Origin: a virus
DNA: 64,000 nucleotides
Direction: 5' to 3' (one strand)
IMG/VR virus record: IMGVR_UViG_3300036846_000489
Span: 11,089 to 75,088 of that record
Shown: positions 1 through 64,000 of the stretch, piece by piece
Layout of the letters: every line of letters starts with the position of its first letter
Numbering within the stretch: position 1 is the first letter of the stretch
Translations under genes and position numbers: made by a program
The notes under the pieces: generated by a model
Databases searched by the model: none
The model's input: the letters and a program-made list of their open reading frames with translations, nothing else
What the model was told of the DNA's origin: nothing

Positions 1-1434
1 GACTTCCCATCATCGCCGACCTCCGGCACCATTGTCTCGGGACCAAACGGTGCGGCATGGCGCTGGGACGGCACCAAATGGCTCGCTTCCCAATCGGGTG
101 CTCAGACCATTGTGGTGTCCGACACGCCGCCGCCGAATGCCACCCCTGGCACGCTCTGGTGGGACAGCGCGGGTGGCCAGATGTATCTGCGCTTTCAAGA
201 CCCGAACTCGACCGCCTGGGTGCCGGCATCCAGCCTCGCGGGAAGCCAGGGCGTGTTCATCGGCGATACCCCGCCGACCACACCGGCACCGGGCGTGATG
301 TGGTGGGACAGCACGGGTGCCCAGCTATACGTCCGCTACCGTGATCCCTCCGGGCCGGATCAATGGGTGCAAGCGAATAGCCTGACCGCCGACATGAGCG
401 CGGCGGTGGCTCAGTCGCAGGGCAACACCGGGCGCAATCTTATCGGGAATGCGTTGTTTCAGGTGCAACAGCGCGGCGTTGGTCCGTTCACTTTGAACGG
501 CTCGGGGCCGGTATATTCCGGTTATACCGCTGACCGTTGGTTCATGAGCCCATCAGGAGCCGGGTCTACGCAAACCGGCTCTATCATCACGCTGACCGAC
601 ACCGACCGGGCGCAAATCGGCGATGAGGCTGCCAGATATGCTTTGCGCTGTGCCTTTGTCGGCTCATCTGGCAGCACCGATATGGTCGGTGCGCAACATA
701 GGATGGAGGACCCGTATCGCGTATCCGGCAAGACCGTCATCGTGTCCTTCTGGGCAAGAGCAACGGTCGCCGGCATCAGGTTAGGCTTCAATACGTGCGT
801 ATATTTTGGCTCTACCGCCTATCAATCACCGACCGCTGCATTGGTGACGCTGACCACAACGTGGCAGCGCTACAGCGCGGTCTTCACCAATATCTCATCG
901 AGCGGCTACGCCAATCCTCAAAACCACTATCTCCAACTCAATTATTCCAGCGGGTCGTTCTTCGGTAGTAGTGGAGTTTTTGGAGCGACAGGCGTGCAGT
1001 CCGGCACGGTAGACTTGTGGGGCTGCCAGATGGAGATTGCGGCGGCGGGACAGACCCAGCCAACGCAACTAGAGAAAATCGACGCGGCGCTCGATCTGAT
1101 CCGCTGCCAACGCTTCTATCAGACCTATTCCCCGCCACCGTTGCGCGGTGGCGCCCAAGGAGCGACTGCTGCGGCAACGCGAATGGGCATGGTGCTTCCG
1201 GTGCCGATGCGAGTAACGCCGACCCTTAGCCTTGTCCAGGCGTTACCGGTATGGAATGGAGTTTCGACGACAACAATCACTTCTTTCTCAGCCAATTATA
1301 CCACCGCATTTGCGATTGAAGTTGAAGGCGTTATTCCGGTGGCTTGGGGAACTGTGTCAGGCACGGTATTGCCGGCTATGGTCTATCTTGCTTCCAATCC
1401 CACCGGCCAGCTAACCCTCAGCGCTGACCTCTGA
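1..1434 (+). CDS. Fibre/carbohydrate-binding virion protein, paralog 1 (5'-truncated)
   Basis: Frame 1 is open from base 1 (DFPSSPTSG..WRWDGTKW), matching the MLDFP.SP N-terminus of the next two genes; GRNLI.N, ADRW, CQRFY and C-terminal SADL motifs shared. Confidence 0.75.
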   Translation, partial: DFPSSPTSGTIVSGPNGAAWRWDGTKWLASQSGAQTIVVSDTPPPNATPGTLWWDSAGGQMYLRFQDPNSTAWVPASSLAGSQGVFIGDTPPTTPAPGVMWWDSTGAQLYVRYRDPSGPDQWVQANSLTADMSAAVAQSQGNTGRNLIGNALFQVQQRGVGPFTLNGSGPVYSGYTADRWFMSPSGAGSTQTGSIITLTDTDRAQIGDEAARYALRCAFVGSSGSTDMVGAQHRMEDPYRVSGKTVIVSFWARATVAGIRLGFNTCVYFGSTAYQSPTAALVTLTTTWQRYSAVFTNISSSGYANPQNHYLQLNYSSGSFFGSSGVFGATGVQSGTVDLWGCQMEIAAAGQTQPTQLEKIDAALDLIRCQRFYQTYSPPPLRGGAQGATAAATRMGMVLPVPMRVTPTLSLVQALPVWNGVSTTTITSFSANYTTAFAIEVEGVIPVAWGTVSGTVLPAMVYLASNPTGQLTLSADL

Positions 1435-2585
1435 TGCTCGACTTCCCAGCATCCCCCGCAACCGGAGATACCTTCGCCGGCCCCAACGGCATCCTGTGGC
1501 AATGGGACGGGGCAAAGTGGGTGACGCTGGCACCGACCTCCGCTGCCGCCCCAATCATGTCGCCGGTGTTTCAGGGCGACCCACGGGCACCGACACCCGC
1601 CTACGGCGACAACGACACCTCGATCCCGACCACGGCCTTTGTGCAGAGTGCGGTCGCGCCGGCACTCAACAACGTCGGACGCAACCTGCTGCACAACGGG
1701 CTGATGAACGTGCAGCAGCGCGGGGTAGGCGGGTGGACGGGGACGACTTACACGGTGGACCGCTGGCAAACCGTTGTCGTGGGAAGCACTGGCACCACGA
1801 ACCTGCAAGCCCTTGCGGACGCGGATCGGGCAGTCATTGGTGATGAACAAGCGACGATTGCGCTACAGGCAGTGTTTACCGGCACGGCTGGCGCTACGGA
1901 TGCGGTGCTGTTTTTGCAAAAAGTCGAGAACGTCAGACGACTAGCCAATAAGACGGTAACGGTATCGTTTTGGTCCAACGCCGGTGCAGCGCTGCGACTA
2001 GGCGTCTCGCTTGACCAAAACTTTGGCAGCGGTGGCTCGCCTTCGGCAGCAGTTCTGGGCAACGGTGTTGCGGTCACGTTGTCTGGAACCTGGACACGCT
2101 ACACTGTGTCGCTGGTAGTGCCGAGCATCGCCGGAAAGACAATCGGCACAAATCATGACGACAATCTCGAACTCAATCTGTGGTTTACGGCGGGAAGCAG
2201 TTTCAACGCACGATCCGGCAACGTCGGCGTGCAAAGCGGCGCTGTGAACATATGGGGCGTGCAGCTCGAACTCGGCTCCGTCGCCACCCCGCTGGAGAAG
2301 CCCGACCCGCAGCAGGATCTGGCCAAGTGCCAGCGGTTCTATTCCATTGGCTCGGTCCGTCTGCTTGGCGGAGCTTATATTGCGAACATTGTGCAAGCCC
2401 AGTGGCAGTCATTCCCCGTCCAGATGCGGGCGACCCCGACGATAACTCCAACCTGGACCACCCAGAGTAATTGCACCGGCACCATAGCCCCGGTCGATGG
2501 CAGCGGATTTGAACCGTATTCGCAGTCTGCGGCAGCAGGCCAGACTAACCTTCAAGGCTCTTACACCGCGAGTGCGGACCTCTGA
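1434..2585 (+). CDS. Fibre/carbohydrate-binding virion protein, paralog 2
   Basis: MLDFPASP..WDGAKW, GRNLLHNG, DRW, CQRFY..MRATPT..SADL; TGATG coupling to neighbours. Confidence 0.75.
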   Translation: MLDFPASPATGDTFAGPNGILWQWDGAKWVTLAPTSAAAPIMSPVFQGDPRAPTPAYGDNDTSIPTTAFVQSAVAPALNNVGRNLLHNGLMNVQQRGVGGWTGTTYTVDRWQTVVVGSTGTTNLQALADADRAVIGDEQATIALQAVFTGTAGATDAVLFLQKVENVRRLANKTVTVSFWSNAGAALRLGVSLDQNFGSGGSPSAAVLGNGVAVTLSGTWTRYTVSLVVPSIAGKTIGTNHDDNLELNLWFTAGSSFNARSGNVGVQSGAVNIWGVQLELGSVATPLEKPDPQQDLAKCQRFYSIGSVRLLGGAYIANIVQAQWQSFPVQMRATPTITPTWTTQSNCTGTIAPVDGSGFEPYSQSAAAGQTNLQGSYTASADL

Positions 2586-3718
2586 TGCTCGATTTCCCCA
2601 ACTCCCCCACGGTCGGACAGGTCTTCCAGAACCTCACCTGGGATGGTGTGAAGTGGACCAGTGTTTCCAGCACCGCGCTGGCTCCGCTCAATTCCCCGGT
2701 CTTCATCGGCGACCCACAAGCGCCAACAGCCTCGGTCGGAGACGCGGATCAGAGTTTGGCGACCACCGCATTCGTGGCAAGAGCTGTGGCGCCGGCGCTG
2801 CGCAATGCTGGGCGCAATTACCTGGACAATGCCCGCTTTCAGGTTTGGCAACGTGGCCTTGGACCATTCACCGTGTCTGGCCTCTCTGCGGATCGCTGGT
2901 CCTATGGGTATAGCGGGACGGGTGCTAGTATCAGTGTCCAGGCGACCTCGCTCACTGACGCCGACCGCGCTGCAATTGGCGACGAAAGCGCGATCTATGG
3001 AATGACCGTTACCTTCGCCGGGACCGGGGCGGCGGGCGATTACAATCAGGCTTTCCAGATGGTGGAGGATGTTCGCGCGCTGGCGGGCAAGACCGTGACT
3101 GCCAGCTTTTGGGCAAAGTGCAACACGGCGCCGCTCAATCTTGGCATAGGCACCCTGCAACTTTTTGGGTCTGGCGGCTCGCCTTCTGCGCCGTTTCGGG
3201 TCAACGGGCAGGCGGTTGCGCTTTCGACCACATGGCAACGCTACAGTGTGACCATCACCCTACCGAGTGCGGCTGGGAAAACGCTGGGGACTTCCGGCGG
3301 CGATTGCACACAGCTTGCATTCTGGTTTTCCTCCGGCAGCACTTATGCGGCTAACGCCGGCAATCCCGGTGTGCAGTCCGGCACCGTGTCGATCTTCGGG
3401 GTCCAGTTTGAGGAAGGCTCTGTTGTATCACCGCTGACGCGGCAAATCTATCAGCAAGACCTTGCTCGTTGCCAACGCTTTTATCAGATCGGCTATTTGC
3501 AGGCGAACGGCTATGGACAGCAGGTATTTGCTCTCGACATGCCGTTGCCGGTAGTAATGCGCGTGACGCCGACGATAACAAGCAATTTCACGACGCTGCA
3601 AAATTGCACTGTTGCTGTCAGTTCTTACTTCCCCGCGATGATCCAGTATGTCACCACCATTACGGCTGCTGGTATGTTTAACTCTGCTGGCACCTTCACA
3701 GCATCAGCGGACCTCTGA
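2585..3718 (+). CDS. Fibre/carbohydrate-binding virion protein, paralog 3
   Basis: Same architecture as 1434-2585, ends SADL. Confidence 0.75.
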
Positions 3719-3719
3719 C

Positions 3720-4016
3720 ATGGCACAACCCTACCAACTTCTCCACGACACCGATACCGTGCTGCGGATCGCGGACAACGCTTACATCCCGAATGATCCC
3801 GCCAACCGCGACCGACAGGAATACGAGGCGTGGTGTGAGGAAGGGAACGTCGCCGATCCCGCACCGTCACCTCCCGAACCTCTGCCTCCGGAACCGCTGA
3901 AGCTTCCCATGGCGATGCCGGAGGAGCCTATGGACGCGGTGCCGAAGGTCTATCTGGACAATCTGATCAATCCCTTGATCGCGCGGATCGCTGCGCTGGA
4001 ACGAAAGCTCGGCTGA
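3720..4016 (+). CDS. Fibre assembly chaperone-like protein
   Basis: ATG 3720; [25 protein letters not shown] motif typical of small fibre-associated phage proteins. Confidence 0.6.
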
Positions 4017-6010
4017 TGTTTGACTTTCCCGCCTCTCCGGCGATCAGCGATACCGTCACCGGCCTTGATGGCGTCGTCTATGAATGGGACGGCGTGAAGT
4101 GGACGGCGATCAATGGCGTTCTCGCTGTGATGCCGGACGCCCCTTCGAATGGCACAACATATGGGCGCATGAATGCCGCGTGGACGCCGGCAATGCCTCT
4201 CACCGGAGGCACCCTCACCGGGCCGTTGATCCTCGCCGGCAACGCGACGAACCAACTCGGTGCGGTGACGCTACAGCAACTCACCTCGACGGAAGGGAAT
4301 TATCTCCCCCTAACCGGTGGCACGTTGACCGGCGGTTTGGCAATCAACGTATCATCTGGCTGGGCCAATCTTAGCCTTACGGCGCCATCTGGGTATGGCC
4401 GGCAGATCATCGGATACACCGGAGCCAATCTGCGTTGGACCCTTATCATGGGCGACGCGGCGGCGGAAAGCGGCGGAAACGTCGGCACCAACTTCAGTAT
4501 TAACCGGTATAACGACGCCGGCACCTATATCGACACCCCGTTGTCGATCAACCGTGCCAGCGGCGCGCTTTCCCTTGGCGCCACCACGACCGGCGCCTTG
4601 AATGTGAATGGCGGCATCTATGCTACCGGCAGCATTCTGGCGATGAACGACAGCGGCTTCGGTCTTGCCTCTGACGGCAGCTACAAATGGCTTTCTTGGC
4701 AAGCGAATTGGGTGGATTATTGGCGCCGCTCTGACGGACTTCGCCTGTGGAACTCTCCATCCGGCACCGTGATGTCGTTGGATGGCGGCGGCAACTTCTG
4801 GATCGGTGGAGGCTTTGTTGCGGTTGGAGCGGTCACCGCCGCCTATATTCATTCGACCGGCAACATGCAGATCGATGGCAGCATCAACGCCACTGGCAAC
4901 ATCATCACGCCGGGGAATACCGTGCAGGGCGCTTACATTCACTCGACCGGCTCCTTGCAGGTCGATACCAGCGGCAACTTCAACGGGAGACTGCGAACCG
5001 CCGAGGCCATCATGTCGGCGAGCGGCACCTTCTATGTCGCCGACAACACCAACTATTATCTCTCGCGGAACAGCAGCAACGGCTCTTGGTATTTTGTCGA
5101 GAATGGCAACGTGACATTCCGGATCGACACCTCCGGAAATATCTGGCCCTCTGCCGCCTGCACCGCGACCTACGTTCATTCCACTGGCACCGTCGCGGCT
5201 GACGGCAACGTCACCGGAAACCAGCTTTCTGCGGGCGGACTATGGATCAACGCCTGGGGGATGCAGGGGCCGAGCGGTTACTGGTGCCGCACCGACTGGG
5301 ATGGCAGCAACTGCCCGTTCTATGTCAACGGCGGTTATGCCTGCACCTTGGTGTCCTCGACCTGGGTCAGCAACAACTTCAAAGCCATCGGTGCCTACAC
5401 GCCGAACCAGAATGTTGATAACGGCAGCAGTCCGACATTTTACAACCTCTACTATGGTAGTTCTGGCGAGCGTTATCTTGCAACGAACCAAGGCTCTGGC
5501 GTTATCTGGCAGTTCCAGGGCGGCTGGTATATGGACTGGAATTGGGGCAACGGCAATCTTGGGTGGCCCAGCAGCAACCTGTTTTTCTTCTGGCGGATCA
5601 CCGATGGCTGGTCCTACAATGCGCGTGGTCCGGTCGGCGGGGTTGGGGGTTATCAAGATGTCTCCGATATTCGCACCAAGACCAGTATTTCCGATGCGCA
5701 GGTTGGTCTCAATGAGGTGCTTCGCTTGCGCGCCAAGCGTTTCAGGCGCCTGCCTCCAAGGCCCCAGCAACTGCCGAACGGAGAATGGGCCAAGCATTCC
5801 GACCGGTTTCATCTTGGCTTCACCGCGCAGGATGTGCGCGAGGTTATTCCCGAAGCGGTCTCTGAGGCTGGCATAGAATTGGCGGATGGCACGGGCGGCC
5901 TCGACACAGATGCGCCGACGCTGGCCATCACCTTGACCCCGATTGTCGCCGCCTTGGTCAACGGCATGAAGGAACTGGCCGCCCGCGTTGCCACGCTGGA
6001 AGGACGATAA
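4016..6010 (+). CDS. Tail fibre/spike with C-terminal peptidase S74-type intramolecular chaperone
   Basis: LPLTGGTLTG repeats, G/N/W-rich beta body, SDIRTKT..GFTAQDV..PEAV..coiled-coil end. Confidence 0.85.
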   Translation: MFDFPASPAISDTVTGLDGVVYEWDGVKWTAINGVLAVMPDAPSNGTTYGRMNAAWTPAMPLTGGTLTGPLILAGNATNQLGAVTLQQLTSTEGNYLPLTGGTLTGGLAINVSSGWANLSLTAPSGYGRQIIGYTGANLRWTLIMGDAAAESGGNVGTNFSINRYNDAGTYIDTPLSINRASGALSLGATTTGALNVNGGIYATGSILAMNDSGFGLASDGSYKWLSWQANWVDYWRRSDGLRLWNSPSGTVMSLDGGGNFWIGGGFVAVGAVTAAYIHSTGNMQIDGSINATGNIITPGNTVQGAYIHSTGSLQVDTSGNFNGRLRTAEAIMSASGTFYVADNTNYYLSRNSSNGSWYFVENGNVTFRIDTSGNIWPSAACTATYVHSTGTVAADGNVTGNQLSAGGLWINAWGMQGPSGYWCRTDWDGSNCPFYVNGGYACTLVSSTWVSNNFKAIGAYTPNQNVDNGSSPTFYNLYYGSSGERYLATNQGSGVIWQFQGGWYMDWNWGNGNLGWPSSNLFFFWRITDGWSYNARGPVGGVGGYQDVSDIRTKTSISDAQVGLNEVLRLRAKRFRRLPPRPQQLPNGEWAKHSDRFHLGFTAQDVREVIPEAVSEAGIELADGTGGLDTDAPTLAITLTPIVAALVNGMKELAARVATLEGR

Positions 6011-6598
6011 ATGCCAGAGTTCGATATCCGCAAGACCATCGACAACGTGGCCGAGTTGGTCAAGCGGGTGAACACGCTTACCGGCTCCGATGTATTTGTC
6101 GGTGTGCCGGCGAGCAAAACAAGTAGACGGCAGGGTCAGATCGGCAACGCCGACCTCGCCTACATTCATGAGTTCGGTTCTCCGGCCCACAACATCCCGG
6201 CACGACCATTTCTCCATCCGGGTATTAGGCGGGTAAAGGACGAGATCGTCGCCATGATGAAGGAGGGGATGAAGAATACGCTGGAAGGCAAAGGGAAGCC
6301 GGAACAGGTGCTTGAACGGGTCGGCATGCTGGCACGCAATTCGGTGGTCAACGAGATCACCGATCCCGATCCACCGTTCGTCCCGCTCAAGGCCGCCACC
6401 ATCCGGGCACGGCTCCGCAGGACCGCCGCCGGACGAAGAAAGCTACGAAGTCTAAAGCAGATCAAGGCTGCCGCCGGCTGGAAAGCCGAGCAATCAAATG
6501 AGGCACTGACCGAATGGGCCGAGGCGGGCAACGCCAAGCCGCTGATTGACACCGGGCAGCTTCGTGCCAGCATTACCTATGTCGTCAGGAGCGTGTGA
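6011..6598 (+). CDS. Neck/virion morphogenesis protein
   Basis: VGVP..NADLAYIHEFG..IPARPFL..PLIDTGQLRASITY motifs. Confidence 0.8.
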   Translation: MPEFDIRKTIDNVAELVKRVNTLTGSDVFVGVPASKTSRRQGQIGNADLAYIHEFGSPAHNIPARPFLHPGIRRVKDEIVAMMKEGMKNTLEGKGKPEQVLERVGMLARNSVVNEITDPDPPFVPLKAATIRARLRRTAAGRRKLRSLKQIKAAAGWKAEQSNEALTEWAEAGNAKPLIDTGQLRASITYVVRSV

Positions 6599-7011
6599 TG
6601 GCGAATATCGGTGTTTCAGAACTCCTGCTTGATCCCGACTTCGTGGACCAAGTGATTGTGCTGCGGCAGGTCGAAATCATGGGAGACGATGGTATTGCGG
6701 TCAGACAGCCGCAGTCTATCAATATCCTCGCATCCATTCAGTCCAACGATGACACCCTTCAGATGACGCCCGATCTTGCCCGCACGGAAGGGAGCTACGA
6801 GATCATCACCACATTCCCGTTGCTCACCGCTACCGACACGTCGTCGGCGGATGTGGTGGTGTGGAACGGCCGGCAGCATAAAGTGACTTCCGTTGCGCGG
6901 TTCGGAAATTTCGCCACCGGCTTCGGGCATTTCGAGGGGATCATGGAAATCATCTCGGTCCAGCCGGTTCCCCTGGACGCACTGGCACCGACATTCAGCG
7001 AGGGAACATGA
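6598..7011 (+). CDS. Head-tail adaptor/closure protein
   Basis: VSELLLDPDF..ADVVVWNGRQHKV; position in neck module. Confidence 0.65.
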   Translation: MANIGVSELLLDPDFVDQVIVLRQVEIMGDDGIAVRQPQSINILASIQSNDDTLQMTPDLARTEGSYEIITTFPLLTATDTSSADVVVWNGRQHKVTSVARFGNFATGFGHFEGIMEIISVQPVPLDALAPTFSEGT

Positions 7012-7232
7012 CCGATCTTCCAGAGACGATTACCGTCAAAGAACAGGCACAAGCCTCTGGACAGGGAAAAATACTGCCCATTGGGGCCTATCCCGACATA
7101 GATCAGCTACGCGATCATGTCCGGGCATTTCTCATGGCCGAGCAGCACCAAGGTGGCGAGGCATTGGCGATGGCGAAGACCAAGGCGACCGAGATGGACT
7201 TCTGGCTGCGCACTCATAGGGGCAGGCGGTGA
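7008..7232 (+). CDS. Small helical hypothetical protein
   Basis: ATGA/GTGA overlaps on both sides. Confidence 0.55.
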   Translation: MTDLPETITVKEQAQASGQGKILPIGAYPDIDQLRDHVRAFLMAEQHQGGEALAMAKTKATEMDFWLRTHRGRR

Positions 7233-7867
7233 GCACAAGCGTTCCGAACGACAGCACGACCGGTGGCTACATCGTCGATGTCCCGCCGCCGCCGGCCACC
7301 GTGGAAGACCTCCAGAGCGCGCTCCAGCAGGCGGTGGCCGGACTGGCGGGACTGCCCGGCAGCCTTGTGCGGCCCCGCTGGCAGCCCGTCCCGCCGGCTC
7401 AGCCGCCGGTTGACGTGACCTGGGTATCCATCGGCGTCACGATGGTCGAGGCCGACGAATACCCCTACCTCCTGCATGTCGGCGGCGTCACGCTGGCCGG
7501 TGCTACCGCTCCCGGCTACACCATCATGCAGCGGCACCAGACAATTACCGTGGTGACCACGTTCTACGGTCCCCAGGCCGACGCTCTGGCGGCACAGGTC
7601 AGGGACGCATTCTATGTGCCGCAGAACTACGAAAATCTGTTCCCGGTCGGACTAAAACTTCGCACCATCCACGACCTGCAACGCGCACCGGAATTGATGA
7701 ACCAGCAATACGTGGACCGGGCCGATCTCAGAATGGAATTCCGTGCCATGATCGAGCGCGTCTACCCGATCCGCGATCTCGACGGCGCCGACTTCACCAT
7801 CAATACCGACCAAGGCAGCGAGACGTTTCAGGTTCGCGAGGATACAGTAGTCTATCCTGAGGGCTAA
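7229..7867 (+). CDS. Tail completion/terminator protein
   Basis: LPGSLVRPRWQP..FYGP..APELMNQQYVDRADL motif; precedes sheath. Confidence 0.7.
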   Translation: MSTSVPNDSTTGGYIVDVPPPPATVEDLQSALQQAVAGLAGLPGSLVRPRWQPVPPAQPPVDVTWVSIGVTMVEADEYPYLLHVGGVTLAGATAPGYTIMQRHQTITVVTTFYGPQADALAAQVRDAFYVPQNYENLFPVGLKLRTIHDLQRAPELMNQQYVDRADLRMEFRAMIERVYPIRDLDGADFTINTDQGSETFQVREDTVVYPEG

Positions 7868-8157
7868 GTTTCGTCGGGAATGTATTGGATGCCGTCGCGT
7901 GTCGCCATGCAGCCAATCGTCACCGATGACGGGTCGTTCATGTCACCGCGCGTCATGATGCTTGCCACCACCGAACAATTCACACAGAGCACCGTGTAGC
8001 AGCCGACCCCAGGTGCCGGGTATGGCACCAGACCAATCTGACAGCTAGGCTGATGGCCTCCGGTATAGTCCAGGTTGGACGTTCCCGGTTGCACCACGTC
8101 AGAGGCGTCAAAGTCCATCGCTTTCCAGGATACCTGAAACTGCTGAAGATACGCCAT
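7864..8157 (-). CDS. Cys-rich hypothetical protein, antisense to structural operon
   Basis: ATG 8157 with strong SD GGAGGTG; C..PYPA..C..CxxC..DP..C; fills the gap between two + genes. Confidence 0.65.
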   Translation of the reverse strand: MAYLQQFQVSWKAMDFDASDVVQPGTSNLDYTGGHQPSCQIGLVPYPAPGVGCYTVLCVNCSVVASIMTRGDMNDPSSVTIGCMATRDGIQYIPDET

Positions 8158-8183
8158 TCTCACCTCCACAAAGGAGACCCAGC

Positions 8184-10478
8184 ATGCCGGGCCTAGCGCT
8201 GTCTGATGTCGTCAACGTCAGTGTGAACCTTACACCACTCGCCGTGCCGGTGCGCAACTTCGGCGTTCTGTGCATCGCCGGGGCGTCGGACGTGATCGAC
8301 GTGGAAGAGCGGGTGCGGGAATACGCTACGCTCGACGAGGTGGTCTCGGACTTCGGCTCCACCGCGCCGGAATATCTGGCGGCCGATCTGTATTTTTCGC
8401 AAAATCCCACGCCGTCGATCTGCTATATTGGGCGGTTCGCACAAACGCCCACGTCGGCCATTCTGAAAGGCCAGATTTTCTCGACGGCCCAACAGACCCA
8501 GCTTTTGACTTCGTTGAACACGATCACCAACGGCACCATGACGATCCCCATCGACGGGTCGCCGCGTCCGGTCGGTCCTTCGGCTGCCGTGCTGTCTTCC
8601 GGGTTCTTCACCGCCACCGACCAGACCAATCTTCTCACCACCTTGCAGGGTATTAACAACGGCGCGTTCACCATCACGGTCAACGGCACCTTGCAGCATC
8701 CGGCCACCATCGACTTCACGTCGATCCTGACCCTTACCGATGCGGCCACCAAGGTTCAGGCGGCCTTGACCAATGCGACCTGTGTGTGGAGTGCCTCGCA
8801 GGGAGGCTTCATCATTACGTCCTCGACCCAGGGCACGGCTTCGACCTTGAGCTATGCCAGCCCACCGTCCGGCACACCGATCAATACCACGACCACCGCC
8901 TCGGTGGCCTCCGGTGCCACGGTGATCCCGGTTGCCACCACCACGGGAATGCTGGCGAACATGCCGATTGCCGCCACGGGCATTCCGGCAGGAGCCACCA
9001 TCACCACGGTCTCTACCACCATGCCGATCATTACAACCACGACCGGCGTGGTCGCCTCTGGTGCCACCGTCATACCGGTCGCGTCGGCGGCGGGGATGGT
9101 TGCGGGTCAGCCGATTGCTGCTACCGGTATTCCGGCCAGCACGACCATTGTCTCGATTGCTTCACTTAACGTCACGATTTCGGCGGCAACCAATGCATCC
9201 ATCGCGTCCGGTGCCACAATCACCGTCACGGCGACTTCGCCCAACGTCACCATCTCAACCCCGACCACCGCAACCATGGCGTCCGGCACGGCAGTTGTCG
9301 TCACCCCTCCCGGTGTCGGCACCGACGTTTCCGGCGATCTGCGGTTCACCGCGACCACTGGCGCCTTTCTGACCCAAGGCACGGCGGGTATGAACTTCAC
9401 GGGAATTACCAACCTCAACGGTGCGGCTTCCATCGTCTCATCGGCCCTTTTGGGCGCTCACTGTCATTGGGATGGACAGCGTTTCATTGTGGAATGCACC
9501 AGCGCTGGCACCGCGTCCACCTTGGGATACGCCAGCGGCACCGGATCGGGACAGGATGTTTCGGTTCTTCTGGGGTTGACCAATGGCCGGGCCTTGCCTC
9601 CGGTCAATGGTATTGCGGCGGAAACACCTTTGGCCTGTGCCACCGCGTTGCGTGCTCATCCCGAATGGTATGGCCTGACCTTTGCGCCGCCGGCCAACCT
9701 GCCGCTGGCGGTCACCGATCAGATCGCGGTCGCGGGGTTCATCGAAGGCTGTCAGCCGTATTCTATTTTCGGCTACACCACCCAGGACACTCTCGTTCTG
9801 TCCGGCACGGTGAACAACGATATTGCATCGTCCATGCAATCGCTCGGCTTTACCCGCACCTTTGGTCAATACAGCCTTTCCTCGCTTTATGCGGTGTGCG
9901 CCATGTTCGGACGCGCCTTCACCGTGGACTTCCAGGGCCAGAACACGGTGATTACCTTGAAGTTCAAGCAGGAGCCGGGCGTGGCGGCAGAGCAGTTGAC
10001 CGAGACGCAGGCCAGCGTGCTGAGAACGAAACGGTGCAACGTATTCGTGGGATACGCCAACGATGCGGCGATTATCCAGGAAGGCGTCATGGCGTCGGGA
10101 ATGTTCTTCGACGAACGGCACAATGCCGACTGGCTGCAAAACCAAATCTCTACCGATCTCTTCAACGCGCTCTACACCAGTCCCACGAAAATCCCGCAGA
10201 CCGATGCCGGCGTTCACGTGTTGACCACGACGGTCGCGAACTCCTGTGCTCAAGGGGTGCAGAACGGCATGATCGCGCCGGGGCAGTGGAACGGGCCGCC
10301 GCTGGGGCAGATCAGCACCGGCCAACAGCTTCCTGCTGGCTTCTACGTCTACGCTCCCAGGGTGGCGACGCAACCGCAGAGTATCCGGGAGCAGAGGATT
10401 TCGCCGACCATTCAGGCATTGGTGAAACTGGCCGGGGCAATCCACTTCGCCGACTGCATCGTCAACGTCAACCGCTGA
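8184..10478 (+). CDS. Tail sheath protein (DUF3383-type) with nested insertions
   Basis: DVVNVSV..YFSQNP..IGR; LKFKQEPGV; DWLQN..KIPQTDAG; LAGAIH; SD AAGGAG. Confidence 0.9.
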   Translation: MPGLALSDVVNVSVNLTPLAVPVRNFGVLCIAGASDVIDVEERVREYATLDEVVSDFGSTAPEYLAADLYFSQNPTPSICYIGRFAQTPTSAILKGQIFSTAQQTQLLTSLNTITNGTMTIPIDGSPRPVGPSAAVLSSGFFTATDQTNLLTTLQGINNGAFTITVNGTLQHPATIDFTSILTLTDAATKVQAALTNATCVWSASQGGFIITSSTQGTASTLSYASPPSGTPINTTTTASVASGATVIPVATTTGMLANMPIAATGIPAGATITTVSTTMPIITTTTGVVASGATVIPVASAAGMVAGQPIAATGIPASTTIVSIASLNVTISAATNASIASGATITVTATSPNVTISTPTTATMASGTAVVVTPPGVGTDVSGDLRFTATTGAFLTQGTAGMNFTGITNLNGAASIVSSALLGAHCHWDGQRFIVECTSAGTASTLGYASGTGSGQDVSVLLGLTNGRALPPVNGIAAETPLACATALRAHPEWYGLTFAPPANLPLAVTDQIAVAGFIEGCQPYSIFGYTTQDTLVLSGTVNNDIASSMQSLGFTRTFGQYSLSSLYAVCAMFGRAFTVDFQGQNTVITLKFKQEPGVAAEQLTETQASVLRTKRCNVFVGYANDAAIIQEGVMASGMFFDERHNADWLQNQISTDLFNALYTSPTKIPQTDAGVHVLTTTVANSCAQGVQNGMIAPGQWNGPPLGQISTGQQLPAGFYVYAPRVATQPQSIREQRISPTIQALVKLAGAIHFADCIVNVNR

Positions 10479-10489
10479 GGGGCACAGCC

Positions 10490-12634
10490 ATGGGCAAGCC
10501 GCCGACCAGGAAGCCACCGGAAGGGCATCAGCCTCCCGGCCACGGCGGCACGCCCCCAGGGCAAGGCCCTGGAGGCCCTCCGGGCCAGGGGCCGGGTGGA
10601 CCCCCAGGCCAGAGGCCAGACCGGCCTGAGCGGCCTCCTGAGCCGCCTGTAGACGCGGCTCCCGAGCATCCCATCGTCATCCCTCCCGAGGTTCCTCCCG
10701 AGCCGCCGGTAGATGCCGCACCTGAACATCCCATTGTTATTCCGCCAGAACCGGAACAGCCGCCGGAAGAGATCACCCCGCCCGATCCACCGCCAGCCGG
10801 CACGTTGCAGGCCATCGTTGACCTGAGCGGCGGGCAGTTCGTCTACAACGAAGCGGATGGCACCGATGTCGGAACCTACCAAGACCCTGACGGGCGCTTC
10901 GCGGAACGCTGCACCCGCACGGTTAGCACGGACTGTCCTATCCGCGTTGATTTCCGCAGGATGGAAGGGCGTGTCTCTGTCGTGTTCGGCCAAGGAGCCT
11001 GGAACGAACCAACCCACCTTAACCTGCCACGCTATCGCGTCACCATCGTCGGAGACGAACTAACCTCTCCGGTCGAGATCGACGTGCCCAGCCATGGTTC
11101 CTATCAGCGGCACCGCTGGTATTCGAACGACTGGCCGCTGCCGATGCGGAAGATGTCCGACATCTACGACAAAAAGCTCATGCCGCGCTTCGATCCCGAC
11201 CTCACCCGTGGCACCGACCCCTACCCTGGCCGACAATACCACTATACCCCGATGGGACTGGCCGGCCTTTTCGCCTACATGCCGACCACGGGCGGACGCG
11301 GCGACATTGGCCACGTCACCAGTGCACAGGGCCATTATATGGCGAACGAGGACAATCCCGACGCGCTGGCCGACGTGATGGCACAGGCCGAAGCAGCCGG
11401 CACATTCACCTGGGATTTTTATGACCGGGACACGGGTGCGGTGATCGACCCGATCATGGGATACCCACAATCGACGCTTTACAGCGAACAGGCCGGCACG
11501 CCTTACATCACGTGGTCATTGGCTTCGAATTGGGTCGATGTGACTATTTCTGGCCCTGCGGGCACCGTGCTGTCGGCCAACGGCAGCCCGCCTGACTGGA
11601 ACATGGTGGTCGATGCCTTTGGTGTGGAATGTCGTGTGCCGGTCGATACCATGATCCCGGCCAGTGGCTCGGTGACGGTAAGCTGCGAGGTCTATGGCAC
11701 TTCGACACCGGGTCCCGCCTCGATCAATCCTCCGGTCGAGGGTGTCAGCGCGGAAATCTCGGACAATTTCGTGCCCGGCACCGGCATCTATCTCGACAGC
11801 GCACACCAGCCGGCCGTGAGCTACCTGCCGTTTCTGCTGACCGGCGATCCGTATCATCTGGAAAATCTGCAACGGCAAGCCGTCTTCATCATCATGGAAA
11901 ATCCAAGCGCACCAGTCCGGTCCTACGGCGTGCTTCAGCCGAGAGCCACCGGCTGGTCGGCGCGCACGCTTGCCGCCGTTACACGGGTGTCTCCGGAAAA
12001 TCCACCATCATGGCTTCTGCCTCGCTCGATTTTCCATCAGGCGCTGAAGGACTGGGCAGCCAACTTCGTTTACAATGAGACCGTGTTGAACGGTGATCCC
12101 ATTGCCGATGTGCTGCACCTTGCCTCACGCAGCTTCGCTGGCGGCGAAGACAATACCTATTCGTGGTATCAGCCATGGCAGGAAGACATCTGCTCCGGCG
12201 GCTGGGGATGGATCGCACTGCTGCATCCGGACATGGCGCAATGGCGGGAAATCGTTGACTGGAAGGCACGGAACGCGATTGCCCGACTGGATGAGAACTC
12301 TGGTTGGTCTTGTCCTTATGCGTCCAGCTATGTCGCGAAAGCCGCCGTCACCGACCTGTCCGACGTTTACACGTCCTGGTCCGATGCCTGGGCCGGAAAT
12401 GCGCCGTTCCTGGGCGATCCGAGACCAGCGGAATATTCGCCTGACTATCCACCATTCAGCGGCGACATGGACTATCCTGGCTATTTGTCCTGCTCGTTGG
12501 CAATCGCATGGCAGGCCGGTGTGGCCGACGTTGAGCAAGCCCTGATTAAATTGGAGACCGGCCTGATCGCCGGGCTGGAGCAGGGCAGCACCGTGAGACC
12601 GATCAAGCAGGCCATCGCCGGACCTATGGGTTAA
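10490..12634 (+). CDS. Large protein: Pro-rich N-terminus plus putative alpha/alpha-barrel glycan-active domain
   Basis: ATG 10490 (the 9467 start overlaps the sheath); PEHPIVIPP repeats; YTPMG..MPTTGGRGDIG, D.AHQP..YLPFLLTGDPYHLENLQ motifs. Confidence 0.6.
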   Translation: MGKPPTRKPPEGHQPPGHGGTPPGQGPGGPPGQGPGGPPGQRPDRPERPPEPPVDAAPEHPIVIPPEVPPEPPVDAAPEHPIVIPPEPEQPPEEITPPDPPPAGTLQAIVDLSGGQFVYNEADGTDVGTYQDPDGRFAERCTRTVSTDCPIRVDFRRMEGRVSVVFGQGAWNEPTHLNLPRYRVTIVGDELTSPVEIDVPSHGSYQRHRWYSNDWPLPMRKMSDIYDKKLMPRFDPDLTRGTDPYPGRQYHYTPMGLAGLFAYMPTTGGRGDIGHVTSAQGHYMANEDNPDALADVMAQAEAAGTFTWDFYDRDTGAVIDPIMGYPQSTLYSEQAGTPYITWSLASNWVDVTISGPAGTVLSANGSPPDWNMVVDAFGVECRVPVDTMIPASGSVTVSCEVYGTSTPGPASINPPVEGVSAEISDNFVPGTGIYLDSAHQPAVSYLPFLLTGDPYHLENLQRQAVFIIMENPSAPVRSYGVLQPRATGWSARTLAAVTRVSPENPPSWLLPRSIFHQALKDWAANFVYNETVLNGDPIADVLHLASRSFAGGEDNTYSWYQPWQEDICSGGWGWIALLHPDMAQWREIVDWKARNAIARLDENSGWSCPYASSYVAKAAVTDLSDVYTSWSDAWAGNAPFLGDPRPAEYSPDYPPFSGDMDYPGYLSCSLAIAWQAGVADVEQALIKLETGLIAGLEQGSTVRPIKQAIAGPMG

Positions 12635-12765
12635 GTCTTGGTGGCACCCCGCGTTTGATCTACCAGCCGGCGCAGAAGCTCGCCTATGGTGATCCCGAGC
12701 CGCTTCGCTTCCCGGCGAAGCCAAGCCACCTGTTGATCTGTAAGCGAGACCGACATACGCTGCAT
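12631..12765 (-). CDS. Ribbon-helix-helix (CopG-like) DNA-binding protein, 44 aa
   Basis: MQRMSVSLTDQQVAWLRREAKRLGITIGELLRRLVD fits the RHH pattern. Confidence 0.7.
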   Translation of the reverse strand: MQRMSVSLTDQQVAWLRREAKRLGITIGELLRRLVDQTRGATKT

Positions 12766-12816
12766 CGCGTAAGCAGTGCCTACGCACCACATCCCGTCAA
12801 GTGAAAGGACGTTTCC

Positions 12817-13389
12817 ATGCCAACCCTCGACGTAGTCATCAGGGGACAAATGGTCCTGCCGGAAGTCAGCACCGGCCCGTTGCCTCCCGGCAGCGGCGGT
12901 CATCCCGAGCATCCGATCTACAACCCACCTGGGATCAATGTTCCGGTATTCCCGACGTTTCCCATCGTGATCCCGCCGGAGTTCATCGCTGACGTTCATC
13001 CCGAGCATCCCATTGTCATTCCTCCGCCGCCAATGCCACCGGGCATCTGGCCTTCTCCGGGCCATCCTGCCCATCCTATCGCTCCCGGTGGCAGTCCCGG
13101 CCAGCCTGCGCATCCTATCGCTCCCGGCGGTGGTCCCAGCCATCCCATCGTGATCCCGCCTGATGTCGATGTCTGGCCGCCGAACGCCAAGCCGGAACAT
13201 CCCATTGTCGTTCCGCCGCCGACCACGATCTGGCCGCCGTTGCCGACCCATCCCATCGTGGTGCCTCCCGATGGCCCGCCGGAGGTTCTGGAGAAGTGGG
13301 ACGTGGTGGCATACTGGACGCCGGCAGGCGGCTGGGCGATGGCCATCGTGCCGACTGAAAGCCATCCCGGTGTTCCGACCCCGGCCTAA
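12817..13389 (+). CDS. Pro/His-rich repeat protein (HPI repeats)
   Basis: About 7 HP(E/A/S/T)HPI-like units; SD AAGGA. Confidence 0.7.
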   Translation: MPTLDVVIRGQMVLPEVSTGPLPPGSGGHPEHPIYNPPGINVPVFPTFPIVIPPEFIADVHPEHPIVIPPPPMPPGIWPSPGHPAHPIAPGGSPGQPAHPIAPGGGPSHPIVIPPDVDVWPPNAKPEHPIVVPPPTTIWPPLPTHPIVVPPDGPPEVLEKWDVVAYWTPAGGWAMAIVPTESHPGVPTPA

Positions 13390-13610
13390 ACCCTCTCTCT
13401 GAAGGCAGACCTATGCGCCGTCCGTGGTCTTGGCTGCGGGCGGCGTTTCTGCCTCTCGCGTTCCACCTTGCATCCTGCTCTGGCGCCCTGAACTCACACT
13501 CGGCATGTTATGTGTTCGTGTGGAACGCTATTGTTGCGTGCTGGCCGGAACAGGAGCCACCATCATCCCTGCCGCCGCTCCCACCACCAAAAAAGCCGTA
13601 AGGAGGTCCT

Positions 13611-14075
13611 ATGGCAACCGGAAGCACCTATTCGTTCATGGACGTGAACGCCTCCATTGTCGGGCCGGGAGGCTCATTTGCCCTCGGCTACGGCAGTGCA
13701 AATGCCGAAGAAGGCATCACCGTCGCGATGGTCGAGGCCAAGAACACGATGACCATGGGCGCCGATGGATCGTGGATGCACAGCCTTCACGCCGGCAACG
13801 GCGGCACCGTGACCATTCGGTTCCTTAAGACCAGCCCGACCAACCAGCAACTCATGGAACTCTACGACACCCAGCGGATTAGTTCGGCGTTGTGGGGCCA
13901 AAATACCATCGTCATCTCGGACCCGGCACGCGGCGACAGTATCACCTGTTCCGGGGTCGCGGTGCAGCGGGCACCGAACATTGCCTATGCGAAGGACGGT
14001 GGTATTCTGGAATGGGTGTTCGACGCCGGGGCAATCAACCACGTGCTCGGTGACGGCACACAGGTCGCCGCATGA
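13611..14075 (+). CDS. Tail tube protein (DUF3277-type)
   Basis: TYSFMDV..EEGITV..GADG..SL..G.VTI..LKTSPTN; SD AAGGAGG. Confidence 0.9.
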   Translation: MATGSTYSFMDVNASIVGPGGSFALGYGSANAEEGITVAMVEAKNTMTMGADGSWMHSLHAGNGGTVTIRFLKTSPTNQQLMELYDTQRISSALWGQNTIVISDPARGDSITCSGVAVQRAPNIAYAKDGGILEWVFDAGAINHVLGDGTQVAA

Positions 14076-14590
14076 TCGAGTTTCGCATCGGCGATCACGT
14101 CTACCGGTCCAGGAAGATGAACGCCTTCCAGCAGTTCCACTGCGCCAGAAGACTGGCTCCGGTGATGTCGGAAGTGTTTACCAATTCCGAGCTTCGCGAC
14201 GCTCTGGAAGAGGCACAAGGAAATCGGGCGCCAGCGGCGGACGGCGTAGACCAGGACAGCCTGGAAGGTCTCAAGGGCTTTCTGGTGGTCGCCGTGCCGT
14301 TCGCCAAGGCGCTCAGCCACGTCACCGACGAGGACTGCAATTATGTGTTGCAGATGTGCCTTCAGATGACGCAAAGATTGCAGGGCGGAAACGGCGCGGC
14401 ACCGATCTGGGTGGACGTGTTCAGTGAACGGGCGAAGCGCCTGATGTTCGAAGACATGGACAATCTTCCCATGCTCATGCGGATCGTGAACGAGGTCTTG
14501 CAGGACAACCTCACGGGTTTTTTCTTCGGCGTCTTGCCGGGTGGGGGCGCGACCGAGGGCCTGACCGGAACCCCGACATTGAATTCGTAG
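14072..14590 (+). CDS. Tail assembly chaperone (G-like)
   Basis: KMNAFQQFHCARRL..LMFED..DNL.GFF; follows tube gene. Confidence 0.8.
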   Translation: MIEFRIGDHVYRSRKMNAFQQFHCARRLAPVMSEVFTNSELRDALEEAQGNRAPAADGVDQDSLEGLKGFLVVAVPFAKALSHVTDEDCNYVLQMCLQMTQRLQGGNGAAPIWVDVFSERAKRLMFEDMDNLPMLMRIVNEVLQDNLTGFFFGVLPGGGATEGLTGTPTLNS

Positions 14591-14769
14591 CTCTCGACGA
14601 CGGCGAGATGTATCTGATGCGGCCGGCGCTGCGTGGCGTCTACCGCATGGAAAGCCTGCTGGACGGCACCATTGACCTGGAACACGTTCTGGTCGCCAAC
14701 GACGCGCTCAACGTGAACGACGAGAACGAACAGCGCTTTCATGAATGGCAACTACGGAATAGAGACTGA
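14515..14769 (+). CDS. -1 frameshift extension of tail chaperone (GT-like)
   Basis: Slippery G GGT TTT at 14515-14521; -1 frame open to TGA 14767-14769 (..YLMRPALRGVYRMESLLDGTIDLEHVLVANDAL..). Confidence 0.8.
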   Translation, partial: GFFLRRLAGWGRDRGPDRNPDIEFVALDDGEMYLMRPALRGVYRMESLLDGTIDLEHVLVANDALNVNDENEQRFHEWQLRNRD

Positions 14770-15803
14770 TGGCAAATGGCACAGACGTTAATGCCACGCT
14801 GCCGGAAACCACGGTCACCGCCAAGCGGGACCCGGTTCCTCCGTCGGCACTATGGATGCGGTTGTGGGACGTGGTAATTGCCGGTGGATCGAGCAGCGAT
14901 ACTCCCGGCGACGTCAACGCTCAATCACTGGCACAATTCCACTACCAGTTTGAGATCGACATCAGCGTCTCTCAGGTCATGCAAGGCGCCTTGGTCACGG
15001 TGTTCAACCCACCACCGGAACTGATCAATGAAAACCTGTCGCAATGGAGCGACATCGCGATTTATGGTGGCTACCAGAAGGCGCGCTATGGCGAACTCTT
15101 TTCGGGGAAGATCACCTATTTCGAGCACGGGAAACAAAGCCCGTTGGAGACCTACCTGAAAATACATGCCGTCATGAACGACGAAACGCTCACCATTGCC
15201 GTGGTCAATCACGCCCTGCCCGCCGGCACCACCGGAGACGACATCGTGAACGCCGTCGTGGCCGCCATGGCACCCTACGGCATCACCAAGGGGCAGATCA
15301 CCGAACTGGCGAAGAAGATGCCGGCGTCTCCAAGGGGCCGCACGCTGTTCGGGATGCCGATGGACATTCTGCGCGACCTGTCTCAGACCCTCGATGCCCG
15401 CGTGTTCATCGACACTGGTAAACTCCACATGCTCGGTCCCGGTGAACAGATCACCGGAGACGAGATCGAGTTGAACATCGGCAACGGACTGATCAACTTC
15501 CCGTCGCAGGAAATGAACGGCGGTCTGAAGCTGCAATGTCTCTTGCACTATCAGGTCCGGCCAGGACGGGTAATCAAGATCAACAACAAGGATTTCAATA
15601 CCCCGGTCAGGCAGATCACCAAGGTCAACAACCTGTTGGCGGATCAGGGGCTGGAAGCGTCCAAGGACGCCATTCAGGCGGATGGAAAATACGCGGTTCA
15701 CACCGTTCGCCACCACGGCGATAATCGAGGCCAGACGTGGTATACCGACATTACCACCAATCCGATCATTCAGCCCGGCCTGTCCATCGGCGGTGGAACG
15801 TAG
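14769..15803 (+). CDS. Baseplate hub protein
   Basis: VFN..GGY..GELFSG..PRGRTLFG..GLINFP..G.Y.V..H.GDNRG..WYT. Confidence 0.75.
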   Translation: MANGTDVNATLPETTVTAKRDPVPPSALWMRLWDVVIAGGSSSDTPGDVNAQSLAQFHYQFEIDISVSQVMQGALVTVFNPPPELINENLSQWSDIAIYGGYQKARYGELFSGKITYFEHGKQSPLETYLKIHAVMNDETLTIAVVNHALPAGTTGDDIVNAVVAAMAPYGITKGQITELAKKMPASPRGRTLFGMPMDILRDLSQTLDARVFIDTGKLHMLGPGEQITGDEIELNIGNGLINFPSQEMNGGLKLQCLLHYQVRPGRVIKINNKDFNTPVRQITKVNNLLADQGLEASKDAIQADGKYAVHTVRHHGDNRGQTWYTDITTNPIIQPGLSIGGGT

Positions 15804-15806
15804 CTC

Positions 15807-17975
15807 ATGGCTAACGTCCTCGAAGAATACCTTGTCAACATAAAATATGTCGTAGACAGCACCAGCCAGAACAAGGTTCTGGAAGGGCTGAAGCATTTTG
15901 CCCATTCGGTTCTCGGCATTAACGTCGAAGTTCTCACCCTGGCCGGTGCACTGACGGAATTGACCAAGAAACTCGCTGAGGCCGGCGAGAAATGGTATTG
16001 GATGGGCCAACAGATCGGGGCCAGCGTCGGCGACCTGATCTCTGCATCCGACGCCCTGCGGTCGCTCGGAATGTCGTCCGAGGCGGCGGTGGGAAGCCTG
16101 AATGCCTTCGCCTTCTGGACCCGATCCATGGGGCCGGCGGCAATGGCGGTAATGCGTGGCCTGGGCGTCACCGCGACCGACTTCAAAGGCCAACTGCTAC
16201 AGCTTGGGCCGATCCTGGCCCGAATGGGAGGTGCCGACCCGAATAATCCGAATTACTGGCGAGCGCTCCAATGGGAGCAGATGATGCACATCTCGCCGGA
16301 ACTCGGTCTGCGCGTGGCACAAGGGAAATTCGCGGACGAGGAGGCCCGACGAAGAGAGGTCGGTGCGACGGTCTGGGGCGTGAAGCCCGGCCAGTTGAAC
16401 GCACAATACAAGGAATACGCTGACCAAGCCGAACGCTTCATGAAGGTGATGCACAACTTCGGCTTCGCCTTCGAGGATTTATACAAATATTTCGGGCTGG
16501 AACTTTTCAAACAACTCACCCCGACGTTCGAGCATATGTTCAAGGTGTTCGAACAGAACATGCCGATGATCCGGAGTTTTCTCCACCTCATCGCCTCGCT
16601 GATCGGGGAATTCTTCCGGCTGGCCGACGCCGCCATCACGCTCACCTCCGCGCTCGCCCACGGGTTCTCCCAACTGCCGGGAATATTCGAGGTGGCGATT
16701 GCGGCGCTGACGCTTCTGGGTGCGCGGCTCTTGATGACCCCCATCGGGAGAATTATTGCCGGGCTGTCGTTCCTGCTCCTGCTGATGGAAGATTACATCG
16801 GCTGGCAGCACAAGATGAAATCCGCCTTCGACTGGTCTTCGGTTGACAAGGCGATCAAGACCAAGCCCGAAGAACGGTCATGGTGGCAGACGGCCCTGCA
16901 TTATCTCGGGCAGGTGCTCGATTATTCTCTGGCCATCTGGCTTGGCTGGAAGGTATTTGGCGGCACGATCAGAACCGTGTTCAGGCCCATCGCGGCATTG
17001 CTCGGTCGCCTCGGTCTCGGAACATTGCTCCGTGCCGGCGGCGTGGCGGGAGCCGGCCTGCTGACCGGCGGTCTGGTGCCGGCCACCGCCATTGGCGCCG
17101 CCGCTCTGGGCGGCGCGGAAATCCTCATCGGCGCCGCCATCGGTGCATTGATCTACAAGGCCGGCGAATGGCTGTTCTCCAATACCGAAGTTCAGAACGC
17201 CCTGAAGGAAGGCGCCGAGGGCTTCTGGGATTTCATCAAGGGGCTGTTCGCGAACCAGGAGGAAGCCGATCCGACCGGTGGATCGGTGAACCAGCCGAAA
17301 GGTCTGTGGAACCGTGTGACCCAAGGAGCGGGTGGCATGGGTCCGGCAGGCGATCCGGTCAAAGAAGCCGACATGATGAAGACCCTGACCAGCAAATACG
17401 GGCTGAGCCGGGAAGATGCCGCCGCGTGGATCACCAACTGGGAAGCCGAAAGCGGTCTTCGCAGCGACATCACCAATCAAGGGGGTGGATATAATCCGGC
17501 TTCCACCCGTGCCTACGGCCTGATGCAATGGATTGGCCCGAGGTTGCAGGCATTGAAGAAATTTGCCGCAGATCGCCATCTAGACATCCGCCAAATGGAC
17601 ACTCAGTTGGCGTTCTGGTGGCAGGAAACGCACGAGAACCCGACCTACAAGAACATCATGGCACATGTCGCCGCCGCAAAGGGCCGGCATAAGGCCGAAG
17701 TTGTATTTCATGAGGCCGAAAGCGGCGGTGACCCCAGCTTGGAACACGATCTTCCCGGCCACACCAAAAATTGGGAGCGTATTGCTAACCTTCCCGACAC
17801 CCCTTCCACCGGCCCGCCAAGAATGGGAGGTGGACCGGTGGTGCAGAACAATAAAACCGACATCAACATCACCCATGGGCCAACTGCCGCCTCCACCGCC
17901 GCTGCCGTGGCGGACAAGCAGGATCAGGTGCATCGTGATCAGGTGCGAACCTTGCGTCACGCGGCGGTGCGATAG
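15807..17975 (+). CDS. Tape measure protein with C-terminal phage tail lysozyme domain
   Basis: LEEYLV N-terminus, long A/G/L-rich helical body, AESGL..AYGLMQW.G.R..L..FA..QLAF lysozyme-2 motif. Confidence 0.85.
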   Translation: MANVLEEYLVNIKYVVDSTSQNKVLEGLKHFAHSVLGINVEVLTLAGALTELTKKLAEAGEKWYWMGQQIGASVGDLISASDALRSLGMSSEAAVGSLNAFAFWTRSMGPAAMAVMRGLGVTATDFKGQLLQLGPILARMGGADPNNPNYWRALQWEQMMHISPELGLRVAQGKFADEEARRREVGATVWGVKPGQLNAQYKEYADQAERFMKVMHNFGFAFEDLYKYFGLELFKQLTPTFEHMFKVFEQNMPMIRSFLHLIASLIGEFFRLADAAITLTSALAHGFSQLPGIFEVAIAALTLLGARLLMTPIGRIIAGLSFLLLLMEDYIGWQHKMKSAFDWSSVDKAIKTKPEERSWWQTALHYLGQVLDYSLAIWLGWKVFGGTIRTVFRPIAALLGRLGLGTLLRAGGVAGAGLLTGGLVPATAIGAAALGGAEILIGAAIGALIYKAGEWLFSNTEVQNALKEGAEGFWDFIKGLFANQEEADPTGGSVNQPKGLWNRVTQGAGGMGPAGDPVKEADMMKTLTSKYGLSREDAAAWITNWEAESGLRSDITNQGGGYNPASTRAYGLMQWIGPRLQALKKFAADRHLDIRQMDTQLAFWWQETHENPTYKNIMAHVAAAKGRHKAEVVFHEAESGGDPSLEHDLPGHTKNWERIANLPDTPSTGPPRMGGGPVVQNNKTDINITHGPTAASTAAAVADKQDQVHRDQVRTLRHAAVR

Positions 17976-18851
17976 ATGAGCGGTATTCTCGGCGTCGGCA
18001 CCGGACTGCTGCAAGGTTCTGCCGGCAGTCTCATCAGTGGCGTTTCCCAGGCATTTCCGGCGGTCATGCAGCAGACCGGCCTGGGTGGTCTGCTGGCGTT
18101 CATCCGTCAGCCGAGAAGCATCGGCACGATCATCCCGGACGTGACCATCGAAGAGAATTTCGAGGATCGTCTCGCCGTCACGTCGCATCCAGTGGCAACC
18201 GGCAGTCCCATCCAGGACCACGCCTACCGTGAGCCACGACAATGCACGATGCGGATCGGCTTCACCAACGCCAATCCGGTCGGTGGCGCCGTCAGTGGCC
18301 TGCTCAGCGGTGGCAGCGGCCTGCTGGGCAGTTCCGGCGGTGGGCTGCTGTCCGGTGACATCGCCGGAGGTCTGACCGGCGCGGCCAACGGCTTGATCTC
18401 TTCGGCCTTAGAGCAACGTGCTCAGGACATGTATAAGAAACTGCTGGATTTGCAGTTCACCGAGGCGGCGTCGTTCGCCTCCACCGGTCCCCAGGCGGGA
18501 ACGCCAAACCAGCAGAGCAAGACCGGCACGGTCATTCCATTCCAACTGACCGCCGGAAAACGCACCTACCCGTCGATGGTGATCACCAGCATCAGCGTCA
18601 GGAACGACCACCGGACAGAATACGCCTGCATTCTGGAAGTGCGGATGCAGGAAGTCATGTTCGTCTCGGCGTCACTGTCCTCGCAGCCAAGCGGAGACAA
18701 TCAGGGCAAGCCAAGCCAGACACAATCGCCTGACAAAACCGGAGAAACCCAGCCAACCGGGGAGACCACGCTGCACAGCGGCTTTGGCTTTCTAGGCAAA
18801 GTTCCCGGATTTCTCGGAGACCTCATCAGTGGCATCACAGGAAACCCATGA
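17976..18851 (+). CDS. Dit-like/tube initiator baseplate protein
   Basis: PDVTIEE..HPV..G..I.DHAY.EP..TAGKRTY..M.I.S. Confidence 0.75.
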   Translation: MSGILGVGTGLLQGSAGSLISGVSQAFPAVMQQTGLGGLLAFIRQPRSIGTIIPDVTIEENFEDRLAVTSHPVATGSPIQDHAYREPRQCTMRIGFTNANPVGGAVSGLLSGGSGLLGSSGGGLLSGDIAGGLTGAANGLISSALEQRAQDMYKKLLDLQFTEAASFASTGPQAGTPNQQSKTGTVIPFQLTAGKRTYPSMVITSISVRNDHRTEYACILEVRMQEVMFVSASLSSQPSGDNQGKPSQTQSPDKTGETQPTGETTLHSGFGFLGKVPGFLGDLISGITGNP

Positions 18852-19207
18852 GCGGCACCTTCACACCCACCTTCTATGAAATACCATTGAACGGCCGGCC
18901 ACAGGTCTTCCCGATCACCCTGGCCGGAAATCCTCTCCGTCTGACCTTCAGCTACCGTGACAGCCAGATCGGCATGGGCGGCTGGGTGATGGACGTGGCC
19001 GACAGCGGCGGCGTGCCGATCCTGTGTGGGGTGCCTCTGGTCACCGGAGCCAATCTCTTGCAGCAGTATGACTATTTGGAGTTTGGTGGCGTGCTGTTCG
19101 TCATGACCGACGGCGATCAGGACGCGGTGCCGGGGTTCACCACCTTGGGCCAAATACCCGGAAGCCATCTCTATTGGATGCCCTTGCCAGGATCACCTTC
19201 GCCATGA
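18848..19207 (+). CDS. Baseplate protein (DUF6983-like)
   Basis: YEIPL..W.MDVAD..GVPLVTGANLL.QY. Confidence 0.75.
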   Translation: MSGTFTPTFYEIPLNGRPQVFPITLAGNPLRLTFSYRDSQIGMGGWVMDVADSGGVPILCGVPLVTGANLLQQYDYLEFGGVLFVMTDGDQDAVPGFTTLGQIPGSHLYWMPLPGSPSP

Positions 19208-20136
19208 GCGTCACCACCGCGAAAAATCAGCAGTCCACTACCACCGTATTAGACAATCGGGAACGTCGCGCTGATCCGTTGGAGGCCATTCAGTCCGGCC
19301 TGGACGGACGGCAGGCACAAATACACACCGGAATGCCGGGGCAGATCGTCAGCTACAATGCCGCGAAGATGACCGCCACGGTGCAGCTTTCCATTCAGGC
19401 GGTGCAGACCCAGAAGGACGGCACCAGAAAGAACATCTCCATCGCCCCCATTCAGGATGTGCCGGTGATGTTTCCCGGCGGCGGTAGCCACACCTTTACC
19501 TTTCCCATCGCAGCCGGTGACGAATGCTGGGTGGCGTTCTCGGAACGGAACATCGACGCTTGGTTTCAGCACGGTGGACCGAAGCCGCCGCCTGACTGGC
19601 GAATGCACGATGTCAACGATGCGGTCTGTTTTGTCGGGCTGCGCAATCAATCTCGGGTGCTGGGTGCGGATGGCAAAGCGCCGGTCGCCAGCAAAGATAC
19701 GACCACGCTGCGCAGTGATGACGGCAAGACCGTCGTGCAGATAGATGGTCCGAACAACGCGATCACCCTTTATGCCGCCGGCCAGACCGAAAGCGTGGTA
19801 TTCGTGGACGGCAAGAACCAGCAGATCACCACGATGGCGGGTGGCACAAAGACTGTGGTCGATGGCTCCGCTAATACGATCACCGTGACGGCGGCAACCG
19901 TGACGATGAGTGGCGATCTCCATGTGATGGGTGAGGTGTGGGGCAAGTTCCAGAGCGGCCCTGTGTCGGTCACGCAGCACATTCACAAGGCACTCAACCA
20001 GCCGCCGAATGTCGGCACGTTTGCGATACCCGCTGAGCCGCCGGTTATTACCGGAAGCTATGGCGGCATCGCGGCACTGAAGAACCTTTTACAATTTCTC
20101 GACCAACGCGGCGACATCGTGGATCAAAGCACATGA
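19204..20136 (+). CDS. Baseplate spike (Gp138-like)
   Basis: DVPV.FP.GG..TFPI..GDEC..F.ER.ID.W; C-terminal HxH iron motif (QHIH). Confidence 0.85.
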   Translation: MSVTTAKNQQSTTTVLDNRERRADPLEAIQSGLDGRQAQIHTGMPGQIVSYNAAKMTATVQLSIQAVQTQKDGTRKNISIAPIQDVPVMFPGGGSHTFTFPIAAGDECWVAFSERNIDAWFQHGGPKPPPDWRMHDVNDAVCFVGLRNQSRVLGADGKAPVASKDTTTLRSDDGKTVVQIDGPNNAITLYAAGQTESVVFVDGKNQQITTMAGGTKTVVDGSANTITVTAATVTMSGDLHVMGEVWGKFQSGPVSVTQHIHKALNQPPNVGTFAIPAEPPVITGSYGGIAALKNLLQFLDQRGDIVDQST

Positions 20137-20270
20137 GCGAAGAACCGAACCTGGAGCGTGACTTTCAGGAGACTGTGCTGATTTCACTGGCACGCATCGA
20201 AGCCATGCTGAAGCAAATGCTCGATCAGCAACTCCTTCCGGAAAAGCCAGAGCGGGGATTTGGGAATTGA
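20133..20270 (+). CDS. Small hypothetical protein (45 aa)
   Basis: ATGA overlap; MSEEPNLERDFQETVLISLARIEAMLKQML.. Confidence 0.5.
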   Translation: MSEEPNLERDFQETVLISLARIEAMLKQMLDQQLLPEKPERGFGN

Positions 20271-20800
20271 GATACCGGAAGCTCGATCCGGTGACCGGCG
20301 ACTATCGCTTCGGGCGCGGTCAAGGGGATTTTTACGTCAACGTCCCAGAGGCGGTCGGTCAGAGCGTCTACACCCGGCTTATGCTGTGGACCGGCCAGTG
20401 GTTTGCCGACCTGACTGAAGGCACGCCATGGGGCGCCGAGGTATTGGGAACCAACACCCGCTGGACGCGGGACATCGTGGTGCAGGAACGGGTGCAGACC
20501 ACCTACGGTGTGACCGACATCGCCGCCTACGCCTCGACGGTCAACGTCAACCGACGTTCCTTCACCGCCGCGATGACCGTGGACACCATCTACGGCACCG
20601 TGGTCTCAGTCCTGGCACCCTCCCTGCCCGCCACCATCCCGCCGTTGCCGGCACCAACTGTCGCGGCTCATCTGCTCGGCCTTGTCGGTGGCAACCCACC
20701 GAAGACCGGAACCGAGATGCAGCCGGCAGACCTAACCGCATCCGGTCAGGCACAGATCACCGACTTTCAGGTCACACGGGCAGACAGCGGGAGCTTCTGA
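20267..20800 (+). CDS. Baseplate wedge (gp25/GP46-like) with C-terminal extension
   Basis: RYRKLD..GDY.FG..EAVGQ..TRL.LW.GQWF.D..GTPW. Confidence 0.8.
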   Translation: MRYRKLDPVTGDYRFGRGQGDFYVNVPEAVGQSVYTRLMLWTGQWFADLTEGTPWGAEVLGTNTRWTRDIVVQERVQTTYGVTDIAAYASTVNVNRRSFTAAMTVDTIYGTVVSVLAPSLPATIPPLPAPTVAAHLLGLVGGNPPKTGTEMQPADLTASGQAQITDFQVTRADSGSF

Positions 20801-21294
20801 TGGACATCACAACCTCCCCGGTCATGGTCGTGATCCCCGGTCGAAGCCCGATGCCCCTCGTCCCGGCCCGTGGAAGGCCCGTGACGGCCGAGAAGCCGGC
20901 CCCCGCCCCTTACACCGCCCCTGGGCCTCCACGGCTTCCAGCGGCTCCCCAGCCGCTCCGGGTGCGGGCCAAAGGCCCCGAGCCGAAGGTGAAGCCAAAG
21001 GAGCCGCCTAAGGCTCCGGTCATCCTCTACGTGCCGCCCACACCATCCCTTCAGGTTGAGCCGTCTTGGCGGCTGGTCTTCACGGCACGGGTAGAGATGG
21101 CACAGAAGGCGGCACCGGCACCAAAGGCTCCGGCCCCGCCGCCCTATGTTCCCACCAATTTCGCGACTTACGTGGGACTTATTCCAAGCGGCGGGACCTT
21201 CGTCACATCAACACCAGCTAACCTGTTGATTGGGCCGGTAACTTACATTGCCGACTTCACCATTCATGCGCTGGACGCGGGAACCTACCTATGA
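20800..21294 (+). CDS. Pro-rich hypothetical protein
   Basis: TGATG coupled at 20800, ATGA coupled at 21291. Confidence 0.55.
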   Translation: MDITTSPVMVVIPGRSPMPLVPARGRPVTAEKPAPAPYTAPGPPRLPAAPQPLRVRAKGPEPKVKPKEPPKAPVILYVPPTPSLQVEPSWRLVFTARVEMAQKAAPAPKAPAPPPYVPTNFATYVGLIPSGGTFVTSTPANLLIGPVTYIADFTIHALDAGTYL

Positions 21295-22745
21295 GCGGAA
21301 CGGTTTCGCAGACTGCCGCCTATGTCGATAGCACCGGTATCCATGCGCCGAGCTATCAGGATTTGGTCGGCTTCCTGACCAGCCAGTTCCAGGCGATCTA
21401 CGGTGCCGACATCGTGGTGTCGCCGGACAGTCAGGACGGGCAATTGATTGGTATTTTCGCCCTGGCGCTCAGCGATCTCAACGCCGCCTGCATCGCGGTG
21501 TATAATTCCTTCAGCCCATCCACCGCCCAAGGCGTGGGGCTGTCGTCCAACGTCAAGATCAACGGAATGACCCGTGCCATTCCGAGCCAGTCCACGGTGC
21601 AGCTTCTGGTGACCGGCGTGGCCTATACGGTCATCAACAACGGTGTCGCCAGAGACGATGCCGGGAATTCATGGGCACTGCCATCGGCGGTGGAAATCGA
21701 TGCCACCGGACAGATCACCGTCACCGGCACATGCACGGTTCCCGGTGCGGTATTCGCGCTGCCCAACACGATCACCGAGATTGCCACCGTCACTCTTGGC
21801 TGGCAGAGCGTGACCAACCCGGCTGCCGCCGATCTTGGGGCACCATTGGAAACCGATGCGGCGCTGCGTCAGAGGCAGGCGACCTCTACGGCGGTGCCGT
21901 CTGTGACCGTGCTGTCTGGTATTGTCGGCGCGGTGCTGAAGCTCTCCGGTGTGACCTCGTGCGTGCCGTATGAGAACGACACAAATACCGATTATACAAC
22001 CGCGCCAATCACCACGACCACGACCGCTCTGGTGGCGTCGGGCGCAACGGTTATCCCGGTGACTTCGGTTGCTGGAATGGCAGCGGGCCAACCGATTGCC
22101 GCCGCCGGAATTCCGGCCAACACGACCATTTCTTCGATTGCGGCGCTGAATGTCACGATCTCGCACGCAACCACCGCCAGCATCGCGTCTGGTGCGACGA
22201 TCACCGTCACCGGACCAGGAACGCCGCCCATCGGTGAAGGTCCATTGCCGCCACATTCCATCAGCCTCGTGGTCCAGGGCGGCGATCCGGTGGCAATCTG
22301 CAATACCATTCTCATGCACAAGACGCCCGGTTGCTACACCTACGGCACAACCAGGAGAACGGTGGACGATGGTTACGGCCTGCCCCACGACATCGGCTTC
22401 TACATTCCGACGCCGGTCAATGTCGGGGTGAGCATCAATCTGAAAGCCGGCGCGGGGTATTCCAGCATCATTGGAAGCCAGATCAGCGCCGCCGTCGCCT
22501 CCTACATCAATGCTCTCGGCTCCGGCGAGCCGGTGGTGTGGAGCAAGCTGTGGCTGCCGGCCAACCTGTGCGACTGGACCACGGGCGTGCCGACCAATGC
22601 CACCGGCACATACGACATCACCCAGATCACCCAAGGCACCCCACCAAGCGGCACGGCGGTGGGCTACGGCATGACCAATATTCCCATCAGCATTTTCCAG
22701 ATTGCACAGTGCCAAGTCTCTGACGTGATCGTCCACGCCTCGTGA
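21291..22745 (+). CDS. Baseplate J-like protein with inserted 69-aa beta domain
   Basis: G.DI..DSQDGQ..FSPSTAQGVGLS..ETDAALRQRQ..YENDT..LPPHSISLVVQGG. Confidence 0.9.
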   Translation: MSGTVSQTAAYVDSTGIHAPSYQDLVGFLTSQFQAIYGADIVVSPDSQDGQLIGIFALALSDLNAACIAVYNSFSPSTAQGVGLSSNVKINGMTRAIPSQSTVQLLVTGVAYTVINNGVARDDAGNSWALPSAVEIDATGQITVTGTCTVPGAVFALPNTITEIATVTLGWQSVTNPAAADLGAPLETDAALRQRQATSTAVPSVTVLSGIVGAVLKLSGVTSCVPYENDTNTDYTTAPITTTTTALVASGATVIPVTSVAGMAAGQPIAAAGIPANTTISSIAALNVTISHATTASIASGATITVTGPGTPPIGEGPLPPHSISLVVQGGDPVAICNTILMHKTPGCYTYGTTRRTVDDGYGLPHDIGFYIPTPVNVGVSINLKAGAGYSSIIGSQISAAVASYINALGSGEPVVWSKLWLPANLCDWTTGVPTNATGTYDITQITQGTPPSGTAVGYGMTNIPISIFQIAQCQVSDVIVHAS

Positions 22746-23425
22746 CGCTCTACGAATACATTGCGCTGATCCCGTCGTTCAACGCCGGGAAGCCGCGTTT
22801 TGTCAATACTCTGGCGGCGTTGATCCAGCCGCTCATCGACGCCCAGGACCTGTTGGCCTCGCTCACCGCAGACTTCGACCTCGACACCGCGGTCGGCGTG
22901 CAACTCGATATCGTGGGTCAGTGGCTGGGTCGCACACGGTATCTGACCGAGCCGATCACCGGGGTCTACTTCGCGTTCCACACCCCCACCGATCCGGTGC
23001 AACGCGACGGCTTTGATCAAGGTATTTGGCTCGGTCCTTATGATCCGACCACCAAGATCATCGCCATGCCGGACGATGCCTACCGGAAAATCCTCAAGTT
23101 ACAGGCCATCGCCAATCACTGGGACGGGACGGTTCCGTCCATCCAGGAAGCGTTCAACAACGTCTTCCCCGGCGTGGTGGTCCAGGACATGGGCGACACG
23201 TCCGGTGGCCTCATGGTCATGGACGTGCTGATCCCTGGCATCGAGATGAGCAGTCTGGAACTTGCCGCCCTGGAGCAAGACTTTCCCATCAAGCCGTCCG
23301 GGGTGCGGGTGAACATCATCGAAAGCAGCGTCACCACCACACCGCTGTTTGGCTTCAACGTGGACGGTAGCATCATCGGCGGCTTCGACCACGGCTCTTG
23401 GGGCGTCGTGATCCAATCGACGTAA
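22742..23425 (+). CDS. Baseplate protein (DUF2612)
   Basis: FDLDTAVGVQLDIVGQWLG..DD.YR..N.WDGT. Confidence 0.9.
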   Translation: MTLYEYIALIPSFNAGKPRFVNTLAALIQPLIDAQDLLASLTADFDLDTAVGVQLDIVGQWLGRTRYLTEPITGVYFAFHTPTDPVQRDGFDQGIWLGPYDPTTKIIAMPDDAYRKILKLQAIANHWDGTVPSIQEAFNNVFPGVVVQDMGDTSGGLMVMDVLIPGIEMSSLELAALEQDFPIKPSGVRVNIIESSVTTTPLFGFNVDGSIIGGFDHGSWGVVIQST

Positions 23426-23434
23426 GGGAAACAA

Positions 23435-25411
23435 ATGGCAACCAACGACTTCCTCGCGTTCGCGGCAGACCCTGCGGCCAACGTCATGCTGCAAACCGAC
23501 TACGCGGCAACCGGCTTCACGCCGCGTATTCTGGGCTTTCAGACCGGCACCGCGCTCAGCATTCAGTTGAACAAGGTCTGGCGGCAGGCCAGCCTGATCT
23601 CGGCCATGATCGGCCAGTTTCCCGTCACGTCGATTGGCGCCGACATGAAGGACGATGGAAGCGCGGCAGGTCAGGCGGCGCTCCTGACGAACTTCACCAA
23701 TGCCGTTGCCCAGGTCGGCGGTGCCGGCCTCGCGGGGAAATACCTGCCGCTTACCGGTGGAATACTGACCGGCCCTCTCGGGATAAACGCCGGATCAAAT
23801 CAACTGTATATTTCCGGCACCACCGGCAGCCACGCTATTGCCACGATGACGCGAAACCCCGGTCTGGTGGCACGTTGGGAAGCGTTGTCGAACAATCAGG
23901 CGCGCTGGACGCTGGACATTGCCGATGGAACACCAGAGACAGGGAACAACCTCGGCAGCAACTTCTCCGTCTCGCGATACAACGATGCCGGTGCCTATCT
24001 GGAAACTCCGTTCTCGATTGCCCGCTCGACCGGCATTGTGCAATTCACTCATCCGCCCCAGGTCAACGGTGGCCCGTTGCCCTACCTGCCGATTACCGGT
24101 GGCACCCTGACCGGTGCGCTTGGTCTTCCCCTTCCGGGCATCTACTACAATGGCACCGCCGGCCATTGGCTCGCATTCGATTGGGATGGCAGCTTTATTC
24201 GTGGCTGGGTCGATGGCGGCAGCGTGGTCTATCAGCTTGCTCACGTTGGTTGGGTCAATTCCCTGGTCGGCAATTATGTCAACAAGGGCGGCGACATCAT
24301 CTACAATTGGTTCGAAGCGGATTGCAACGTCACCATCGACGGGTCGCTGTTCAATCGCTCGACGGTGTATTTTTCCAACCTCAGCGACTTCGCCAATTTC
24401 ACCGGAGGCAACTGGCGTTACCGGCAATGGGCCGGCAACTGGTATGACGCATGGGACGGTGCCAGCGGCACAAGAATTTGGGTGAACGGTCCCACCGGCA
24501 CCAACATGACGCTGGACCCGTATGCCAATCTGGCGATCAGCGGCACCTTGCACGTCTACGGTGGCCGGCTCGCGGTCGGCCAATACGGCTCGATCTCGGT
24601 TTATCATCCCCAGACCAGCCAAGGATTGTGGGCCGCAGCGGACGGTCTGTGGTTCGGTTGGAACGACAACAGCGCCAACCCTCAACGTGGCCTTCTTCGC
24701 CTGGGAAACGACGGCGTGCTGGCGAGTTGGTATGGCATTGTCAGCTACGGCTGGATACAGAGCAGCCAATGGGCATCATTCGGCTCCGATGTCACGGTCG
24801 GCGGCCACCTTCAGGTCAACAGCAATGCCGACATCAACGGCTACATGAACAGCCAAAGCTGGGTGCATGCCCACGGCGATATGTGGTGCGATGGCAATTT
24901 CACCGCCAATGGCTGGGCCACTTTCCAGAACCCGACCAACGTCTACGGCCCAGGCCGCTTCATGGTGCATTCCAATCAGCCGGCGATTGGTCTTGATTTC
25001 GTCGGCAATTACGGCATGGGCATCTGCATCAATTACGCCCTTGGCGCCGCGATGGTATTTACCATGATGGACGGTGGCGCCAACCCGACCGGCTGGCTCG
25101 GCTTTCTCAATACCGCCGGCGTCTGGGGCGGCTATTATTTCCAGACCGTCTCCGGTCGTGACATCAAAAAGAACATCGATGGATCGCCTGAGTTCGACAG
25201 CCTTGCCGCCATTTCTCGGATCGCGACGCACAGCTACGATATGAAGGAAAATGACGTGCATCGTGATTTTGGCTTCATTGCCGAGGAGGTTGCCGAGCAA
25301 CTTCCCGATGCCGTCGAAGACCACGGCGCCGGCCCGATGCTGGATATCATGACCTTGATTGCCCACGCCTATCGTGCCATTGCGCAATTGGAAGCCAAGC
25401 TGGCGCACTGA
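23435..25411 (+). CDS. Tail fibre with C-terminal S74-type chaperone
   Basis: ATNDFLAFA..GFQTG..QLNKVWRQ baseplate-attachment N-terminus; S..DIKKNI..FGFIAEEV..P.AV. Confidence 0.9.
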   Translation: MATNDFLAFAADPAANVMLQTDYAATGFTPRILGFQTGTALSIQLNKVWRQASLISAMIGQFPVTSIGADMKDDGSAAGQAALLTNFTNAVAQVGGAGLAGKYLPLTGGILTGPLGINAGSNQLYISGTTGSHAIATMTRNPGLVARWEALSNNQARWTLDIADGTPETGNNLGSNFSVSRYNDAGAYLETPFSIARSTGIVQFTHPPQVNGGPLPYLPITGGTLTGALGLPLPGIYYNGTAGHWLAFDWDGSFIRGWVDGGSVVYQLAHVGWVNSLVGNYVNKGGDIIYNWFEADCNVTIDGSLFNRSTVYFSNLSDFANFTGGNWRYRQWAGNWYDAWDGASGTRIWVNGPTGTNMTLDPYANLAISGTLHVYGGRLAVGQYGSISVYHPQTSQGLWAAADGLWFGWNDNSANPQRGLLRLGNDGVLASWYGIVSYGWIQSSQWASFGSDVTVGGHLQVNSNADINGYMNSQSWVHAHGDMWCDGNFTANGWATFQNPTNVYGPGRFMVHSNQPAIGLDFVGNYGMGICINYALGAAMVFTMMDGGANPTGWLGFLNTAGVWGGYYFQTVSGRDIKKNIDGSPEFDSLAAISRIATHSYDMKENDVHRDFGFIAEEVAEQLPDAVEDHGAGPMLDIMTLIAHAYRAIAQLEAKLAH

Positions 25412-25422
25412 AAGGAGAATAA

Positions 25423-25626
25423 ATGCCTGATTATCCTAGCGTCCCGGTCGCGGACCCGGCCACCGCGAATGTCGAAACCGGACCAACGCCGATGCCTCCC
25501 GACATCGGGCCGCTGCAAACCATCCCTAAGGCCGCGCCGCCGCCGCCTTCGCCGCCAGACGGCATGACCATCGGCACGGCTGAAGCACCACCGATGGTCG
25601 CGCCGCCAATCCCCCCACTGCCATAG
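25423..25626 (+). CDS. Pro-rich small protein
   Basis: SD AAGGAG; in operon. Confidence 0.5.
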   Translation: MPDYPSVPVADPATANVETGPTPMPPDIGPLQTIPKAAPPPPSPPDGMTIGTAEAPPMVAPPIPPLP

Positions 25627-25638
25627 GAGACCGCACTA

Positions 25639-25857
25639 ATGTCAGGCACTACCCCACGTTCGGTGCAAGAGCCGGAAATCACCTGGACCATGCCATTGAG
25701 TTCGGCACGGTTCGTGCTCTCGATCATCGCCAAGCAGCCCTACGAAACCGTCAACACGCTGTTCCGCATGCTGGAAGAACAGGGCAATGCCCAGGTTCGG
25801 CAGTTTGAACAACAGATGCAGCATCGGGGGAACGGCGAGGATAGGCCACTCGCATGA
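25639..25857 (+). CDS. Hypothetical protein
   Basis: SD GGAG; L..IAKQPYE.V..L..L..Q motif common after fibre genes. Confidence 0.55.
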   Translation: MSGTTPRSVQEPEITWTMPLSSARFVLSIIAKQPYETVNTLFRMLEEQGNAQVRQFEQQMQHRGNGEDRPLA

Positions 25858-26027
25858 GCCTAATATGGGTTCTGATCATCGTCCTGCTGGTGGTTGTGCT
25901 GGTCGGCGGTGGTGGTGGCCATTATTACGGCTGGTATGGTGCCTCGCCGTATTTTGGTCCCGGCATTGGCATCGTCGGCGTGATCCTTGTGGTTTTGGTC
26001 TTGCTTGTGCTCATGGGCCGCATCTGA
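25854..26027 (+). CDS. DUF3309-like small two-TM membrane protein (57 aa)
   Basis: MSLIWVLIIVLLVVVLVGGGGGHYYGWYGASPYFGPGIGIVGVILVVLVLLVLMGRI. Confidence 0.7.
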   Translation: MSLIWVLIIVLLVVVLVGGGGGHYYGWYGASPYFGPGIGIVGVILVVLVLLVLMGRI

Positions 26028-26062
26028 TAGCCTTCCCGCTTCCTCAACACTGTTCCCCTGAG

Positions 26063-26091
26063 GCCCCGCTCTCCCAAGCGGGGCTTTTTTT
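26063..26091 (+). terminator. Intrinsic terminator ending the late operon
   Basis: GCCCCGCT-ctccca-AGCGGGGC followed by T7. Confidence 0.85.
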
Positions 26092-27459
26092 ATTCCTTTT
26101 TCCTCGGGGGCGAAGCGATCCACAACGCCAACGCCGTCACCCCGATCCACATCCCTATGGTGATCGCGGCGACGATGGAAAGCAGCCACCAGAGGCTCAT
26201 TCCGGCCGGAACTTCGGCCTGAGCGCCTCGACCTCGTCAAGCAGCCACGTGATAGCGAGCCGGTCGATCCGGGTGGATACGGAAATACGCTCATTGCACT
26301 CGGCGATGACGTGCGTCAGCACCCGGCTGATCAGGTCACATTCGCGGTCGGTAAGTTCGACGGTCATCGGCCCTTCCTTCACTCGTCACGACTGTTGCCC
26401 GCCAGCCCTTCTGGCGGAAATACTCGCGTATTTGGTCAGACGACCAACCGATCATCCGGCGCAGGATCGGCGCAGCACGAATGCAATATCCGTCACGGAC
26501 GATCAGTCCGGCGACAAAGTGTGGTGCGACCACACGAACCAGGGTTTCCATAGGTCGGTCTCGCTCACCACTTCGGTCGTGTAGAAGCCGATATTGGCAT
26601 AGGCACGGTCTAGCGCTATGCTCGCCAATGTGATACCGGCCACCAAGAGCCACCGCGATCCGCCTAGCCTAACGTCCCCTCGGGTAGTGGCGTGGAACCG
26701 GTGCACGACCTACGAGCGCCGGAGATTTTTAACGCTGCTCAACGATACCCAGGAACCAAAGGACTTGCCCCATGAGTGAATACCAGAGTGAGCTGGTGCG
26801 TGAGCTGTATATACAAATCAAGCAGCTTGAGCGCGAGAACGCGGACCTGAAACGCCAGAACGCCGAGCTGCGTGGAGCGGTTGCAGCATTGATGGATCCT
26901 ACATCTGTAAAGTTTTCTGACACTCTCGGCGTTTCCCCACAAGAGGGAGCGGTCCAGGGCGTTGCATCGCGTGGCAGGCCGGCACAGCGAACGAGCAGGA
27001 ACTCATCCGGCTGATGGACAAGATTGTCCAGGCCACCGGCTCAGGCGTCGAGATGGACCCCGGCAGGTGCGTGGCGGGACCGGTGGACACCGTCAGCAAG
27101 ACGCTTCAGCGGCTGGAGCCGACCCTCGATCCCGCCGAAGTTTCCGGTGATACTTGAAGCGTGCAACGACGCACCAGCTTTTGGCGCGCAGCGGGTCAAT
27201 CGTCCAGGCATGTATTCCGTTCTTTTCTCCGCAATAGAGCGTGCCGTCCTGCGGGGTGCGCAGATACCATCTCATGTCGCACTTCGTGCGAAGCGTTTCT
27301 GGTAGCAGGTCATACACAGCCTCTGGCCTTCCTTGATCTTCGGGTTTTGCGCGTGGGTATAGCCGAACGAAGCGTCGGCACGGCACCGGTCACAGAGAAA
27401 CTTGCTGTCCCGCCGCATCGGGATCGGCAGCCGATGAGACCTCGGCTCTTTCTTGCGGA

Positions 27460-27738
27460 TCATTGGAACCTCTCGGGCGCGTGCTGTTTCGCCGCGTCCA
27501 TGAAATAGTGTGCCAACATCATCATGACCTCCCCGCGTTTGATCTGGTAATTGTCGGCGGTGGTTAGCGCCACGCTGACCGTCACGTTCATCAGGGCGGT
27601 TAGCGTATCGCCGGGCATATGGCCTTCCCCAACCAGCCGGTTGGCAAGCGCACCGAACAGGTCGGCCATGAAGCCGATGTTTGGCGGCACCTCCTTGGTG
27701 AAGTGATAATCGAGCGTCTGGGTCCAGTTCTCGGTCAT
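27460..27738 (-). CDS. Hypothetical protein
   Basis: ATG 27738 overlapping the gcrA stop. Confidence 0.5.
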   Translation of the reverse strand: MTENWTQTLDYHFTKEVPPNIGFMADLFGALANRLVGEGHMPGDTLTALMNVTVSVALTTADNYQIKRGEVMMMLAHYFMDAAKQHAPERFQ

Positions 27739-28199
27739 AGCGCTGTCTCCCGCCGATCTTTGATCTTGACATAGGCCAGCCGGCAATGATCGGCACAATA
27801 CGACCGGCCTGGATCGGACGGCTTGCCGCAGAACCGAAAGCTTGCCGTTCCCGGCTCTCCCAGCGGCCAGGAGCAGGTTCGGGGCGGGGGCGGCGGCCTT
27901 ACCACCGGCTCGAACCTCACCGCCGTCCTGGGGCCTCCTGGGGGCTGTGGCGACGGTGTCGGCGGCTTCGCCGCCCGGCGGGCGATGATGGTGGCGCGCT
28001 TGGTCTCTTCCCGCCGAGCCTGTATGCCAGGATCGTTGCTCTTGATCGGCGATCCGCGAGCCGGCAATCCGAGCCGATGTGCCTTCCCCGCGACCGCGCT
28101 CGCGCTGACGCCGCCGACTTCCTTGGCGATCACCGAACAGAAATGCCCCTCCGGCCACATCCGGCGCAGGGTCGCCAGCATCTTGTCGGTCCATTCCAT
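27735..28199 (-). CDS. gcrA: GcrA cell-cycle regulator homolog
   Basis: MEWT..L..MW.EG..S.IA..GGVS..AV.GKAHRLGL and C.WPLGEP..F.FCG..YC..H..AY. Confidence 0.92.
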   Translation of the reverse strand: MEWTDKMLATLRRMWPEGHFCSVIAKEVGGVSASAVAGKAHRLGLPARGSPIKSNDPGIQARREETKRATIIARRAAKPPTPSPQPPGGPRTAVRFEPVVRPPPPPRTCSWPLGEPGTASFRFCGKPSDPGRSYCADHCRLAYVKIKDRRETAL

Positions 28200-28807
28200 C
28201 AGTGCAGCATCCGGTGGTTGCCGTCGTAGGCGATGTCGAACAGGTCGCGGTCGATCAGCCCGTTATCTTCATAGTATTTCCGCATCACCTCATTGGCCGC
28301 ACTGCGGGAGAGCCGCGTCGCATCGGTGTCCAGGCAGATGGTCTGAGCATATAGTATTTCCCCGTCTGCGGCGTCCGACCGAAGAACCATGGATTGCGTG
28401 GGAGCGTGGAACTTCACCCAATCGGGATACGGCTGCTTCATCTCCCCGTTCAGCATGTGGGTTTCCAGGACGCCATAAATACCATGAACGGTCTGCACCG
28501 CCCTGGCGCTCTCGCGCTTCGCCTGAATGGAAATCTGGCGGTTCACTCTGACCGACATCAGCCCGCCGACACACATCGGCTGAAGCTCCCGGCGGGTCTG
28601 CTGAGTGGCAATCATCAGTTCGAACTGCTCGTCCGGGTCCACGTTGCAATCAATCGCGAACATGATGATCGAGCGATATCGGCCCTGGGTATAATCCGCC
28701 AGGGTGCCGCCGTTGCTGAGAAAGTTCACGGTGGCACCTTCCAACGGCTGATTTCGCATCCTGACGTTGGCCGGGATGATGTGGTCGAGCAGGAAATCTC
28801 GGATCAT
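28199..28807 (-). CDS. Hypothetical protein
   Basis: Coupled to flanking genes; MIRDFLLDH start. Confidence 0.55.
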   Translation of the reverse strand: MIRDFLLDHIIPANVRMRNQPLEGATVNFLSNGGTLADYTQGRYRSIIMFAIDCNVDPDEQFELMIATQQTRRELQPMCVGGLMSVRVNRQISIQAKRESARAVQTVHGIYGVLETHMLNGEMKQPYPDWVKFHAPTQSMVLRSDAADGEILYAQTICLDTDATRLSRSAANEVMRKYYEDNGLIDRDLFDIAYDGNHRMLH

Positions 28808-29226
28808 GGCGAGAACTCCAACGTGCCGTCGGCGTGGACTATGGTGACGATCTTGCCTTGCTTTCTGGCGTATCGGATGGTTGCCCAGGTTCCCGACCGT
28901 GGCGAATGCGCTTCGTCCGAAGCGGGCGCGGCAATCAGTTCTTCGCTGAAATCGACGATGGTGTGATTTCTCTGAAGGTATTCCTGTTCGGGGTAGAGCT
29001 GGTCGAAATAGCCACACTCCACGGCACGGTGACGTTGGTTCTTGGGTGGGTGTCCAGCGACGAATATCCCGAGGCTGATAGCGATCCTGTGGGCCTGTTC
29101 GTCGGCACCGACACACACGCCGTGATGCAGCCATGCCGGAACCCGTGCCAAGAGAAGATCGGACAGAACGGCCTTCTGCACGTTCTTCATACCCTCTCGG
29201 GTGCCGGTGAAGCCAATATGCCTCAT
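28804..29226 (-). CDS. SLOG/DprA-like nucleotide-binding protein
   Basis: IGFTGTR..HHG.CVGAD..RN..IVD..SGTWATIRYA. Confidence 0.75.
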   Translation of the reverse strand: MRHIGFTGTREGMKNVQKAVLSDLLLARVPAWLHHGVCVGADEQAHRIAISLGIFVAGHPPKNQRHRAVECGYFDQLYPEQEYLQRNHTIVDFSEELIAAPASDEAHSPRSGTWATIRYARKQGKIVTIVHADGTLEFSP

Positions 29227-29477
29227 GATGACGCCACCAATCGTCTGGCATCCGATCCCTCGCTTTCCAGCGCGTTCTTCCCCGCCCGCGTGAGATCGAA
29301 GATCACCAGCCGCTTGTCGTCCGGGTCTTCTAGGGCACGCGCCCAGCCGCGCGCCACGAGGTTGTGGGCCTGCTTTCCCACCTGAGAGCGTGACAGGCCC
29401 ATCAATTCCCCGGCCTCGGTAGCTGATAGCGCCCCGTGCTGGTCGATCAGCGCCATCAGCTTCCGCGACGGCCTCAC
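29223..29477 (-). CDS. MarR-type winged-helix regulator
   Basis: LS..E..LSRSQV..L..RGW..DPDDKR..LT.AG. Confidence 0.75.
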   Translation of the reverse strand: MRPSRKLMALIDQHGALSATEAGELMGLSRSQVGKQAHNLVARGWARALEDPDDKRLVIFDLTRAGKNALESEGSDARRLVASS

Positions 29478-31000
29478 CCCAACTCTCCCTGCTTCTTGCC
29501 GAACGCTGCCGCCACGATGTCGAACGTCGGCTTGTCTTCCTTGTTCATCACCCTCATGCGTGGATACGCCGCATTCTTCGCCGCCTCGAAACCTTCCGTG
29601 TCGGTGATCCAATGCAGTTCGGCCATTCTCGCCTCGGCCCATTCCTTGTGGTCGCAGGCAGCGCCGATTGGCAGGATCAACTGACGTAGCCAGTCCGGCT
29701 TTGCCATCCCGCGCTTGGTCATGGCACCGGCAATAACCCTGACCGCCACCTGCCGGTAGAGGATTTCGGCGTCGGCCATGACCGACTTCTGGGCTTCCAG
29801 CCAGGACATCAGATATTCATCCTCCGGAAAATTCCCGATCAAAGACTTGACCCAGGCGCTCCACACCGGCCTCCCGTTGTTCATCGGCGGCTGCACCGTC
29901 TCAAAGGACAGCGGTGGACTTTCGTCTCCGCTGGTCTCCTTGCGCCACTCGTCCACGTCCTTGAGCAGCGGCGTGCGGGTCTTTCGTGCCGCAACCAGGG
30001 CGTCGGCGTTGTGGTGCAACAGGTTCTCTCTGGCCTCGGCTCCGGTCGCCGCGTTCCAGTATTCCTTGAACTCCCTTACCCAGCCGGCGACATCTGGGTA
30101 TAGCTCGCCGTCAGTCTCTCCCTCAGCGTCCCTCACCAAGAAATCGAACCTCTCCGGCGCGGCACTCAGACGCTCGCGCGCTTTCATCAAAGCCTCCCCT
30201 ATTTCCTTCTGCTTCCCGGCGTCGAGAGTGTTCACATTATCCCGCACCAGATCGACCAGAGCTTCCAGGTCTTCCGATGTTTTTGCATCAGCGAAGCCGT
30301 GGGCCAGCGCGCCCCACCACTGCGGGTTACGCTTGAGTATGTCTTCGACGCTCTTGGCCCAAACATTTCCCATCGACTTTTCTGATGGTGGCGGCGAGGC
30401 CGGCCCACGCTCCCGATGGGTTCCGTCCGTGTCTTCGCCCTTCACCACGATATTCAGCAGCGCGACGGTGAGATAGCGGATGGCAAAGGTCTGCGCGGCC
30501 CCGCCTTTCTGCTGAATACCCATGTAGGCATCTTTGTCGATTGGCTCCTGTTTCCTGGCGGTGAACGACCATCCGGTATCTTCGTGGATCAGTTCCCCCT
30601 CCACGATGATGTAGTCGGCGGTCTGCTCGATGGGCCGGAAGGTCAATCCGAACCCGTGCTTCGTCATGATCGGTCGAACCACTTCGTCGATGTCTTCCTG
30701 GGTGGCAAAGCCGTATTTTATGGTCCCCCCACGCTTCGTGACGGTATCCACCCTGCCCTTTTTCTCGATCTGCGGAATGTCGTGGTGCATCCGCACGAAC
30801 GCCTGTTTGGCGGCAATCTCCCGGTCGCGATCTTTGGTCCGCTCCCACAGGGTGGTCAGCCGCTCAAGCACCTCTATGTTTCCACTGGTGGAAGCTTGCG
30901 CCATCATGGTCATGATGGATGGCACGGCCTGTTCTACTACCTTCCCGTTCCCGGTGTGCGTGATGTTGATCTGCGCTTCGGATGTGTCTGTCTGGCTCAT
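29474..31000 (-). CDS. erf: ERF-family ssDNA annealing protein with long C-terminal extension
   Basis: YGFAT.EDI..VRP..KHGF..LIH..G..Q..G.A.TFA.RY..LNI..EDTDG. Confidence 0.85.
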   Translation of the reverse strand: MSQTDTSEAQINITHTGNGKVVEQAVPSIMTMMAQASTSGNIEVLERLTTLWERTKDRDREIAAKQAFVRMHHDIPQIEKKGRVDTVTKRGGTIKYGFATQEDIDEVVRPIMTKHGFGLTFRPIEQTADYIIVEGELIHEDTGWSFTARKQEPIDKDAYMGIQQKGGAAQTFAIRYLTVALLNIVVKGEDTDGTHRERGPASPPPSEKSMGNVWAKSVEDILKRNPQWWGALAHGFADAKTSEDLEALVDLVRDNVNTLDAGKQKEIGEALMKARERLSAAPERFDFLVRDAEGETDGELYPDVAGWVREFKEYWNAATGAEARENLLHHNADALVAARKTRTPLLKDVDEWRKETSGDESPPLSFETVQPPMNNGRPVWSAWVKSLIGNFPEDEYLMSWLEAQKSVMADAEILYRQVAVRVIAGAMTKRGMAKPDWLRQLILPIGAACDHKEWAEARMAELHWITDTEGFEAAKNAAYPRMRVMNKEDKPTFDIVAAAFGKKQGELG

Positions 31001-31203
31001 GATTGAACCTCCTTCCGCTTTTTCTCTTTCCGCAGTCTGTCAAGTTCCCGCTTTGACCTGCCCTCTCGGATGCTGCCGGACAGGATGACCATGGCACCAC
31101 ACGGATGCAGCGCCCTGAAGTGGCCGCTTCCGGTCGGCGTCACCGTGTATCCGAGGTCACGAGCAAATCTGAGAACGGTGTCTCGCGCATTTCGCGATGT
31201 CAT
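30997..31203 (-). CDS. HicA-like dsRBD-fold protein
   Basis: LGY.V..TGSGHF..HP.G..V..S. Confidence 0.55.
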   Translation of the reverse strand: MTSRNARDTVLRFARDLGYTVTPTGSGHFRALHPCGAMVILSGSIREGRSKRELDRLRKEKKRKEVQS

Positions 31204-31811
31204 GACACCGCCAGGGTCTGGTTCTTCACCCACTTGATCCCCGGTATTGTCCGGCGTGGCACGCGAGTTTTCGGGTGGCGATCCGCCATCACCGCCTTTA
31301 CCATCCGGTCGTCCACCGTGAGATATTCCTTGGGGACTTTGGCGATGTCCTCGACCTCGTATCCCCAGGTCTCCTTCACGGTTGCCTTTGAGCCATAGAT
31401 GCCCCGCACCGGCTCCTTTTCCTCAAAGACCCGAGCGCGGTCCCGGCGAATGGTAAAATCCCGCAGGGCCGAACGGAGCGGCTCCACCGCTGCGTCGATC
31501 ATCCCGGTGATGGTATTCGTCCAGACATCGACCTTTCTGCCGAGGGTCAAATACGGAGCCTTTTCCTCCTGGTGAAAATCCACGAAGGCCGAGCGGAGCG
31601 CCGCCACCATGCGGATGTTCTCGGTGAAAATACCAGCCGTCTCTTCGTCGCCGTCGTTGATGACAGGATGCTCCTGCCTGATCTGCGACAACGCCGGGGC
31701 GAGTTCTTTCCATCGGGTGAGAAGGTCCGAAGCGGCATATTCCAGCCACGCGAAAAGTTCTTCCGGCTTTGCCGTTTCGGGTCGTCGCGGCACATTCGCT
31801 ATGGTGTCCAT
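31200..31811 (-). CDS. Gam/Gp157-like coiled-coil recombination-associated protein
   Basis: EK.PY..G.KVD..; W.YEVED..KVP.EYL..IPG. Confidence 0.55.
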   Translation of the reverse strand: MDTIANVPRRPETAKPEELFAWLEYAASDLLTRWKELAPALSQIRQEHPVINDGDEETAGIFTENIRMVAALRSAFVDFHQEEKAPYLTLGRKVDVWTNTITGMIDAAVEPLRSALRDFTIRRDRARVFEEKEPVRGIYGSKATVKETWGYEVEDIAKVPKEYLTVDDRMVKAVMADRHPKTRVPRRTIPGIKWVKNQTLAVS

Positions 31812-32173
31812 GGTTTCCTCGGTATCAGTGGTCGCAGGTTCATCGGGTCCATGCTGGTCCACGGGTTCAGGCACGGATGATCCGGGTCGTGCCTTTTTGC
31901 CCATTCCTTGATCCCGATCAGGTAGCCGTAATGTCGGTCGCTGACTTTCTCTCCCCATTCGTGGATGTGAACGATCTGCGGACAGTCAAACGGATCAGCC
32001 ACCGTGTATCTGGCGCGGCTTCCATCGACCTCCGCGAACCACAGAAAATCTTCCTGGATGATCCGGCACGGCACCTTCCATCCCTTCCGAATGAGCGACA
32101 TCCGATACAGTCCAGGCTCAATGACATCCGGTCGTCTTGCCTGTTCTGGCCGGTGCATTCTGGAACGCGCCAT
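31799..32173 (-). CDS. Hypothetical protein
   Basis: First gene after the leftward promoter; EPGLYR..L.R.G..VP.RI. Confidence 0.55.
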   Translation of the reverse strand: MARSRMHRPEQARRPDVIEPGLYRMSLIRKGWKVPCRIIQEDFLWFAEVDGSRARYTVADPFDCPQIVHIHEWGEKVSDRHYGYLIGIKEWAKRHDPDHPCLNPWTSMDPMNLRPLIPRKPWTP

Positions 32174-32180
32174 GTGCGGG

Positions 32181-32256
32181 ATATTAGACAGGTTGTAGTT
32201 CGATTGTCAACATCTATTTCTCCATATTGACATATAGAAACCGCTTGCCGCATGGT
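32181..32256. promoter_or_regulatory. Divergent sigma70-like promoter pair
   Basis: TTGACA on - (32205-32210) and on + (32227-32232), weaker -10 boxes, AT-rich, at the strand switch. Confidence 0.65.
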
Positions 32257-32264
32257 CTGAATTT

Positions 32265-32633
32265 ATGGGGGATCAGCGTCCAACCATGGTCCGGTGCCGA
32301 ACCTTCACCGAGGTGCTGGACCTGTTTCCGAGCTTCACGTCGCTGGCGGCGAGCCTGCGGCTTCCCGCCTCCACGGTGCGTTCATGGAGCGTGAGAAACA
32401 ACGTGCCGGTGGCCTACTGGCACGACCTTGTCGCCGCCGCGCGGGCCACGGGAATTCACCTGACCCTCCACCGCCTGAATATCTGCATCAAACAACAGGA
32501 GCCACAGGATGGCAGCCAACAACGATCTGATCTGCGAAGCCAGTCGCGTCTATCGCGGCGACCGGCGGACTATGGACAGTCACAACGGACGGCTCAGGGC
32601 ACACCTGAAGCACTACGGCGAGCAAGGCGTTGA
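32265..32633 (+). CDS. Cro-like HTH protein
   Basis: V..F..LA..L..STV.SW..RN.VP..YW..LV.AA. Confidence 0.65.
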   Translation: MGDQRPTMVRCRTFTEVLDLFPSFTSLAASLRLPASTVRSWSVRNNVPVAYWHDLVAAARATGIHLTLHRLNICIKQQEPQDGSQQRSDLRSQSRLSRRPADYGQSQRTAQGTPEALRRARR

Positions 32634-33195
32634 CCTGAAGGCACTGCAACGGGTCAGCCGCGCATTCGGCAAGATGGAGCCGGAGGATTTCGTCAAGCTC
32701 CTGGCCACCGAACTCCACTACGCGAAGCTGATCCTGCGCGCCGAAGCCCAGCCGGAAATGTTCTTCGGGGAAGACAGCGATACCACGGTCAGCAACATGA
32801 CCCGCTATAGCGACGATGTGATGACCGCTGAAAGCAGGGGATACGAGGCCGGGCGCCAGGGCGTGGCACGCGACGAATGTCCCTACCCAGAGGGTTCCGA
32901 TCTGGCGAAATCCTGGAGGAAGTGGTGGAAGAACGGCGACACCCACCGCGCCGAGGTGAAGCCGGCCAGCAAGCCAGCAAATGCCAGCCGAAAGGAAGCG
33001 CGCAAGCGTCAAGCAAGAATGGCAGGCACCGAGGGTATTCAGTATTCCCCCAGGCGCAAGCGGCGTCAGCAGGCTGCGGAACAACAGGCCCAAACGGGCA
33101 AGCGGCGCGGCAGGCCGAAGGGCAGCAAGAACCGGCCAAAGGTGAACGGCCCCGAGGTGGTCGATTTCCCGGCACAGCTTCCGCCGGCAGCGTGA
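32509..33195 (+). CDS. GapR-like / Rmf-like / AT-hook fusion protein
   Basis: GVDLKAL..; RGYEAG..G..R..CPY..W..WW; KRRGRPKGSKN. Confidence 0.6.
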   Translation: MAANNDLICEASRVYRGDRRTMDSHNGRLRAHLKHYGEQGVDLKALQRVSRAFGKMEPEDFVKLLATELHYAKLILRAEAQPEMFFGEDSDTTVSNMTRYSDDVMTAESRGYEAGRQGVARDECPYPEGSDLAKSWRKWWKNGDTHRAEVKPASKPANASRKEARKRQARMAGTEGIQYSPRRKRRQQAAEQQAQTGKRRGRPKGSKNRPKVNGPEVVDFPAQLPPAA

Positions 33196-33779
33196 CAAAC
33201 CTTCCTCCCGGCGGGGTGTTGACGCTTGACCTCTCCACCATGGTCGGGTGGTGCTATGGGCCAGTGACGGGGAAACTCCCACTGGCCACTGGCACATGGG
33301 AACTTCCCACGTTCGACGGAACCAAGCTTGGACTTGGCTCCAAGGTTCCCTACGGAACCAAGGGTCACCGAGGCATGTCCCTGGAAAATAGCCTGATCCA
33401 AGACTTCCTCTGCGTCGGCAAGAATGAGATCGTGCTACCCAGCCTGATCATCGTAGAGAAGCCGTTGCCTCCCCAGGCGCAGACCCAAACGGAGACCTGC
33501 GCTTTGCAATACGGGCTTTCCTTTCTGGTCGAAAAGAATGCCTATGTCGCGAGTGTGCGGTATTCCGAGATCGAGGTCTGGAACGTTCGCCGCGAGGTAT
33601 TTGGGGAGGCGGTTCGGGTAAGCCCGAAGCAACTGAAATCGACGATCCTCAAGCTGATCCGGCAACGGGGTATTCCCGCCAGAGATCATCACCAAGCCGA
33701 CGCCGCCGCAATCTGGTTGTGCCACAAGCAGCGCTCCACCCACGGTGCCGGTCCTTTGTGGGAGGAATACGCGGCATGA
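33192..33779 (+). CDS. RuvC-like Holliday junction resolvase
   Basis: LTLDLST..GW; IIVEKP; DH..ADAAAI acidic triad. Confidence 0.75.
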   Translation: MTNLPPGGVLTLDLSTMVGWCYGPVTGKLPLATGTWELPTFDGTKLGLGSKVPYGTKGHRGMSLENSLIQDFLCVGKNEIVLPSLIIVEKPLPPQAQTQTETCALQYGLSFLVEKNAYVASVRYSEIEVWNVRREVFGEAVRVSPKQLKSTILKLIRQRGIPARDHHQADAAAIWLCHKQRSTHGAGPLWEEYAA

Positions 33780-33944
33780 AAATCAATGACCTCATCCTTG
33801 TCGCCATCATGGCGGAAATCGAGGATCATGCCGGGGACTGCAAGATCGAAATCCACAAGATTGTGCCACTGGATTATCCCCAACAGGTGAAGGTCGCGCT
33901 GGCCTTCGAAACCATGCTGGACAACATCGAGGATGCCATTCGAA

Positions 33945-34364
33945 ATGCCAGCGACATTGGATCAACGTGATCGGGAAAAGCTGATCAAGCTGCTGGGAAT
34001 GATCGGCTCGTCAGCGGACGGCGAGGCGCTCAACGCCGCCCGTCTGGCGAACAAGCTCGTTTCCGACCGGGGACTGACCTGGGGTCAGGTGCTCGCTGTC
34101 AACGGTGCCCAGGTATGGCCCCAAGGGGCACACCAGACCGTCTGGCCGCAGTCGTCCTGGTCGCCTCCACCGCCTCCCAGACCGTCGCAGATGGAGCGGT
34201 GGAGGACCGTGGCCGACTTCATCAAGACCTACCGGGCGGCTGAGATTAACGATTGGGAACAGCACTTTCTGGCCAGCATCTTGTCCAAGAGATCAGCTCT
34301 CACGCCGAAGCAGATGGAGACCCTGGTGAAGATCGGTCAGAAGTGCCGTATCATCGTTGACTGA
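33945..34364 (+). CDS. Hypothetical protein (DUF2786-like N-terminus)
   Basis: KL.KLLG..S..DGEALNA..; WE..FL.SI..LTPKQ..L. Confidence 0.55.
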   Translation: MPATLDQRDREKLIKLLGMIGSSADGEALNAARLANKLVSDRGLTWGQVLAVNGAQVWPQGAHQTVWPQSSWSPPPPPRPSQMERWRTVADFIKTYRAAEINDWEQHFLASILSKRSALTPKQMETLVKIGQKCRIIVD

Positions 34365-34801
34365 CCAACTTCTCTCCTGATTTCAACAGGATGCCGTGCC
34401 GGCTTCAACCGGTCTGTGCGGAACAGCAGAGAATTTGGGGGTTGACTGGTGAGGTCCGGGGTGTAGGCTTTTCCCTTCGACCCGACCTAGGTTCGTGCCT
34501 GAAATAGAACCGGCCCCGCTTGTCTAGAGCGGAGCCGGCAGACTTGGAGGTTGTGCGCCTACCAAGGAGGAAAAACGACCACCCTCCACGTAGCGCACTT
34601 CCTCCGTCATTGCAACAGGAGGAAAGCGCAAATGTCTGAAAATTCCGTGACAGCCCTCGATACCACCACCGACCAGCTTCTCGCTGAATGGCGGCGGCAG
34701 CTTCTGGTTGTGCCGCGTTTCGAGCGGTGGCACCGGACGGTGTGCCTGATCTCCAACCTGCTTCACAGCCTCGCCGTGGTCGAGGATTGGGAGGCCGGTC
34801 A

Positions 34802-35293
34802 ATGACTGGCACAGAAATTGCTCTCGCGCGCACACCCCTTTCTTCTACTTCTTCTACCTCTAACAACCAAGATAATAATTACAATCCTTTTGATACCAAG
34901 AAAGGGAAGGGAAGACGTAGTGATGGAACTAATCCCAGAGCACTAGGAACCAACCCTAAAGCTCTCGGAACTAACCCAAGAGCATTAGGCACCAATCCAA
35001 AGAAAATTGGAATTATCGTTCCGCAGGACTGGCGTCCTTCCCAGAGTGCTTGGACCTTTGCCACCAAGCTTGGATTTGGGGAAAGGGAACTTGCCCAATT
35101 CATCCGCTACAACCGGCATAAAAGGTATCACGCATTCAAATGGCAATGGAATAAAATTTTCGTCGGATGGTGCAAGAAAATCCATCAGCGGAAGGAGGAA
35201 CGGTCGGCACAACCGACAGAGACACCGATGGGACAATTCGGCGGGTCATTGCTTGATGGGAGAAAACTCGGGATGTGGGAGACGGTGTGGTGA
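34802..35293 (+). CDS. Replication initiator/DnaT-like protein with GTNPRAL repeats
   Basis: P.DWRPS..F..Y..W..F..W; immediately upstream of primase-helicase. Confidence 0.5.
   Translation: MTGTEIALARTPLSSTSSTSNNQDNNYNPFDTKKGKGRRSDGTNPRALGTNPKALGTNPRALGTNPKKIGIIVPQDWRPSQSAWTFATKLGFGERELAQFIRYNRHKRYHAFKWQWNKIFVGWCKKIHQRKEERSAQPTETPMGQFGGSLLDGRKLGMWETVW
34925..35008 (+). repeat. 4 x 21-bp tandem repeat (GTNP[RK]AL)
   Basis: ggaactaatcccagagcacta / ggaaccaaccctaaagctctc / ggaactaacccaagagcatta / ggcaccaatccaaagaaaatt. Confidence 0.85.
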
Positions 35294-37062
35294 TCGAGAA
35301 GAACCTGTTCGACCTCCTGGATGAACACGGCATTCCCCGCCTCAAAAGCTACCAGCCCGGCTACACCGAGAAACTGATCTGCCCCAAATGCGGGGGTGGA
35401 AGAACCCGAGACCACTGCCTGTCCGTGACCATCTCCGACGATGGCACAAACGCCATGTGGCAGTGCCACCGTGGAAACTGCGATGGCTTCTCCGGCAAGG
35501 TGTTCGTCAAGGGCGGGCACTTCGAACCAAAGCCCAAGCCTCGCCCAGCCAATCCGTTCGCCGATGCCGAGGTTCCCCAGGATCAGCCTGTTTATGCGCC
35601 GCCGTGGTATTGGGACTTTTGGGCCAACCGGCACATCGGGAAAAAGACCCTCGACGATCTCGGCATCCATTTTTCAGTTCATCCCGTCTTAGCTGACAGC
35701 ATCGTCTTCCCGTATCGGTGGAAAGGGAGGCTGGTCAATCGGAAATTCCGATCCCATCCGAACAAGGACTTCCGCAACGACGCCGGGTCGCAGCCGACGC
35801 TGTTCAACGTGGACAGCATCGATCCCAAGGAACCGCTGTATTGGGTCGAGGGAGAGATCGACGTTCTGACCATGCACGAGATGGGCTACCCGCACGTCGT
35901 CTCGTTGCGCGACGGTGCACCGCAGAAGGTCGGCCAGGGCGACAAGCGGTTCGAGGCACTGAATACCCACGCCGACGCGCTGCACAAGGTCGGCACACAC
36001 ATCCTGTGTCCCGACGCCGACAAGCCGGGTGAGGCGTGGCTGGAAGAACTCAGCCGGCGTCTGGGCCGGCACAGGTGCAAGATCGTGCGCTGGCCTGCGG
36101 GGCGAAAGGATGCCAACGACACGCTCTGCATGGCCGACGACGATGAACGAAATACCATCGAGTATTGCACCTCCCACGCGCAGCGGTTTCCGCTTCAGGG
36201 CATCCGCGACATTTCCGAGCGGGTGATCGAACGGGCGTTCACCAGAAAGCAACCCGACGTTCTGACCCTCGGGGTCCAGTCCATCGACAGCACGCTGAAG
36301 TTTCCCGCCGAGGGAAAGTTGATCGTGGTGAGCGGCGTGCCGTCCCACGGAAAGTCCACGTTCATGCGCTTCGTGACGGTCAAGACGATCCAGCACTACG
36401 AACGGAAATGGCTGGTGTTCGTGCAGGAAGACGACTTCCACGACTACGTCATCGACGTGGCAAAAATACATGCCGACAAGATGTATTCCGAGGTGACCAG
36501 GGAAGACCGTGGCGAGGCCGGCGCTTCGTTCATGAACGGCGGTCTGCGGATTTTGATGTTCGACGGCGAGCGTGATCCACCAACCATCGACACGATCTTG
36601 GAGCGGGCACGATTGTCCATTCTTCAGGACGGCACCACAGACCTGTTGCTCGATCCGTTCAACGAACTGGAAGATGCCTACGAGCATGGCGACCAAAGCC
36701 AGACCCAGCACATCGGCCGCACGCTGCAACGGCTCAAAGCCTTCGCCAAGGAATATTCCTGCAACGTCTGGGTCATCGCCCATCCGGCCAAGCCGTCCAA
36801 CGGTGAGCGCCATCCACCGGATGGATATTCCTGTGCCGGCTCGGCGAATTGGGCCAACAAGCCCGACCTTGGTTTTTCGGTCTGGCGTCCCGGTCCAATC
36901 GGCGACGTGGAACTTTACGTCTGGAAGAGCCGCACCCAGCGATGGGGTAGCGCGAAGACAGTCGCGAAGGCGTGGTTCAACGCTTCGATTGGCACCTACC
37001 ACACACCCACACCGAAGGAGACCGAACAGGCACCAACAGACACACCCGGTTGGATCGACTGA
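35275..37062 (+). CDS. T7 gp4/Twinkle-type primase-helicase
   Basis: CPKC..CHR..C Zn finger, TOPRIM EGEID..D.D..G..KDAND, Walker A GVPSHGKST, DP.N..IAHP.K. Confidence 0.92.
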   Translation: MGDGVVIEKNLFDLLDEHGIPRLKSYQPGYTEKLICPKCGGGRTRDHCLSVTISDDGTNAMWQCHRGNCDGFSGKVFVKGGHFEPKPKPRPANPFADAEVPQDQPVYAPPWYWDFWANRHIGKKTLDDLGIHFSVHPVLADSIVFPYRWKGRLVNRKFRSHPNKDFRNDAGSQPTLFNVDSIDPKEPLYWVEGEIDVLTMHEMGYPHVVSLRDGAPQKVGQGDKRFEALNTHADALHKVGTHILCPDADKPGEAWLEELSRRLGRHRCKIVRWPAGRKDANDTLCMADDDERNTIEYCTSHAQRFPLQGIRDISERVIERAFTRKQPDVLTLGVQSIDSTLKFPAEGKLIVVSGVPSHGKSTFMRFVTVKTIQHYERKWLVFVQEDDFHDYVIDVAKIHADKMYSEVTREDRGEAGASFMNGGLRILMFDGERDPPTIDTILERARLSILQDGTTDLLLDPFNELEDAYEHGDQSQTQHIGRTLQRLKAFAKEYSCNVWVIAHPAKPSNGERHPPDGYSCAGSANWANKPDLGFSVWRPGPIGDVELYVWKSRTQRWGSAKTVAKAWFNASIGTYHTPTPKETEQAPTDTPGWID

Positions 37063-37442
37063 AAGGGAGGACGCCATGAACCGCGAGACTGAGGTTGTTG
37101 AGCAAGCCATGCGAGACTTGGAAGAGGAACTGGACACCCGCTTTGACATGCACGAACGCATTGCCGTTCAGCACGTTCTTGAACGGCTGGTTGATGAAGC
37201 ACCCAGGAGGTATCAGCCATGGCACTGATCGAACTGCCGCAGATCGAGCATGTTTGGGTGTGCCTCTGTCGTGCTGAAACTGTCTGTCGTCCTGAGGATT
37301 TTTACCCCGGCGCTGTCTACCAGTGCCCCGGTTGCGAACGTGTGTGGGCATGCGTTAGTCCCCGGAGAGGCGGAAAAGCCTGGGTCAGAGTGACCGACCA
37401 GGATGCAGAATTCCATCGGCTAATGGATGAGGATGACTAGCA

Positions 37443-37763
37443 ATGGCACTGAATTACGGAATACACGGCAGCAGGGCTGCCAGGGATCAGGGTATTTCTC
37501 TGGTCTCGGGAAACGCCACGTCCTTCATGGCACGCGGCATGGAATACATCCAGAAGCTTCCGCCCGGTGATTACACCAGCGAGGATATTAATGCCCGGCT
37601 GGACATCGCCGGCATCAAGCCGCACACCCCAAAGGCGTATGGGGCGCTGACTTCCCATGCGGTGCGGCTCGGTCTGCTGGAAGATACCGGGCGGGTGCGG
37701 CAGATGAAGAAATACAAGAGCCACGCCCGCCGCACGCCGGTCTGGCGCCGGCCGGCTTGGTGA
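37443..37763 (+). CDS. Hypothetical protein
   Basis: P..AYGAL..SH.R..VW conserved phage motif. Confidence 0.55.
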   Translation: MALNYGIHGSRAARDQGISLVSGNATSFMARGMEYIQKLPPGDYTSEDINARLDIAGIKPHTPKAYGALTSHAVRLGLLEDTGRVRQMKKYKSHARRTPVWRRPAW

Positions 37764-38386
37764 TGGCCAAGGGAGGCAGACCAGCCGTTCCGGACGAACT
37801 GGTGCCGGCGGCGATCCGGATGCTGATGACCTACGGTCCCACGGCGGTCATGGAGGCGCACTGGCGTGATCCGGATGACACGACACCGAACGCGGCACGG
37901 AACGCCAGAGAGGTCAGGGGGTTCCGGTCTTACGATCCGCTGCGGTGGTCGCGCCGCCGGCATGGTGACGCCAGTTCGATCACCGAGCTTCACATCCATG
38001 CCGCCGACCGGCTTCGACACGCCGCCGACGTGGCACGCCTAGGAGGGCTTCCAGGGCCGTTGCCAGGGTGGGGCGCCACCCCTACCCAGGCCGGCCGCTA
38101 CAGCCCGTCCACGGGCTTCCCCGCCGCCGCACGGGCCATGTTGCGGGCCGACCGGGAATACCGGAGAGCCATGAGCATTCTGATACCGTCCGAACAGGAG
38201 ATCATCGTCGTGGTCGTGCTGAGAAACGTCAGCATTGCTGCCTGGACGCGGCTTCGAAGATACCTCGGGGACCGGACCCTGCCGCAGACCGAGACGGCCA
38301 AGCTGGTTGGCGCTTTGGACAAGCTGGTTGACCACTACGACACCGAGATCAAGGAAGACATGGCATTCGGGAGGGTCGAGGTATGA
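37763..38386 (+). CDS. Putative late transcription regulator (Q/antiterminator-like)
   Basis: IT..AA.RL..; VV..S..W..L..ALD.L..HY; end of replication arm. Confidence 0.45.
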   Translation: MAKGGRPAVPDELVPAAIRMLMTYGPTAVMEAHWRDPDDTTPNAARNAREVRGFRSYDPLRWSRRRHGDASSITELHIHAADRLRHAADVARLGGLPGPLPGWGATPTQAGRYSPSTGFPAAARAMLRADREYRRAMSILIPSEQEIIVVVVLRNVSIAAWTRLRRYLGDRTLPQTETAKLVGALDKLVDHYDTEIKEDMAFGRVEV

Positions 38387-38682
38387 AGCTGCCGACCAGC
38401 GCTTCCCAGCCGGTCATCGATCTGCTGCGAGAGATCAATGAAACCGCCAATCGGAAAAAGGTCGAAGACCTGCGGGATCAGATCAACGATATCCTGGTCG
38501 ATGAGAACCGATGCGACAGCATGTTTGCCATGGTTCTTGTGCTGTCGGGAATGGCCATCGATCAGCCGGAAGAGAACTGCCAGGAAATCATTCTGCAATC
38601 ATTCTACACGCTCGCGAGACAGGTCATCTATTTGTGGGAAATGAAGCAGGACGGGAACCATCGCCGGAATTTCCAACCGTAG
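38383..38682 (+). CDS. Hypothetical protein
   Basis: ATGA coupled. Confidence 0.5.
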   Translation: MKLPTSASQPVIDLLREINETANRKKVEDLRDQINDILVDENRCDSMFAMVLVLSGMAIDQPEENCQEIILQSFYTLARQVIYLWEMKQDGNHRRNFQP

Positions 38683-38833
38683 ACGCCCCGTGACGCCCCT
38701 GTGTGGCCAGAAAATGCTGTAGAACACTGGAAATATCGGATAATTCCGAAACTCTGCACGACAGAAGGCGCTGGACAAACCGAAAAAATGCGCCGAGAAT
38801 AATCAGGAAGGACACGCAACCAGGAGAACGAAC

Positions 38834-39367
38834 ATGAATAAGAAGATGCAGGTTCCGTGGGTAAACCAAGCTACGTTGACCAAGGCCGAAATGGAGAAGG
38901 TTCGCACGAATTGCGAACCGCGTCGGCCAACGATGTGCCTTAATACCAAGATGGTGAAGCTCGGTGCCGAGAAAAAGGGAAGGATCGTGCGTGGAGTAAG
39001 CACCTTGAATGGGTTCGTTCATTGGTCTGAACAAGAGAAAGACCTTACGTGGCATATGTGGCGCGCGAAATTGCTGCTTCCGTATGCGGAGAAGATCGAT
39101 GTCTACGATACGGACGGCAAGCAATTCACATTGCCAGCAAAGCCGCCGTTTGGTCCGGTGGAATACCGGGGGCCGTGTCGGCCACGCCGGGGCACGCCAG
39201 AGGGTGCCAGATTGGCCAGCAAGAAATTCCAGGAAAGGAAGGCGGCCGGATTGGCTCAGTCACGGAAGAAGTATCGCAATTTGCAAGCTCCCGAGGTGAT
39301 CAGGATGGGAGAGATGGAGCGGGAAAGGGAAAGCTTGCCAGAGGCCGAGCTAGTTCCTACCTTCTGA
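38834..39367 (+). CDS. Basic hypothetical protein
   Basis: SD AGGAG; possible promoter TGGACA-17-GAGAAT at 38772-38800. Confidence 0.6.
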   Translation: MNKKMQVPWVNQATLTKAEMEKVRTNCEPRRPTMCLNTKMVKLGAEKKGRIVRGVSTLNGFVHWSEQEKDLTWHMWRAKLLLPYAEKIDVYDTDGKQFTLPAKPPFGPVEYRGPCRPRRGTPEGARLASKKFQERKAAGLAQSRKKYRNLQAPEVIRMGEMERERESLPEAELVPTF

Positions 39368-39368
39368 T

Positions 39369-39600
39369 CCCCTTCGGGGTGTGGTGTCCTTCCACAGAGA
39401 GCCGGGCGATCCCGTCGCTCGGCTCTCACCACATCTGGCGCGAGAAGGGGCTTGACCGCGCAAGATGAGCGAAGGCATGCTTTCCCTATCGTCGCGGGAT
39501 CGCACACCTTGGAGCCAGCTATGTGACCTGCTAGCGCAGCATTATGAATGGATACGGAATTGGTGTGCTACCTGTTGGGCATCCAGCGACGCGGGTAGAA
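39369..39600 (+). ncRNA. Candidate structured RNA with anti-RBS bulge
   Basis: 82-nt hairpin 39369-39450 with G.U pairs on +, plus a domain sharing 20/21 nt with the early leader; lies in a 387-bp gap between convergent genes. Confidence 0.55.
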
Positions 39601-39754
39601 GCCGGGATAGTCTTTTCCTTCTTGCCACCACTCACGAGCAAGTTTCGGCGCTCTCAGTAGGGCCGCGTCGCGTTCTTCCCCTAGAGACAGCAGGTGGAAG
39701 TAGGCTCTGAATACCAAGGCACGATGTTCCCCCACCCGCATGTCCAGGTGGCGG

Positions 39755-41181
39755 TCAGTCTTTGGAAGCATAGGGCTGCACCTTTTGTCCGAGGAAATCG
39801 AGGTCAAGAACATTCAGGTTGTGGCGTTTGCACCAGACCTGAATACCCTGTTGCGTCCAGCCGACCTCAAGCCGTGACCACGTTTGCGGCGAGACGCCGG
39901 CGGGCATTTCCTTCAGGCACCTGGCACAGTGCATGAACTGGAAGATGCGGTTGGGATGGTCGGTCATATCGGACCCTCCGCATCACACCACACACACCGG
40001 CCGTCTACACCGTAGCGGTGCCTTCCGCTCGGCACACGGCAGGAAGTTTCTGATCTCACCGGCTTCGGTTCGACCAGATCGTCCACCTTGTGCTTGATGT
40101 ATGCCTGATCGTCGGAGAACGTGACCCACGAACGAACGTCGGGGAAGATACGCTGTCCGCATTCAGGGCAGAAGTTCGGCAGCCGGGGATTAACCCAGCA
40201 TAGCAGACAGATGCAGCATTCTGTGCGAATGAGCCGGAAGTGCGCTCTGGTCAGTGCCATTCCATTACTCCCGTCTGCTGCATCAGCCAGTGCTGGACGA
40301 CGACGTGGCGGTAGTGCCACATCGCCGGGTAGAAGGTGGTTGTGGTCATCAGAAACAGCTTCATTGTTTCAACCTCTGGCTGACATTGATCTTGGTGTCC
40401 GGACCAATACCGTCCTTTAGGGTTTCCGCGCAGTGTGCTTCGGTTTCGCCGGAGAAAATCATGACATCGACCGGCAGCCCAACTTCGCGACCGATGATGC
40501 GGATGAAGCTGTCACCCGGCTCTTTGCGGAACTGGTCCAGGTTGGCGAAACTCAGGCCGATCACCAGGATGCTTTTTCCGGTTCCGTCTCTCGCAATTGC
40601 TTTGATCATGAGGATTTCCTGTCCAGCTTGATGTCGTGGGTGCGGTGGCCGTATGATCTACCGGTTCTTATGGCATCGACCAGTTCCTCCATCAGTTCAA
40701 CAAACTCATGAGGGGGTGTGGTCGAGACCACGCGATTTTTCTTTTCTCCCGCCAGTCGATAGATCAGCAGCCAGTCACCGTCATCGCCTATTGCCTTGGC
40801 GAGAAACTGACCTACGGCATCAGCTATGAATTCATCCTCTTTGTCTTCGGTCATTTGGTGTCCTTTTCCTGTTTCCAGCGAAGTGCTGGTGCAGAGAGCC
40901 ACGCCCCACGGGACGCGCTCCCTGCATCAATGCTTCGTCTCCGCAGCGTCTTTTAAGGCGGTGAGTTTGAGGATTAATTTCACTAGCATCGTCAATAGGC
41001 TCGACCGAATTTCTGCGGTGTCCTTGTCGTCTTCCCCATAATGCCCAGCAACCCATATGGCGGTTAGTTCGGCGAGAACTGCGCCCTGTATGGCTGAGGA
41101 CTTGCCAGCCAGGATCGGCTTGATCTGACCGATCAGAGCGATTATTTCCTCTACGTCTTTCTTGGCGAAATCGGTCATCAA
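39755..41181 (-). CDS. Cluster of small early genes (39755-39967, ~39964-40260, 40361-40609, 40606-40854, 40927-41181), two with CxxC motifs
   Basis: Several ATGA-type overlaps; AAGGACACCAAATG start at 40854. Confidence 0.55.
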
Positions 41182-42221
41182 CGCACCTCGTAGTGGGAAC
41201 GGTTGGACTTGAAGCTCTTCCGCTGTTCCTCGGTAGCATTGACCAGTGTGTCCGCGATCCAGATCGACCGACCCGTGGCGTAGTTTCTCGGGTGTCCCAT
41301 GCGGATGTGGAACTGCGGACTTGCGTGGTGCCCGCCCAGACCTTCGCTCCGCTCCCGATGACCGCGTGCCAGAATAGCCGTGACATACGGCTCACTAAGC
41401 ACCCGGTCGTAGTGCGGGATCGGCGGCTTCCGGCTTTTCATCCTGGCACGTTGCAATTTCTCCGGTGGCCGAACTGTCTCCCGATCCACCCCGCGCGTGG
41501 CGAGGATCATCAGGCAACAGATAATCGGGTCACCGATATTGCAGCTTGCCGCCTCGTGGGCCGATTGTCCGTTGTTCTGCAAGGCACGGAATTCATCGTC
41601 GGCGACGAACCGCAGAATAGACGGTGCCACTTGGGAAATATGGTCAACGCCAAGTTCCGGTGGCGGCACCATGAACATGCCACGGTCACCGATTACCAGG
41701 AGTTGCTGGTAACCGAGCGTCAAGGGCTGAAGCTCGCAGACTTCGAAGGTCGTGTCGGAAGGACGATTGACCAGATAGACCGCTATCGCCTTGGTTTCTG
41801 GCAACACCACTGGCTGAGGGCCTGCGCCCTTCCAGATGAGGTTATGATCCCAAGTGTGGTAGCAAATCCACGGGTCGGAAAATGGGAAACCCAAGGCTCC
41901 CATATTCCACATCTTCCCGCCACGCTTCGCGCATTCCGAGATGACCAAGTTCGGCAAGTGACCGAAGTCGATGACCCTGCCGGCTGTCACCGCATCGCGG
42001 CACCGAAGGGAGATCAATTCAACCTCCCTCTGTGTCGAGGCGTATTCACGGCTCTCGGGAAGCAACCGCATGTTCGATGACTGGAAACCGGTGACGCGAA
42101 AATCGAGCACCGCGTCCCGCATCTGCGTGACGGTTGGTCTCCACTCCATGTCCAGCGACATAGTTAGCTCCTGCCCGAAGATCACCTGACCTTCGGGAGT
42201 TCTCATTAGTCTCGGTTCCAT
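41178..42221 (-). CDS. Hypothetical protein with C-terminal H.SP..H.R.GH.R motif
   Basis: Start at AAGGACACCAAATG (42221). Confidence 0.7.
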   Translation of the reverse strand: MEPRLMRTPEGQVIFGQELTMSLDMEWRPTVTQMRDAVLDFRVTGFQSSNMRLLPESREYASTQREVELISLRCRDAVTAGRVIDFGHLPNLVISECAKRGGKMWNMGALGFPFSDPWICYHTWDHNLIWKGAGPQPVVLPETKAIAVYLVNRPSDTTFEVCELQPLTLGYQQLLVIGDRGMFMVPPPELGVDHISQVAPSILRFVADDEFRALQNNGQSAHEAASCNIGDPIICCLMILATRGVDRETVRPPEKLQRARMKSRKPPIPHYDRVLSEPYVTAILARGHRERSEGLGGHHASPQFHIRMGHPRNYATGRSIWIADTLVNATEEQRKSFKSNRSHYEVR

Positions 42222-42291
42222 TTGGTGTCCTTCTCTGTGTCCCCTGGTCGGGGCGAGGACAGCACCGATGCCGGCGCTGCCTTCGTCCAGA

Positions 42292-42909
42292 TCAGCGAAT
42301 ATCAACCTTTTTCGCCGCGCCTTGCTCAAGAGCGGCTTTGAGTATCTGTTGGGCGGCATCGCGTTCTTCGAAGGTTGGCTCCCTTTCCGGCAGAACCTCG
42401 GCAAAACTTCCCATTATGAAACTCTGCGGGTCAGAGGTCTTTTCATCCTTTACCCCGGTGCATTTGCCTTTCGCGTTTCTTACGACTTCGGCTTGTGCCA
42501 CGGCGGTAAGGCGTTCACCGGTATCGTCGTTGCGCCATATGATCTGTGCTATGACGACTTCTTGGCGATCTTCCCGTTGGCTCGGCATGACCTCGGGATA
42601 TTCTGGGTCCGGTTCTCCTGGCTTGCTGCTCGCAATCCAGGCTTCGCCGATGAAGGCGACGGCGAACCCGTTGTCGGCTATACAGATGAGCCGGGCCATT
42701 TCCCGGTGTCCGCGTTTTTCCTTGTCGTCGTAGTTGTTCATTCCGCCGACACCTATCGGGGTAACTCTATGGGCGGCATGAACCACGAATAGCGGCATAA
42801 GGTGTCCTTCTTTGGTGATACACCGCTTGGCATATTCTAGATCAAGCCGAAGTTGTTTGGCATAATCGAACTTTCCCTTGGCGATGTTTGGTCCGGTTTT
42901 TCTCGGCAT
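42292..42909 (-). CDS. Hypothetical protein
   Basis: AAGGACACCAGATG start; EAW..PS..DR.EV motif. Confidence 0.7.
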   Translation of the reverse strand: MPRKTGPNIAKGKFDYAKQLRLDLEYAKRCITKEGHLMPLFVVHAAHRVTPIGVGGMNNYDDKEKRGHREMARLICIADNGFAVAFIGEAWIASSKPGEPDPEYPEVMPSQREDRQEVVIAQIIWRNDDTGERLTAVAQAEVVRNAKGKCTGVKDEKTSDPQSFIMGSFAEVLPEREPTFEERDAAQQILKAALEQGAAKKVDIR

Positions 42910-42982
42910 CTGGTGTCCTTCCTGTTCTCCCCTGGTCGGGGCGGTGACAGCCACGGAATATCCTTGGCTGCCCCCGTCTGGA

Positions 42983-43597
42983 TCAGGGCAAATACCTCTC
43001 AGCGACGTTCTCGCGCTTAATGAACTTCAGTAGGGCTGAATAGAATTCTTCCAGCCGTTGCTCGCCGTCCTGTTGCGACAGCCGTTGTTGCCAATGCTCC
43101 AGGAAATCCCAGGCATTGATCAACGCTCTTTCCCGGTCATAGAACATGAGCGGCCGCCAGCAGTAATCCAGCGACAATTCCGACCACCAGGAACAGGCTG
43201 AAGCCGCCCTGTCCTGGCCGTTCCCGATCCCGCCTTCTCTCGGTGATTTCGATGTTGACCACCACGCGCCGGGGCGGCCCGCCTGAAGGCGGGGGAGGAT
43301 CGTTGTGGAAGGAATTGCCGTCCAGTAAGTAGTCGAATGAGCCACGCTTCGGCTCCTTGTTCTTCAGCATATGCCCAACTCCTTCTTGGTCCGATCAACC
43401 AGATTTTCCCACTCCTTGCAGGCATCTTCCAGCCAGTTGATTGACTTGGCCGATCCCTGAAATTCGTAGGTATCGCGATCAAAGTGAAGACCGTTGAGCA
43501 CCTCTCTTGCCGCCGCTCTCATCGAACAGGCAACATCATACATCAATTGCTTGTTCGCTTTCATAGCGACGGCCTGATCTTCAGTTCTTTTCGGCAT
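42983..43597 (-). CDS. Three small early genes (42983-43147, 43137-43370 with TM helix, 43364-43597)
   Basis: Overlapping starts/stops; motif RBS at 43597. Confidence 0.55.
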
Positions 43598-43702
43598 GGG
43601 TTTGGTGTCCTTCTCTATTCCCCGACCGACTGGTCGAGGCGACAACAGCACCGCGCAAGGCGGGCTGTTCCCGTCAGGATCAGCACGACAGTCTGGCGAC
43701 CG

Positions 43703-44314
43703 TCAGTGGTATCTCCGGTGGTTGCCGTCGGCGGACCAATTTACTTCGTGCCAGTCCGCGACCGGCCCAGGCACGGTCAGAACCGGCACGGCCAATGCCC
43801 CGATGATCCCAGCGGACGCCCTGCCCTCTACACCGGCCAGGACGATCAGCGTGCCACGAGTAAGGAGCGTGGCCTTTTGGTTCGGGAACAGAACCGGCTC
43901 CTTGGTATTATCGAGGCGATCAAGGCTGCTTTCGAATTCGGCAATTCCCTGTTCCCCCAGGCGGGTTGCCAGGGTGACAAGGGCGCCGTGGCTGTCAGCT
44001 TGAAGAATGAAAGACGCCATGGTTGACCACAGTGCTGCCCGGTCTTCCAGGTCGGTATTATTTATCTCTGGGACCGGGTCAGACCACCGAAGCATGTCGC
44101 AGATCATTCCCCGGTTGGGGGAGGCAAATACCACATGCCGCCCATAGCAGGCCGGGAGTGCTAGTTTCCCAGCTTCCTCTGAAGCGATGGCATCGACAAC
44201 CTCCTGCAAGGTCGGAATACAGCGACGCAGTATTCGCTTCGTGCTCGGCTTTTGCGCGCGGCCTTTCACCACATCCTCTAAGGTCATGGTGGCGACGTGT
44301 TCTCCTAGTGTCAT
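43703..44314 (-). CDS. Hypothetical protein
   Basis: AAGGACACCAACCCATG start. Confidence 0.65.
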   Translation of the reverse strand: MTLGEHVATMTLEDVVKGRAQKPSTKRILRRCIPTLQEVVDAIASEEAGKLALPACYGRHVVFASPNRGMICDMLRWSDPVPEINNTDLEDRAALWSTMASFILQADSHGALVTLATRLGEQGIAEFESSLDRLDNTKEPVLFPNQKATLLTRGTLIVLAGVEGRASAGIIGALAVPVLTVPGPVADWHEVNWSADGNHRRYH

Positions 44315-44391
44315 GGGTTGGTGTCCTTCTCCGTCCTCGACTTCTGGTCGAGGCGGCGACAGCGCGGCTTCCCGTGCTGTCTCCGTCCAGA

Positions 44392-45549
44392 TCAGGGTCG
44401 TCTCCTGATGACGTCATAATCGTCGTGAACAACGAAGCCGCGTGAGGCGTCGCCGCGTTCATGCTCCGGTCGCCACCAGCGTTTGCCGCCACAGTCCGAA
44501 CAGACCCAATTATCCGGATCGTCCGGCCCAGCGTCCGGCCACGGCAGCCATTTCGGTGGACCGTGGTTCGGTTCGAAGTTGTGGACGCACCCGGCGATCC
44601 TGGAATAATCGCGGGCTTCCTTGTTGTGGCAGTAGTGACCACGAACTTCGTGCCGGCGACGCGGCACAGCGTCACCCGCCGGGGTGCCGATCAGCCTTAA
44701 GGTCGGCACCGGATCGATCTCTATGGTCACCGTGGTATGTGCCATGTAGGCCCGGAACTTGCCGCTGATGAAGCCAGGGGCATTCGGCAGAGAGTTCCGG
44801 TAGCTGGTCAGCGACGGCCGGTTGAGCATCAGCAGGATCGCGATGATCGTCCGAAAGTCGCCAATCGTGCCACGTGCCATGGACGCCATGCCGCCGTCAG
44901 CGGTCCATTTATGGTAGGATGGATGGGCCGGATTGAGCGGCGTCTGTTCCATGACGTTGAACTCTCGCAGCACGCGCCGTTCGTCGTTGGTCAGGTTGTC
45001 CCAGGTTGATCCCCACATAAGCATGTCGAGGCTCATCCGAGAGCACCCGCACAGACGGGCGAATTCCAACTGATCGTCTATCGGCCATTCGGTTCTTAGT
45101 CGATACTGCATTCCGGTCACCTGCGGGTCAGTGACCGGGTTGGCCACCGTGCCGCCGCAGATGGTATTGATCCGATTATGGTCGATCAGATACCCGACCG
45201 TGTGATCGGCACTGTCAAGTTCGCCATACCAGCCGGTATTTTCATACCGTCCTGGATCAGCGTCGCGTAGCACCTTCCAGTAAATCCACGAAGGCCACTC
45301 TATCCAGGTGACCTCGAAAGGTGGTCTGGCGAAGCCGTGTTCCCGCACCAGAAGTGAAGGAATATCACGCACGACCTGGGCAATACGCTCCGCGGCCCGC
45401 TCGTCAAAGACGAACTTATGGGCGGCACGCATGGAGCGTTGAAGCATGTCCATGGTTTTCGGATGGACGAACCGCTCCTTGGCCGAAAACTTATGAGCCA
45501 AAAAGCGGTCAGCCAGTATTGGCCCCCGCTTGGTAGGTGTTTTGGCCAT
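44392..45549 (-). CDS. Hypothetical protein with RRH.VRGH..W..H.RG C-terminus
   Basis: AAGGACACAACATG start; RPPF..WIE motif. Confidence 0.7.
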   Translation of the reverse strand: MAKTPTKRGPILADRFLAHKFSAKERFVHPKTMDMLQRSMRAAHKFVFDERAAERIAQVVRDIPSLLVREHGFARPPFEVTWIEWPSWIYWKVLRDADPGRYENTGWYGELDSADHTVGYLIDHNRINTICGGTVANPVTDPQVTGMQYRLRTEWPIDDQLEFARLCGCSRMSLDMLMWGSTWDNLTNDERRVLREFNVMEQTPLNPAHPSYHKWTADGGMASMARGTIGDFRTIIAILLMLNRPSLTSYRNSLPNAPGFISGKFRAYMAHTTVTIEIDPVPTLRLIGTPAGDAVPRRRHEVRGHYCHNKEARDYSRIAGCVHNFEPNHGPPKWLPWPDAGPDDPDNWVCSDCGGKRWWRPEHERGDASRGFVVHDDYDVIRRRP

Positions 45550-45624
45550 GTTGTGTCCTTCTGTTCTCCCCGAGCATGTCTGATCGAGGCGGAAACAGCC
45601 ATGCTGCTTCCGTCCGGATCAGGC

Positions 45625-45650
45625 AAAGAAAAGGGGAGCCGAAGCTCCCC
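45625..45650 (-). terminator. Intrinsic terminator inside the early array
   Basis: GGGGAGC-TTCG-GCTCCCC-TTTTCTTT on -. Confidence 0.8.
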
Positions 45651-45681
45651 ACAAAGTCTGGGTCGGATATTTTCTGCCGGT

Positions 45682-46320
45682 CTACGCCGACCGACGCCGC
45701 AACAGGGTCAGGCCGATCAGGCCCATCCCGAGGATCACAAGCGAGGCAGGCTCCGGCACGGCCGTCGCCGAAGCACTGATGTCACCCGCAAAGCTGGCAT
45801 TGAAGGCGCCAATTGTGCTGCCGTCCAAGGCAAGGGTGGGCAGCAGATTGGTGAACGCCAGATTGAACGAGCTTGGGGGCACCAACTCGTTGGCCGGAAT
45901 GACGTTGCTGGCCAACGTGAGGCTCTCCGGGGGGTTGTTGACATTGACTGTCAGACCCGGCCCACCATTTGCCCCAAAGGCGGCATCGGTGAACGTGCCA
46001 GAGAGGAAGTTACCCGTGCATCCGGCAGCACTTGAGATACAGAAGCTTCCCGAGTAATGCTGGATGATGTTGCCCGCTACCGTGATTGCCGCATCGATAG
46101 AATGCGCGGAGAGGGTCATCATGGCGCCAGGAATGGCACCGAGAATACCGCCGCCCAGCAAAGCTAGCTGGTTGGTGTAACTGATATTCGTCACGGTGCC
46201 ATTGTCGGTCGCTACCACGGTATTCGTCGTGGCCTCCTGAGCGAAAGTCGTAAGCAAGGCGGCTTCCGCTACTGTCGGCAAGGCCACGGCGATGGTGGAG
46301 GCAAGCAAAAGTGCCTTCAT
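45682..46320 (-). CDS. PEP-CTERM sorting-domain surface protein
   Basis: Signal peptide MKALLLAST..AEA; C-terminal VPEPASLVILGMGLIGLTLLRRRSA. Confidence 0.92.
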   Translation of the reverse strand: MKALLLASTIAVALPTVAEAALLTTFAQEATTNTVVATDNGTVTNISYTNQLALLGGGILGAIPGAMMTLSAHSIDAAITVAGNIIQHYSGSFCISSAAGCTGNFLSGTFTDAAFGANGGPGLTVNVNNPPESLTLASNVIPANELVPPSSFNLAFTNLLPTLALDGSTIGAFNASFAGDISASATAVPEPASLVILGMGLIGLTLLRRRSA

Positions 46321-46430
46321 CTGGTTTCCTTTCGGGTTGGTGTGAACACTCAGTCTCCCCGGCTTTGCTGGCCGAGGCCGGAACGCCCGCCACAGTTTCC
46401 TGTGGGGACGCTCCGGTCAAGGTCAGATTT

Positions 46431-46640
46431 CTACCGTCTCCGGTGGCTGGCATCTATAGGTTCGATGTCGGTCTCAACCTGACGGGGATCGCGGCCCTGT
46501 TGTATCCGCGATATCCTGGCGGGCAGGATGATATCCCGATTGCAGTCGTCGCAGCACCGGCCATGGTTGATCGGCTCCGCGTTGTTCCCGAACCGGGTGT
46601 ATGGCCGCCCGCAGATCGTGCAGGCTCCGTTCTCATCCAT
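46431..46640 (-). CDS. Zn-finger protein
   Basis: CTICG..GNNAEP..GRCCDDCN. Confidence 0.7.
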   Translation of the reverse strand: MDENGACTICGRPYTRFGNNAEPINHGRCCDDCNRDIILPARISRIQQGRDPRQVETDIEPIDASHRRR

Positions 46641-47136
46641 CCTTGTTCTCCTCTTCCTTGCGCGGCATTCCGGAAAGAAGCTGACCGTAGGTGTGGAGCA
46701 CCTCGGTCACCGGCTTGCCGTCTCGGAAGAACGTGATGGTTCCCGCCGCCTCTGAGGCGCGAGAGTTGCCCCAGGCGTCGAACTCGGCACGATCCATCCA
46801 AATGATGTTCCGACGCAGCCATTCGACGGTGACCACCGGATCGACCGTGTAGTAGCCTCCCGGCACGTCTTCGTCTTCGACCTCTTCGCCCACAACCACA
46901 CCGTTGCCGGCCATTGGCTGGTCGGTGCGGAATGCGCAGAAGAAAAAGTGCATGGTTGGTTTCAGCAAGCCTTCCTCGTCCACGAACATCACATCTCCAG
47001 ACGGGAACCGAAAGGCCGCTTCGATCCAGCCACCGATATAGTCACCGACGGTAGGAAGCTCGCCTTCGGCACTTTGTATGCGATATTCGACCTCACGGAT
47101 TTCCCGCTTCACGGCATCAATGAGAATTGCCTTCAT
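46633..47136 (-). CDS. DUF3846-like protein
   Basis: KAILID..IGGWIE..FVDEEGL..AGNGVVVG. Confidence 0.75.
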   Translation of the reverse strand: MKAILIDAVKREIREVEYRIQSAEGELPTVGDYIGGWIEAAFRFPSGDVMFVDEEGLLKPTMHFFFCAFRTDQPMAGNGVVVGEEVEDEDVPGGYYTVDPVVTVEWLRRNIIWMDRAEFDAWGNSRASEAAGTITFFRDGKPVTEVLHTYGQLLSGMPRKEEENKDG

Positions 47137-47220
47137 GGGTATTTGGTGTCCTTCCATTCAGTTTCCCCAGGCTGGCTGAGGCGAGGACAGCCACCGGCCT
47201 GAGCCGGCGCTGCCTTCGTC

Positions 47221-48357
47221 TTAGTCAGGGTCTATCGGCTCGTCGTGATCGTAGTTCGGATCGGTCAGAACCTCTGGCCGGAACGCGGCCAGCTTCTCCT
47301 TTTCGCATTTCCCGCACATGTATCCGAGAGGAATTCCCCTCGCATCCAGTCCGACCCACGGCCACTCGCCGCTGCCGCACGGGCATTCAGTCAGCATCGC
47401 CATCATGGTTCTCCGTCGTGGCCAACGGCTTTCTGGTCCGCCACGCCATCGACGGTGCGATGGCGTCCGGCGTATTCCCACTGGACCTGATGGAAGCGTT
47501 CGATATTCGCGATGTCACGAATATCCAACTTGAACCCCAGAGCCAAGTAGATTAGTTCCAAATCGCCTTGGTTGAGCCGGTCGAGGTTGGGCAAGGTGGC
47601 ATGAGGGATGCCACAGTGCTCAATGATCCACTCACGGATGACGCGGACCAGTTCGTATTTGTCTGGCCGCATCTTGGGAGGAAGCGACATCACGCTGCCT
47701 CCCGAGGGTCTTCAGTATTTATCGGCATTTGGTGTCCTTTCCAAAGTCCTCGGCGAACTGGCCGAGGCGGCGGTAGCCACGACAAGCGCAGCTACCCCCG
47801 TCCAGGTCAGATCAACTTGATCTCGACAGAAGTGACCGTGTAGGGGCCGTTGCAGCCAAGGCCGGGAGAGCCATACACGGCCTTCCCGTGGGTCAGTTCC
47901 CAGAAGCTTTTCTGCCGAGCCTGAAGGTAGACATCATCAAGCTCACCTTCGCAGATCGACTTTGTCTCCCAGGTCTGGCCCTTGGCAGCGGTGCCACGAA
48001 GGGTGCAGTTGTAGAGGCGGATCATGCCGGCCTCCTTATGAACTCTCGGCCCGGCCTGGACCGAATACCATGGATCAGATCGTCATGTTCTGTAGCGAAC
48101 CGAACCATGGCACGGCGAAGGTCCAGCATCACGTCGCAGATTTTCCGCAGGCGATCCACCTCTTTCTGATCCATCGGAAACTCCGACAACTGCGCCATGG
48201 CATCACAGAGGTTCGATACCATCGCGTTCATCCGGCCCAGGATCAGGTCTTTCTGATCGGTCTCTTTCTGGTATTTCGCCATCAACAAAGCCATGCTGGA
48301 ACGCGCTTCTCGCGCTTCAGCCTTCGCCTGTTGCAGCGGTGTAGGGTTTCGAGGCAT
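47221..48357 (-). CDS. Small early genes (47221-~47406 Zn-finger, 47403-47690, 47807-48025, 48022-48357)
   Basis: CPCGSG..DARGI..C..C; coupled starts; motif RBS at 48357. Confidence 0.6.
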
Positions 48358-48432
48358 TTGGTGTCCTTCCGTTCTCCAGCGCAAACGCTGGTGCAAAGAG
48401 CCACGGGCCATTGCTGACCCGCGCTCCTTGCA

Positions 48433-48903
48433 TCAAGGTTTGTTTGCTTCTCGCGCTATCCGCTCGTCTTCCTTCGTCGCATAATGAGGAAGTTCGCGCA
48501 GAGAAAGGCGGGGCCTTCCAGGCTTTTTTGGCCCAGGTGTTCTTTCCCGTTTCTTTTCCGGTGCTCGCTTTCCCAGCCTATGGGCTTTGGTAGGCGCAAA
48601 AAGTGTGAGTTTGCCGTAGACAAACCGTCCTTCGGTATCGAATTGACGAATGACTTCTGGCCAGTGGTTGACGTATCTCAGCCAGTGTTTTGCCCCTTCT
48701 TCTAGCACATAAGCTCGGTATTTATAGACTATCGCTGCCCGAGCGCCTTCGCGCATTAACGAACGAGCCCAAGGGCAGTCGCACGGATCGTTGGGGCAGG
48801 CGCCCTTGATATCAACAAGAAGAGCCACGACAGGTCTATTCTTCTTCGCGTCCACTATGGGTAGTCCTAGAAAGGCTGGATGGTTTCTCATCATGGATGC
48901 CAT
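48433..48903 (-). CDS. Basic hypothetical protein
   Basis: AAGGACACCAAATG start; DP..C..A..W.RY..FD motif. Confidence 0.65.
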   Translation of the reverse strand: MASMMRNHPAFLGLPIVDAKKNRPVVALLVDIKGACPNDPCDCPWARSLMREGARAAIVYKYRAYVLEEGAKHWLRYVNHWPEVIRQFDTEGRFVYGKLTLFAPTKAHRLGKRAPEKKRERTPGPKKPGRPRLSLRELPHYATKEDERIAREANKP

Positions 48904-48996
48904 TTGGTGTCCTTCTCTGTTTCCTGGTCCGGGTCTGGCCCAGGCGGAAACAGAAACGGCCCCCGAAAGGGCCGCTCTGCTACCGTCACGGTCAGA

Positions 48997-49263
48997 TCAT
49001 CCCCGCCGCGTGATGGTCACGTCGTATCCCTTGTCCACGATTTTCTGGATCAGAATTTCCAGGTCTTCGTGATCGTCGGGGAAAAGCATGTGCAACAGCT
49101 TTTTCACCTTGGCGGGACGCGGCTGGGCGTTGCCGTTCTCGATCTGCGACAGATAGCCATTGGACAATCCGGCACGTTCCGCGAGAGCGGTCTGAGACAA
49201 ACCGCGTTCCTCACGGGCTTGCCTGATCTTTTCGCCCAGGTCGGGGCTGTCGAAATTCACCAT
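48997..49263 (-). CDS. XRE-family HTH regulator
   Basis: LGEKIRQAREERGLSQTALAERAGLSNGYLSQIENG. Confidence 0.9.
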   Translation of the reverse strand: MVNFDSPDLGEKIRQAREERGLSQTALAERAGLSNGYLSQIENGNAQPRPAKVKKLLHMLFPDDHEDLEILIQKIVDKGYDVTITRRG

Positions 49264-49265
49264 GG

Positions 49266-49481
49266 TCAACCTCCTGTCTTCCACCATCGGCCGTGATCGC
49301 CCAGAGTGTATTTCTGGCCGACCCCGACGCCGAGGCCAAAGCCGAACAGAAGATGGCATCTCAGGCACATCATTGCCCACGGCCCCCGACGGGTTGCTCC
49401 ATCAACAAAGTCGGTGTTGAGGGAGCCGCGGCAGATGGCACAGGCAACAGGCTTGCTGCCTTGCCAGTAAAGCTTGGTCAT
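49266..49481 (-). CDS. Zn-finger protein
   Basis: C.IC..FVDG.T..GPWA.MC..C..G.GLG.G.GQKY. Confidence 0.7.
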   Translation of the reverse strand: MTKLYWQGSKPVACAICRGSLNTDFVDGATRRGPWAMMCLRCHLLFGFGLGVGVGQKYTLGDHGRWWKTGG

Positions 49482-49566
49482 TTGGTGTCCTTTCCGTTTC
49501 CCCCGATCCGCTGATCGAGGCGGTGGCAGCACCGCACAGCGGCGGGCTGCCCCCGTCCGGATCAGA

Positions 49567-50121
49567 TCATTCCATCCAGAAACAATTATACCGTTCGCGT
49601 TTCGCCATCCGGCACTTCAGGTTGTTCGCCTCGGCGATCCCTCGCAGATAGGCGAACCACTTCGCACTGGTCTGACCCGTGTGATCGCTGAGTTCCTTTC
49701 TCGAAACCCCCTGCGGCCGGCGAGATTGCTCGACTGCCCAATCGACGAACCCGGCGGGCAGTTTGGAGAGGCTGGGACCGCCCTTGATCTCCGGCCCCCG
49801 GTATTCCCCAGGCTCGACTTCTTCCGGCTTGGGAGAAGCCTCAGCGGCCTTCCTGGCAGCCTTCTTCGGCGCCGGCGCTTTCTTCGCGGTCGGTGCCGCC
49901 GCTTTCTTCTTCTTCGCAGCCTCGATACGCACGACGTTGCTTCCTTCATCGTCAGGAAGCGGACGATCAATCAGGCACCACTTGCCTTCAGCATTCTGTC
50001 CCGGCATGTGGTCGGCACCGAGCAGACGCAGACCGGAGCGCTTGAACTCCTTCTCCATGTCTTCCTTGCTGTCCCATGTCCGAGTTTGTGCCTCGACAAT
50101 GGTCATGCGTGTAGCGGCCAT
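49567..50121 (-). CDS. K/A-rich protein with DUF3489-like winged-helix domain
   Basis: AAKKKKAAAPTAKKAPAPKKAA linker; RPQGVSRKEL..TG. Confidence 0.6.
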   Translation of the reverse strand: MAATRMTIVEAQTRTWDSKEDMEKEFKRSGLRLLGADHMPGQNAEGKWCLIDRPLPDDEGSNVVRIEAAKKKKAAAPTAKKAPAPKKAARKAAEASPKPEEVEPGEYRGPEIKGGPSLSKLPAGFVDWAVEQSRRPQGVSRKELSDHTGQTSAKWFAYLRGIAEANNLKCRMAKRERYNCFWME

Positions 50122-50231
50122 GAATGTGTCCTTCTGTCCGTGGTGGAAATTCCCGGGACTGGCCCAGGCGGAAAAAGCGTGGGGCAGAGGTTTCCCCCTG
50201 CCCCGAGTTGTTTCCGTCACGGTCAGTCAGA

Positions 50232-50651
50232 TCAGGCGCGCTTGCGCACTGCGATCTTGGTCAGCTTGAACACCGGCTTGCCGCCAGAGACGCTGTAGGC
50301 GAGGCCGTTGCTCGTGGCCAACCGTTCTACCCATGGCCGCCACGCCACTTGGTTCTGTCCGGCTCGGCGCGCCAGCATGGCCCGCGTTACCCCTCCCGGA
50401 CTGGACGCCATCTCCAATACCATCTTCGCGAAATCCTTCGGCAGGATGGTATCGTTGACCGGCGGCATCGGCGTTCTGGCTTTTCTCGGCGCTCTGGCTT
50501 TTCTTTCTGCCCGAGGCTTCCGAGCCGACTTCTTCGCTTCCCGGCCCGGTTTCGGGCCTTGACGCCCCCCGGCCACTACCTTGAACTTCTCTGGCACCGC
50601 AGCCATGCGGGCTGAGGCGCTGTTCTTTTTCTTGATTACGGTCTTAGCCAT
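50232..50651 (-). CDS. Basic protein with DUF3489-like domain
   Basis: SSPGGVTRAML..AG..AWRP. Confidence 0.6.
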   Translation of the reverse strand: MAKTVIKKKNSASARMAAVPEKFKVVAGGRQGPKPGREAKKSARKPRAERKARAPRKARTPMPPVNDTILPKDFAKMVLEMASSPGGVTRAMLARRAGQNQVAWRPWVERLATSNGLAYSVSGGKPVFKLTKIAVRKRA

Positions 50652-50762
50652 TGTCTTAACCCTCTTGTTCGAAGACGCACGCCCGCAGTCGGGACGTGCC
50701 CCCGGCATACTGGCCGAGGCCGCAGCACCACCACGGTTTCCCGTGGGGTGCTCCGGTCCGGG

Positions 50763-52110
50763 TCAGGTATCGAAGTCGCGGCGATGCGCCGCTAGGATTT
50801 CCGCGATTTCCTCTGATGGGATCGGCTCGGCCCGATAGAGGATATCGATGTCCGGCACTTTGCTGATGATCATCCGGTAGCCGGGTGGCATTTTCTCCAG
50901 CAACATGAGAATGGTTGCTGCCACGTCGGCATTTTCATCGTTTACCATCCGTTTCTCCTTGCCCTAAAAAGCGAAAGCTGAGACCGTGATTGCCGTCGTT
51001 CTCCCCGACAAAGGATATCGCTGGATGCCCCTCGATCAACAGAAGGTCTTCGTAGAAGCTGTCCCATTCGTCGATCACGGTATCCATCTCTTCCCCTTCT
51101 TTCGGGTAGTTCTCGGCTATGTAGGCGTCGAGCGACATCTGCCGAGCCAATAATACGGCGTTGCCTTCTTCCTGGGCATTCACCCGGATCGCTTGCATGT
51201 AGCCTTCGTCTCCTATCAGGATGACGGTGTAGGGTTGCATTTGGTGTCCTTTCTCCCGAACCATTCTGGCCCAGGGAGAAACGTCGTCCGCAGACGACGC
51301 TTCCCTCACAGGTCAGGCTTCTTGGGGTTCGCCAAACAATTCCTTCCACATCTCGACCGTGGAGAACTGTTCGACCAGCTTCTTCGCCTCGTCCTCTGGC
51401 TGCGGCTCTATGCTCATGGTTTCGTAGCTCTTGACGAAGAGGTAGAACCGGGAGCTTGCGGTGCGATACAGGATCGCATGATCCCAGTGGAGATACTGGC
51501 CGAGGTCGCAGATCGGCTTTCCCTTATCCGTATCGTAGAGAACGCCGTCGATTATTTTCTGCATTTGGTGTCCGTCCTTCTGTCTCCCGTGCCAACCACT
51601 GGCCCAGGCGAGGACGGCCACGGTTCCCCGCGCCGCCTTCGTCTTGGTCAGATAAGTGGTTTCCATCCACCCCATGGGGGAAGCTCTTCGCCCCACCGTT
51701 TCTTCGGCTTCACCCTCTTGCTGCGTGCGGTCACCGCCCGATCATGGGCGGCTCCCAACGCGGCATCCGACATTGGTTTCTCTTTCGCCCGAGACCAGCT
51801 ATCGCTTGGCCCCACACGAAGCCGAACCTCTGGCACGCTTCCATAGGGCAGACCCTTCGCCTTGGATTTCCGGTTGGGATTTCCCTGACGAAGGAACTTC
51901 CTGCCCTTCGGATACGACCAGTTAATCCGAGACTTTTTCTTCACTCGGAATAGGCTCGAATATGACCGACCACTCGGGGTTTGATCCTTCCGGGTTGCAT
52001 CTGATTACGATCTGCTCTCCGGGAGAAAGGTCGTCGAGAAACTCGACCACCCGCTGAATGATGGCGAACCTTGGTTCTTCGTATTCGCGCTTGTTGGCGA
52101 CTTCTTCCAT
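50763..52110 (-). CDS. Small early genes (50763-50948, 50935-51240, 51313-51564, 51648-51773, 51922-52110)
   Basis: Motif RBS starts; KIIDG.LYDTDK..LYRT..FYL in 51313-51564; 50763 and 51922 share PG..EPIPSEE. Confidence 0.6.
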
Positions 52111-52792
52111 GTGTCTGTCCTTCCGTTCACACTCGTGCTCTGTCTTGGGGGCTTGCAACCCTCGGCAACCTTTCGGCTGACGGCGACATTCCGACCGACC
52201 CCCGTAGGGGCCGGGCGGTGAACAGAGGTTAAGGACACACCAAATTTTCGTATGAATACAACCGAGACTGTTTCGCCCTTCCCGCCCGCAAGATCGCCTC
52301 ACGGCTACCCTTACGACTTGTTCTCAGGCTAGGCTGTATCCACACGCCCGTATCCATTCACAATGCTGGCTTACACGCTGACGCCAGCAGACATCCGACA
52401 ACCCTGCTCACGCCCACCGGGCGTTTTTCTAGGTGTCGGTGTATCTACTGTGTCAGCCAGAGCGGGGCGCTCTTGGCAGGCTTACAAGGATCGCGCTCTC
52501 CCGGTATTCCCAACGCGCATTGATCCAGGGGGGTTTATGTTGCTGCCCATTTCGCCTTGCCAGTCTGATACCCTTTGCGACCTCTGTTGAGGTCGGGCCT
52601 TCTGGGTGGCACTATGGCGTGGCCGTGGTCCGCTCCTTGACACACTGTCGGCCAGCGTGTCACCTCGGACACCGTCCACTTGCACCTCGGAAGTTCTTTC
52701 CTCGCACGCTTGCAGCGCCCCATCTTCACCTGTCAAAGAACCCGCCGGGGTCGAAGGCGGGGCGGCCCGCCGCCCCTTTTCCTCCCGGCCAT
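52111..52792 (-). ncRNA. Long structured 5' leader / candidate large ncRNA
   Basis: No credible ORF between the strong promoter and first gene; many short hairpins, several with GNRA loops; boxA-like GTTCTTTGACA at 52731-52741. Confidence 0.6.
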
Positions 52793-52798
52793 TTTAAG

Positions 52799-52827
52799 AT
52801 CATAGCAAATTTTACCAGGTTTGTCAA
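52799..52827 (-). promoter_or_regulatory. Strong sigma70 early promoter
   Basis: TTGACA-17 bp-TATGAT. Confidence 0.88.
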
Positions 52828-52973
52828 GGTGGAGGATGCGCGGCGGTGGCGCCGTTCGCCGGTTTCCATCGTTGCTCATGTCCCAGGCGACACGCGACCC
52901 GCGAAACGATAACTTGCTTCGCCAATAGCTTTGCTTTATGCCGGGCGATGCTGTTCAATTGGGGAACGCCACC

Positions 52974-53639
52974 ATGAAAAAGCTCTTGTTTGCCGCCACC
53001 ATTCTTGCCGGCTCCTACCTGCCCGCTCTCGGTGCCACGACCGACACGTTCTGCGGCCCGTCGTCCGGTATGGGATGCGAGAACGGGTCCGACCTGATGG
53101 TATTTCTGCAAGACGCCACCGGCACGATGCACGGCTTCGGCAACATCGGCGGTCAGACCATGCTGCCGATCATGGACATCAACTCGGACGGCGGGATGAT
53201 GTCTCTATTGATCGACCTGAAGAACGGCTTCGCCACGATCAAACCGACCAACGGGATAAGCTTCAACGGCGTGGACATCACCATTCCCGGCTTCACCTTC
53301 ACCCAACTGGTATTCGATACCCAGTTGACGCCGGTCGCCGGCCAGAGCACCGACAGTTTCACCACCGAGGGCTTCACCGGGAACCACATCAGCGCCGGGA
53401 TCAATACCTTCATGGAGGCGGCGGACACCGACAAGGAATATTCCATCACCGCCGTAGGCGGTGCCTTCGATGAGGTGAATATCGCGGCCTTGACCGGCTT
53501 CGACGAGATCAAGCACATCGAAGTCGAGGGTCTGGCACCGGTTATCGTGGTCCCGGTCGCCGAACCGAAAGGTATTGCGATCATGGGCCTCGGCTTGCTC
53601 GCGCTCGGTGTCATTCAGGCCAAGCGGCGATGGAGTTGA
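52974..53639 (+). CDS. PEP-CTERM-like surface protein
   Basis: Signal peptide MKKLLFAATIL..; C-terminal VAEPKGIAIMGLGLLALGVIQAKRRWS. Confidence 0.8.
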   Translation: MKKLLFAATILAGSYLPALGATTDTFCGPSSGMGCENGSDLMVFLQDATGTMHGFGNIGGQTMLPIMDINSDGGMMSLLIDLKNGFATIKPTNGISFNGVDITIPGFTFTQLVFDTQLTPVAGQSTDSFTTEGFTGNHISAGINTFMEAADTDKEYSITAVGGAFDEVNIAALTGFDEIKHIEVEGLAPVIVVPVAEPKGIAIMGLGLLALGVIQAKRRWS

Positions 53640-53812
53640 CCTTCGCATTCTGAGTGGCGCTGTATCCTCGCCGGCGCGATCATGATGCTGCTCTATTCGG
53701 CGATGGTATTCGCGGCTGGCTTCGCACTTGGTCTGACCCTGGCACAGTAGCGCCTCGTTCTACGACCCCGACCTGCTTACAGCTTCGGCCCCTTGCGGGG
53801 CCGTTGCCGTGA

Positions 53813-54166
53813 TCATGGGCTGGTGCGGAAGCACTGCACCTTTCGCAGCACCGGCCATCGTTTGCCGTCCCAGTCGAAATGATCGACTTTCGGCTCGTAG
53901 TGGGCGCAGTTCCAATTTGTGTGTGGCCCATCCAGCGATCCTTCGGTGAAGCTCTCCCAGGTGATCGAATACCGTTCGGCCACCGATGGAATACCATTCG
54001 CCCGAGGCGGCGACGCGGTCGGCTGCGGTGCGTTCGCCAGACCTGCCGCTCTGTCCTGCGATAGGCCCTGTGCCTGCCGCCACTGCCACTCCACGATCTG
54101 TTCATGGTTCAGCCCGCATCCCGAGAGAAGCAAGCACACGATTGCCGTCGTTCTACGATTTGCCAT
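53813..54166 (-). CDS. Lipoprotein
   Basis: MANRRTTAIVCLLLSGC lipobox. Confidence 0.6.
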   Translation of the reverse strand: MANRRTTAIVCLLLSGCGLNHEQIVEWQWRQAQGLSQDRAAGLANAPQPTASPPRANGIPSVAERYSITWESFTEGSLDGPHTNWNCAHYEPKVDHFDWDGKRWPVLRKVQCFRTSP

Positions 54167-54167
54167 T

Positions 54168-54293
54168 TCACAGTGCCATCGCGAACAGCGCTGCCGCGAG
54201 CGCGCAGATCGTGGCGGCAAGGAACATCGTGGTCCGCTTGCTGGTATCCGGCTGCGGCCGGCGCGGGAATTGATCGTCTTTTGAGGCGTTCAT
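54168..54293 (-). CDS. Small membrane protein
   Basis: AAGGACACCACGATG start; C-terminal TM helix. Confidence 0.55.
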   Translation of the reverse strand: MNASKDDQFPRRPQPDTSKRTTMFLAATICALAAALFAMAL

Positions 54294-54309
54294 CGTGGTG
54301 TCCTTCCAC

Positions 54310-54336
54310 AGAAAGAAAGAGGGGCCGAAGCCCCTC
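54310..54336 (-). terminator. Intrinsic terminator
   Basis: GAGGGGC-TTCG-GCCCCTC-TTTCTTTCT on -. Confidence 0.75.
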
Positions 54337-54339
54337 GGG

Positions 54340-54567
54340 TCAGGCGAAGCGAGCCGCTTTGCTTGCCGGCATGAAGTAGAAGATCGCCCGACCGGCATTG
54401 GCCTTCTGGCCGGTGCCGATCACGAGCCGCAGCCCGACCGACTTGGCGACGTTCTTCATCCTGCCCCGCCATGCGCGGTGGCCGGCCCGAGCGCAGATCG
54501 CGTCGCGGGCAATACCCTGGCGGCGAGTTGCCTGGGCGATCAGCCAAAGATCGAACTTGGAATTCAT
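54340..54567 (-). CDS. DUF3489-like paralog
   Basis: WLIAQATRRQGIARDAICARAGHRAWR. Confidence 0.55.
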   Translation of the reverse strand: MNSKFDLWLIAQATRRQGIARDAICARAGHRAWRGRMKNVAKSVGLRLVIGTGQKANAGRAIFYFMPASKAARFA

Positions 54568-54674
54568 TACGAAGTCTCCTGGTCTACGAGGTTTTGCCGT
54601 TTCGCCGTTTCCGGCTCATCGGGCGGGACACGCATCCCGCGACGGCGGGCGGGGATTTCTCCCCGCCCTGGTAG

Positions 54675-55046
54675 TCACGACATGGACGGATCGGCCACCT
54701 CGGCGCCACCGATGAGCGGCAGGCGAGCCGCCCGCTCCGGCGCGACGAACCAGAACTTCGCCCGGTAGCGGTCGCCAGGGTGGTTGTTCGAGCCACCGTT
54801 CTCGTCCTTGCCGCCGCCGACGACGAGGGCCATCGCGTTGGCCTTCGCGACCTGATCGGCGTAGGGGCGCCACGCCCGAGGACCCTGGCCGGCGCGAGCC
54901 TGGATTTCCAGGCGCGAGACGCCGTCCCGAGAGGACGCCGCCGCGACCAGCCACTCGGCGAAGGACTGGCCCTCGACCTCGGGCAGGAGAGCGATGTCCG
55001 GACCCGCGAGAGTGGAGCCGGAGAGGAGCTTGGCAGACTTGGTCAT
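54675..55046 (-). CDS. DUF3489-like paralog
   Basis: WLVAAASSRDGVSRLEIQARAGQGPRAWRP. Confidence 0.6.
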   Translation of the reverse strand: MTKSAKLLSGSTLAGPDIALLPEVEGQSFAEWLVAAASSRDGVSRLEIQARAGQGPRAWRPYADQVAKANAMALVVGGGKDENGGSNNHPGDRYRAKFWFVAPERAARLPLIGGAEVADPSMS

Positions 55047-55463
55047 GGTATTTCCCCTTTCTGGGGTTGTCCCGGGCGGCCCCTGCCGCCCCGCCGGACA
55101 ACTGGAATATGGTATTTTTTACCTGGAAAAACCAGGGAAATCGGGAGCAAACGGCCATTTTCAGATTACAAATCGGCAAGGTTCTGGCGCCGGGCTGGCG
55201 CCGCCCGACCCCTGGCGCCGGGCTGGCCCGCCCACACCGCCGCTACGGCCCCTGGCGGGCCGCTACGCGGCCCCTGGCGCCGCCCGCCACCCTGCCCCAC
55301 GGGGCGCCCTGGCCGCCGCGTAGGAGGCTCCTAGGGGCGTCCGCTGGCTGGGCGGCGTCTACGCTGCTGAGACGCGCGCAGCGCACGGCCGCCCCGCGCT
55401 GGCGCTTTTCGCTCGACGTGGCGGGGCCAGCGGTCTACGCCTCGCTCGCCTTTCGGAACGAAC

Positions 55464-56089
55464 CTATGACCAAGCCAGATCGATGCCGATCCGGCGCAGC
55501 GCCGGAATACATGCGTCGCGCAATCGACCGTTTGGTCCGCCGCCACGATATCGCTTGCAGTAGCGGATCAAACGGGCAAGCAGTTCATCGGTCAGAACGC
55601 ACTGCAACGTCGCCTTGTCGGTGGTCGTGACGATGCGGTTTTCCAATCGCTGATAGCCTCCCAACAAGCCGGACGGTCCCGGCTCGTTGAACTTCATCCG
55701 ATGGTATTCGTGGTCGAAGAATGTCAGCGTGGTCGTTGGCTCTGTCGGTGGATTTTTGTTCGCCTTCCTCATGACGCCGCCCTCCTGGCCGCTTCGACCA
55801 ACCCGGACGGGATGGCCTTCGCGAGTATTTTTCCCTGCCGGTTCGGCTTCACGACTTTCGCCTCTTCCGGGTGGCGATACAGCAGGTTCAAGGTGACGAT
55901 CAGTTCACCGGGAACGTGTTTCGTCGTGCCGTTGAGGTGGTTCGTCAGGTTGCGGATCAGCAGTGCCTCAGGACGCGGATCGCCTAGCGCGATCAACAGG
56001 CGGGCGAACGACGTGGTGGTGTGCCCCAGGCCGGCAATTCGCAGTCCCAACTCGTGCGGGGTCATCGAATACATGGTTGCCTCCTTCAA
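55464..56089 (-). CDS. Two hypothetical genes (55464-55772; 55769-~56075, HTH-like)
   Basis: ATGA coupling; MTPHEL..LG.T..FARLL. Confidence 0.55.
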
Positions 56090-56219
56090 GGAACATGGTA
56101 AAAAATGTTAGCACATTCAGCGTCCCGGCCAAGGTCTTTGTGTCAATGGCTCCTTCGCCTCGCCACGTGGTATGTGGAAGGTGCGGCGCGACTGGCTTAC
56201 CTGCACATGGGAGTGTGAA

Positions 56220-56852
56220 ATGGACTTCCGGGTGTTCAACCAAACTGAAGGCATCCTGTTTCAGGACAACGAGATCGCCGTTCGGTCGGTGAGCGGCGTC
56301 GTTGATCTGATCCGGACTGAAGGCACGTTTTTCTTCGTCGTCACCGAAGGCACGCCGGATGTGAATGGCTACCGACTTCGCCCTGGGATGTATGGCAGCG
56401 TGCCGCGCTTGTTCTCCTGCCTCGGGCACGACTTCAGGATCATGCTGGTGGAGGCGAGGGGTTACGCTGGATTGTTCTCCATCGGTGGTCCGGTCGAGCC
56501 GGTCGGACGGCTGAAATACATCGACGGCTGCACTGACACCGGGCTGCTTCAGCCGCCCAGACAGGGCGATCCGTGCCTGAATGCCTTGTTTTTTCCGCCC
56601 GGTATTGCCCAGACCGCGCACACCCATCCGTCCCATCGGGTCGGCACGGTGTATAGCGGGCACGGCCTCTGCATCACGCCGAGCCGAACGGTGGAAATGC
56701 ACCGGCACGACATCTGGATCATCCCCAAGGACACGGTGCATCACTTCGTCACCGAGGCTGACGACATGCGGGTGATCGTGTTCCATCCCGACAGCGAGGT
56801 CGGTCCTACCGACGAACGCCATCAGATGCTTGAAGCCACGGTGATCGCATGA
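56220..56852 (+). CDS. Cupin-fold protein
   Basis: GRLKYIDGC.D..GDPCLN.L.FP..QT.HTHPS.R.G..H.F.T..FHPDS. Confidence 0.8.
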   Translation: MDFRVFNQTEGILFQDNEIAVRSVSGVVDLIRTEGTFFFVVTEGTPDVNGYRLRPGMYGSVPRLFSCLGHDFRIMLVEARGYAGLFSIGGPVEPVGRLKYIDGCTDTGLLQPPRQGDPCLNALFFPPGIAQTAHTHPSHRVGTVYSGHGLCITPSRTVEMHRHDIWIIPKDTVHHFVTEADDMRVIVFHPDSEVGPTDERHQMLEATVIA

Positions 56853-57061
56853 TCGAGGAATGCAGGACGCTCCGTCAGGAACTGAAGCCGCTCGCCGACA
56901 AGGTTCGTCAGGCAGCCAGGACCGGGAGTATTGAAGCCAACGAAAATATCCTCTTGGCGTTTCGCCACATGGAAGACGCCAGTATGCGGCTGGGCAAGGC
57001 AATCCAGGCGCTTGATGGCGGGGAAAGCGTCTATGACAAGAAAGAGGTTCCCGGCGCTTGA
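56849..57061 (+). CDS. Small helical hairpin protein
   Basis: N..LAFRHMEDASMRLGKAIQALDGG.SVYDK; coupled. Confidence 0.65.
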   Translation: MIEECRTLRQELKPLADKVRQAARTGSIEANENILLAFRHMEDASMRLGKAIQALDGGESVYDKKEVPGA

Positions 57062-57777
57062 AGCCGCAGTTCATCACCAGGGACGCGGTGCGGCCTGGGC
57101 GCATCGAGACCGCCATGGAGATTTTGGCGGAAGGCAAACGGAAGGGAAATTGCGTCATCGCCTACAGCGGTGGAAAGGACGGCCTCGCCGCTGCCTTGCT
57201 TGCCAAGGACGCCGGGATCAGCCTTGGGGTGTGCGAACTGTCTTTCACCTTCGCTAAACAGGAATGGGACATTCGTCTCACGGCACAGAGGCTCGGCTTC
57301 ACCATGATTTGGCGGAATAGCCTGTCCCTGTCCTGGCTGGCACAGCGGCCGCAATACGTGTTCAACCATGACCGCAAGCGGACCAATGAACTGATGCAGT
57401 TCCGCCAGAGAAACAGCGTCGAGAGGTTCGCCAAGCACAATCATATTCCGGTGGTCATCACCGGGCGGAAAAGCCAGGGAAATACCGTGGCGAGTGCAGT
57501 GCATAAGCGGGGAAACGGCACCTGGGGATGCCACCCTCTGCGGTCCTGGGATGAAGCCGACGTGTGGACGTTCCTGCGGGATCGCGGCGTTGCGACACCG
57601 TGGGTGTATCAAACCCCTATCGGGATCAGTCAGGGAAATACCGGTTGGCCGTTCTGCCGGGAATGTCCCGACATTCAGGGTAACTGGCGGGTCATCCATG
57701 ACATCGAACCTTCGGTTGTCGAGGCCGCCGCTTTGGTGGATGTTGTCGGTGCCCGAGACTTTCTGAGGACTGTCTGA
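57058..57777 (+). CDS. PAPS-reductase-family (PP-loop) protein
   Basis: AYSGGKDG PP-loop; ITGR..; PL..W...DVW. Confidence 0.85.
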   Translation: MKPQFITRDAVRPGRIETAMEILAEGKRKGNCVIAYSGGKDGLAAALLAKDAGISLGVCELSFTFAKQEWDIRLTAQRLGFTMIWRNSLSLSWLAQRPQYVFNHDRKRTNELMQFRQRNSVERFAKHNHIPVVITGRKSQGNTVASAVHKRGNGTWGCHPLRSWDEADVWTFLRDRGVATPWVYQTPIGISQGNTGWPFCRECPDIQGNWRVIHDIEPSVVEAAALVDVVGARDFLRTV

Positions 57778-58346
57778 TGGAAGTGCAAATTATTCCTGTG
57801 TCCGAGCTTCGCACCCCGGAGAGAAACGTCCGCATTCATCCTGAGCCACAATTGGCCGAACTCGCGCGGGCGCTCACCATGTTTGGCCAGACCCGTCCCA
57901 TCGTGGTCGATGAGAAAAATACCATCCTGATCGGCAACGGCCTCCATTCCGCGATGCAGCGGGTCGGCATGACGCAGGCCAGCGTGTATCGGATGGAAGG
58001 ACTATCCTCGGCACAAAAGCATCGGCTGATGCTGAGCGACAATAAAATCTACCAGCTTGGCCTCGACGACTACGATAGCATCATGGCGCTGGTGAAGAAC
58101 ATTTCCGAGCAAAGCAACCAACTCGACGTTCCCGGCTTCGACGACGACGTGCTCCGCACCTTGCTGGCCGGCGATGCGGCGGCGACACAGGCCGCTCTGG
58201 ACGCCTTCGGTGTGCTTTCCCCGGAGGAGATCACGGCACGACAGCGGGATGGTGCCGTGGAAGGGGAAATCATTGTCTGTCCCCACTGTGGCCAGAGCTT
58301 CACCTACCGGCACGACCGGCGAAAGCGCGGAGATAGCGTCGCATGA
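57777..58346 (+). CDS. ParB/Srx N-terminal domain protein with C-terminal CxxC
   Basis: N.R.H..FGQ.RPIVVD..IL.GNG..L.DNK; CPHCG. Confidence 0.85.
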   Translation: MEVQIIPVSELRTPERNVRIHPEPQLAELARALTMFGQTRPIVVDEKNTILIGNGLHSAMQRVGMTQASVYRMEGLSSAQKHRLMLSDNKIYQLGLDDYDSIMALVKNISEQSNQLDVPGFDDDVLRTLLAGDAAATQAALDAFGVLSPEEITARQRDGAVEGEIIVCPHCGQSFTYRHDRRKRGDSVA

Positions 58347-59605
58347 TGCGGATGAAGGAACTGGCGGTCGATGTGGTAACCGCATCCCGCCAGCGCATCC
58401 GGAATATCTTCGGGAATAACCTGCCGGTCTATCTGTCCTTTTCCGGGGGAAAAGACAGTCTCGCCATCGGCCACGTGGTCGAACAGATGGCACTCTCCGG
58501 AGAGATCGACGCCAAACGGCTCCGCGTGGTATTTATCGACGAAGAGGCGATCTTTCCCTGCGTCGAGCGAACCGTGCTGGAATGGCGGGACAGGTTCCAC
58601 GCTCTCGGTGCCACATTCACGTGGTTCTGCTGCGAGGTTGCCCACTACAATTGCCTGAACCTGCTGGAAAAGGATGAGAGCTTCGTCTGTTGGGACCGGT
58701 ATAAAAAGGACGTATGGGTGCGCCAGCCGCCGGCCTTCGCCGTGCGGAGCCACAGCGTCCTGCCTCCCCGCGAGGAGTGGGCCAACCGGGACACCCGAAA
58801 GACCTATCAGGAATTCCTTGGCAGGATCGCGGACGGCATTCACATGACCGGCCTGCGTGCGGCCGAGAGCATCCAACGCCGCTTCACCCTGGGAATGCTT
58901 CCTCCTTCGGGAATGTCGGCCACCCAGCACACCATCGCACCGCTCTATGACTGGACCGACAAAGATGTGTGGCGCTATCTGGGAGCACACCGGATCAGAA
59001 TTCCCGAAGCCTATTTGTATCTCTATCAGGTTGGGATGCCCAAACATAATCTGCGGATCAGTCAGTTCTTTTCGGTGGACACCGTGCCGCAGTTGTCAAA
59101 GGTCGCGGAATTCTATCCCGGTTTGATGGAGCGAATTCTTCTCCGGGAGCCTTCGGCTTATCTCGTCTCGATGTATTGGGACAGCGAGATGTTCAAGCGC
59201 CGGTCCACCCAGCGGCGGCGGACCGAACAACAGCATCCCGAGACCGTGGCGGAAGACGGCAGCCAGAGAAAGCGGCTGATGGAGCTGATCTCCAACCCGC
59301 CGCCCAGCCTGATCCGGAACCGGGAGGCGCTGTTGAACTATCAGCGTTTTCGTTCCACCGTGCTCAAGTTCGGCAACCTGCTGACCGAGCCGATCTGCCG
59401 GGAATGCGTTCAAGCTTTGCTGTCCGGCGATCCCAAAGGCAGAAGCGCCAGGGCGATTATGCTTCGCATCGTGAAAGAGAATGCCGTCAATGTCATCCGA
59501 GACAGAAATACCCCCGTTGCTGTGGCCGGTGATGCACCCGATGTTGGTTTCGCGGGAATTGGTGATCCCGAACGACTACAACCCGAATATCGTGCTGCGG
59601 AATAA
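58343..59605 (+). CDS. PAPS-reductase-family protein (IbrA/YbdN-like)
   Basis: LSFSGGKDS, FIDEEA, GLRAAES..R, PLYDW..DVW, LRISQFF. Confidence 0.85.
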   Translation: MMRMKELAVDVVTASRQRIRNIFGNNLPVYLSFSGGKDSLAIGHVVEQMALSGEIDAKRLRVVFIDEEAIFPCVERTVLEWRDRFHALGATFTWFCCEVAHYNCLNLLEKDESFVCWDRYKKDVWVRQPPAFAVRSHSVLPPREEWANRDTRKTYQEFLGRIADGIHMTGLRAAESIQRRFTLGMLPPSGMSATQHTIAPLYDWTDKDVWRYLGAHRIRIPEAYLYLYQVGMPKHNLRISQFFSVDTVPQLSKVAEFYPGLMERILLREPSAYLVSMYWDSEMFKRRSTQRRRTEQQHPETVAEDGSQRKRLMELISNPPPSLIRNREALLNYQRFRSTVLKFGNLLTEPICRECVQALLSGDPKGRSARAIMLRIVKENAVNVIRDRNTPVAVAGDAPDVGFAGIGDPERLQPEYRAAE

Positions 59606-60095
59606 TCTGGACCTGCTGCAACGGAGTATTTTGACCAACGGCTGGACCATGCCCATCGTGGTCCGTCCAGACATGACGGTGATCGACGGCTTCCACCGTT
59701 GGCTGGTCTCGGGATCAGAGCCGCTTCACTCCATGCTGCGCGGTCTGGTGCCGGTCGTGGTGGTTGACCACAAGGACGACACCGACAAGAATGTCTACGG
59801 CACCATTACCCACAACCGGGCACGCGGGGTGCATCAGCTTGGCCCGATGAAGGCCATCGTGAAAATGCTCATGTCCGGCGGGAAGACCATCCAAGAGATC
59901 GGCAAGCAACTCGGCATGCGCCCCGAGGAAGTGTTCCGTCTATCCGACTTCTCCAAGGAAGAGTTTCTGGCTCTGATGAGCGCCGACGGCGAGACTTACT
60001 CCCGGCTCTATTCCGGCCAAGGCGACATGAAGAAGGAATTGGAAAATGCCGCCAACGCGCCGTATTCCAAGGCCAAGGTATTCGTGAACCTCTGA
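59481..60095 (+). CDS. ParB-like protein (IbrB/YbdM-like)
   Basis: PNDYNPN..SI..GWT.PIVV..IDGFHR..TI.HNRARG.H..LGM..EEV.RL. Confidence 0.88.
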   Translation: MPSMSSETEIPPLLWPVMHPMLVSRELVIPNDYNPNIVLRNNLDLLQRSILTNGWTMPIVVRPDMTVIDGFHRWLVSGSEPLHSMLRGLVPVVVVDHKDDTDKNVYGTITHNRARGVHQLGPMKAIVKMLMSGGKTIQEIGKQLGMRPEEVFRLSDFSKEEFLALMSADGETYSRLYSGQGDMKKELENAANAPYSKAKVFVNL

Positions 60096-60583
60096 TGGCA
60101 CCACGTCCCGCCTATCGTCTGGTCAAACCGGAAGACCGCAAAAAGGTTGGCCGGCCGCGCTATCAGCCGGAGCCAATGCACCGGCAACTGGTGGAAATCC
60201 TGATCTCACAGGGCGCCTCTGAGGAAGCGATCTGCCGGGAATTGTCGCGGATGGGGTTGCCGGTCAAACATCGTCCCGCGCTCAGAAAAGCCTTCAAGGA
60301 AGAACTGGCGCACGGGAAGGAGCGCCGGGTATTGGCCTACGGCATTAAAATGCACAGCATTGCCATGAGCGACAACGCGGGAAACGTGGCGGCGCTTCGC
60401 TTCATGCTCGGCGTCATTGGTGGCCGTATGTGGCAGAATGTGCCGTGGCGCGATCCCGATGAAATGCCCGAGGTTCCCCAGACCAATCAGGAGGTGGTGC
60501 ACTTCTACATGCCGCCGAACGGCCGCGATCAGCCGGTCGAAGACGAAGACGACGGGCCAATCATCGAGGGCGATCCGCTCTGA
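60095..60583 (+). CDS. terS: Terminase small subunit
   Basis: GRP.Y.P HTH, L.K.F.EEL..G; directly upstream of terL. Confidence 0.75.
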   Translation: MAPRPAYRLVKPEDRKKVGRPRYQPEPMHRQLVEILISQGASEEAICRELSRMGLPVKHRPALRKAFKEELAHGKERRVLAYGIKMHSIAMSDNAGNVAALRFMLGVIGGRMWQNVPWRDPDEMPEVPQTNQEVVHFYMPPNGRDQPVEDEDDGPIIEGDPL

Positions 60584-61977
60584 TGCCCCTGGACATCGGC
60601 ACATACCTGCCGCCAGGACCGAACGAACGGCACATCAAGCCGCAGGCCGGCCCACAGGAAGCCTTCCTGTCCACCGATGCCGACATTGCGATATTCGGTG
60701 GCTCCGCTGGATCAGGGAAGTCCTGGGCGCTGCTGTTGGAGGCGATGCGCTATCCTTCGCACATCCATGGCTTCGACAGCGTGATGTTCCGCAGGAATAC
60801 CACCGACATAAGAAAGCCCGGTGGCCTGTGGTCCGAAAGCATGAAGCTGTTCCCCTACGCCAAGGGGTATCCAACCAGCCAGAACCTCACGTGGCGCTGG
60901 GAGAACGGCGGCTCGGTGAAGCTGTCCCACCTGGAATATGAACACACCGTCCTTGACTGGCACGGCTCTCAGGTGCCCTGCATCTGCTTCGACGAACTGA
61001 CCACGTTCACCAAATACCAGTTCTTCTATCTGCTATCTCGAAACCGTGGGCTGACCGGCATCCGTCCTTACATCCGGGCAAGCTGCAACGCCGACGCCGG
61101 AAGCTGGGTGGCGGAACTGATCCAATGGTGGTGGAACCCGGAAACCGGATACCCAATACCCAACCGGTCGGGTCGGAAAAGATATTTCGTGCGCGGCGGC
61201 GACGATCAACTGATCTGGTTTCCGTCCCGTGCCGCCGCCATGAGCGCCACCGGCCAATCCGCCGAGACCATCAAGAGCCTTACCTTCATCGCCGCCAAGC
61301 TGGCCGACAATCCGGCGCTGATGAAGAACGACCCGCAGTATGTCGGCAACCTGATGATGCTTCCCGCCGTCGAGCGGGAGCGGCTGCTGAATGGCAACTG
61401 GAAAATACGGCCATCGGCTGGGCTGTATTTCAACCGCAGTTGGACCCAGGTTCTCGACATCGCTCCCAGGGTGATCGACGTGTGCCGGGGATGGGACCTC
61501 GCCGCCACACCGGAAACACCGGACAACGATCCCGACTGGACCTGTTCGGTGAAGGTCGGAAGGCTATCGGACGGACGGTATTTGGTCATGGACGCCACCG
61601 CATTTCGTGGCACACCGGCAGAGGTCGAACGCCGGATGTTCAATACCGCCAGTCAGGACGGATATTCCGTCACCGTCAACGTGGCACAAGACCCTGGACA
61701 GGCCGGCAAGGCACAGATCGCTGCCCTGGTGAGAATGCTGTCCGGCTACCGGGTCGAATTCTCTCCCGAGACCGGCGACAAGGTTACTCGCTTCGCGCCA
61801 TTCTCGGCACAGGCCGAGGCCGGCAATATCCTGGTCTTGCGTGGCCCATGGAACGAACGCTGGTTTCAGATGCTCGAAGGCTTTCCCGAGCTTCCCCACG
61901 ATGACGACTGTGACGCCACGGCACGCGCATTCTCATCGGTGGCACAAAGCACACTCAATGAATGGCTGAGGCTGTAG
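60583..61977 (+). CDS. terL: Terminase large subunit
   Basis: PQAGPQ, GGSAGSGKS, FDELT, WDLAAT, HDDDCDA. Confidence 0.95.
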   Translation: MPLDIGTYLPPGPNERHIKPQAGPQEAFLSTDADIAIFGGSAGSGKSWALLLEAMRYPSHIHGFDSVMFRRNTTDIRKPGGLWSESMKLFPYAKGYPTSQNLTWRWENGGSVKLSHLEYEHTVLDWHGSQVPCICFDELTTFTKYQFFYLLSRNRGLTGIRPYIRASCNADAGSWVAELIQWWWNPETGYPIPNRSGRKRYFVRGGDDQLIWFPSRAAAMSATGQSAETIKSLTFIAAKLADNPALMKNDPQYVGNLMMLPAVERERLLNGNWKIRPSAGLYFNRSWTQVLDIAPRVIDVCRGWDLAATPETPDNDPDWTCSVKVGRLSDGRYLVMDATAFRGTPAEVERRMFNTASQDGYSVTVNVAQDPGQAGKAQIAALVRMLSGYRVEFSPETGDKVTRFAPFSAQAEAGNILVLRGPWNERWFQMLEGFPELPHDDDCDATARAFSSVAQSTLNEWLRL

Positions 61978-61979
61978 CA

Positions 61980-63524
61980 ATGTCCGATCAGCCCATTAAA
62001 CCACGGATCAGCGTGCGTGCCGGGACCGGCGAGCGGATGGTCCATGTCAACGACAGCGTGGTCAACTTCGCCGCCCGGATCGGCCTTGGCGCCGGCAACC
62101 TTTTGTCCGAGACCAGCCAGAACTACCTTCCCATCTCCCGGCTTCAGCAACTCATGGAGTGGGCCTACCGTGGCTCCTGGGTGGTCGGTGCCGCCGTGGA
62201 CGTGGTGGCGGACGACATGACCCGTGCCGGCATCCAGATGAACTCGGAGACCCCGCCGGATCAGATCGAACAGATCAACAAGGCCATCCGCGATCTCTAT
62301 CTGTGGCAGAGTTTGAACGAGACGATCAAATGGTCCCGGCTCTACGGCGGCGCGCTCATGGTGCTCGCCATCGAAGGCCAGGACATGGCCACGCCATTGT
62401 TGCCGGATCGGGTGCCACCGGGAGCCTTAAAGGGCTTCATCGTTCTCGACCGCTGGATGGTGCAGCCAAGCTACAGTCTCCTGATCAAGGAATTCGGGCC
62501 GGAATACGGGTTGCCGGTTTACTACGACGTGGTGCAGTCGGCGCCGTTCATGCCCCGCCAGCGTATCCATTATTCCCGCGCTCTGCGCATGGACGGCGTG
62601 ACCTTGCCGTTCCGCCAGAAACTCGCGGAGAACGGTTGGGGCATGTCGGTCATGGAGCGCATCTATGACCGGCTGCTGGCCTTCGACAGCGGCACCATGG
62701 GCGTGAGCCAGTTGCTCTACCGGGCCTATCTGCGGACCTACAAGGTCCATGAATACCGCAAGCTGATCGGTGCCGGCGGCGAACTGGAAGAACGCTTCCA
62801 CCGCACCATGGAATTGATGCGCTACCTTCAGACCAACGAAGGTCTGACGGTGATCGACAAGGAAGACGAGTTTGAAACCCACCAATATTCATTTGCCGGC
62901 GTGGCCGACACCTTGAACATGCTCGGTCAACAGATCGCCGGCGCTCTGGGTATTCCGCTCACCCGCCTGTTCGGTCAGTCGCCGGCTGGCATGAACGCCA
63001 CCGGGGAAAGCGACTGGCGCATCTACGAAAGCATGATCCGCGCGACGCAGGAGGCTCGCTTGCGCCGCCCGATGACCAGAATATTCCATGTCATCTGGCA
63101 AAGCGTGCTCGGCGGAATGCCTCCAAGCACCTGGGATTTCAGCTTCCGATCCATTGACGAACCCGATGAAGCCGCCAAGGCCGAGATTGCCCAGCGCGAC
63201 GCCGACACAATCAAGCTTCTCCACGAAGCCGGCGTCATCAGCACCACCATCGCGCTGAAGGAATTGAAGCAGAACAGCATCCTGACCGGCAGATTTACGA
63301 ACATCACCGACGAAGACATCGCGGCCAGCGAGGAAGCGCCACCACCGTGGTCGCCGGAAGGACAGGCACAACAGCAACAGGCAGCGGGAGGCCCACCAGG
63401 ACAGACCAATCCCTTCGGCGGCGCGGGAGGTGGAGGCAACGAAGGCGGTGGAAGCGCGGGGCCACGCACACCGGGAAGCACACCTCCCTCACCGTCCATG
63501 AGAACGTCCGGTGATACCGCCTAG
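61980..63524 (+). CDS. Portal protein (DUF1073-type)
   Basis: Y..SW..VD..ADDMTR.G; RLYGG; IP.TRLFGQSP.G.NATGESD. Confidence 0.92.
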   Translation: MSDQPIKPRISVRAGTGERMVHVNDSVVNFAARIGLGAGNLLSETSQNYLPISRLQQLMEWAYRGSWVVGAAVDVVADDMTRAGIQMNSETPPDQIEQINKAIRDLYLWQSLNETIKWSRLYGGALMVLAIEGQDMATPLLPDRVPPGALKGFIVLDRWMVQPSYSLLIKEFGPEYGLPVYYDVVQSAPFMPRQRIHYSRALRMDGVTLPFRQKLAENGWGMSVMERIYDRLLAFDSGTMGVSQLLYRAYLRTYKVHEYRKLIGAGGELEERFHRTMELMRYLQTNEGLTVIDKEDEFETHQYSFAGVADTLNMLGQQIAGALGIPLTRLFGQSPAGMNATGESDWRIYESMIRATQEARLRRPMTRIFHVIWQSVLGGMPPSTWDFSFRSIDEPDEAAKAEIAQRDADTIKLLHEAGVISTTIALKELKQNSILTGRFTNITDEDIAASEEAPPPWSPEGQAQQQQAAGGPPGQTNPFGGAGGGGNEGGGSAGPRTPGSTPPSPSMRTSGDTA

Positions 63525-64000
63525 AAAAGAAACACCGAAACAGCGGCAAACAAGGCAGCGCACAGAGCGAGCCATTGCCCGCAGCGAGGAAAACTTCAGT
63601 CTCAGCCGGAATGCCCACAGGTCTTACGGCCGCCAGCTACGCCGGGTCGCCGAACAGATCACCCGGATCATCCAGCATTACCATCCGGAAGGCTCGGACG
63701 CGCCAATACCACCGGGAGCCATGGCACGGATCGAACAGGCCATGGGAAACTACGCCGAAGCCATCACTCCATGGGCACGTGCCAGCGCCGGCAGGATGAT
63801 CGCCGAGGTGAACCGTCGCGACCTGACCGCTTGGCGCCGGCACACCACCGGCATGGCCTCTGGTATTCGCGAGATGCTGGCCTCTGCCCCGATAGGAGCC
63901 AAGGTCCAGGCGTTGTTACAGCAACAAGTGGACCTGATCACATCGCTTCCCTCTGAAGCCGCTCAAAGAGTGCAGCAGAAGTCACTGGAAAGTATGGAGA
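63511..64000 (+). CDS. Minor head/morphogenesis protein (gpF-like), 3'-truncated
   Basis: GTG 63511 open to window end: Y.RQLRRVA..PWA..QVDLITSLP.EAAQRV. Confidence 0.8.
   Translation, partial: MIPPRKETPKQRQTRQRTERAIARSEENFSLSRNAHRSYGRQLRRVAEQITRIIQHYHPEGSDAPIPPGAMARIEQAMGNYAEAITPWARASAGRMIAEVNRRDLTAWRRHTTGMASGIREMLASAPIGAKVQALLQQQVDLITSLPSEAAQRVQQKSLESME

What the first reader, a model, noticed from the sequence alone, without database searches (positions are those of the whole stretch)
39369..52827. Candidate integrated RNA control system governing a 13-kb early-gene array
Seen: a strong promoter (52799-52827), boxA-like site and 680-nt structured leader feed about 30 small minus-strand genes. 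These are punctuated by 16-17 homologous RNA hairpins, most followed by a standardised RBS AAGGACAC(C)A. At the far end, a convergent + strand non-coding region displays the complement of that RBS. Inference: one antiterminated transcript is cut into units with uniform 5' ends, and these can be silenced together by one antisense RNA. Partial known analogues: T7 early RNase III sites, cluster K mycobacteriophage SAS/ESAS, P1 c4 antisense. I know of no description combining them.
Basis: partly seen in the sequence, partly recalled or inferred. Interest (0 to 1): 0.93.

Follow-up and report, generated by a model that had tools for sequence, protein, structure and literature searches.

The report
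Standardised RNA linkers joining phage gene cassettes
A 75-kb soil phage strings about 30 small early genes behind one strong promoter and joins them with 16 copies of one folded RNA linker (stop codon, hairpins, fixed ribosome site), which is also where cassettes are lost and reordered; it is a new variant of known phage cassette systems, and the proposed antisense 'master switch' is unproven.

Summary
The window is most of a complete 75,088-bp myovirus-like phage genome from soil. One near-consensus promoter, a boxA-like word and a ~680-nt leader precede ~31 small minus-strand genes. These are joined by 14 'type A' and 2 'type B' linkers, and 17 starts carry the motif GAAGGACACCAAATG.

New here:
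- The linker folds in the mRNA strand, with strong covariation.
- Its 5' arm holds the upstream gene's stop codon.
- Its 3' arm can pair either with that arm or with a downstream G-rich box, giving two exclusive states.
- Two relatives share the linkers with a permuted gene order, and contigs from two soil samples show cassette deletions whose joints lie in the linkers.
- The only conserved islands in otherwise unalignable leaders are the boxA-like word and a 27-nt inverted copy of the ribosome-site module. This copy pairs with the first gene's ribosome site.

The far-end 'anti-RBS' is a start-less 18th copy of the motif. It is kept in both relatives, but no evidence shows a plus-strand RNA. 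RNase III cutting and global antisense silencing remain untested.

Closest known: Cluster K SAS/ESAS and T4 PeSLs. This scan has noted similar junction modules on other phage DNA.

The parts
52799..52827 (-). Strong sigma-70-type promoter of the array (TTGACA, 17 nt, TG-TATGAT)
   Evidence: 11 of 12 positions, the only such site in 38400-56000; sequence
52756..52777 (-). GC-rich hairpin at the start of the leader, just upstream of the boxA-like word
   Evidence: 7 G-C pairs
52725..52740 (-). boxA-like word (TTCTTTGACAGGTGAA)
   Evidence: single match to YTCTTTRACA in the 75-kb genome, and one at the same place in L001; 15-nt island, 14 of 15 identical, in otherwise unalignable leaders
52111..52790 (-). 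About 680-nt untranslated leader
   Evidence: no conserved ORF; the sequence is not alignable to the L001 leader apart from two islands
52219..52244 (-). Inverted copy of the ribosome-site module in the leader (anti-RBS, UUUGGUGUGUCCUUAACCUCUGUUCA)
   Evidence: 26 of 27 identical to L001 3302-3328, E 2e-6; pairs with the first gene's ribosome site in the MFE of both phages; duplex mean -22 kcal/mol with motif-type starts against -14 for other starts
52108..52135 (-). First gene's ribosome-site module (GAACGGAAGGACAGACACAUG)
39568..52110 (-). Array of about 31 small genes, nearly all without family matches (1 DUF3846, 1 HTH-like, 1 PEP-CTERM protein)
51562..51651 (-). Type-A linker (hairpin 51599-51651, then motif and ATG)
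   Evidence: 63 bits
51238..51316 (-). Type-A linker
   Evidence: 45 bits
50649..50766 (-). Type-A linker without the standard motif (extra hairpin, SD GAGGG)
   Evidence: 58 bits
50119..50226 (-). Type-A linker whose upper stem is also an intrinsic-terminator-like hairpin (50181-50204)
   Evidence: 51 bits
49479..49565 (-). Type-A linker
   Evidence: 64 bits
48901..48995 (-). Type-A linker
   Evidence: 62 bits; joint of population deletions
48355..48435 (-). Type-B linker (stop, long hairpin 48392-48432, second hairpin 48376-48391, motif and ATG)
   Evidence: joint of population deletions
47726..47810 (-). Type-A linker. Its motif drives a 12-codon mini-ORF whose stop overlaps the next start (TGATG)
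   Evidence: 59 bits
47134..47228 (-). Type-A linker
   Evidence: 65 bits
46318..46426 (-). Type-A linker before the PEP-CTERM gene
   Evidence: 54 bits
45547..45650 (-). Terminator-like hairpin (45633-45650) followed by a type-A linker (45580-45622) and the motif. This block follows the PEP-CTERM gene in the window and in L001, although the next gene differs
   Evidence: 55 bits
44312..44395 (-). Type-A linker
   Evidence: 61 bits
43595..43683 (-). Type-A linker
   Evidence: 63 bits; joint
42907..42986 (-). Type-A linker
   Evidence: 62 bits
42219..42295 (-). Type-A linker
   Evidence: 62 bits
40852..40929 (-). Type-B linker
39381..39396 (-). Start-less ('orphan') copy of the motif at the far end of the array.
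   Evidence: start-less copies at the same place in L001 (16896) and L135 (9836)
39397..39427 (.). Distal hairpin next to the orphan motif
   Evidence: folds on either strand
39451..39469 (.). 19-nt block (CTCATCTTGCGCGGTCAAG on the minus strand) conserved in all three phages; function unknown
   Evidence: 13 consecutive invariant columns
54290..54336 (-). Terminator-like hairpin plus a motif copy before a small membrane-protein gene in the upstream operon. It shares an 18-nt identity with the orphan copy

Best explanation
The region is the hyperplastic early-gene array of a complete ~75-kb myovirus-like soil phage. About 31 small, mostly orphan genes form about 17 cassettes without promoters of their own. 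They are read from one strong host-type promoter through a long leader that carries a boxA-like word.

The cassettes are joined by one repeated 75-110-nt intercistronic linker. Its parts, in order, are:
1. The stop codon of the upstream gene, set in the 5' base of a hairpin.
2. A covarying hairpin.
3. A 3' arm that pairs either with the stop-codon arm (one long hairpin) or with a G-rich box just downstream (two tandem hairpins, the more stable state).
4. A short spacer.
5. A fixed initiation module, GAAGGACACCAAAUG.

Shown:
- The linker is a structure of the mRNA strand.
- The stop codon is part of it.
- The same linkers are where cassettes are deleted and reordered in relatives and in natural populations.

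Inferred:
- The linker insulates each cassette and gives it a uniform start.
- A ribosome ending the upstream gene frees the 3' arm, which sets the fold in front of the next start.
- The roughly 90 bp of shared sequence lets the phage's ERF-type annealing protein shuffle cassettes.
- A conserved inverted copy of the initiation module in the leader masks the first gene's ribosome site in cis.
For: Phage identity. The genome is complete, and Pfam finds portal, sheath, tail lysozyme, ERF and primase-helicase.

Long hairpin. Ten of 17 pairs show changes on both sides, in 53 cells. The covariation score is 0.415 against 0.19 in shuffles, with 0 of 500 shuffles as high and collapse when the partner is slid. 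Wobble intermediates are almost all G.U on the mRNA strand (18 against 2).

Second hairpin. It is present in all 25 units. Native pairing gives -11.4 kcal/mol against -8.6 for swapped partners (permutation p below 0.0002). The sense strand folds better than the antisense (-11.4 against -8.8). It also explains the two conserved A.C mismatches of the long hairpin.

Two states. The two-hairpin state is more stable in 24 of 28 units, by 4 kcal/mol on average.

Stop codon. The upstream ORF ends exactly at the arm's TGA in 15 of 25 units and within 8 nt in 7 more.

Distribution. The covariance model finds units only in the array of the window and in two relatives. The mRNA strand scores about 16-35 bits higher than the opposite strand, which is partly by construction. 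Three units found only by the model keep the fold.

Initiation module. Late genes and genes inside cassettes use AAGGAGG-type sites, so the module is not simply the best Shine-Dalgarno sequence.

Recombination. The PEP-CTERM gene and the 385-aa gene are in swapped order in L001 and L135, and other genes are permuted too. DNA similarity blocks start or end in linkers. Contigs from two soil runs carry deletions of single cassettes with joints in linkers or modules: 48328>48901, 48374>48931, 51254>51624, 51935>52117 and 43370>43627.

Leader. The only conserved islands are the 27-nt inverted module and the boxA-like word. The inverted module pairs with the first gene's ribosome site in both phages.
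Against: - There are no RNA data, so transcription limits, processing, and the folds in vivo are all inferred.
- The 28 units come from only three related phages. Part of the covariation signal could therefore be shared descent, which is the tool's own caveat.
- In type-B linkers the two hairpins sit side by side and do not compete, so the two-state feature is not universal.
- The predicted folds leave the ribosome site unpaired in both states, so how the switch would change translation is unclear.
- Some joints have short sides (30-45 nt) and were laid at 85% likeness, where metagenome joints can come from repeats.
- Long identity of the initiation module could be kept by gene conversion between linkers, without any regulatory role.
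Confidence: 0.6

Rival explanations
1. First reader's model. A single antiterminated transcript is cut at each hairpin (as host RNase III does at T7 early sites) into units with uniform 5' ends. A plus-strand RNA from 39369-39600 that displays the complement of the ribosome-site motif then silences all units together.
For: - The long-hairpin state has 17-25 pairs with a 2x2 internal loop and single mismatches, a shape that RNase III substrates can have.
- The array has one promoter, a boxA-like word and internal terminator-like hairpins.
- A start-less motif copy is kept at the far end of the array in both relatives. In L001 it lies beyond a strong sense-strand terminator, so it may not be part of the sense transcript.
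Against: - The more stable state splits the long hairpin into two short ones of 11-17 and 4-9 pairs, which are poor RNase III substrates.
- No promoter-like site for a plus-strand RNA lies upstream of the motif complement. In the window the complement begins 16 nt after a plus-strand gene's stop, behind only a 4-pair hairpin.
- Flanks of the orphan copy differ between the window and the relatives.
- A conserved anti-RBS already exists in the sense leader.
Confidence: 0.1
2. The leader-borne inverted module is a trans-acting (or long-range cis-acting) anti-RBS for the whole set of motif-type starts. Released from or attached to the leader, it pairs with all 17 initiation modules and throttles the early regulon.
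For: - It is the best-conserved stretch of the leader, with 26 of 27 positions identical between phages whose leaders are otherwise unalignable.
- Predicted duplexes with motif-type starts average -22 kcal/mol. Other starts in the array average -14, and the genome background averages -11.6 with a 1st percentile of -20.9.
- The first genes of the two phages are unrelated, so the target is the module and not a particular gene.
Against: - In both phages the MFE already uses it in a local helix with the first gene's ribosome site, 85-125 nt away.
- One leader per transcript faces 17 targets.
- The complementarity follows by construction from its being an inverted copy.
- No informative compensatory change was found between the two phages.
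Confidence: 0.15
3. The motif and/or the conserved base of the hairpin are binding sites for a phage or host protein. This could be an RNA-binding translational repressor or endonuclease, in the manner of T4 RegA/RegB, or a DNA-binding 'stoperator'-type repressor as in Cluster A mycobacteriophages.
For: - Conserved positions (CACCAAA) lie beyond what 16S pairing needs.
- Start-less copies are conserved: the inverted one in the leader and the orphan at the far end.
- The lower stem is far more conserved than the upper stem.
- Pope et al. proposed factor binding for SAS/ESAS (PMC3203893).
Against: - No candidate protein was identified. Ten array and neighbouring proteins gave no PHROG match with a known function, and in Pfam only DUF3846 matched.
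- The motif keeps a fixed 5-10 nt distance to start codons, as expected of a ribosome site.
- The arms covary, which a double-stranded DNA site would not need.
Confidence: 0.12
4. The linkers have no regulatory role of their own. They are selfish or neutral repeats kept alike by recombination and gene conversion, and their only effect is to promote cassette shuffling.
For: - Cassette loss and reordering occur at the linkers.
- Stop codons sit in more than one frame at the 5' end of several units, as in elements that must end any upstream ORF.
- More distant relatives with the same 385-aa gene use quite different junctions.
Against: - Upper stems differ in sequence between units yet stay paired. 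Three-way covariation of arm, 3' arm and box is kept.
- Strand asymmetry points to the mRNA.
- The orthologous 385-aa genes in three phages all end in the arm's TGA.
Confidence: 0.1
5. The hairpins are single-strand DNA recombination sites recognised by a dedicated recombinase (integron attC-like, or IS200/IS605/REP-like).
For: - The region is an array of promoter-less cassettes in one orientation, each followed by an imperfect hairpin repeat.
- Conserved unpaired bases occur in the stem.
- attC-type sites have been reported in phage genomes (PMC9892861, seen, not read).
Against: - The complete genome has no tyrosine recombinase and no Y1 transposase.
- The arms lack the GTTRRRY/RYYYAAC cores of attC.
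- The conserved mismatches are explained by the alternative RNA pairing.
Confidence: 0.03

Closest known systems
[quoted passage not shown] 2011, PMC3203893; function still unverified in 2025, PMC12699233)
   Same: - A short asymmetric motif containing a Shine-Dalgarno core sits a few bases before 11-19 start codons.
- It lies in one orientation and only in the non-structural part of the genome.
- Conserved positions go beyond 16S pairing.
- About half or more of the copies are preceded by imperfect inverted repeats.
- The upstream stop codon sometimes lies inside the repeat.
- A lone copy occurs in the opposite orientation, not tied to a start.
   Different: - The motif sequence, the phage and presumably the host phylum are unrelated (no DNA match).
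- The arms here covary and form RNA hairpins. Pope et al. found no support for pairing and favoured DNA-binding proteins.
- The spacer between arms is 14-40 nt and itself a stem, not 4-13 nt.
- There is a second, competing hairpin.
- The stop codon is a regular part of the element.
- The inverted copy sits in the operon's leader and pairs with the first ribosome site.
PeSLs (promoter-early stem-loops) of T4-type phages (Arbiol et al. 2010, PMC2839356; Comeau et al. 2014, PMC4122927)
   Same: Repeated roughly 60-100-bp regulatory modules lie between small orphan early genes in a hyperplastic region. Insertions, deletions and replacements between relatives end in the modules.
   Different: - PeSLs each carry a strong promoter and a terminator hairpin. 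Here there is one promoter for the whole array, and most hairpins have no U tract.
- The conserved core here is a ribosome-site module plus a stop-codon-bearing hairpin.
- Mini-circles were not looked for.
RNase III processing sites between T7 early genes
   Same: Irregular hairpins with internal loops lie between genes of one long early transcript made by the host polymerase.
   Different: No cleavage data exist. The predicted equilibrium fold is two shorter hairpins. The hairpin base contains the stop codon and is linked to a fixed ribosome site.
Integron gene cassettes with attC sites
   Same: Promoter-less cassettes lie in one orientation behind a common promoter. Each ORF is followed by an imperfect hairpin repeat, and the repeat travels with the upstream gene in at least one case.
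   Different: There is no integrase, no attC core sequences and no attI. The structure signal is on the mRNA strand.
Processive antitermination signals with boxA (lambda nut, rrn operons)
   Same: A boxA-like word lies about 50 nt downstream of the promoter, beside a hairpin and ahead of internal terminators.
   Different: The similarity to the consensus rests on my memory of it. No N-like or Q-like protein was identified, and no function was tested.

Membership tests
Cluster K SAS/ESAS | Many copies of one short asymmetric motif 3-7 bp upstream of start codons, in one orientation | tested here: met
   17 copies lie 5-10 nt before minus-strand starts. The count is 21 in the window against 1.6 expected.
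Cluster K SAS/ESAS | Motif restricted to the non-structural part of the genome | tested here: met
   All start-associated copies lie between 40854 and 54292. None precedes a structural gene.
Cluster K SAS/ESAS | Motif sequence GGGATAGGAGCCC (at most 2 mismatches), as defined in PMC3203893 | tested here: not met
   The motif here is GAAGGACACCAAATG.
Cluster K SAS/ESAS | ESAS: 17-bp imperfect inverted repeats, spacer mostly 4-13 bp, departures not compensatory | tested here: not met
   The arms are about 20 nt with a 14-40-nt spacer, and 10 of 17 pairs show compensatory changes.
Cluster K SAS/ESAS | Genome belongs to Cluster K actinobacteriophages | tested here: not met
   No megablast match to 50,697 phage records. 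The gene set is myovirus-like.
PeSL cassettes of T4-type phages | A strong sigma-70 early promoter in each module | tested here: not met
   One 11-of-12 promoter serves the array. Internal minus-strand hits score 9 of 12 and are no more frequent than in shuffles.
PeSL cassettes of T4-type phages | Stem-loop acting as a transcription terminator in each module | tested here: not met
   Only 2 of 16 junctions have a hairpin followed by a U tract. Function was not tested.
PeSL cassettes of T4-type phages | Gene gain, loss and replacement between relatives ends in the modules | tested here: met
   Gene order is permuted in L001 and L135. Similarity blocks end at linkers. Deletion joints lie in linkers in contigs of two soil runs.
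T7-type RNase III processing sites | Intercistronic hairpin of about two helical turns with an internal loop in a polycistronic early RNA | tested here: inconclusive
   Met by the long-hairpin state. The more stable state is two shorter hairpins.
T7-type RNase III processing sites | Cleavage by RNase III giving defined ends | not testable with these tools
   No RNA run holds the sequence.
Integron attC sites | Integron integrase (tyrosine recombinase) with the array | tested here: not met
   PF00589 has no match in the complete genome, and the controls were positive.
Integron attC sites | Inverse core RYYYAAC and core GTTRRRY at the ends of the hairpin | tested here: not met
   The ends are CTGAYC and GRYCAG in all units.
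boxA-dependent processive antitermination | boxA word close to the promoter, upstream of terminators, conserved in relatives | tested here: met
   There is a single genome-wide match, about 50 nt downstream of the -10 hexamer. A 15-nt island is shared with L001, and terminators lie downstream.
boxA-dependent processive antitermination | Match to the boxA consensus and dependence on Nus factors or a phage N-like protein | not tested
   No reference boxA sequence was fetched, so the likeness is from memory. No N-like protein was identified.
Antisense-RNA control of ribosome sites (P1 c4 type) | A separate small RNA is transcribed that carries the complement of the target ribosome sites | not testable with these tools
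   The complement exists at 39384-39396 on the plus strand and at 52219-52244 in the sense leader. No promoter was found for a plus-strand RNA, and there are no RNA data.

The most novel reading that the evidence does not exclude
The linkers are ribosome-sensing two-state RNA switches repeated 14 or more times in one transcript. A ribosome terminating on the stop codon in the 5' arm flips the fold in front of the next cassette, so expression, or RNA survival, is passed down the array cassette by cassette. The conserved inverted module in the leader, and possibly the start-less copy at the far end, acts on all 17 standard ribosome sites. This would make a self-contained RNA regulon that any newly captured gene joins simply by recombining into a linker.
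Probability: 0.15. Interest if true: 0.85.

Novelty: new variant of a known kind. Interest (0 to 1): 0.55.

Why it matters
Start-associated repeats in phage early regions have been known since 2011 (Cluster K SAS/ESAS), and their function is still open (PMC12699233). This phage offers a cleaner case for three reasons.
- The repeat is plainly an mRNA structure, with compensatory changes.
- It includes the upstream stop codon.
- It has two exclusive folds.

These features turn a vague 'regulatory motif' into a mechanism that can be tested with simple two-reporter constructs.

The array also shows, in one system, that the same module is both an expression adaptor and the joint at which orphan genes are swapped. 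This helps explain how phages plug newly acquired genes into a working expression frame. As a natural, promoter-less 'standard junction' it may also interest people who design synthetic operons.

Tried and rejected
- Rfam at gathering thresholds and tRNA scans of the window found nothing.
- Megablast of the array against 50,697 phage records gave no match.
- An exact scan of viral contigs for the 15-nt motif gave 52 single hits that look like chance.
- A hairpin-pattern scan of metagenome and genome collections gave 109 and 82 hits. Nearly all are chance in GC-rich DNA. After filtering, only L135, the L001 contig again (as L054), and nothing else carried several units. L055 and L225 were false.
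Contexts of the 107 homologues of the 385-aa protein could therefore be fetched only through a viral-contig scan.
- The 27 more distant loci searched, out of the 32 new loci from that scan, lack the linker. They could not test co-variation between the motif and the leader's inverted copy.
- No RNA holder was listed for the stretch. Expression, ends and strands could not be examined.
- I first read the conserved A.C mismatches and the lower summed energy of the plus strand (-475 against -420 kcal/mol) as a sign that the antisense strand folds. I rejected this after finding that the mismatched bases belong to the second, sense-strand hairpin and that wobble intermediates are G.U on the sense strand.
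- Consensus folds of the distal region on either strand, from three sequences, were inconclusive.
- The conserved 19-nt distal block was examined as a promoter on both strands. The best reading (TTGACC, 18 nt, CATGCT on the plus strand) has a poor -10 hexamer and would point away from the motif complement.
- A small ORF after the orphan motif was rejected: there is no start codon, and the frames are not conserved between phages.
- Pfam and PHROGs on 20 array and neighbouring proteins gave only DUF3846 and one unnamed PHROG.

Full report
**What the DNA is.** The window is bases 11089-75088 of a single 75,088-bp contig with overlapping ends. IMG/VR classes it as having direct terminal repeats, and CheckV scores it 100% complete. 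Pfam finds a portal, a DUF3383 sheath, a tail lysozyme, tail fibres with an endosialidase-chaperone domain, an ERF-family annealing protein and a primase-helicase. It is therefore a myovirus-like phage. The sequence comes from soil metagenomes. No tRNA or Rfam family is present, and no catalogued phage is similar at the DNA level.

**Check of the observation.**
- The promoter at 52827-52799 (minus strand) matches the sigma-70 consensus at 11 of 12 positions, with a TG extension. It is the only strong site in 17.6 kb.
- About 680 nt separate it from the first ATG at 52110.
- About 31 minus-strand ORFs follow, down to 39568. Nearly all lack family matches.
- AAGGACAC occurs 21 times in the window against 1.6 expected. 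With near-matches, 17 copies lie 5-10 nt before minus-strand start codons between 52110 and 40854. One more precedes a gene at 54292, and one at 39391-39384 has no start codon.
- Alignment of the intergenic stretches gives 14 'type A' and 2 'type B' homologous linkers.

**The motif is not just a good Shine-Dalgarno sequence.** Late genes, and the genes that overlap their neighbour inside a cassette, use AAGGAGG-type sites. The linker motif reads AAGGAcaccaaa. Its conserved 3' half cannot be explained by pairing to a canonical 16S tail.

**Anatomy of the type-A linker.** The consensus on the mRNA strand is CUGAYC-nn-GACGG-n-GGCAGC, a variable upper stem and loop, GCUGYn-n-CCGCC-UC-GRYCAG, then 6-12 nt, a G-rich box, 5-30 nt, and GAAGGACACCAAAUG.

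1. *The long hairpin is supported by covariation.*
   - Ten of 17 pairs show changes on both sides (53 cells). The score is 0.415 against 0.19 in shuffles, with 0 of 500 as high, and it collapses when the partner is slid.
   - For example, position 5 with its partner is C-G 15 times and U-A 10 times, with no mismatch.
2. *The TGA in the 5' arm is the real stop codon of the upstream ORF.* This holds in 15 of 25 units, and the stop lies within 8 nt in 7 more. The orthologous 385-aa genes of three phages all end there.
3. *The 3' arm has a second partner.*
   - CCUCGRYC pairs with a downstream GRYCGRGG box in all 25 units, with matching changes (GAUC/GAUC, GGC/GCC, GAC/GUC, CAG/CUG).
   - Native pairings are stronger than swapped ones (-11.4 against -8.6 kcal/mol, permutation p below 0.0002). 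The sense strand folds better than the antisense.

This second hairpin excludes the base of the long one. It explains the two conserved A.C 'mismatches' of the long hairpin, which had at first suggested folding of the opposite strand. With the stop-codon arm blocked, as under a terminating ribosome, the two-hairpin state is more stable than the long hairpin in 24 of 28 units, by 4 kcal/mol on average. Wobble intermediates at variable pairs are G.U on the mRNA strand 18 times and A.C twice.

In type-B linkers the stop codon again sits at the 5' base of a long hairpin. The second hairpin lies beside it rather than competing with it.

**Relatives.** A protein scan and a hairpin-pattern scan found two relatives: a 75,005-bp viral contig (L001/L054) and an 11-kb metagenome contig (L135).
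- Both carry the same linkers and the motif. A covariance model built from 25 units finds them only in the window's array and in these two relatives. It picked up five further copies, and the three strongest keep the long-hairpin fold.
- Twenty-seven more distant loci that share the 385-aa gene lack the linker. They use other junctions: their own start-associated words (CAAGGAGTGAC 13 times in L273, CACAGGAGAC 8 times in L277) or a repeated promoter plus a GCACACAC leader (L249, L256).
- Standardised junctions are thus common in this wider group, while this particular linker belongs to a narrow clade.

**The linkers are recombination joints.**
- Gene order differs. The PEP-CTERM gene precedes the 385-aa gene in the window and follows it in L001 and L135. 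The DUF3846, HTH and 69-aa genes are also permuted.
- DNA similarity blocks begin at the motif (47153) or consist of a linker that now precedes a different gene (45650-45553 matches L001 11969-12071; 40899-40841 matches L001 12779-12837).
- Contigs of two soil runs, laid on the array, show single-cassette deletions with both ends in linkers or motifs:
  - 48328>48901 (side 239 nt) and 48374>48931 remove the 156-aa gene.
  - 51254>51624 removes the 83-aa gene.
  - 51935>52117 removes the first gene.
  - 43370>43627 removes the 77-aa gene and supplies the next gene with its own motif.
  - Two further genes are replaced by diverged sequence of like length.
- Some of these joints have short sides and were laid at 85% likeness, so they are not all equally secure.
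- The complete genome has no tyrosine recombinase and no Y1 transposase. Homology-driven exchange, perhaps by the ERF protein, is therefore the likely route, rather than attC-like or IS200-like chemistry.

**Leader.** The leaders of the window and L001 cannot be aligned. Local comparison finds two islands only.
- The first is a 15-nt boxA-like stretch. Its decamer YTCTTTRACA occurs once in the 75-kb genome, about 50 nt after the -10 hexamer, and once in L001 at the same place.
- The second is a 27-nt element at 52244-52219, with 26 of 27 positions identical. It is an inverted copy of the ribosome-site module.
- In the MFE of both phages this element pairs with the first gene's ribosome site, 85-125 nt downstream, although the first genes are unrelated.
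- Its predicted duplexes with the 17 motif-type starts average -22 kcal/mol, against -14 for other starts in the array and -11.6 for genome background. That follows from its being an inverted copy.
- I read it as a cis-acting mask of the first ribosome site. A trans role on all sites is possible but unsupported.
- Two intrinsic-terminator-like hairpins lie inside the array (50204-50181 and 45650-45633), and several lie in L001's array. This fits a need for antitermination. The boxA likeness itself rests on my memory of the consensus and was not tested.

**The far end.**
- Both relatives also have a start-less copy at the end of their arrays. Each sits next to a hairpin and about 90 nt after a block conserved in all three phages. 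The arrangement is therefore not an accident of one genome.
- In L001 a strong sense terminator lies between the last gene and this copy.
- Against the antisense reading:
  - I found no plus-strand promoter upstream of the complement.
  - The flanks differ between the window and the relatives.
  - Folds are equally good on both strands.
  - There are no RNA data.
- In L001 and L135 the copy runs straight into a unit-like 'CUGACGG...' hairpin, like a junction with no gene in it. Its role stays open.

**Verdict.** The best-supported reading is a promoter-less cassette array whose standard intercistronic linker is both an mRNA element and the joint for cassette shuffling. As an mRNA element it has a stop-codon-bearing two-state fold followed by a fixed initiation module.

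The closest known systems are Cluster K SAS/ESAS (PMC3203893; function still unverified, PMC12699233) and T4-type PeSLs (PMC2839356). Defining features of both families were tested and not met, so this is a new variant of a known kind, not a member of either. Earlier notes of this scan describe comparable standard junctions on other phage DNA, which lowers the surprise. The two-state, stop-codon-bearing fold with three-way covariation is what is particular here.

Noticed in passing
window 47690-47739 (minus strand): One standard motif drives only a 12-codon mini-ORF (ATG at 47728). Its stop overlaps the start of the next 95-aa gene (TGATG), and that gene has its own GGGAGG site. This looks like a leader peptide coupled to the real gene.
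   Followed up: partly
window 42795-42809 (minus strand): A perfect motif copy with an in-frame ATG lies 38 codons inside the 205-aa gene 42909-42292. It could give a shorter isoform, or it could be a relic junction.
   Followed up: no
window 39451-39469: A 19-nt block (CTCATCTTGCGCGGTCAAG on the minus strand) is conserved in all three related phages between the last array gene and the start-less motif. It is not a convincing promoter on either strand.
   Followed up: partly
window 55200-55440: A very GC-rich non-coding stretch with short tandem repeats (unit about 11-24 nt, CGGCCCCTGGCG-like) lies between two minus-strand gene groups, just upstream of an AT-rich promoter-like stretch near 55100-55200. 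It may be an origin or a binding array.
   Followed up: partly
window 45682-46320 (minus strand): A cassette encodes a secreted protein with a PEP-CTERM sorting tail. Orthologues (47-50% identity) sit in L001 and L135, but on the other side of the 385-aa gene.
   Followed up: partly
L001 3680-4800: The first cassettes of the relative L001 use a different repeated junction: an intrinsic terminator (CCCCG..CGCCGAG..CGGGGATTTCGTGTG, three copies), then TTGAACAAAGGAC and ATG. They include two paralogous 66-aa genes.
   Followed up: no
L273, L277, L249, L256 (viral contigs sharing the 385-aa gene): More distant relatives have their own standard start words (CAAGGAGTGAC 13 times; CACAGGAGAC 8 times plus one start-less copy on the other strand) or a repeated promoter plus a GCACACAC leader. 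Junction standardisation therefore recurs with lineage-specific sequences.
   Followed up: partly
window 44392-45549 (minus strand): The 385-aa array protein has more than 100 homologues in metagenomes, mostly on 70-88-kb contigs. It has invariant Cys/His positions near the C-terminus (zinc-ribbon-like) and no Pfam or PHROG family.
   Followed up: partly

What the first reader, a model, noticed from the sequence alone, without database searches (positions are those of the whole stretch)
39369..39450. Hairpin RNA displaying an anti-RBS toehold complementary to ~16 phage start sites
On +: CCCCUUC/GAAGGGG, GGUGUGGUG/CACCACAUC and a 12-13 bp inner stem enclose a single-stranded bulge UCCUUCCACA (39387-39396). 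G.U pairs favour the + strand. UGGUGUCCUUC is the reverse complement of the repeated RBS GAAGGACACCA, with an 18-nt perfect match to 54295-54312. On -, this copy has no start codon, so it is not itself an RBS. The geometry suits toehold-mediated strand invasion of many mRNAs.
Basis: partly seen in the sequence, partly recalled or inferred. Interest (0 to 1): 0.88.

Follow-up and report, generated by a model that had tools for sequence, protein, structure and literature searches.

The report
Conserved anti-ribosome-site hairpin RNA candidate
Just after the last replication gene of an uncultured 75-kb soil phage lies a conserved set of RNA hairpins that exposes the exact complement of the private ribosome-binding signature used by about 17 early genes on the other strand, so it could shut those genes off together, but no RNA data exist to prove it.

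Summary
GAAGGACACCA occurs 18 times with at most 1 mismatch, all on the - strand (about 1.3 expected). It is the Shine-Dalgarno plus spacer of about 17 genes of the leftward early array. The copy at 39392-39382 has no start codon within 45 nt.

It lies in the 200-nt gap between convergent operons, 15 nt after the stop of the last rightward gene. The 18-nt identity is real but sits at 39381-39398 = 54295-54312.

The only accessible relative (primase 64% identical) keeps the same startless copy at the same place, between hairpins of unrelated sequence. In both phages all 5 non-Watson-Crick pairs of the long hairpin are G.U on the + strand, whereas the 15 array hairpins favour the - strand. In both, the anti-SD core UGUCCUU is predicted unpaired.

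So a + strand RNA module at the 3' end of the replication operon is supported. Repression in trans of the standardised start sites is plausible (about 0.4) but untested. Rivals are a terminal array unit acting on the - RNA, a recombination junction, and a DNA site.

The closest analogues are SAS/ESAS of cluster K mycobacteriophages and anti-SD loop sRNAs. Earlier notes of this scan describe three similar orphan-copy antisense cases in other phages.

The parts
38834..39367 (+). Last gene (177 aa, no known family) of the rightward replication operon. Its stop codon TGA is at 39365-39367, so the element is its 3'UTR.
   Evidence: ORF list. GC by codon position is 0.54/0.44/0.65, typical of coding sequence. 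No Pfam or PHROG hit. The primase/helicase gene lies upstream at 35275-37062.
39369..39379 (+). Small 5' hairpin CCCC-UUCG-GGG. It reads as a C(UUCG)G loop on the + strand only.
   Evidence: Folds. The - strand terminators of this phage group carry UUCG on their own sense strand. The relative has a different small hairpin at L061 13570-13588.
39380..39396 (+). Middle hairpin UGUGG/CCACA with the 7-nt loop UGUCCUU (39385-39391), which is the anti-SD core. The alternative fold leaves GUCCUUCCACA in an internal loop.
   Evidence: Unpaired probability is 0.7-0.99 in three contexts. Nested alternative. The relative has the same loop with stem CAGG/UCUG at L061 13606-13620.
39382..39392 (-). Startless ('orphan') exact copy of the start-associated sequence GAAGGACACCA.
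39397..39427 (+). Long hairpin: 14 bp with 2 G.U on + and a 3-nt loop. Probable 3'-end or terminator hairpin of the rightward transcript.
   Evidence: + -27.1 against - -20.4 kcal/mol. The relative's hairpin in L061 13628-13676 has 16 bp with 3 G.U on + (-28.0) against -19.1 on -. No U-tract on either strand.
39429..39436 (+). Box CCACATCT, conserved in the relative and, with one change, in a third soil contig. It can pair with GGUGU of the anti-SAS, or with AGATG at 39463-39467.
   Evidence: Alignment, read by eye. Loose end of an X1 contig.
39450..39471 (+). 22-nt block GCTTGACCGCGCAAGATGAGCG, 21 of 22 identical in the relative. It contains TTGACC (-35-like on +). Function unknown.
   Evidence: It is read in different frames in the two phages, so it is not coding.
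54295..54312 (-). Start region of a 41-aa hydrophobic peptide gene (54293-54168), 18 nt identical to 39381-39398. It is the best predicted target (-37.4 kcal/mol).
   Evidence: The peptide has no homologue in the relative.
40856..51576 (-). Array copies of the start-associated sequence: 15 start sites plus one in-frame internal start at 42798.
52228..52245 (-). A second anti-SAS, on the array's own leader RNA (AUUUGGUGUGUCCUUAAC), conserved in the relative.
   Evidence: sequence; G001 copy at about 32803.

Best explanation
The element is the conserved 3'-terminal RNA module of the rightward (replication) operon. Right after the stop codon of the last gene the + transcript forms a small UUCG hairpin, a short hairpin or internal loop, and a strong 14-bp terminal hairpin. 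The short hairpin or loop exposes UGUCCUU, with full complementarity GGUGUCCUUC.

The exposed stretch is the complement of the standardised Shine-Dalgarno plus spacer (a 'start-associated sequence') that precedes about 17 genes of the convergent early gene array. I take the most likely function to be that of an anti-SD RNA. It would act either as the 3'UTR or as a roughly 60-nt fragment protected by hairpins at both ends. It would pair with those start sites and lower translation, or trigger cleavage, of the early array once the replication operon is transcribed.

Shown: the position, the conservation, the + strand structural bias, the predicted accessibility and the complementarity. Inferred: that the RNA accumulates, that it pairs in vivo, and that pairing represses.
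For: 1. Every rightward transcript that reaches the end of gene 38834-39367 must contain the anti-SAS. It starts 15 nt after the stop codon, and only a weak 4-bp hairpin with no U-tract terminator comes before it.
2. The relative G001/L061 keeps the startless copy at the syntenic place with AAGGACACC intact. The long hairpin, the small hairpin and the adjacent gene are not alignable.
3. Strand test: all 5 non-Watson-Crick pairs of the two long hairpins are G.U on +. The 15 array units, known to be - sense, favour - (sum -445 against -392 kcal/mol; G.U 31 against 18). The whole-region z-scores are -2.9 against -1.8 in the window and -3.1 against -1.4 in L061.
4. UGUCCUU is predicted unpaired in both phages.
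5. Duplex of the 22-nt seed with 18 start regions averages -25.0 kcal/mol (best -37.4), against -16 for other start sites and random windows. In G001 the figures are -26.1 against -13.3.
6. Each startless copy carries its own genome's majority variant: GAAGG in the window, AAAGG in G001.
7. Precedent of design: alphaproteobacterial alpha-r14 sRNAs carry an identical anti-SD motif in unpaired regions of hairpins whose stems differ (PMC10746234).
Against: - The + strand preference rests on 5 pairs in two genomes (p about 0.03 one-sided, my estimate).
- No promoter of its own and no U-tract terminator on either strand, and no Rfam family.
- Read on the - strand, the copy plus its linker looks like a normal start site that lost its AUG: the 54306 unit in the window, CAG..CUGAAUG units in G001. 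Its small stem also occurs at real start sites, so that stem is not evidence for the + strand.
- One anti-SAS per rightward transcript would face about 17 sites per array transcript.
- The array leader already carries an anti-SAS on the - RNA, which could be the real regulator.
Confidence: 0.4

Rival explanations
1. The copy works on the - strand RNA as the terminal unit of the early array. It would be a start-site-like module without a gene, in the trailer of the long antiterminated message. It could bind 30S subunits or whatever factor recognises the start-associated sequence (decoy or stabiliser), or mark the last processing site.
For: - It has the same orientation as all other copies.
- Its linker plus motif match genuine units of the same genome.
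Read-through into the trailer is therefore plausible.
- In G001 the leader's anti-SAS pairs best with the startless copy (-33.1 kcal/mol).
Against: - The hairpin that precedes it in - sense is better on + in both phages, unlike the array hairpins.
- It lacks the two-hairpin layout of array units.
- In G001 a strong canonical - strand terminator lies between the last gene and the element.
- In the window the leader pairs with the startless copy less well than with ordinary sites (-17.8 against -20 to -28).
- A leader-trailer helix that includes it would cross the one already proposed at 39502-39568 (my reading).
Confidence: 0.25
2. There is no RNA-regulatory role. The hairpins are simply the 3'-end or terminator structures of two convergent operons. 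The start-site copy is a cassette junction kept uniform by recombination or gene conversion among the repeated units, so that genes are gained and lost at these sites.
For: - Gene content differs on both sides of the element. The last + gene is not homologous between the phages.
- Relatives in the soil sample skip 39488-39754 and 39557-39782.
- The phage encodes an ERF recombinase.
- The linker next to the motif matches other units of the same genome rather than the other phage's startless copy.
Against: - The homology available for conversion is only 11-18 nt.
- The indels seen do not abut the copy.
- A neutral junction would not be expected to stay exact in two lineages whose surrounding non-coding DNA is unalignable.
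- The idea does not explain the conserved CCACATCT box or the exposure of the motif between + sense hairpins.
Confidence: 0.2
3. The motif is a DNA site for a phage or host protein, comparable to the stoperators of cluster A mycobacteriophages. The startless copy, with the neighbouring conserved 22-mer and the imperfect inverted repeat CATCTKG / CAAKATG around TTGACC, would then be a protein-controlled boundary or promoter region.
For: - Block-wise conservation of CCACATCT and of the 22-mer containing TTGACC.
- Pope et al. considered DNA-binding proteins for the ESAS repeats (PMC3203893).
Against: - The motif contains the SD core at a proper distance from ATG at about 17 genes.
- Array hairpins lean towards the RNA sense strand.
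- No promoter passed the consensus scan here.
- The inverted repeat is short and imperfect, and was not reported by the repeat finder.
Confidence: 0.1
4. Narrow version: the + RNA is an antitoxin-like antisense RNA aimed mainly at one gene, the 41-aa hydrophobic peptide at 54293-54168. Its start region matches over 18 nt, in the manner of a type I toxin-antitoxin pair.
For: - An 18-nt perfect identity, which gives the best duplex (-37.4 kcal/mol).
- The product is short, with a hydrophobic C-terminal half.
Against: - No homologue of the peptide in the relative, which nevertheless keeps the startless copy.
- The two loci are 15 kb apart.
- In G001 the extended complementarity is to ordinary array units.
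Confidence: 0.05

Closest known systems
[quoted passage not shown] 2011, PMC3203893)
   Same: - A short asymmetric repeat that includes the SD core, a few nt before ATG.
- 11-19 copies in one orientation, restricted to non-structural genes.
- Often preceded by inverted repeats.
- Subcluster K1 phages also have a single copy not tied to a gene start. The authors left open whether an RNA or a protein recognises the sites, and the function was still unknown in 2025.
   Different: - Unrelated sequence (GAAGGACACCA against the 13-bp cluster K consensus), and a different, probably alphaproteobacterial, host.
- Here the upstream repeats fold as RNA.
- The odd copy in K1 phages is inverted, whereas here it keeps the orientation and simply lacks a start codon.
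- This is analogy, not homology.
alpha-r14 / NfeR1-type anti-SD sRNAs of Alphaproteobacteria (PMC10746234)
   Same: Hairpins whose unpaired regions carry an anti-Shine-Dalgarno motif while the stems differ in sequence. One RNA is predicted to target many mRNAs at their ribosome sites.
   Different: - Those are stand-alone host genes with their own promoters and terminators and a CCUCCUCCC motif in three loops.
- Here there is a single motif, phage-encoded, in a 3'UTR position, aimed at a private extended site. No Rfam match.
Phage antisense RNAs that mask a ribosome site: P1/P7 c4 (PMC8198154) and P22 sar (my own knowledge)
   Same: A phage-encoded RNA that pairs with the translation start region of phage genes to keep them off.
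   Different: Those act on one operon (icd-ant, or ant), in temperate immunity circuits. c4 lies on the same transcript as its target and sar is cis-antisense. Here one trans-complementary copy faces about 17 dispersed sites.
3'UTR-derived sRNAs of enterobacteria such as CpxQ and SroC (my own knowledge)
   Same: The regulatory seed lies just downstream of a stop codon and just upstream of the mRNA's terminal hairpin.
   Different: Those end in a U-tail terminator that binds Hfq and are released by RNase E. No U-tail is present here, and processing cannot be tested.
T4 RegA translational repressor (my own knowledge)
   Same: The same logic: one phage product shuts off translation of many early messages by occupying their start regions.
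   Different: RegA is a protein. Here the candidate is an RNA, and the target sites are standardised rather than loosely similar.

Membership tests
SAS/ESAS-type start-associated repeats (cluster K mycobacteriophages) | Short asymmetric repeat in more than 10 copies, one orientation, far above chance | tested here: met
   18 matches, all on -, against 1.26 expected.
SAS/ESAS-type start-associated repeats (cluster K mycobacteriophages) | Lies a few nt upstream of start codons, mostly ATG, and contains the SD core | tested here: met
   16 copies lie 1-7 nt before an ATG-initiated ORF. The startless copy is the exception.
SAS/ESAS-type start-associated repeats (cluster K mycobacteriophages) | Consensus sequence of the family (13-bp cluster K motif) | tested here: not met
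   The motif here is GAAGGACACCA. The paper's consensus is different. This is an analogue, not a member.
Trans-acting anti-SD small RNA | Anti-SD sequence in an unpaired loop, complementary to target start regions | tested here: met
   In silico only: unpaired probability 0.7-0.99; duplex energies.
Trans-acting anti-SD small RNA | A discrete transcript on that strand, with its own promoter or a processing site | not testable with these tools
   No RNA run was available to test this. No consensus promoter upstream. The position in the 3'UTR of gene 38834-39367 guarantees only co-transcription.
Trans-acting anti-SD small RNA | Membership of a curated RNA family | tested here: not met
   No Rfam hit at E up to 10 over 39250-39650.
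Intrinsic (Rho-independent) terminator, possibly bidirectional | G+C-rich stem-loop | tested here: met
   14-bp stem, -27.1 kcal/mol on +.
Intrinsic (Rho-independent) terminator, possibly bidirectional | U-tract directly after the stem | tested here: not met
   Not listed by the terminator scan. The tails are ACCACAUCU on + and UGUGGAAGG on -.
Array intergenic unit of this phage (two hairpins, then linker, then start-associated sequence) | Two - sense hairpins upstream of the motif, the first embedding the upstream stop codon | tested here: not met
   The startless copy has one long hairpin that is better on +, preceded by a 4-bp stem, whereas the array units favour -.
Array intergenic unit of this phage (two hairpins, then linker, then start-associated sequence) | Linker plus motif followed by a start codon | tested here: not met
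   Linker and motif are present, but there is no start codon within 45 nt. The same holds in G001.
Type I toxin-antitoxin pair | Small hydrophobic peptide whose start region is covered by an antisense RNA encoded nearby, with the pair conserved together | tested here: not met
   The 18-nt match and the 41-aa peptide exist. The loci are 15 kb apart, and the peptide is absent from the relative that keeps the element.

The most novel reading that the evidence does not exclude
A lytic-type phage uses the 3' end of its replication-operon message as an RNA counterpart of T4 RegA. One exposed anti-SD loop recognises a private, standardised ribosome-binding signature and so switches off a whole array of about 17 early accessory genes at once. 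The standardised start sequence (and by analogy the unexplained SAS of cluster K mycobacteriophages) would then exist to make many unrelated cassettes addressable by one RNA.
Probability: 0.3. Interest if true: 0.8.

Novelty: new variant of a known kind. Interest (0 to 1): 0.6.

Why it matters
Repeated start-associated sequences in phages have had no known function since 2011 (PMC3203893; still open in PMC12699233).

A conserved, startless copy whose complement is displayed on the opposite transcript gives a concrete hypothesis that can be tested with mutants. On this view the signature is an address label that lets a single phage RNA control many unrelated early genes.

Earlier notes of this scan describe three comparable cases in unrelated phages. 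I did not check them. If the pattern holds, it could be a general phage strategy for timing early gene shut-off. It would also offer a simple design for controlling many genes with one RNA.

Tried and rejected
- Expression: no RNA holder was listed for window 37000-43000, so strand use could not be tested. Laying the two soil DNA runs showed only a close strain variant and low-depth relatives. The table of differences is truncated, so I make no claim that the element is invariant there.
- More relatives: I searched for the exact 15-nt motif in IMG/VR (single chance hits only) and for the 22-mer (only G001). I searched with the flanking proteins, with primase in metagenome contigs, and with the primase alignment in genome and viral contigs. 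I also ran blastn against cultured phages. Only one usable relative emerged.
- Coding explanation: the - strand ORFs across the element are read in different frames in the two phages and are not similar. Rejected.
- A relic of a lost gene: rejected as sufficient, because the 9-11 nt stay exact while all surrounding non-coding sequence has diverged.
- A second leader-trailer helix, between the leader's anti-SAS and the startless copy: it is strong in G001 (-33.1) but weaker than ordinary sites in the window (-17.8). Not consistent.
- Full-length duplexfold of the 64-nt RNA against 45-nt targets was uninformative, because random windows scored -31. It was replaced by the 22-nt seed.
- Consensus promoter scans around the element in both phages found nothing convincing. 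The conserved TTGACC at 39452-39457 points away from the anti-SAS.

Full report
**Setting.** The window is bases 11089-75088 of a complete 75,088-bp IMG/VR virus record with terminal repeats. The record comes from soil and has no close cultured relative.

The finding lies in a 200-nt gap between two convergent transcription units.
- On the + strand, a replication operon (DnaT-like gene, primase/helicase at 35275-37062) ends with a 177-aa gene of no known family, 38834-39367. Its codon-position GC is typical of coding sequence.
- On the - strand, a long array of small genes of no known family ends at 39568. This array starts from a consensus TTGACA-17-TATGAT promoter near 52836-52800, followed by a roughly 680-nt leader.

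**The observation.** GAAGGACACCA occurs 18 times with at most one mismatch, always on the - strand, against 1.3 expected.
- It is AAGGA (the SD core) plus a conserved CACCA spacer.
- It sits 1-7 nt before the ATG of 16 ORFs, plus one 12-aa mini-ORF and an in-frame internal start.
- The copy at 39392-39382 is exact but has no ATG, GTG or TTG within 45 nt.
They form the minimum-energy fold of 39369-39450 on the + strand (-46.2 kcal/mol, z -3.8). The - strand also folds well.
- With more context, the + RNA prefers three adjacent hairpins, the middle one holding UGUCCUU in a 7-nt loop.
- The 18-nt identity with the start region at 54295-54312 is real but lies at 39381-39398.

**Comparative evidence.** One relative could be reached: IMGVR_UViG_3300045044_000009 (G001, locus L061), 75,005 bp, with primase 64% identical.
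- It has its own version of the signature (AGAAAGGACAC) before nine array genes.
- At the syntenic convergent gap it has a copy with no start codon (L061 13616-13607 on the array strand).
- The architecture matches the window: small hairpin, GGTGTCCTTyC, long hairpin, CCACATCT, about 13 nt, then a 22-nt block that is 21 of 22 identical.
- The hairpin sequences are unalignable, and the adjacent + gene is not homologous.
- ORFs across the element are read in different frames in the two phages, so the conservation is non-coding.
- A neutral remnant would not stay exact in both lineages. The copy is therefore maintained, by function or by repeated recombination.

**Which strand.** The long hairpin has 14 bp with 2 G.U on + (-27.1) against 12 bp with A.C mismatches on - (-20.4). 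The relative's unrelated hairpin has 16 bp with 3 G.U on + (-28.0) against -19.1 on -.
- So 5 of 5 non-Watson-Crick pairs favour +.
- As a control, the 15 array hairpin units, which are certainly - sense, lean the other way: -445 against -392 kcal/mol, and 31 against 18 G.U pairs.
- The window's small hairpin is a C(UUCG)G loop on +. Genuine - strand terminators of these phages carry UUCG on -.
- Whole-region z-scores agree: -2.9 against -1.8 in the window and -3.1 against -1.4 in L061.
- I conclude, with moderate confidence, that these hairpins are shaped for the + transcript, that is, the 3' end of the replication operon.
- Only a weak 4-bp hairpin with no U-tract follows the stop codon before the motif. 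Hence that transcript should carry the anti-SAS.

**Accessibility and complementarity.** UGUCCUU is predicted unpaired in both phages.
- The stems around it differ: UGUGG/CCACA in the window against CAGG/UCUG in L061. The same stems occur at real start sites (the 54306 unit; CAG..CUGAAUG units in G001), so they are not evidence for the + strand.
- A 22-nt seed pairs with the 18 start regions at a mean of -25.0 kcal/mol (best -37.4 for the 41-aa peptide gene at 54293). Other start sites and random windows give about -16.
- In G001 the figures are -26.1 against -13.3. This follows from complementarity and is plausibility, not proof.

- No RNA data, no own promoter, no U-tract terminator, and no Rfam family.
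- The nested toehold geometry is not conserved.
- Read on the - strand, the copy looks like a start site that lost its AUG.
- The array leader carries its own conserved anti-SAS on the - RNA (52228-52245). That could be the real regulator, or a partner of the startless copy. The pairing is strong in G001 but weak in the window.
- In G001 a canonical - strand terminator lies between the last array gene and the element. This speaks against a simple - strand role, unless the array is antiterminated.

**Comparison with known systems.**
- The repeated signature is an analogue, not a homologue, of the start-associated sequences of cluster K mycobacteriophages. Their function is still unknown, and K1 phages also have one copy not tied to a start.
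- The proposed RNA works like alphaproteobacterial anti-SD loop sRNAs and like phage antisense RNAs such as P1 c4.
- It fails membership tests for any curated family and for a canonical terminator.

**Earlier notes of this scan.** They describe the array units, the leader and a leader-trailer pairing in this genome. They also describe three similar 'orphan copy = antisense RNA' cases in other phages. I used these as leads only.

**Verdict.** The best reading is a conserved + strand 3'UTR module displaying an anti-SD loop against the early array, with confidence about 0.4. The rivals, in order, are a terminal unit acting on the - strand, a recombination junction, and a DNA site.

Noticed in passing
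window 54594-54648 (-): Full-length match to the type III hammerhead ribozyme model (41.5 bits, below the gathering score of 48.5; E 5e-8 locally). It has a GUC site and a CGAAAC core, but reads CCGAUGAG where the consensus has CUGAUGAG. It lies just upstream of a 75-aa gene.
   Followed up: partly
window 52132-52195 (-): Weak twister-P1 ribozyme-like match (32 bits, gathering score 67, E 0.002). It lies between the leader's anti-SAS and the first array gene (start 52110).
   Followed up: no
window 52228-52245 (-); G001 about 32803 (+): The array's leader RNA holds a near-complement of linker plus start-associated sequence (AUUUGGUGUGUCCUUAACCUCUGUUCA), conserved in the relative. It is a same-strand anti-RBS candidate.
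   Followed up: partly
window 39450-39471, with 39433-39439 and 39462-39468: A 22-nt block containing TTGACC is 21 of 22 identical in the relative. It is flanked by an imperfect inverted repeat, CATCTGG / CAAGATG (CATCTTG / CAATATG in L061). It could be a promoter with operator pointing rightwards. Function unknown.
   Followed up: partly
window 42798 and 42909 (-): Two in-frame starts of one gene (205 and 168 aa) each have their own copy of the start-associated sequence, which suggests two protein isoforms.
   Followed up: no
window 47740-47690 (-): One array copy of the signature drives only a 12-codon mini-ORF (MPINTEDPREAA) ahead of the next gene.
   Followed up: no
window 54168-54293 (-): A 41-aa peptide with a hydrophobic C-terminal half, placed directly after an intrinsic terminator (54337-54312). 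Its start region is the 18-nt twin of the startless copy. It has no homologue in the relative.
   Followed up: partly
window 39488-39782: Low-depth relatives in the source soil sample join 39488 to 39754 and 39557 to 39782. The 81-aa ORF 39813-39568 therefore lies in a variable insert between the conserved trailer and the conserved 70-aa gene.
   Followed up: no
window 38807-38817 (+): A 9 of 11 copy of the signature on the + strand lies in the 5' leader of the 177-aa gene, 16 nt before its ATG and ahead of a normal AGGAGA site. It could pair with the anti-SAS in the same message's 3'UTR. No equivalent was seen in the relative.
   Followed up: no

Follow-up and report, generated by a model that had tools for sequence, protein, structure and literature searches.

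The genome of a soil virus carries the same 21-nt sequence, in inverted orientation, in the non-coding stretches at the two ends of a minus-strand gene array, which raises the question of what two such copies, 12.8 kb apart, could be doing. An earlier note on this DNA had offered two answers, namely that the copies belong to two paralogous convergent ncRNAs or that the 5' and 3' ends of a 13-kb transcript pair like pre-rRNA stems. From a comparison with the available relatives we propose, with moderate confidence, that the copies could be the strands of a long-range RNA helix by which the protein-coding array's 5' leader is joined to its 3' trailer, in the manner of an rRNA operon. Computed throughout and based on two genomes, such pairing is probable rather than certain.

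The phage and the two ends of its array

The virus under study (G000) is a tailed phage, represented by a complete 75,088-bp soil virus record with terminal repeats; the window, the whole stretch of 64,000 nucleotides that was analysed, comprises its bases 11089-75088. Terminase (60583-61977), portal (61962-63524), tape measure (15807-17975) and tail fibres are recognisable, as are an Erf-type annealing protein on the minus strand (29474-31000) and a primase/helicase (35275-37062). No phage GenBank record matches the genome at the DNA level, and at the protein level only distant cyanophages do, with 38% identity. The plus-strand replication genes end at 39367 and are followed by the array of ~28 small genes (39568-52111, minus strand), which runs opposite to both of its flanks. 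Each array gene has a standardised RBS cassette, and most have a hairpin of ~20 bp upstream. Neither tRNA nor rRNA was found in the 64-kb window, and the DNA enclosed by the repeat pair is protein-coding. None of the ten largest array proteins has a transposase or recombinase domain; HTH families are matched by one of them and DUF3846 by another. The complete genome was found to encode neither a serine or tyrosine recombinase (PF00239, PF00589; controls worked) nor RNase III.

Several features of the array were observed in their own right. Eleven intergenic hairpins between 42244 and 51651 (minus strand) extend over ~22 positions and begin at the TGA stop of the upstream gene (CTGAYC...YCAG), with ~16 positions Watson-Crick paired and the mismatches at fixed positions. 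These mismatches, 17 G·U against 24 A·C, show no strand preference; the hairpins may be RNA processing sites or may act at the DNA level. A 385-aa array protein (44392-45549, minus strand) has no Pfam domain, displays conserved Cys/His and Trp columns and has more than 100 metagenome homologues and 30 IMG/VR loci, the closest homologues being 80% and 69% identical; the depositors of Planktothrix phage Pag-Yong1 annotated the homologue encoded there, of 38% identity, as an anti-CRISPR protein. The arrays of the distant relatives found via this protein are short and leave hardly any gap at their ends, which makes them unsuitable for comparison. A signal peptide and a PEP-CTERM-like tail are common to one array protein (45682-46320, minus strand) and to the protein that diverges from the array promoter (52974-53639, plus strand). 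In soil run X2, one contig fuses 38138 to 53866 with three letters between them; it may stem from a relative without the whole array, leader and neighbours, or may be a contig mis-laid at 80% likeness.

The sole strong promoter-like site between 38000 and 57000 lies at the head of the array. It is of the sigma-70 type (52827 to 52799, minus strand; TTGACA, 17 nt, TG-TATGAT; 11 of 12 matches with TG), and from it we infer a transcription start near 52792. The leader then measures 680 nt, with the head copy of the repeat at about +400 to +445, and 52112-52973 holds no convincing ORF. At about +50, after a GC hairpin (52776 to 52759), the leader contains the boxA-like word GTTCTTTGACA (52731-52741, minus strand), the one match to GYTCTTTRACA in the window, where 0.06 are expected. 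This word and GCTCTTTGACA of the related phage G001 both have a G at position 8 and agree 10/11 with the boxA consensus GYTCTTTAANA (PMC5725501), a consensus of gamma-proteobacteria which may not be that of the host. Each of the two genomes has the word once, in the array-sense leader strand, and the head copy follows ~340 nt downstream of it in G000 and ~480 nt downstream in G001.

Further down the leader, a conserved block (52219-52245, minus strand; 26 of 27 positions identical in G001) is the complement of the standard RBS of the array, AAGGACACCAAATG, and could mask the RBS of the first gene. Between this block and the first RBS lies a match to the type-P1 twister ribozyme (RF03160; 52132-52195, minus strand), which covers the full model and is sub-threshold at 32 bits vs a cut-off of 67.2, with an E-value of 8e-5 in a 901-nt search. 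It retains the cleavage-site A, GCC in L2 and AAGCC in L4, and its T1 pseudoknot triplets, UGC:GCA where the consensus is CCC:GGG (PMC5408937), amount to two compensating double changes that the model is unable to score. Twister models gave no match in the G001 leader. If active, the predicted element could cut at 52191/52190 and thereby detach a leader of ~600 nt from the message. The minus-strand leader also contains two canonical plus-strand terminators (52410-52430 and 52759-52785) upstream of the plus-strand gene at 52974, which may stop antisense transcripts leaving the array.

At the other end, the tail copy starts a few bases past the stop of the last minus-strand ORF (39568-39813), for which no homologue was found in the relatives and which may therefore not be a gene. 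The base of the trailer, GCACACC (39562-39568, minus strand), starts at the last stop-codon base of this ORF; in G001 and in L050, a metagenome contig from a third relative, CAYACCAA stands directly after the last stop codon. Array-sense terminators occur inside the array (50204 to 50181 and 45650 to 45633), and no canonical terminator follows the tail copy in G000. A block of ~45 nt (39450-39495) is common to the tails of all three phages and adjoins the stretch that holds the trailer strand, which is different in each of them. As a candidate plus-strand promoter (TTGACC, 18 nt, CATGCT; also given as CAtGgT), the block could drive antisense transcription across the tail copy and into the array.

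The inverted repeat and its equivalent in a relative

The repeat itself was confirmed: CAGCATT[A/G]TGAATGGATACGG at 39537-39557 (plus strand) and 52348-52368 (minus strand) is identical at 20 of 21 positions in inverted orientation. In array-sense RNA, the head copy is thus the second block of the leader strand, and the tail copy, present there as its complement, the second block of the trailer strand (39537-39557, minus strand). CTGCT[A/G]GCG indeed stands 5' of both copies, as had been noted, abutting the 21-mer at the tail (39528-39536) and separated from it at the head (52382-52390) by a leader-only insert of 13 nt (52369-52381, minus strand). These are the first blocks, CTGCTGGCG of the leader strand (52382-52390, minus strand), which pairs with the trailer block at 39528-39536 (minus strand; CTGCTAGCG on the plus strand) with one G·U. 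The extra hairpin described for the leader copy is formed by the 13-nt insert together with its flanks (GCTGGC/GCCAGC). The ACACC/GGTGTG stem said to enclose both copies exists at the tail (39505-39509 with 39562-39567) and not at the head, where the predicted fold has no enclosing stem and only GCGTGTGG (52340-52347, minus strand) follows the motif on its 3' side. In the predicted duplex structure, the GUGUG of this element pairs with the trailer CACAC and extends the helix over a small internal loop. Both A/G differences between the copies become G·U in minus-strand RNA, as can be read straight from the sequence.

When up to three mismatches are allowed, the 21-mer has two copies only, in the window as well as in the whole 75,088-bp genome, and none in 100 shuffles; up to six mismatches add only two further matches, coding and unrelated. 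Among all pairs of intergenic regions of at least 120 nt in G000, the repeat is the best inverted match, with a score of 18 and the inverted runner-up at 14, and the score of the tail region against the head region was reached by 0 of 300 dinucleotide shuffles and by 2 of 330 other genome windows. One more ungapped inverted repeat of equal score exists genome-wide, in coding DNA, so that the 21-mer core alone is only near the top of the chance range. The significance of the repeat is carried by its placement and flanks and not by the core alone. A gapped local alignment at low gap cost gave no useful information.

Beyond this genome, a 17-mer scan of IMG/VR returned 29 matches, all in unrelated families with different flanks, and the 19-mer gave 2 chance matches only in the genomes of 185,579 species (GTDB). 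Two further candidates were considered, neither of which fits well. Terminal inverted repeats of an IS or transposon do not fit outer flanks that are unlike (CTGCTAGCG vs GCTTACACG), the lack of a transposase domain in the ten largest array proteins and a 19-mer that is not spread. Paired antitermination sites of the nut/put type do not fit a locus with one clear promoter only, nor a motif absent from G001 and L050.

IMG/VR contains one comparable phage, G001 (75,005 bp), which is collinear with G000, has a 64% identical primase and differs in the gene content and order of its array. In this database the last conserved array protein was found in G001 only, and so were the conserved tail and head words, a shorter tail word giving two unrelated chance matches; L050, the sole contig from the scan with the last conserved array protein, provides a tail only. 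The absence of the motif from relatives had been named in the earlier note as a sign against its reading, and taken literally this is what was found, since neither G001 nor L050 contains the 21-mer. Yet G001 has replaced both strands together, which is what an RNA helix predicts.

In the same two places, G001 has an inverted pair of its own (tail at r1 28805-28833, head at r1 42196-42258). It consists of blocks of 11 and 17 nt, both unique in the 75-kb genome, with a 35-nt hairpin between the blocks in the leader copy only and one A/G difference between the copies; its chained score of 23 was reached by 0 of 300 shuffles and 0 of 302 genome windows. The two phages hence have a common build with unrelated letters, namely two complementary blocks and an extra hairpin on the leader side only, while the non-coding DNA around the pairs has diverged beyond alignment. 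In both, the base of the helix would lie where leader GUGUG meets trailer CAYAC beside the stop codon. The tail copy of G001 takes up the 29 nt from the last stop codon to 12 nt before a canonical array-sense terminator and is therefore located in the 3'UTR of the array mRNA. Its head copy overlaps the conserved anti-RBS block, which in G001 is thus part of the leader-trailer pair. With G001 as the one relative having both ends, the replacement of both strands counts as one whole-helix replacement rather than as a series of independent changes. The G001 leader region also shows, by eye, a direct repeat of ~35-40 nt (r1 ~42120-42160 and ~42630-42670; L045).

It is against this comparison that a lack of function has to be weighed. 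The pair could have been left behind when a segment was duplicated in inverted orientation or when modules were exchanged at the array borders, which are prone to rearrangement, as the different gene content and order of the G001 array illustrates, and the one chance repeat elsewhere in the genome equals the ungapped core in score. We consider this unlikely, since two related phages have different unique pairs in the same places and with the same build despite diverged surroundings, and since neither the 19-mer in GTDB nor the 17-mer in IMG/VR is spread beyond chance matches and families.

A proposed leader-trailer helix and its competitors

The copies of any inverted repeat can pair on either strand, which leaves the direction of the G·U pairs as the one feature favouring the array strand. 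At each of the three positions where copies differ, of which two are in G000 and one is in G001, a leader G faces a trailer U in array-sense RNA, and the antisense would have an A·C mismatch. If, as we estimate, each difference had a chance of about one third to fall in this direction without constraint, three of three is suggestive only. The predicted array-sense helix of G000 comprises 9 and 21 bp with two G·U, extended by 5 bp, and has the 13-nt hairpin bulged out on the leader side. Its duplex energy amounts to -57.4 kcal/mol, compared to -47.5 kcal/mol for the antisense, while the corresponding values for G001 are -42.1 and -40.3 kcal/mol. Upon co-folding of the whole leader with the trailer, the G001 pairing persists, the antisense there being as good as the sense, and G000 forms 48 leader-trailer pairs over a wider span, which may or may not include the 21-mer helix. 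In predicted length, both helices (9+21(+5) bp in G000, 11+17 bp in G001) are of the rRNA type, for which ~25-40 bp are typical.

These observations bear on the first of the two initial answers. Two paralogous convergent ncRNAs are not borne out: a covariance-model search with Rfam 15 gave no match over either copy, at the gathering score for the window or at E<=1 for both regions; neither copy folds locally any better than shuffles on either strand (z from -0.1 to -1.2); G001 and L050 both lack the motif; and the tail copy of G001 is confined to the 29 nt between stop codon and array terminator. A wider form of this idea has the copies as same-sense versions of a cis element read from both sides of the array, be it nut/put-like, a protein-binding RNA motif or paralogous sRNAs, with the sense transcript coming from the head promoter and the antisense transcript from a possible promoter at the tail. 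The tail block of the three phages would suit it in resembling a plus-strand promoter (TTGACC, 18 nt, CAtGgT) that fires through the tail copy, and the plus-strand terminators at 52410-52430 and 52759-52785 suggest antisense transcripts crossing the leader. We nevertheless hold it to be very unlikely: the motif is not kept in either relative, it lacks both an Rfam match and a fold better than shuffles, the G001 tail copy lies past a hairpin terminator when approached from the putative tail promoter, and a protein site would not accept an insert, 13 nt long in G000 and 35 nt in G001, in just one of its copies.

The same inserts weigh on explanations at the DNA level. Inverted repeats serving homologous recombination, for instance by the Erf-like protein that the phage encodes, could flip the 12.8-kb array, and gene conversion would keep the copies alike; a flipped array would make 33-64 kb co-directional, and maintenance independent of the sequence would also account for the different pair of G001. 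The homology is however very short, being split into 9+21 and 11+17 nt by the 13- and 35-nt inserts in one copy, and neither a serine nor a tyrosine recombinase is present. In two soil samples, the contigs that span both sites, those from a variant strain among them, show one arrangement only, with no strand-changing joint among those listed for 38000-54000, which is weak evidence as contigs drop rare forms. Since the common G·U direction of all differences is left unexplained as well, we regard recombination as quite unlikely. A pair of operators, at which a phage DNA-binding protein such as the HTH protein at 48997-49290 would loop or silence the array, is highly improbable. One XRE-type HTH protein is indeed encoded in the array, but the internal dyad of the motif is only 4 bp, neither site is at a promoter, one lying ~400 nt past it and the other at the 3' end, one copy is interrupted by an insert, and both sites are wholly replaced in G001.

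The second initial answer, pairing of the transcript ends like pre-rRNA stems, is supported by the equivalent pair in G001, by three of three G·U and by the boxA-like word in both leaders, but it is unproven. A leader-trailer helix could operate as follows. The array would be transcribed from the promoter at 52827 to 52799, producing first a leader with the boxA-like word at about +50 and subsequently the head copy. When the polymerase has arrived at the array end, the emerging trailer would pair with the leader, which a boxA/Nus loop may have held near the polymerase, an arrangement suggested earlier for rRNA operons. Host RNase III might then cut the double-stranded stalk so formed, or the stalk might act as a clamp that protects the ends of the message; alternatively, helix formation might release the anti-RBS block. 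To our knowledge, a pairing span of 12.8 kb is far beyond the bacterial cases described, and end-to-end pairing of bacterial mRNAs has so far involved single genes only. Tethering of the leader would make such a span feasible and could additionally help the polymerase past the internal terminators.

Taken one step further, the phage might co-opt the rRNA transcription and chaperone machinery of its host for a protein operon. The boxA-bound Nus complex would tether the leader over 12.8 kb, pairing would take place only once the whole early array has been transcribed, and the looped message would then be trimmed by RNase III or protected at its ends, rendering the helix a signal of completeness. 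We put this forward tentatively and consider it rather doubtful in its entirety. If the 12.8-kb operon is closed by end pairing as rRNA transcripts are, phages would rely on co-transcriptional folding in the style of rRNA for the control or processing of their long early messages, a non-ribosomal transcript would be at hand for testing the tethered-leader Nus model, and unique complementary ends of transcription units could be a simple signature for operon boundaries in uncultured phages.

Comparison with known systems

Leader-trailer helices are a hallmark of rRNA maturation, and in phage T7, RNase III processing hairpins lie between early genes. The array resembles T7 in that a long early transcript would contain double-stranded elements between or around its genes, and differs from the local hairpins of T7 in that the G000 pair is 12.8 kb apart. 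As in invertible segments (Hin/Gin/Cin, shufflons), short inverted repeats flank a DNA segment; unlike there, no recombinase gene is present, the relative has a repeat of different sequence, an insert interrupts one copy and no inverted form was seen in the contigs, which stem from two samples and drop rare variants. In the icaR mRNA of Staphylococcus aureus, the 3'UTR pairs with the 5'UTR to give a double-stranded target (PMC3868564), an arrangement comparable to G001 in particular, where the leader strand overlaps the anti-RBS block. However, icaR is a single gene of ~1 kb with pairing on the Shine-Dalgarno sequence (PMC3868564), whereas the G000 helix would span a whole operon, with the first RBS 240 nt downstream of it.

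The closest parallel is provided by rRNA operons, in which leader-trailer helices of 25-40 bp are interrupted by hairpins of the leader and require structure rather than sequence (PMC10250234), and in which a boxA-bound Nus complex has been proposed to tether the leader to the polymerase up to the appearance of the trailer (PMC10250234; PMC5725501). The phage pair is unlike them in enclosing ~28 protein genes over 12.8 kb instead of a structural RNA of 1.5-2.9 kb. Its leader strand lies ~340-480 nt from the boxA-like word and not 18-19 nt, the distance of boxC from boxA in enterobacterial rrn operons (PMC10250234), and the word departs at one position from the gamma-proteobacterial consensus, which may not be that of the host. 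What the phages have in common with rRNA operons (PMC10250234; PMC5725501) is that complementary stretches flank a long transcript body and would form a helix of ~30 bp with a hairpin on the leader side, that this structure, judging from the one relative, may be kept while its letters change, and that a boxA-like word stands in the leader after a hairpin. As in rRNA operons, the phage helix would also be long enough for a substrate of RNase III, which might cleave it.

Follow-up and report, generated by a model that had tools for sequence, protein, structure and literature searches.

An uncultured soil phage of 75 kb, analysed over a window of 64,000 nucleotides, carries an RNA element in sixteen gaps between its small early genes. 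The element is built from a covarying core hairpin (HP1) and a 3' segment, GCC-US-GRYCAG, that has two mutually exclusive pairings. In genome comparisons the element marks the border of a cassette, and genes have been gained, lost and reshuffled at its edges. We tentatively read it as a putative intercistronic processing and end-protection module of the RNase III type, a plausible reading that falls somewhat short of being probable.

The first-pass annotation had claimed 16 elements, and this number stands: 14 type-I copies and two variant hairpins (V1 and V2) lie between 40.87 and 51.65 kb, all on the minus (mRNA) strand, which is the coding strand for all genes from 40.6 to 52.1 kb. Each element begins on or close to the stop codon of the preceding gene and extends toward a standardised ribosome-binding site (RBS; AAGGACACCAAAUG). 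A near-consensus sigma-70 promoter is probably the start of the early transcript bearing all elements, and the sequence suggests that this is one single transcript. The features are as follows, HP2 being the short downstream hairpin of one of the two pairings.

52799..52827 (-): near-consensus sigma-70 promoter, TTGACA-17-TATGAT with TG, 11/12 matches
51586..51651 (-): E1, element 51599-51651 with HP2 to 51586, 63.4 bits; UGA 51648-51650 (-) is the upstream ORF's stop, and the following ATG is at 51564
51255..51316 (-): E2, element 51266-51316 with HP2, stop 51313-51315 in the outer stem, 45.5 bits; 5' internal loop longer by one nucleotide
50700..50766 (-): E3, element 50710-50766 with HP2, stop 50763-50765 in the outer stem
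50152..50226 (-): E4, element 50159-50226 with HP2, stop 8 nt upstream; the longest copy, with a terminator-like apical hairpin
49501..49565 (-): E5, element 49511-49565 with HP2, stop 1 nt upstream, 67.1 bits; outer stem without mismatch (CUGAUC/GAUCAG)
48923..48995 (-): E6, element 48935-48995 with HP2; a variant joint (48931) lies at its edge
48376..48435 (-): V2, variant hairpin (UGA-UGCA…UGCA) with a second hairpin, CCAGC…GCUGG, 3' of it, stop 48433-48435; weak model match (24.5 bits)
47748..47810 (-): E7, element 47758-47810 with HP2, stop 47807-47809 in the outer stem
47165..47228 (-): E8, element 47172-47228 with HP2, UAA stop 47221-47223 within the element
46357..46426 (-): E9, element 46368-46426 with HP2
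45568..45622 (-): E10, short element 45580-45622 with HP2
44335..44395 (-): E11, element 44344-44395 with HP2, stop 44392-44394 in the outer stem
43620..43683 (-): E12, element 43630-43683 with HP2
42929..42986 (-): E13, element 42932-42986 with a minimal 4-bp HP2 (CCCC/GGGG), stop 42983-42985 in the outer stem
42241..42295 (-): E14, element 42244-42295 with a minimal HP2, stop 42292-42294 in the outer stem
40875..40929 (-): V1, variant hairpin followed by a CCAGC…GCUGG hairpin, stop 40927-40929; weak model match
40852..51573 (-): standardised RBS (A)AGGACACCAAAUG, ~19-22 nt 3' of HP2 in most gaps; 8 exact copies, all eight on the minus strand of the element region

The 14 type-I copies share the consensus CUGAYC-NN-GAC…GCC-US-GRYCAG. 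Its 5' part, CTGAYCNNGAC, has 13 matches against 1.3 expected, and its 3' part, GCCYSGRYCAG, has 14 against 1.25; none of 100 shuffles reached either count. Because no family in Rfam 15, RAGATH models included, matches any copy at E values up to 10, the elements form an uncatalogued sequence family. All nine stop codon positions named in the first-pass annotation are ends of minus-strand ORFs. In the remaining seven gaps the stop lies 1-62 nt 5' of the element or, in E8, just within it. Half of the 14 type-I copies of the studied phage (G0), seven in all, have the stop within the outer helix, as do most copies of three other phages (G1, G2 and G4). The view that the elements are not terminators holds; the absence of U-tails on which it was based is correct in general, but a partial U-tail follows the inner hairpin of E4. 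E10 is located 3' of a PEP-CTERM gene that ends in an intrinsic terminator of its own (45650->45633) ahead of the element, and in a sister phage a similar short element likewise follows a PEP-CTERM homologue and a terminator.

Covariation was analysed in an alignment of 31 copies from five phages and in a 20-sequence version. Among the 31 copies, 15 of 21 pairs vary on both sides and 84% of cells are paired; none of 500 shuffles matched the observed values, and slid controls gave 31-45% paired. The covariation that had been put forward for checking is thus strong, and the compensatory changes described earlier were recovered: at pair 5-65, 20 copies have C-G and 10 have U-A, and at pair 13-58, 22 have G-C and four have C-G. 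In E8 the outer stem reads CUGACU/AGCCAG, with pair 6-64 switched to U-A. In one G4 copy the stop is UAA, which turns the outer pair 3-67 from G-C into A-U, and the 3' arm compensates (CUAACCC/GGGUUAG). A conserved A.C mismatch does exist as claimed, but there are two fixed ones rather than one, at 4.66 (22/31) and 11.60 (31/31). Every copy has A11 and C60, and nearly all (26/31) have U62. The copies are either paralogues or derive from a small number of related phages, so descent or gene conversion could account for part of a three-way correlation at positions 5, 6, 64 and 65.

The element had been described as a single long hairpin. This long form is one of its two folds, with GCC-US-GRYCAG pairing back to the stop-bearing CUGAYC in an irregular helix of ~25 bp, but the description is incomplete: the same 3' outer arm also pairs with a downstream G-rich segment, giving HP2 stacked beside HP1 in a tandem form. 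HP2 is present in 29 of 31 copies and covaries. Its position 63 flips between C-G (19 copies) and G-C (12), position 62 is U-A in 15, U.G in 11 and C-G in five, and positions 64 and 65 flip too. Of 22 copies, 19 are predicted to be more stable in the tandem form, with a mean advantage of 2.9 kcal/mol, and three, E14 among them, in the long form. When folded to minimum energy, nearly all gaps leave the RBS unpaired, with the hairpins occupying the rest of the gap; the spacer 3' of HP2 is short (~19-22 nt) and purine-rich.

Two further claims of the first-pass annotation, sense-strand G.U pairs and GNRA or UUCG loops, were confirmed. G.U pairs outnumber A.C pairs by 47 to 5 when the two fixed A.C columns are excluded (p = 1e-9), and 11 of 28 apical loops are GNRA (8) or UNCG (3); on the antisense strand none of the 28 would be. 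The model scores are 45-67 bits for the sense and 30-47 bits for the antisense strand. Covariation, the G.U excess and the GNRA and UNCG loops together identify the element as a sense-strand RNA structure.

The suggestion that the elements are recombination points between exchangeable cassettes is supported by comparative data, with indels and gene-order swaps at the element edges. In near-identical variants from soil, a single gene is missing together with a single element, and the joints fall at element or RBS edges. Joints 48374->48931 and 48328->48901 remove gene 48433-48903 with V2, joint 51254->51624 removes gene 51313-51564 with E2, and similarity to soil variants restarts exactly at 50766, the edge of E3. 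In a 70%-identical phage the order of the genes between the elements is permuted, and between G0 and G1 the PEP-CTERM gene and the gene for a 385-aa protein are swapped. With its 60-90 nt repeated in every gap, the element provides homology for the gain, loss and shuffling of a gene together with its element, and the breakpoints are scattered within this repeat, as expected of ordinary homologous recombination.

Hammerhead or twister ribozymes fill equivalent gaps in the four other element-bearing phages. G1 has a Twister-P5 scoring over the Rfam threshold, G4 has two type II hammerheads whose stem II is UGAC(stop)/GUCA, and among the elements of G2 lie three twister-P1, one twister-P5 and one hammerhead. 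In a gap-by-gap check of G2 and G4, no gap held both a ribozyme and an element. Ribozyme-like matches were found near the elements of the studied phage. Clustered hammerheads around single phage genes are thought to cut long transcripts (PMC3088659), and the ribozymes in equivalent gaps give strong circumstantial support to the element as a candidate processing site. The shared slot is an association and does not establish a shared function; ribozyme association has turned up several RNAs that failed to cleave when tested (PMC6765202).

If the element is a processing module, the long form would be cut near its internal loop, like the early sites of phage T7, by an endonuclease specific for double strands, most likely the RNase III of the host. 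The cut would split adjacent cistrons, HP1 would then cap the 3' end of the upstream message, and HP2 would refold as the 5'-terminal hairpin of the downstream message, leaving the standardised RBS open. Since a ribosome terminating at the embedded UGA would have to melt the outer helix, translation of the upstream gene would bias the fold. RNase III requires ~two helical turns, and loops or mismatches in its substrates lead to single-strand cuts with stabilising 3' ends (PMC3867540). A search of the studied phage found no RNase III gene. Against processing, the long form that would serve as substrate is, in most copies, the less stable of the two folds, and against RNase III, the base of the element is conserved (CUGA, GAC, GCCU, CAG, with A11 and C60 invariant). 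We know of no sequence requirement of E. coli RNase III as specific as this.

The RNase III processing signals of the T7 early mRNA (R0.3-R1.3) have a similar layout: irregular hairpins related in sequence, each ~two helical turns long and with an internal loop, occupy one intercistronic gap after another in an early operon that host-type promoters drive. A single cut there leaves a stabilising 3' hairpin (PMC3867540). In contrast to the five T7 signals, there are 16 copies of this putative processing site here, with a stop codon in the helix, a competing downstream hairpin and a standardised RBS. The promoter-early stem-loop (PeSL) cassettes of T4-type phages are likewise repeated intergenic modules of ~100 bp, spanning the interval between the stop of one gene and the SD and ATG of the next. 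They lie beside ORFans in a hyperplastic early region, and it is at these modules that indels and replacements among close relatives have their breakpoints (PMC2839356, PMC4122927). PeSLs carry a strong sigma-70 promoter and a functional terminator, whereas the element has neither promoter-like hexamers nor a U-tract, and the ~20 nt between HP2 and ATG are too few for a promoter. Start-associated sequences (SAS/ESAS) of cluster K mycobacteriophages also join a conserved motif, placed at the translation start of a subset of non-structural genes, to imperfect inverted repeats around a variable spacer just 5' of it, in one orientation and with unknown function (PMC3203893, PMC12699233). The element differs from them in sequence, in its longer, covarying stems, in its tie to the upstream stop codon and a second hairpin, and in its unrelated hosts and phages. 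The RAGATH RNAs (2015), as described in PMC6765202 and PMC11061315, are likewise conserved structured RNAs beside hammerhead or twister ribozymes, largely in phage contexts, and by these accounts most failed to self-cleave when tested. The element matches no Rfam RAGATH model, and its two-state fold is tied to the stop codon. Clustered prophage hammerheads flanking single genes have the same layout and the same presumed role, cutting a long phage transcript into gene-length messages (PMC3088659). The element shares with the G4 type II hammerheads the closing helix of a UGAC stop and GUCA, but has neither the hammerhead core (CUGAUGA…GAAA) nor another recognised catalytic core.

It is unlikely that the element is a passive, uncut insulator, two stable hairpins that fold up the untranslated gap, keep the RBS clear of pairings, protect against 3' exonucleases, leave Rho nowhere to load and bring the stop codon spatially close to the following RBS for re-initiation. 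The open RBS, the gap-filling hairpins and the short purine-rich spacer fit this. Ribosome footprint sizes are established, and by this geometry HP1, which starts 7 nt past the UGA, would begin at about the terminating ribosome's edge. An insulator leaves unexplained the base conservation across phages without other common DNA (G0 and G2), the covariation of two exclusive helices, and why sister phages have catalytic ribozymes rather than plain hairpins in equivalent gaps. A new class of self-cleaving ribozyme, its active site perhaps formed by the forward pairing as a pseudoknot, is quite improbable. The same association, conserved structured RNA in gaps beside hammerhead or twister, led to twister-sister, pistol and hatchet (PMC6765202), A11, C60 and U62 are (nearly) invariant, and a pseudoknot is topologically possible in many copies. 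However, very few unpaired nucleotides are conserved, N8 and N9 of the 5' loop vary freely, regular helix makes up most of the fold, none of the Rfam ribozyme models matches, and in CCCC-GAYCAG-GGGG copies a pseudoknot linker of 0 nt makes the helices exclusive.

Still less probable is an RNA operator, at which a phage or host RNA-binding protein or nuclease, such as a Cas6-like or RegB-like hairpin-specific factor, would read the conserved hairpin base and shut off or process all early cassettes jointly. Base and mid-stem are conserved across the five phages (CUGA, GAC, RCAGC/GCUGY, GCCU, CAG), and since most early genes are ORFans without a family match, such a factor could be early-encoded; no candidate was found, and by tblastn the early proteins common to G0, G1 and G2 comprise only a DUF3846 protein. 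An attC-like DNA site, a single-stranded hairpin that a recombinase would cut and rejoin to mobilise cassettes, is highly improbable. Its outer stem, unpaired spacer, inner stem and variable top, 3' of each promoterless cassette, would match, and the cassette indels are real, but the genome has no tyrosine recombinase, GTTRRRY-type boxes are absent, the loops and the 47:5 G.U bias indicate RNA, and the scattered breakpoints resemble ordinary homologous recombination. A translation-sensing switch is rather unlikely, though it ranks above the ribozyme and the operator. Termination at the embedded UGA would melt the outer helix and release the 3' arm to HP2, the long hairpin would form without upstream translation, and each state would have its own nuclease sensitivity or re-initiation efficiency. 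The stop inside the outer helix, the compensated UAA variant and an energy gap of only a few kcal/mol speak for it; against it, the stop is upstream or displaced within the element in the other seven type-I gaps, and because the RBS is open in both states no output is visible in the sequence. If a switch were nevertheless true, the fate of each cassette would be coupled to the translation of its upstream neighbour. With processing as the preferred reading, the elements are most likely the sites where the long early message would be cut and its ends protected.

A pattern search combined with a covariance model identified 14 minus-strand copies of the type I element, CUGAYC-NN-GAC…GCC-US-GRYCAG, within 42244-51651 of the window (E1 to E14, numbered downwards from 51.65 kb). 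Two variant hairpins, V1 and V2, were found as well, which bears out the sixteen hairpins that the first-pass annotation had counted in this region. The conserved ends of the element occur 13 and 14 times in the window, compared with 1.3 expected by chance. Nine UGA triplets within the hairpins had been listed as stop codons, and all nine indeed end minus-strand ORFs: in seven type I copies and in both variants the stop codon is the motif's own UGA, whereas E8 has its stop a few bases into the element and the remaining type I copies have theirs 1-62 nt upstream. A partial extra 5' arm (UGAUC-UGAYC) precedes several elements and creates tandem UGA codons; E4 carries three consecutive UGAs.

Partial extra 5' arms in the window
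49560-49569, minus strand, partial arm
48990-48999, minus strand, partial arm
47805-47814, minus strand, partial arm
50221-50235, minus strand, partial arm

V1 and V2 have the form UGA-UGCA…UGCA-CCAGC…GCUGG. The variant hairpin and the CCAGC…GCUGG hairpin that follows it make up a second family, which is common to this phage and two others (G1 and G4, the latter being locus L262) and is possibly also present in a more distant phage locus, L044.

Members of the variant hairpin family
40875-40929 of the window (approximate ends), V1
48376-48435 of the window (approximate ends), V2
45318-45397 of G1, variant hairpin
12748-12824 of L262, variant hairpin
15027-15112 of L262, variant hairpin
11503-11603 of L044, possible variant hairpin

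The element had been described as a single long hairpin. That hairpin does covary, but folding from the stop codon to the ATG usually gave two adjacent hairpins instead. The first of these, HP1, is the inner portion of the hairpin originally drawn, whereas in the second, HP2, the former 3' outer arm, CCUSGR(Y), serves as the 5' arm and pairs with a G-rich run further downstream. The 3' segment is thus shared by two mutually exclusive helices, a long form in which GRYCAG pairs back to CUGAYC and a tandem form in which it pairs forward, and both pairings are supported. In the long form, a 6-bp stem and a 2x2 loop are followed by another 14-20 bp. Among 31 sense-strand copies from five phages, 84% of the cells in the long-hairpin model are paired and 15 of the 21 pairs show changes on both sides, although part of this correlation may reflect descent or gene conversion, because the copies are all paralogues or come from a few related phages. 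None of 500 shuffles reached the observed values, and slid controls paired in just 31-45% of cells. Outer pair 5-65 is C-G in 20 copies and U-A in 10, with no mismatch, and pair 6-64 is C-G in 26, U-A in two and U.G in two; in a G4 copy with a UAA stop, pair 3-67 has switched from G-C to A-U.

HP2 is present in 29 of the 31 copies. In pair tables that rest on constrained minimum-energy folding and not on a separate alignment, its position 63 undergoes full flips (19 C-G, 12 G-C), position 62 is U-A, U.G or C-G (15, 11 and 5 copies), position 64 is G-C or A-U (17 and 3) and position 65 likewise (12 and 5). In one G1 copy the outer pair 6-64 is broken and the HP2 pair at the same base is kept. 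Constrained folding placed the tandem form below the long form by a mean of 2.9 kcal/mol, and the tandem form was the more stable fold in 19 of 22 copies, the long form in three. Residues A11, C60 and C61 are invariant, with A11.C60 mismatched in 31 of 31 copies; the conservation of C60 and C61 is explained in part by their pairing with the GG of HP2 in the tandem form. A pseudoknot combining the outer stem with a 4-bp forward helix was rejected, being impossible in copies of the type CCCC-GAYCAG-GGGG, where the linker is 0 nt. A standardised RBS, AAGGACACCAAAUG, follows HP2 at a fixed distance of ~19-22 nt in most gaps, and only ~7-57 nt separate HP2 from the ATG. The start motif in this phage is AAGGACACCAAATG.

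The element is an RNA feature of the sense strand. An antisense-strand RNA was considered and dropped: the two fixed A.C columns would be G.U there, but the stems outside these columns contain 47 G.U against 5 A.C cells (binomial p = 1e-9), and the apical loops of HP1 include GNRA in 8 of 28 and UNCG in 3 of 28, of which the opposite strand would give none. Moreover, the sense fold is stabler than the antisense fold in 19 of 28 copies (p = 0.02), and model scores are 45-67 bits for sense and 30-47 bits for antisense.

The source is a complete 75,088-bp IMG/VR virus record with direct terminal repeats, of which the window covers bases 11089-75088. Soil metagenomes contain DNA near-identical to the window; none was found among GenBank phages, and the GenBank protein relatives are cyanophages only, at 38% identity. 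Every gene in 40.6-52.1 kb is carried by the minus strand, and the only near-consensus sigma-70 promoter in 38.5-56 kb lies at 52827->52799 on that strand. All 16 elements are located between minus-strand ORFs downstream of it. The shared strand and the single near-consensus promoter suggest that the region is most simply one early transcription unit, with a predicted transcript from ~52.8 kb down to ~40.6 kb. It encodes ~26 small early proteins, the majority without a Pfam or PHROG family; those with a family are an HTH protein, a DUF3846 protein and a PEP-CTERM protein. A 385-residue early protein (44392-45549, minus strand) contains conserved Cys/His motifs; a search at E up to 0.001 gave 107 homologues, of which many are encoded by contigs of 65-90 kb, and a homologue in one GenBank cyanophage record is labelled 'anti-CRISPR protein', by annotation only. 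Gene starts were picked by RBS rules. Downstream of E8 (47135-47157, minus strand) the standard RBS precedes the second in-frame ATG (~47137) and not the first (47157), which places the probable start of the DUF3846 gene seven codons downstream of that of the longest ORF. The standard RBS downstream of E7 serves only a 12-codon mini-ORF (47690-47728, minus strand) whose stop UGA shares bases with the start ATG of the gene that follows (GUGAUG), an arrangement that looks like a leader peptide with translational coupling.

The covariance model detected the element in four other IMG/VR phages.

Other phages with the element
G1, 75,005 bp, collinear with this phage and ~70% identical in conserved genes: nine copies at E up to 0.001
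G4, 73,959 bp, with ~10 kb of DNA similarity to this phage: at least 8 copies
G2 (locus L032), 77,127 bp, without DNA similarity to this phage: 3 copies
G5, a 16.8-kb fragment: 1 copy

Model scans gave no further element in the rest of this genome outside the early region and none in 27 further IMG/VR loci with a homologue of the 385-residue protein. A pattern scan of metagenome contigs returned chance matches only, none of which passed the model. Matches in bacterial and archaeal genomes were single copies, already selected by the search pattern, and scored 28-36 bits, compared with 45-67 bits for true copies; with such low scores and no arrays, there is no evidence for the element in cellular genomes. 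No family in Rfam 15 fits the element, generic hairpins being the only matches (E up to 1 for 38-56 kb, E up to 10 for 49.45-51.7 kb), and the RAGATH models of Rfam 15 did not match it.

In sister phages the element shares its slots with self-cleaving ribozymes. A Twister-P5 in G1 occupies a gap running from stop codon to standard RBS (40.9 bits, Rfam threshold 37.6). The three elements of G2 belong to one operon, where they are interspersed with three twister-P1, one twister-P5 and one type III hammerhead; another gap of this phage, at 44732-44844, holds a degenerate twister-like sequence. G4 has type II hammerheads with all core nucleotides (GAAAC, GUC, CUGAUGA) in two gaps. In their stem II the stop-containing UGAC pairs with a GUCA close to the 3' end, and the element is closed by the same helix. 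Rfam matched two of three hammerhead gaps in L262, at 25 and 27.6 bits (threshold 37), and the third was assigned from sequence similarity alone. The stop codon lies within stem II, and the one gap checked by hand allows a pseudoknot of the 3' tail with the stem I loop. A gap-by-gap check of G2 and G4 found no gap with both a ribozyme and an element.

Ribozyme matches in sister phages
L262, 7081-7174, 7340-7417 and 7735-7807: type II hammerhead-like RNAs in three successive gaps
L032, 2472-2542, 2954-3007, 5350-5402, 6103-6162 and 8410-8469: ribozyme matches

Two ribozyme-like sites were found in the window. A type III hammerhead match to the full model (54594-54648, minus strand; 41.5 bits, threshold 48.5, E = 7e-7) occupies a gap that separates two minus-strand ORFs, on the upstream side of the early promoter; its core is CCGAUGAG compared with the consensus CUGAUGAG, and the hammerhead may therefore be weak or inactive. 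A weak twister-P1-like match (52132-52195, minus strand; 32 bits, threshold 67.2) is placed at the 3' end of a ~680-nt leader, directly before the first early gene (ATG 52110), and would, if active, sever the leader from the operon. Where hammerheads cluster around single phage genes, they have been suggested to divide long transcripts into messages of gene length (PMC3088659). It was through proximity to such ribozymes that twister-sister, pistol and hatchet were discovered, whereas other RNAs found in this way did not cleave, and the role of bacterial and phage self-cleaving ribozymes and their accompanying RNAs is largely open (PMC6765202). Most RAGATH RNAs still have no assigned function (PMC11061315); the element resembles them as a conserved structured RNA in gaps near hammerhead and twister ribozymes.

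The elements also act as indel borders, as judged from contigs of three soil studies compared with window 38.5-56 kb. Variants lacking the gene at 48433-48903 together with V2 have joints 48374->48931 and 48328->48901, at the HP2 end or the conserved RBS, and a variant lacking the gene at 51313-51564 and E2 has the joint 51254->51624; the earlier proposal that the elements are recombination points between exchangeable gene cassettes is thereby supported. Several short-sided joints between distant elements were not counted and are probably other cassette orders or the repeats themselves. In a further variant, a diverged version replaces the gene at 50763-50948, and the sequences become similar again precisely from the 5' end of E3. 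Relative to G1, the order of the PEP-CTERM and 385-residue protein genes is reversed in this phage, and the HTH, DUF3846 and 69-residue protein genes are permuted as well. An intrinsic terminator, a UUCG-capped GC hairpin with a U-tract (45633-45650, minus strand), directly follows the PEP-CTERM gene and precedes E10. The trio of PEP-CTERM gene, terminator and short element recurs at a different operon position in G1, suggesting that the element travels with its upstream gene.

Several known systems share features with the element. Like PeSLs, the elements flank ORFans and mark indel borders between close relatives; unlike PeSLs, which have a sigma-70 early promoter inside each copy and a stem-loop that terminates transcription, they contain none of the ten promoter-like sites in 38.5-56 kb, and 15 of 16 lack a following U-tract. 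N4-type DNA-hairpin promoters and PeSL-type promoters were rejected because the elements have no promoter features. Among the elements, a terminator scan flagged nothing but E4's apical hairpin, its other hit being the separate 45650->45633 site, in agreement with the initial view that the elements are not terminators. The SAS/ESAS of cluster K mycobacteriophages combine a 13-bp consensus, GGGATAGGAGCCC, at the start with imperfect inverted repeats of 17 bp upstream. The resemblance is limited to layout: start motif and repeats differ in sequence and the repeats also in length (PMC3203893). Stop-codon readthrough or recoding was discarded: the spacing of UGA-C, 7 nt and hairpin fits, but E7, the one case read, has an in-frame stop within five codons, and the stems covary without a codon pattern. 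An RNase P substrate mimic (RCCA after a helix) fails in the nine copies with U at position 66.

Enzymes of the RNase III type cut helices of about two turns with loops or mismatches (PMC3867540). Our preferred reading, by analogy and held tentatively, is that the long form, with its ~two helical turns, loops and mismatches, would be such a substrate. After a single 3'-side cut near the loop, the upstream message would keep HP1, and the downstream fragment would form HP2 at its newly made 5' end. Cuts by hammerheads or twisters in the sister phages would give comparable ends, namely an upstream 3' hairpin and a structured 5' end followed by an open RBS. As in T7-type RNase III signals, all 16 elements are intercistronic in what would be an early polycistronic transcript; no RNase III gene was found in the phage. 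The element might instead be a passive insulator and stabiliser, which we consider unlikely. Rather improbable is an undescribed catalytic or translation-gated cleavage device, either a new self-cleaving ribozyme class with the forward pairing as a pseudoknot, or a switch whose fold is toggled by a ribosome terminating at the embedded stop codon, which would thereby determine whether the gap is cut; if true, these phages would possess natural standardised, swappable 'gene-punctuation' parts.

A switch sensing termination is improbable as well; the stop codon is built into the long form in only part of the copies. For a new ribozyme the shared slots speak in favour, and we rate it as very improbable: none of the known self-cleaving classes (hammerhead, twister, twister-sister, pistol, hatchet, HDV-like, hairpin) gave an Rfam match on any element, and conserved unpaired nucleotides are few (A11, C60, U62). 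An operator for an RNA-binding factor is marginally more doubtful still. Integron attC sites have an IntI-type tyrosine recombinase as partner and R''/R' core boxes (RYYYAAC / GTTRRRY), whereas the outer arms of the element are CUGAYC/GRYCAG, not GTTRRRY. A DNA recombination site proper is highly improbable. Tyrosine recombinase PF00589 is absent from the complete 75-kb genome, so cassettes are probably exchanged by ordinary homologous recombination, with the 60-90 nt that recur in the gaps as the shared sequence. Homologous recombination between repeats has also been proposed for PeSLs (PMC2839356).

One uncatalogued RNA family thus fills 16 successive gaps of an early operon and alternates with hammerheads and twisters in sister phages. 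The variants in natural populations show how such repeats let ORFan genes plug in and out as ready-to-express cassettes, and the simple, testable two-state fold that includes the stop codon offers a direct handle on what the 'punctuation' of phage polycistronic messages achieves.
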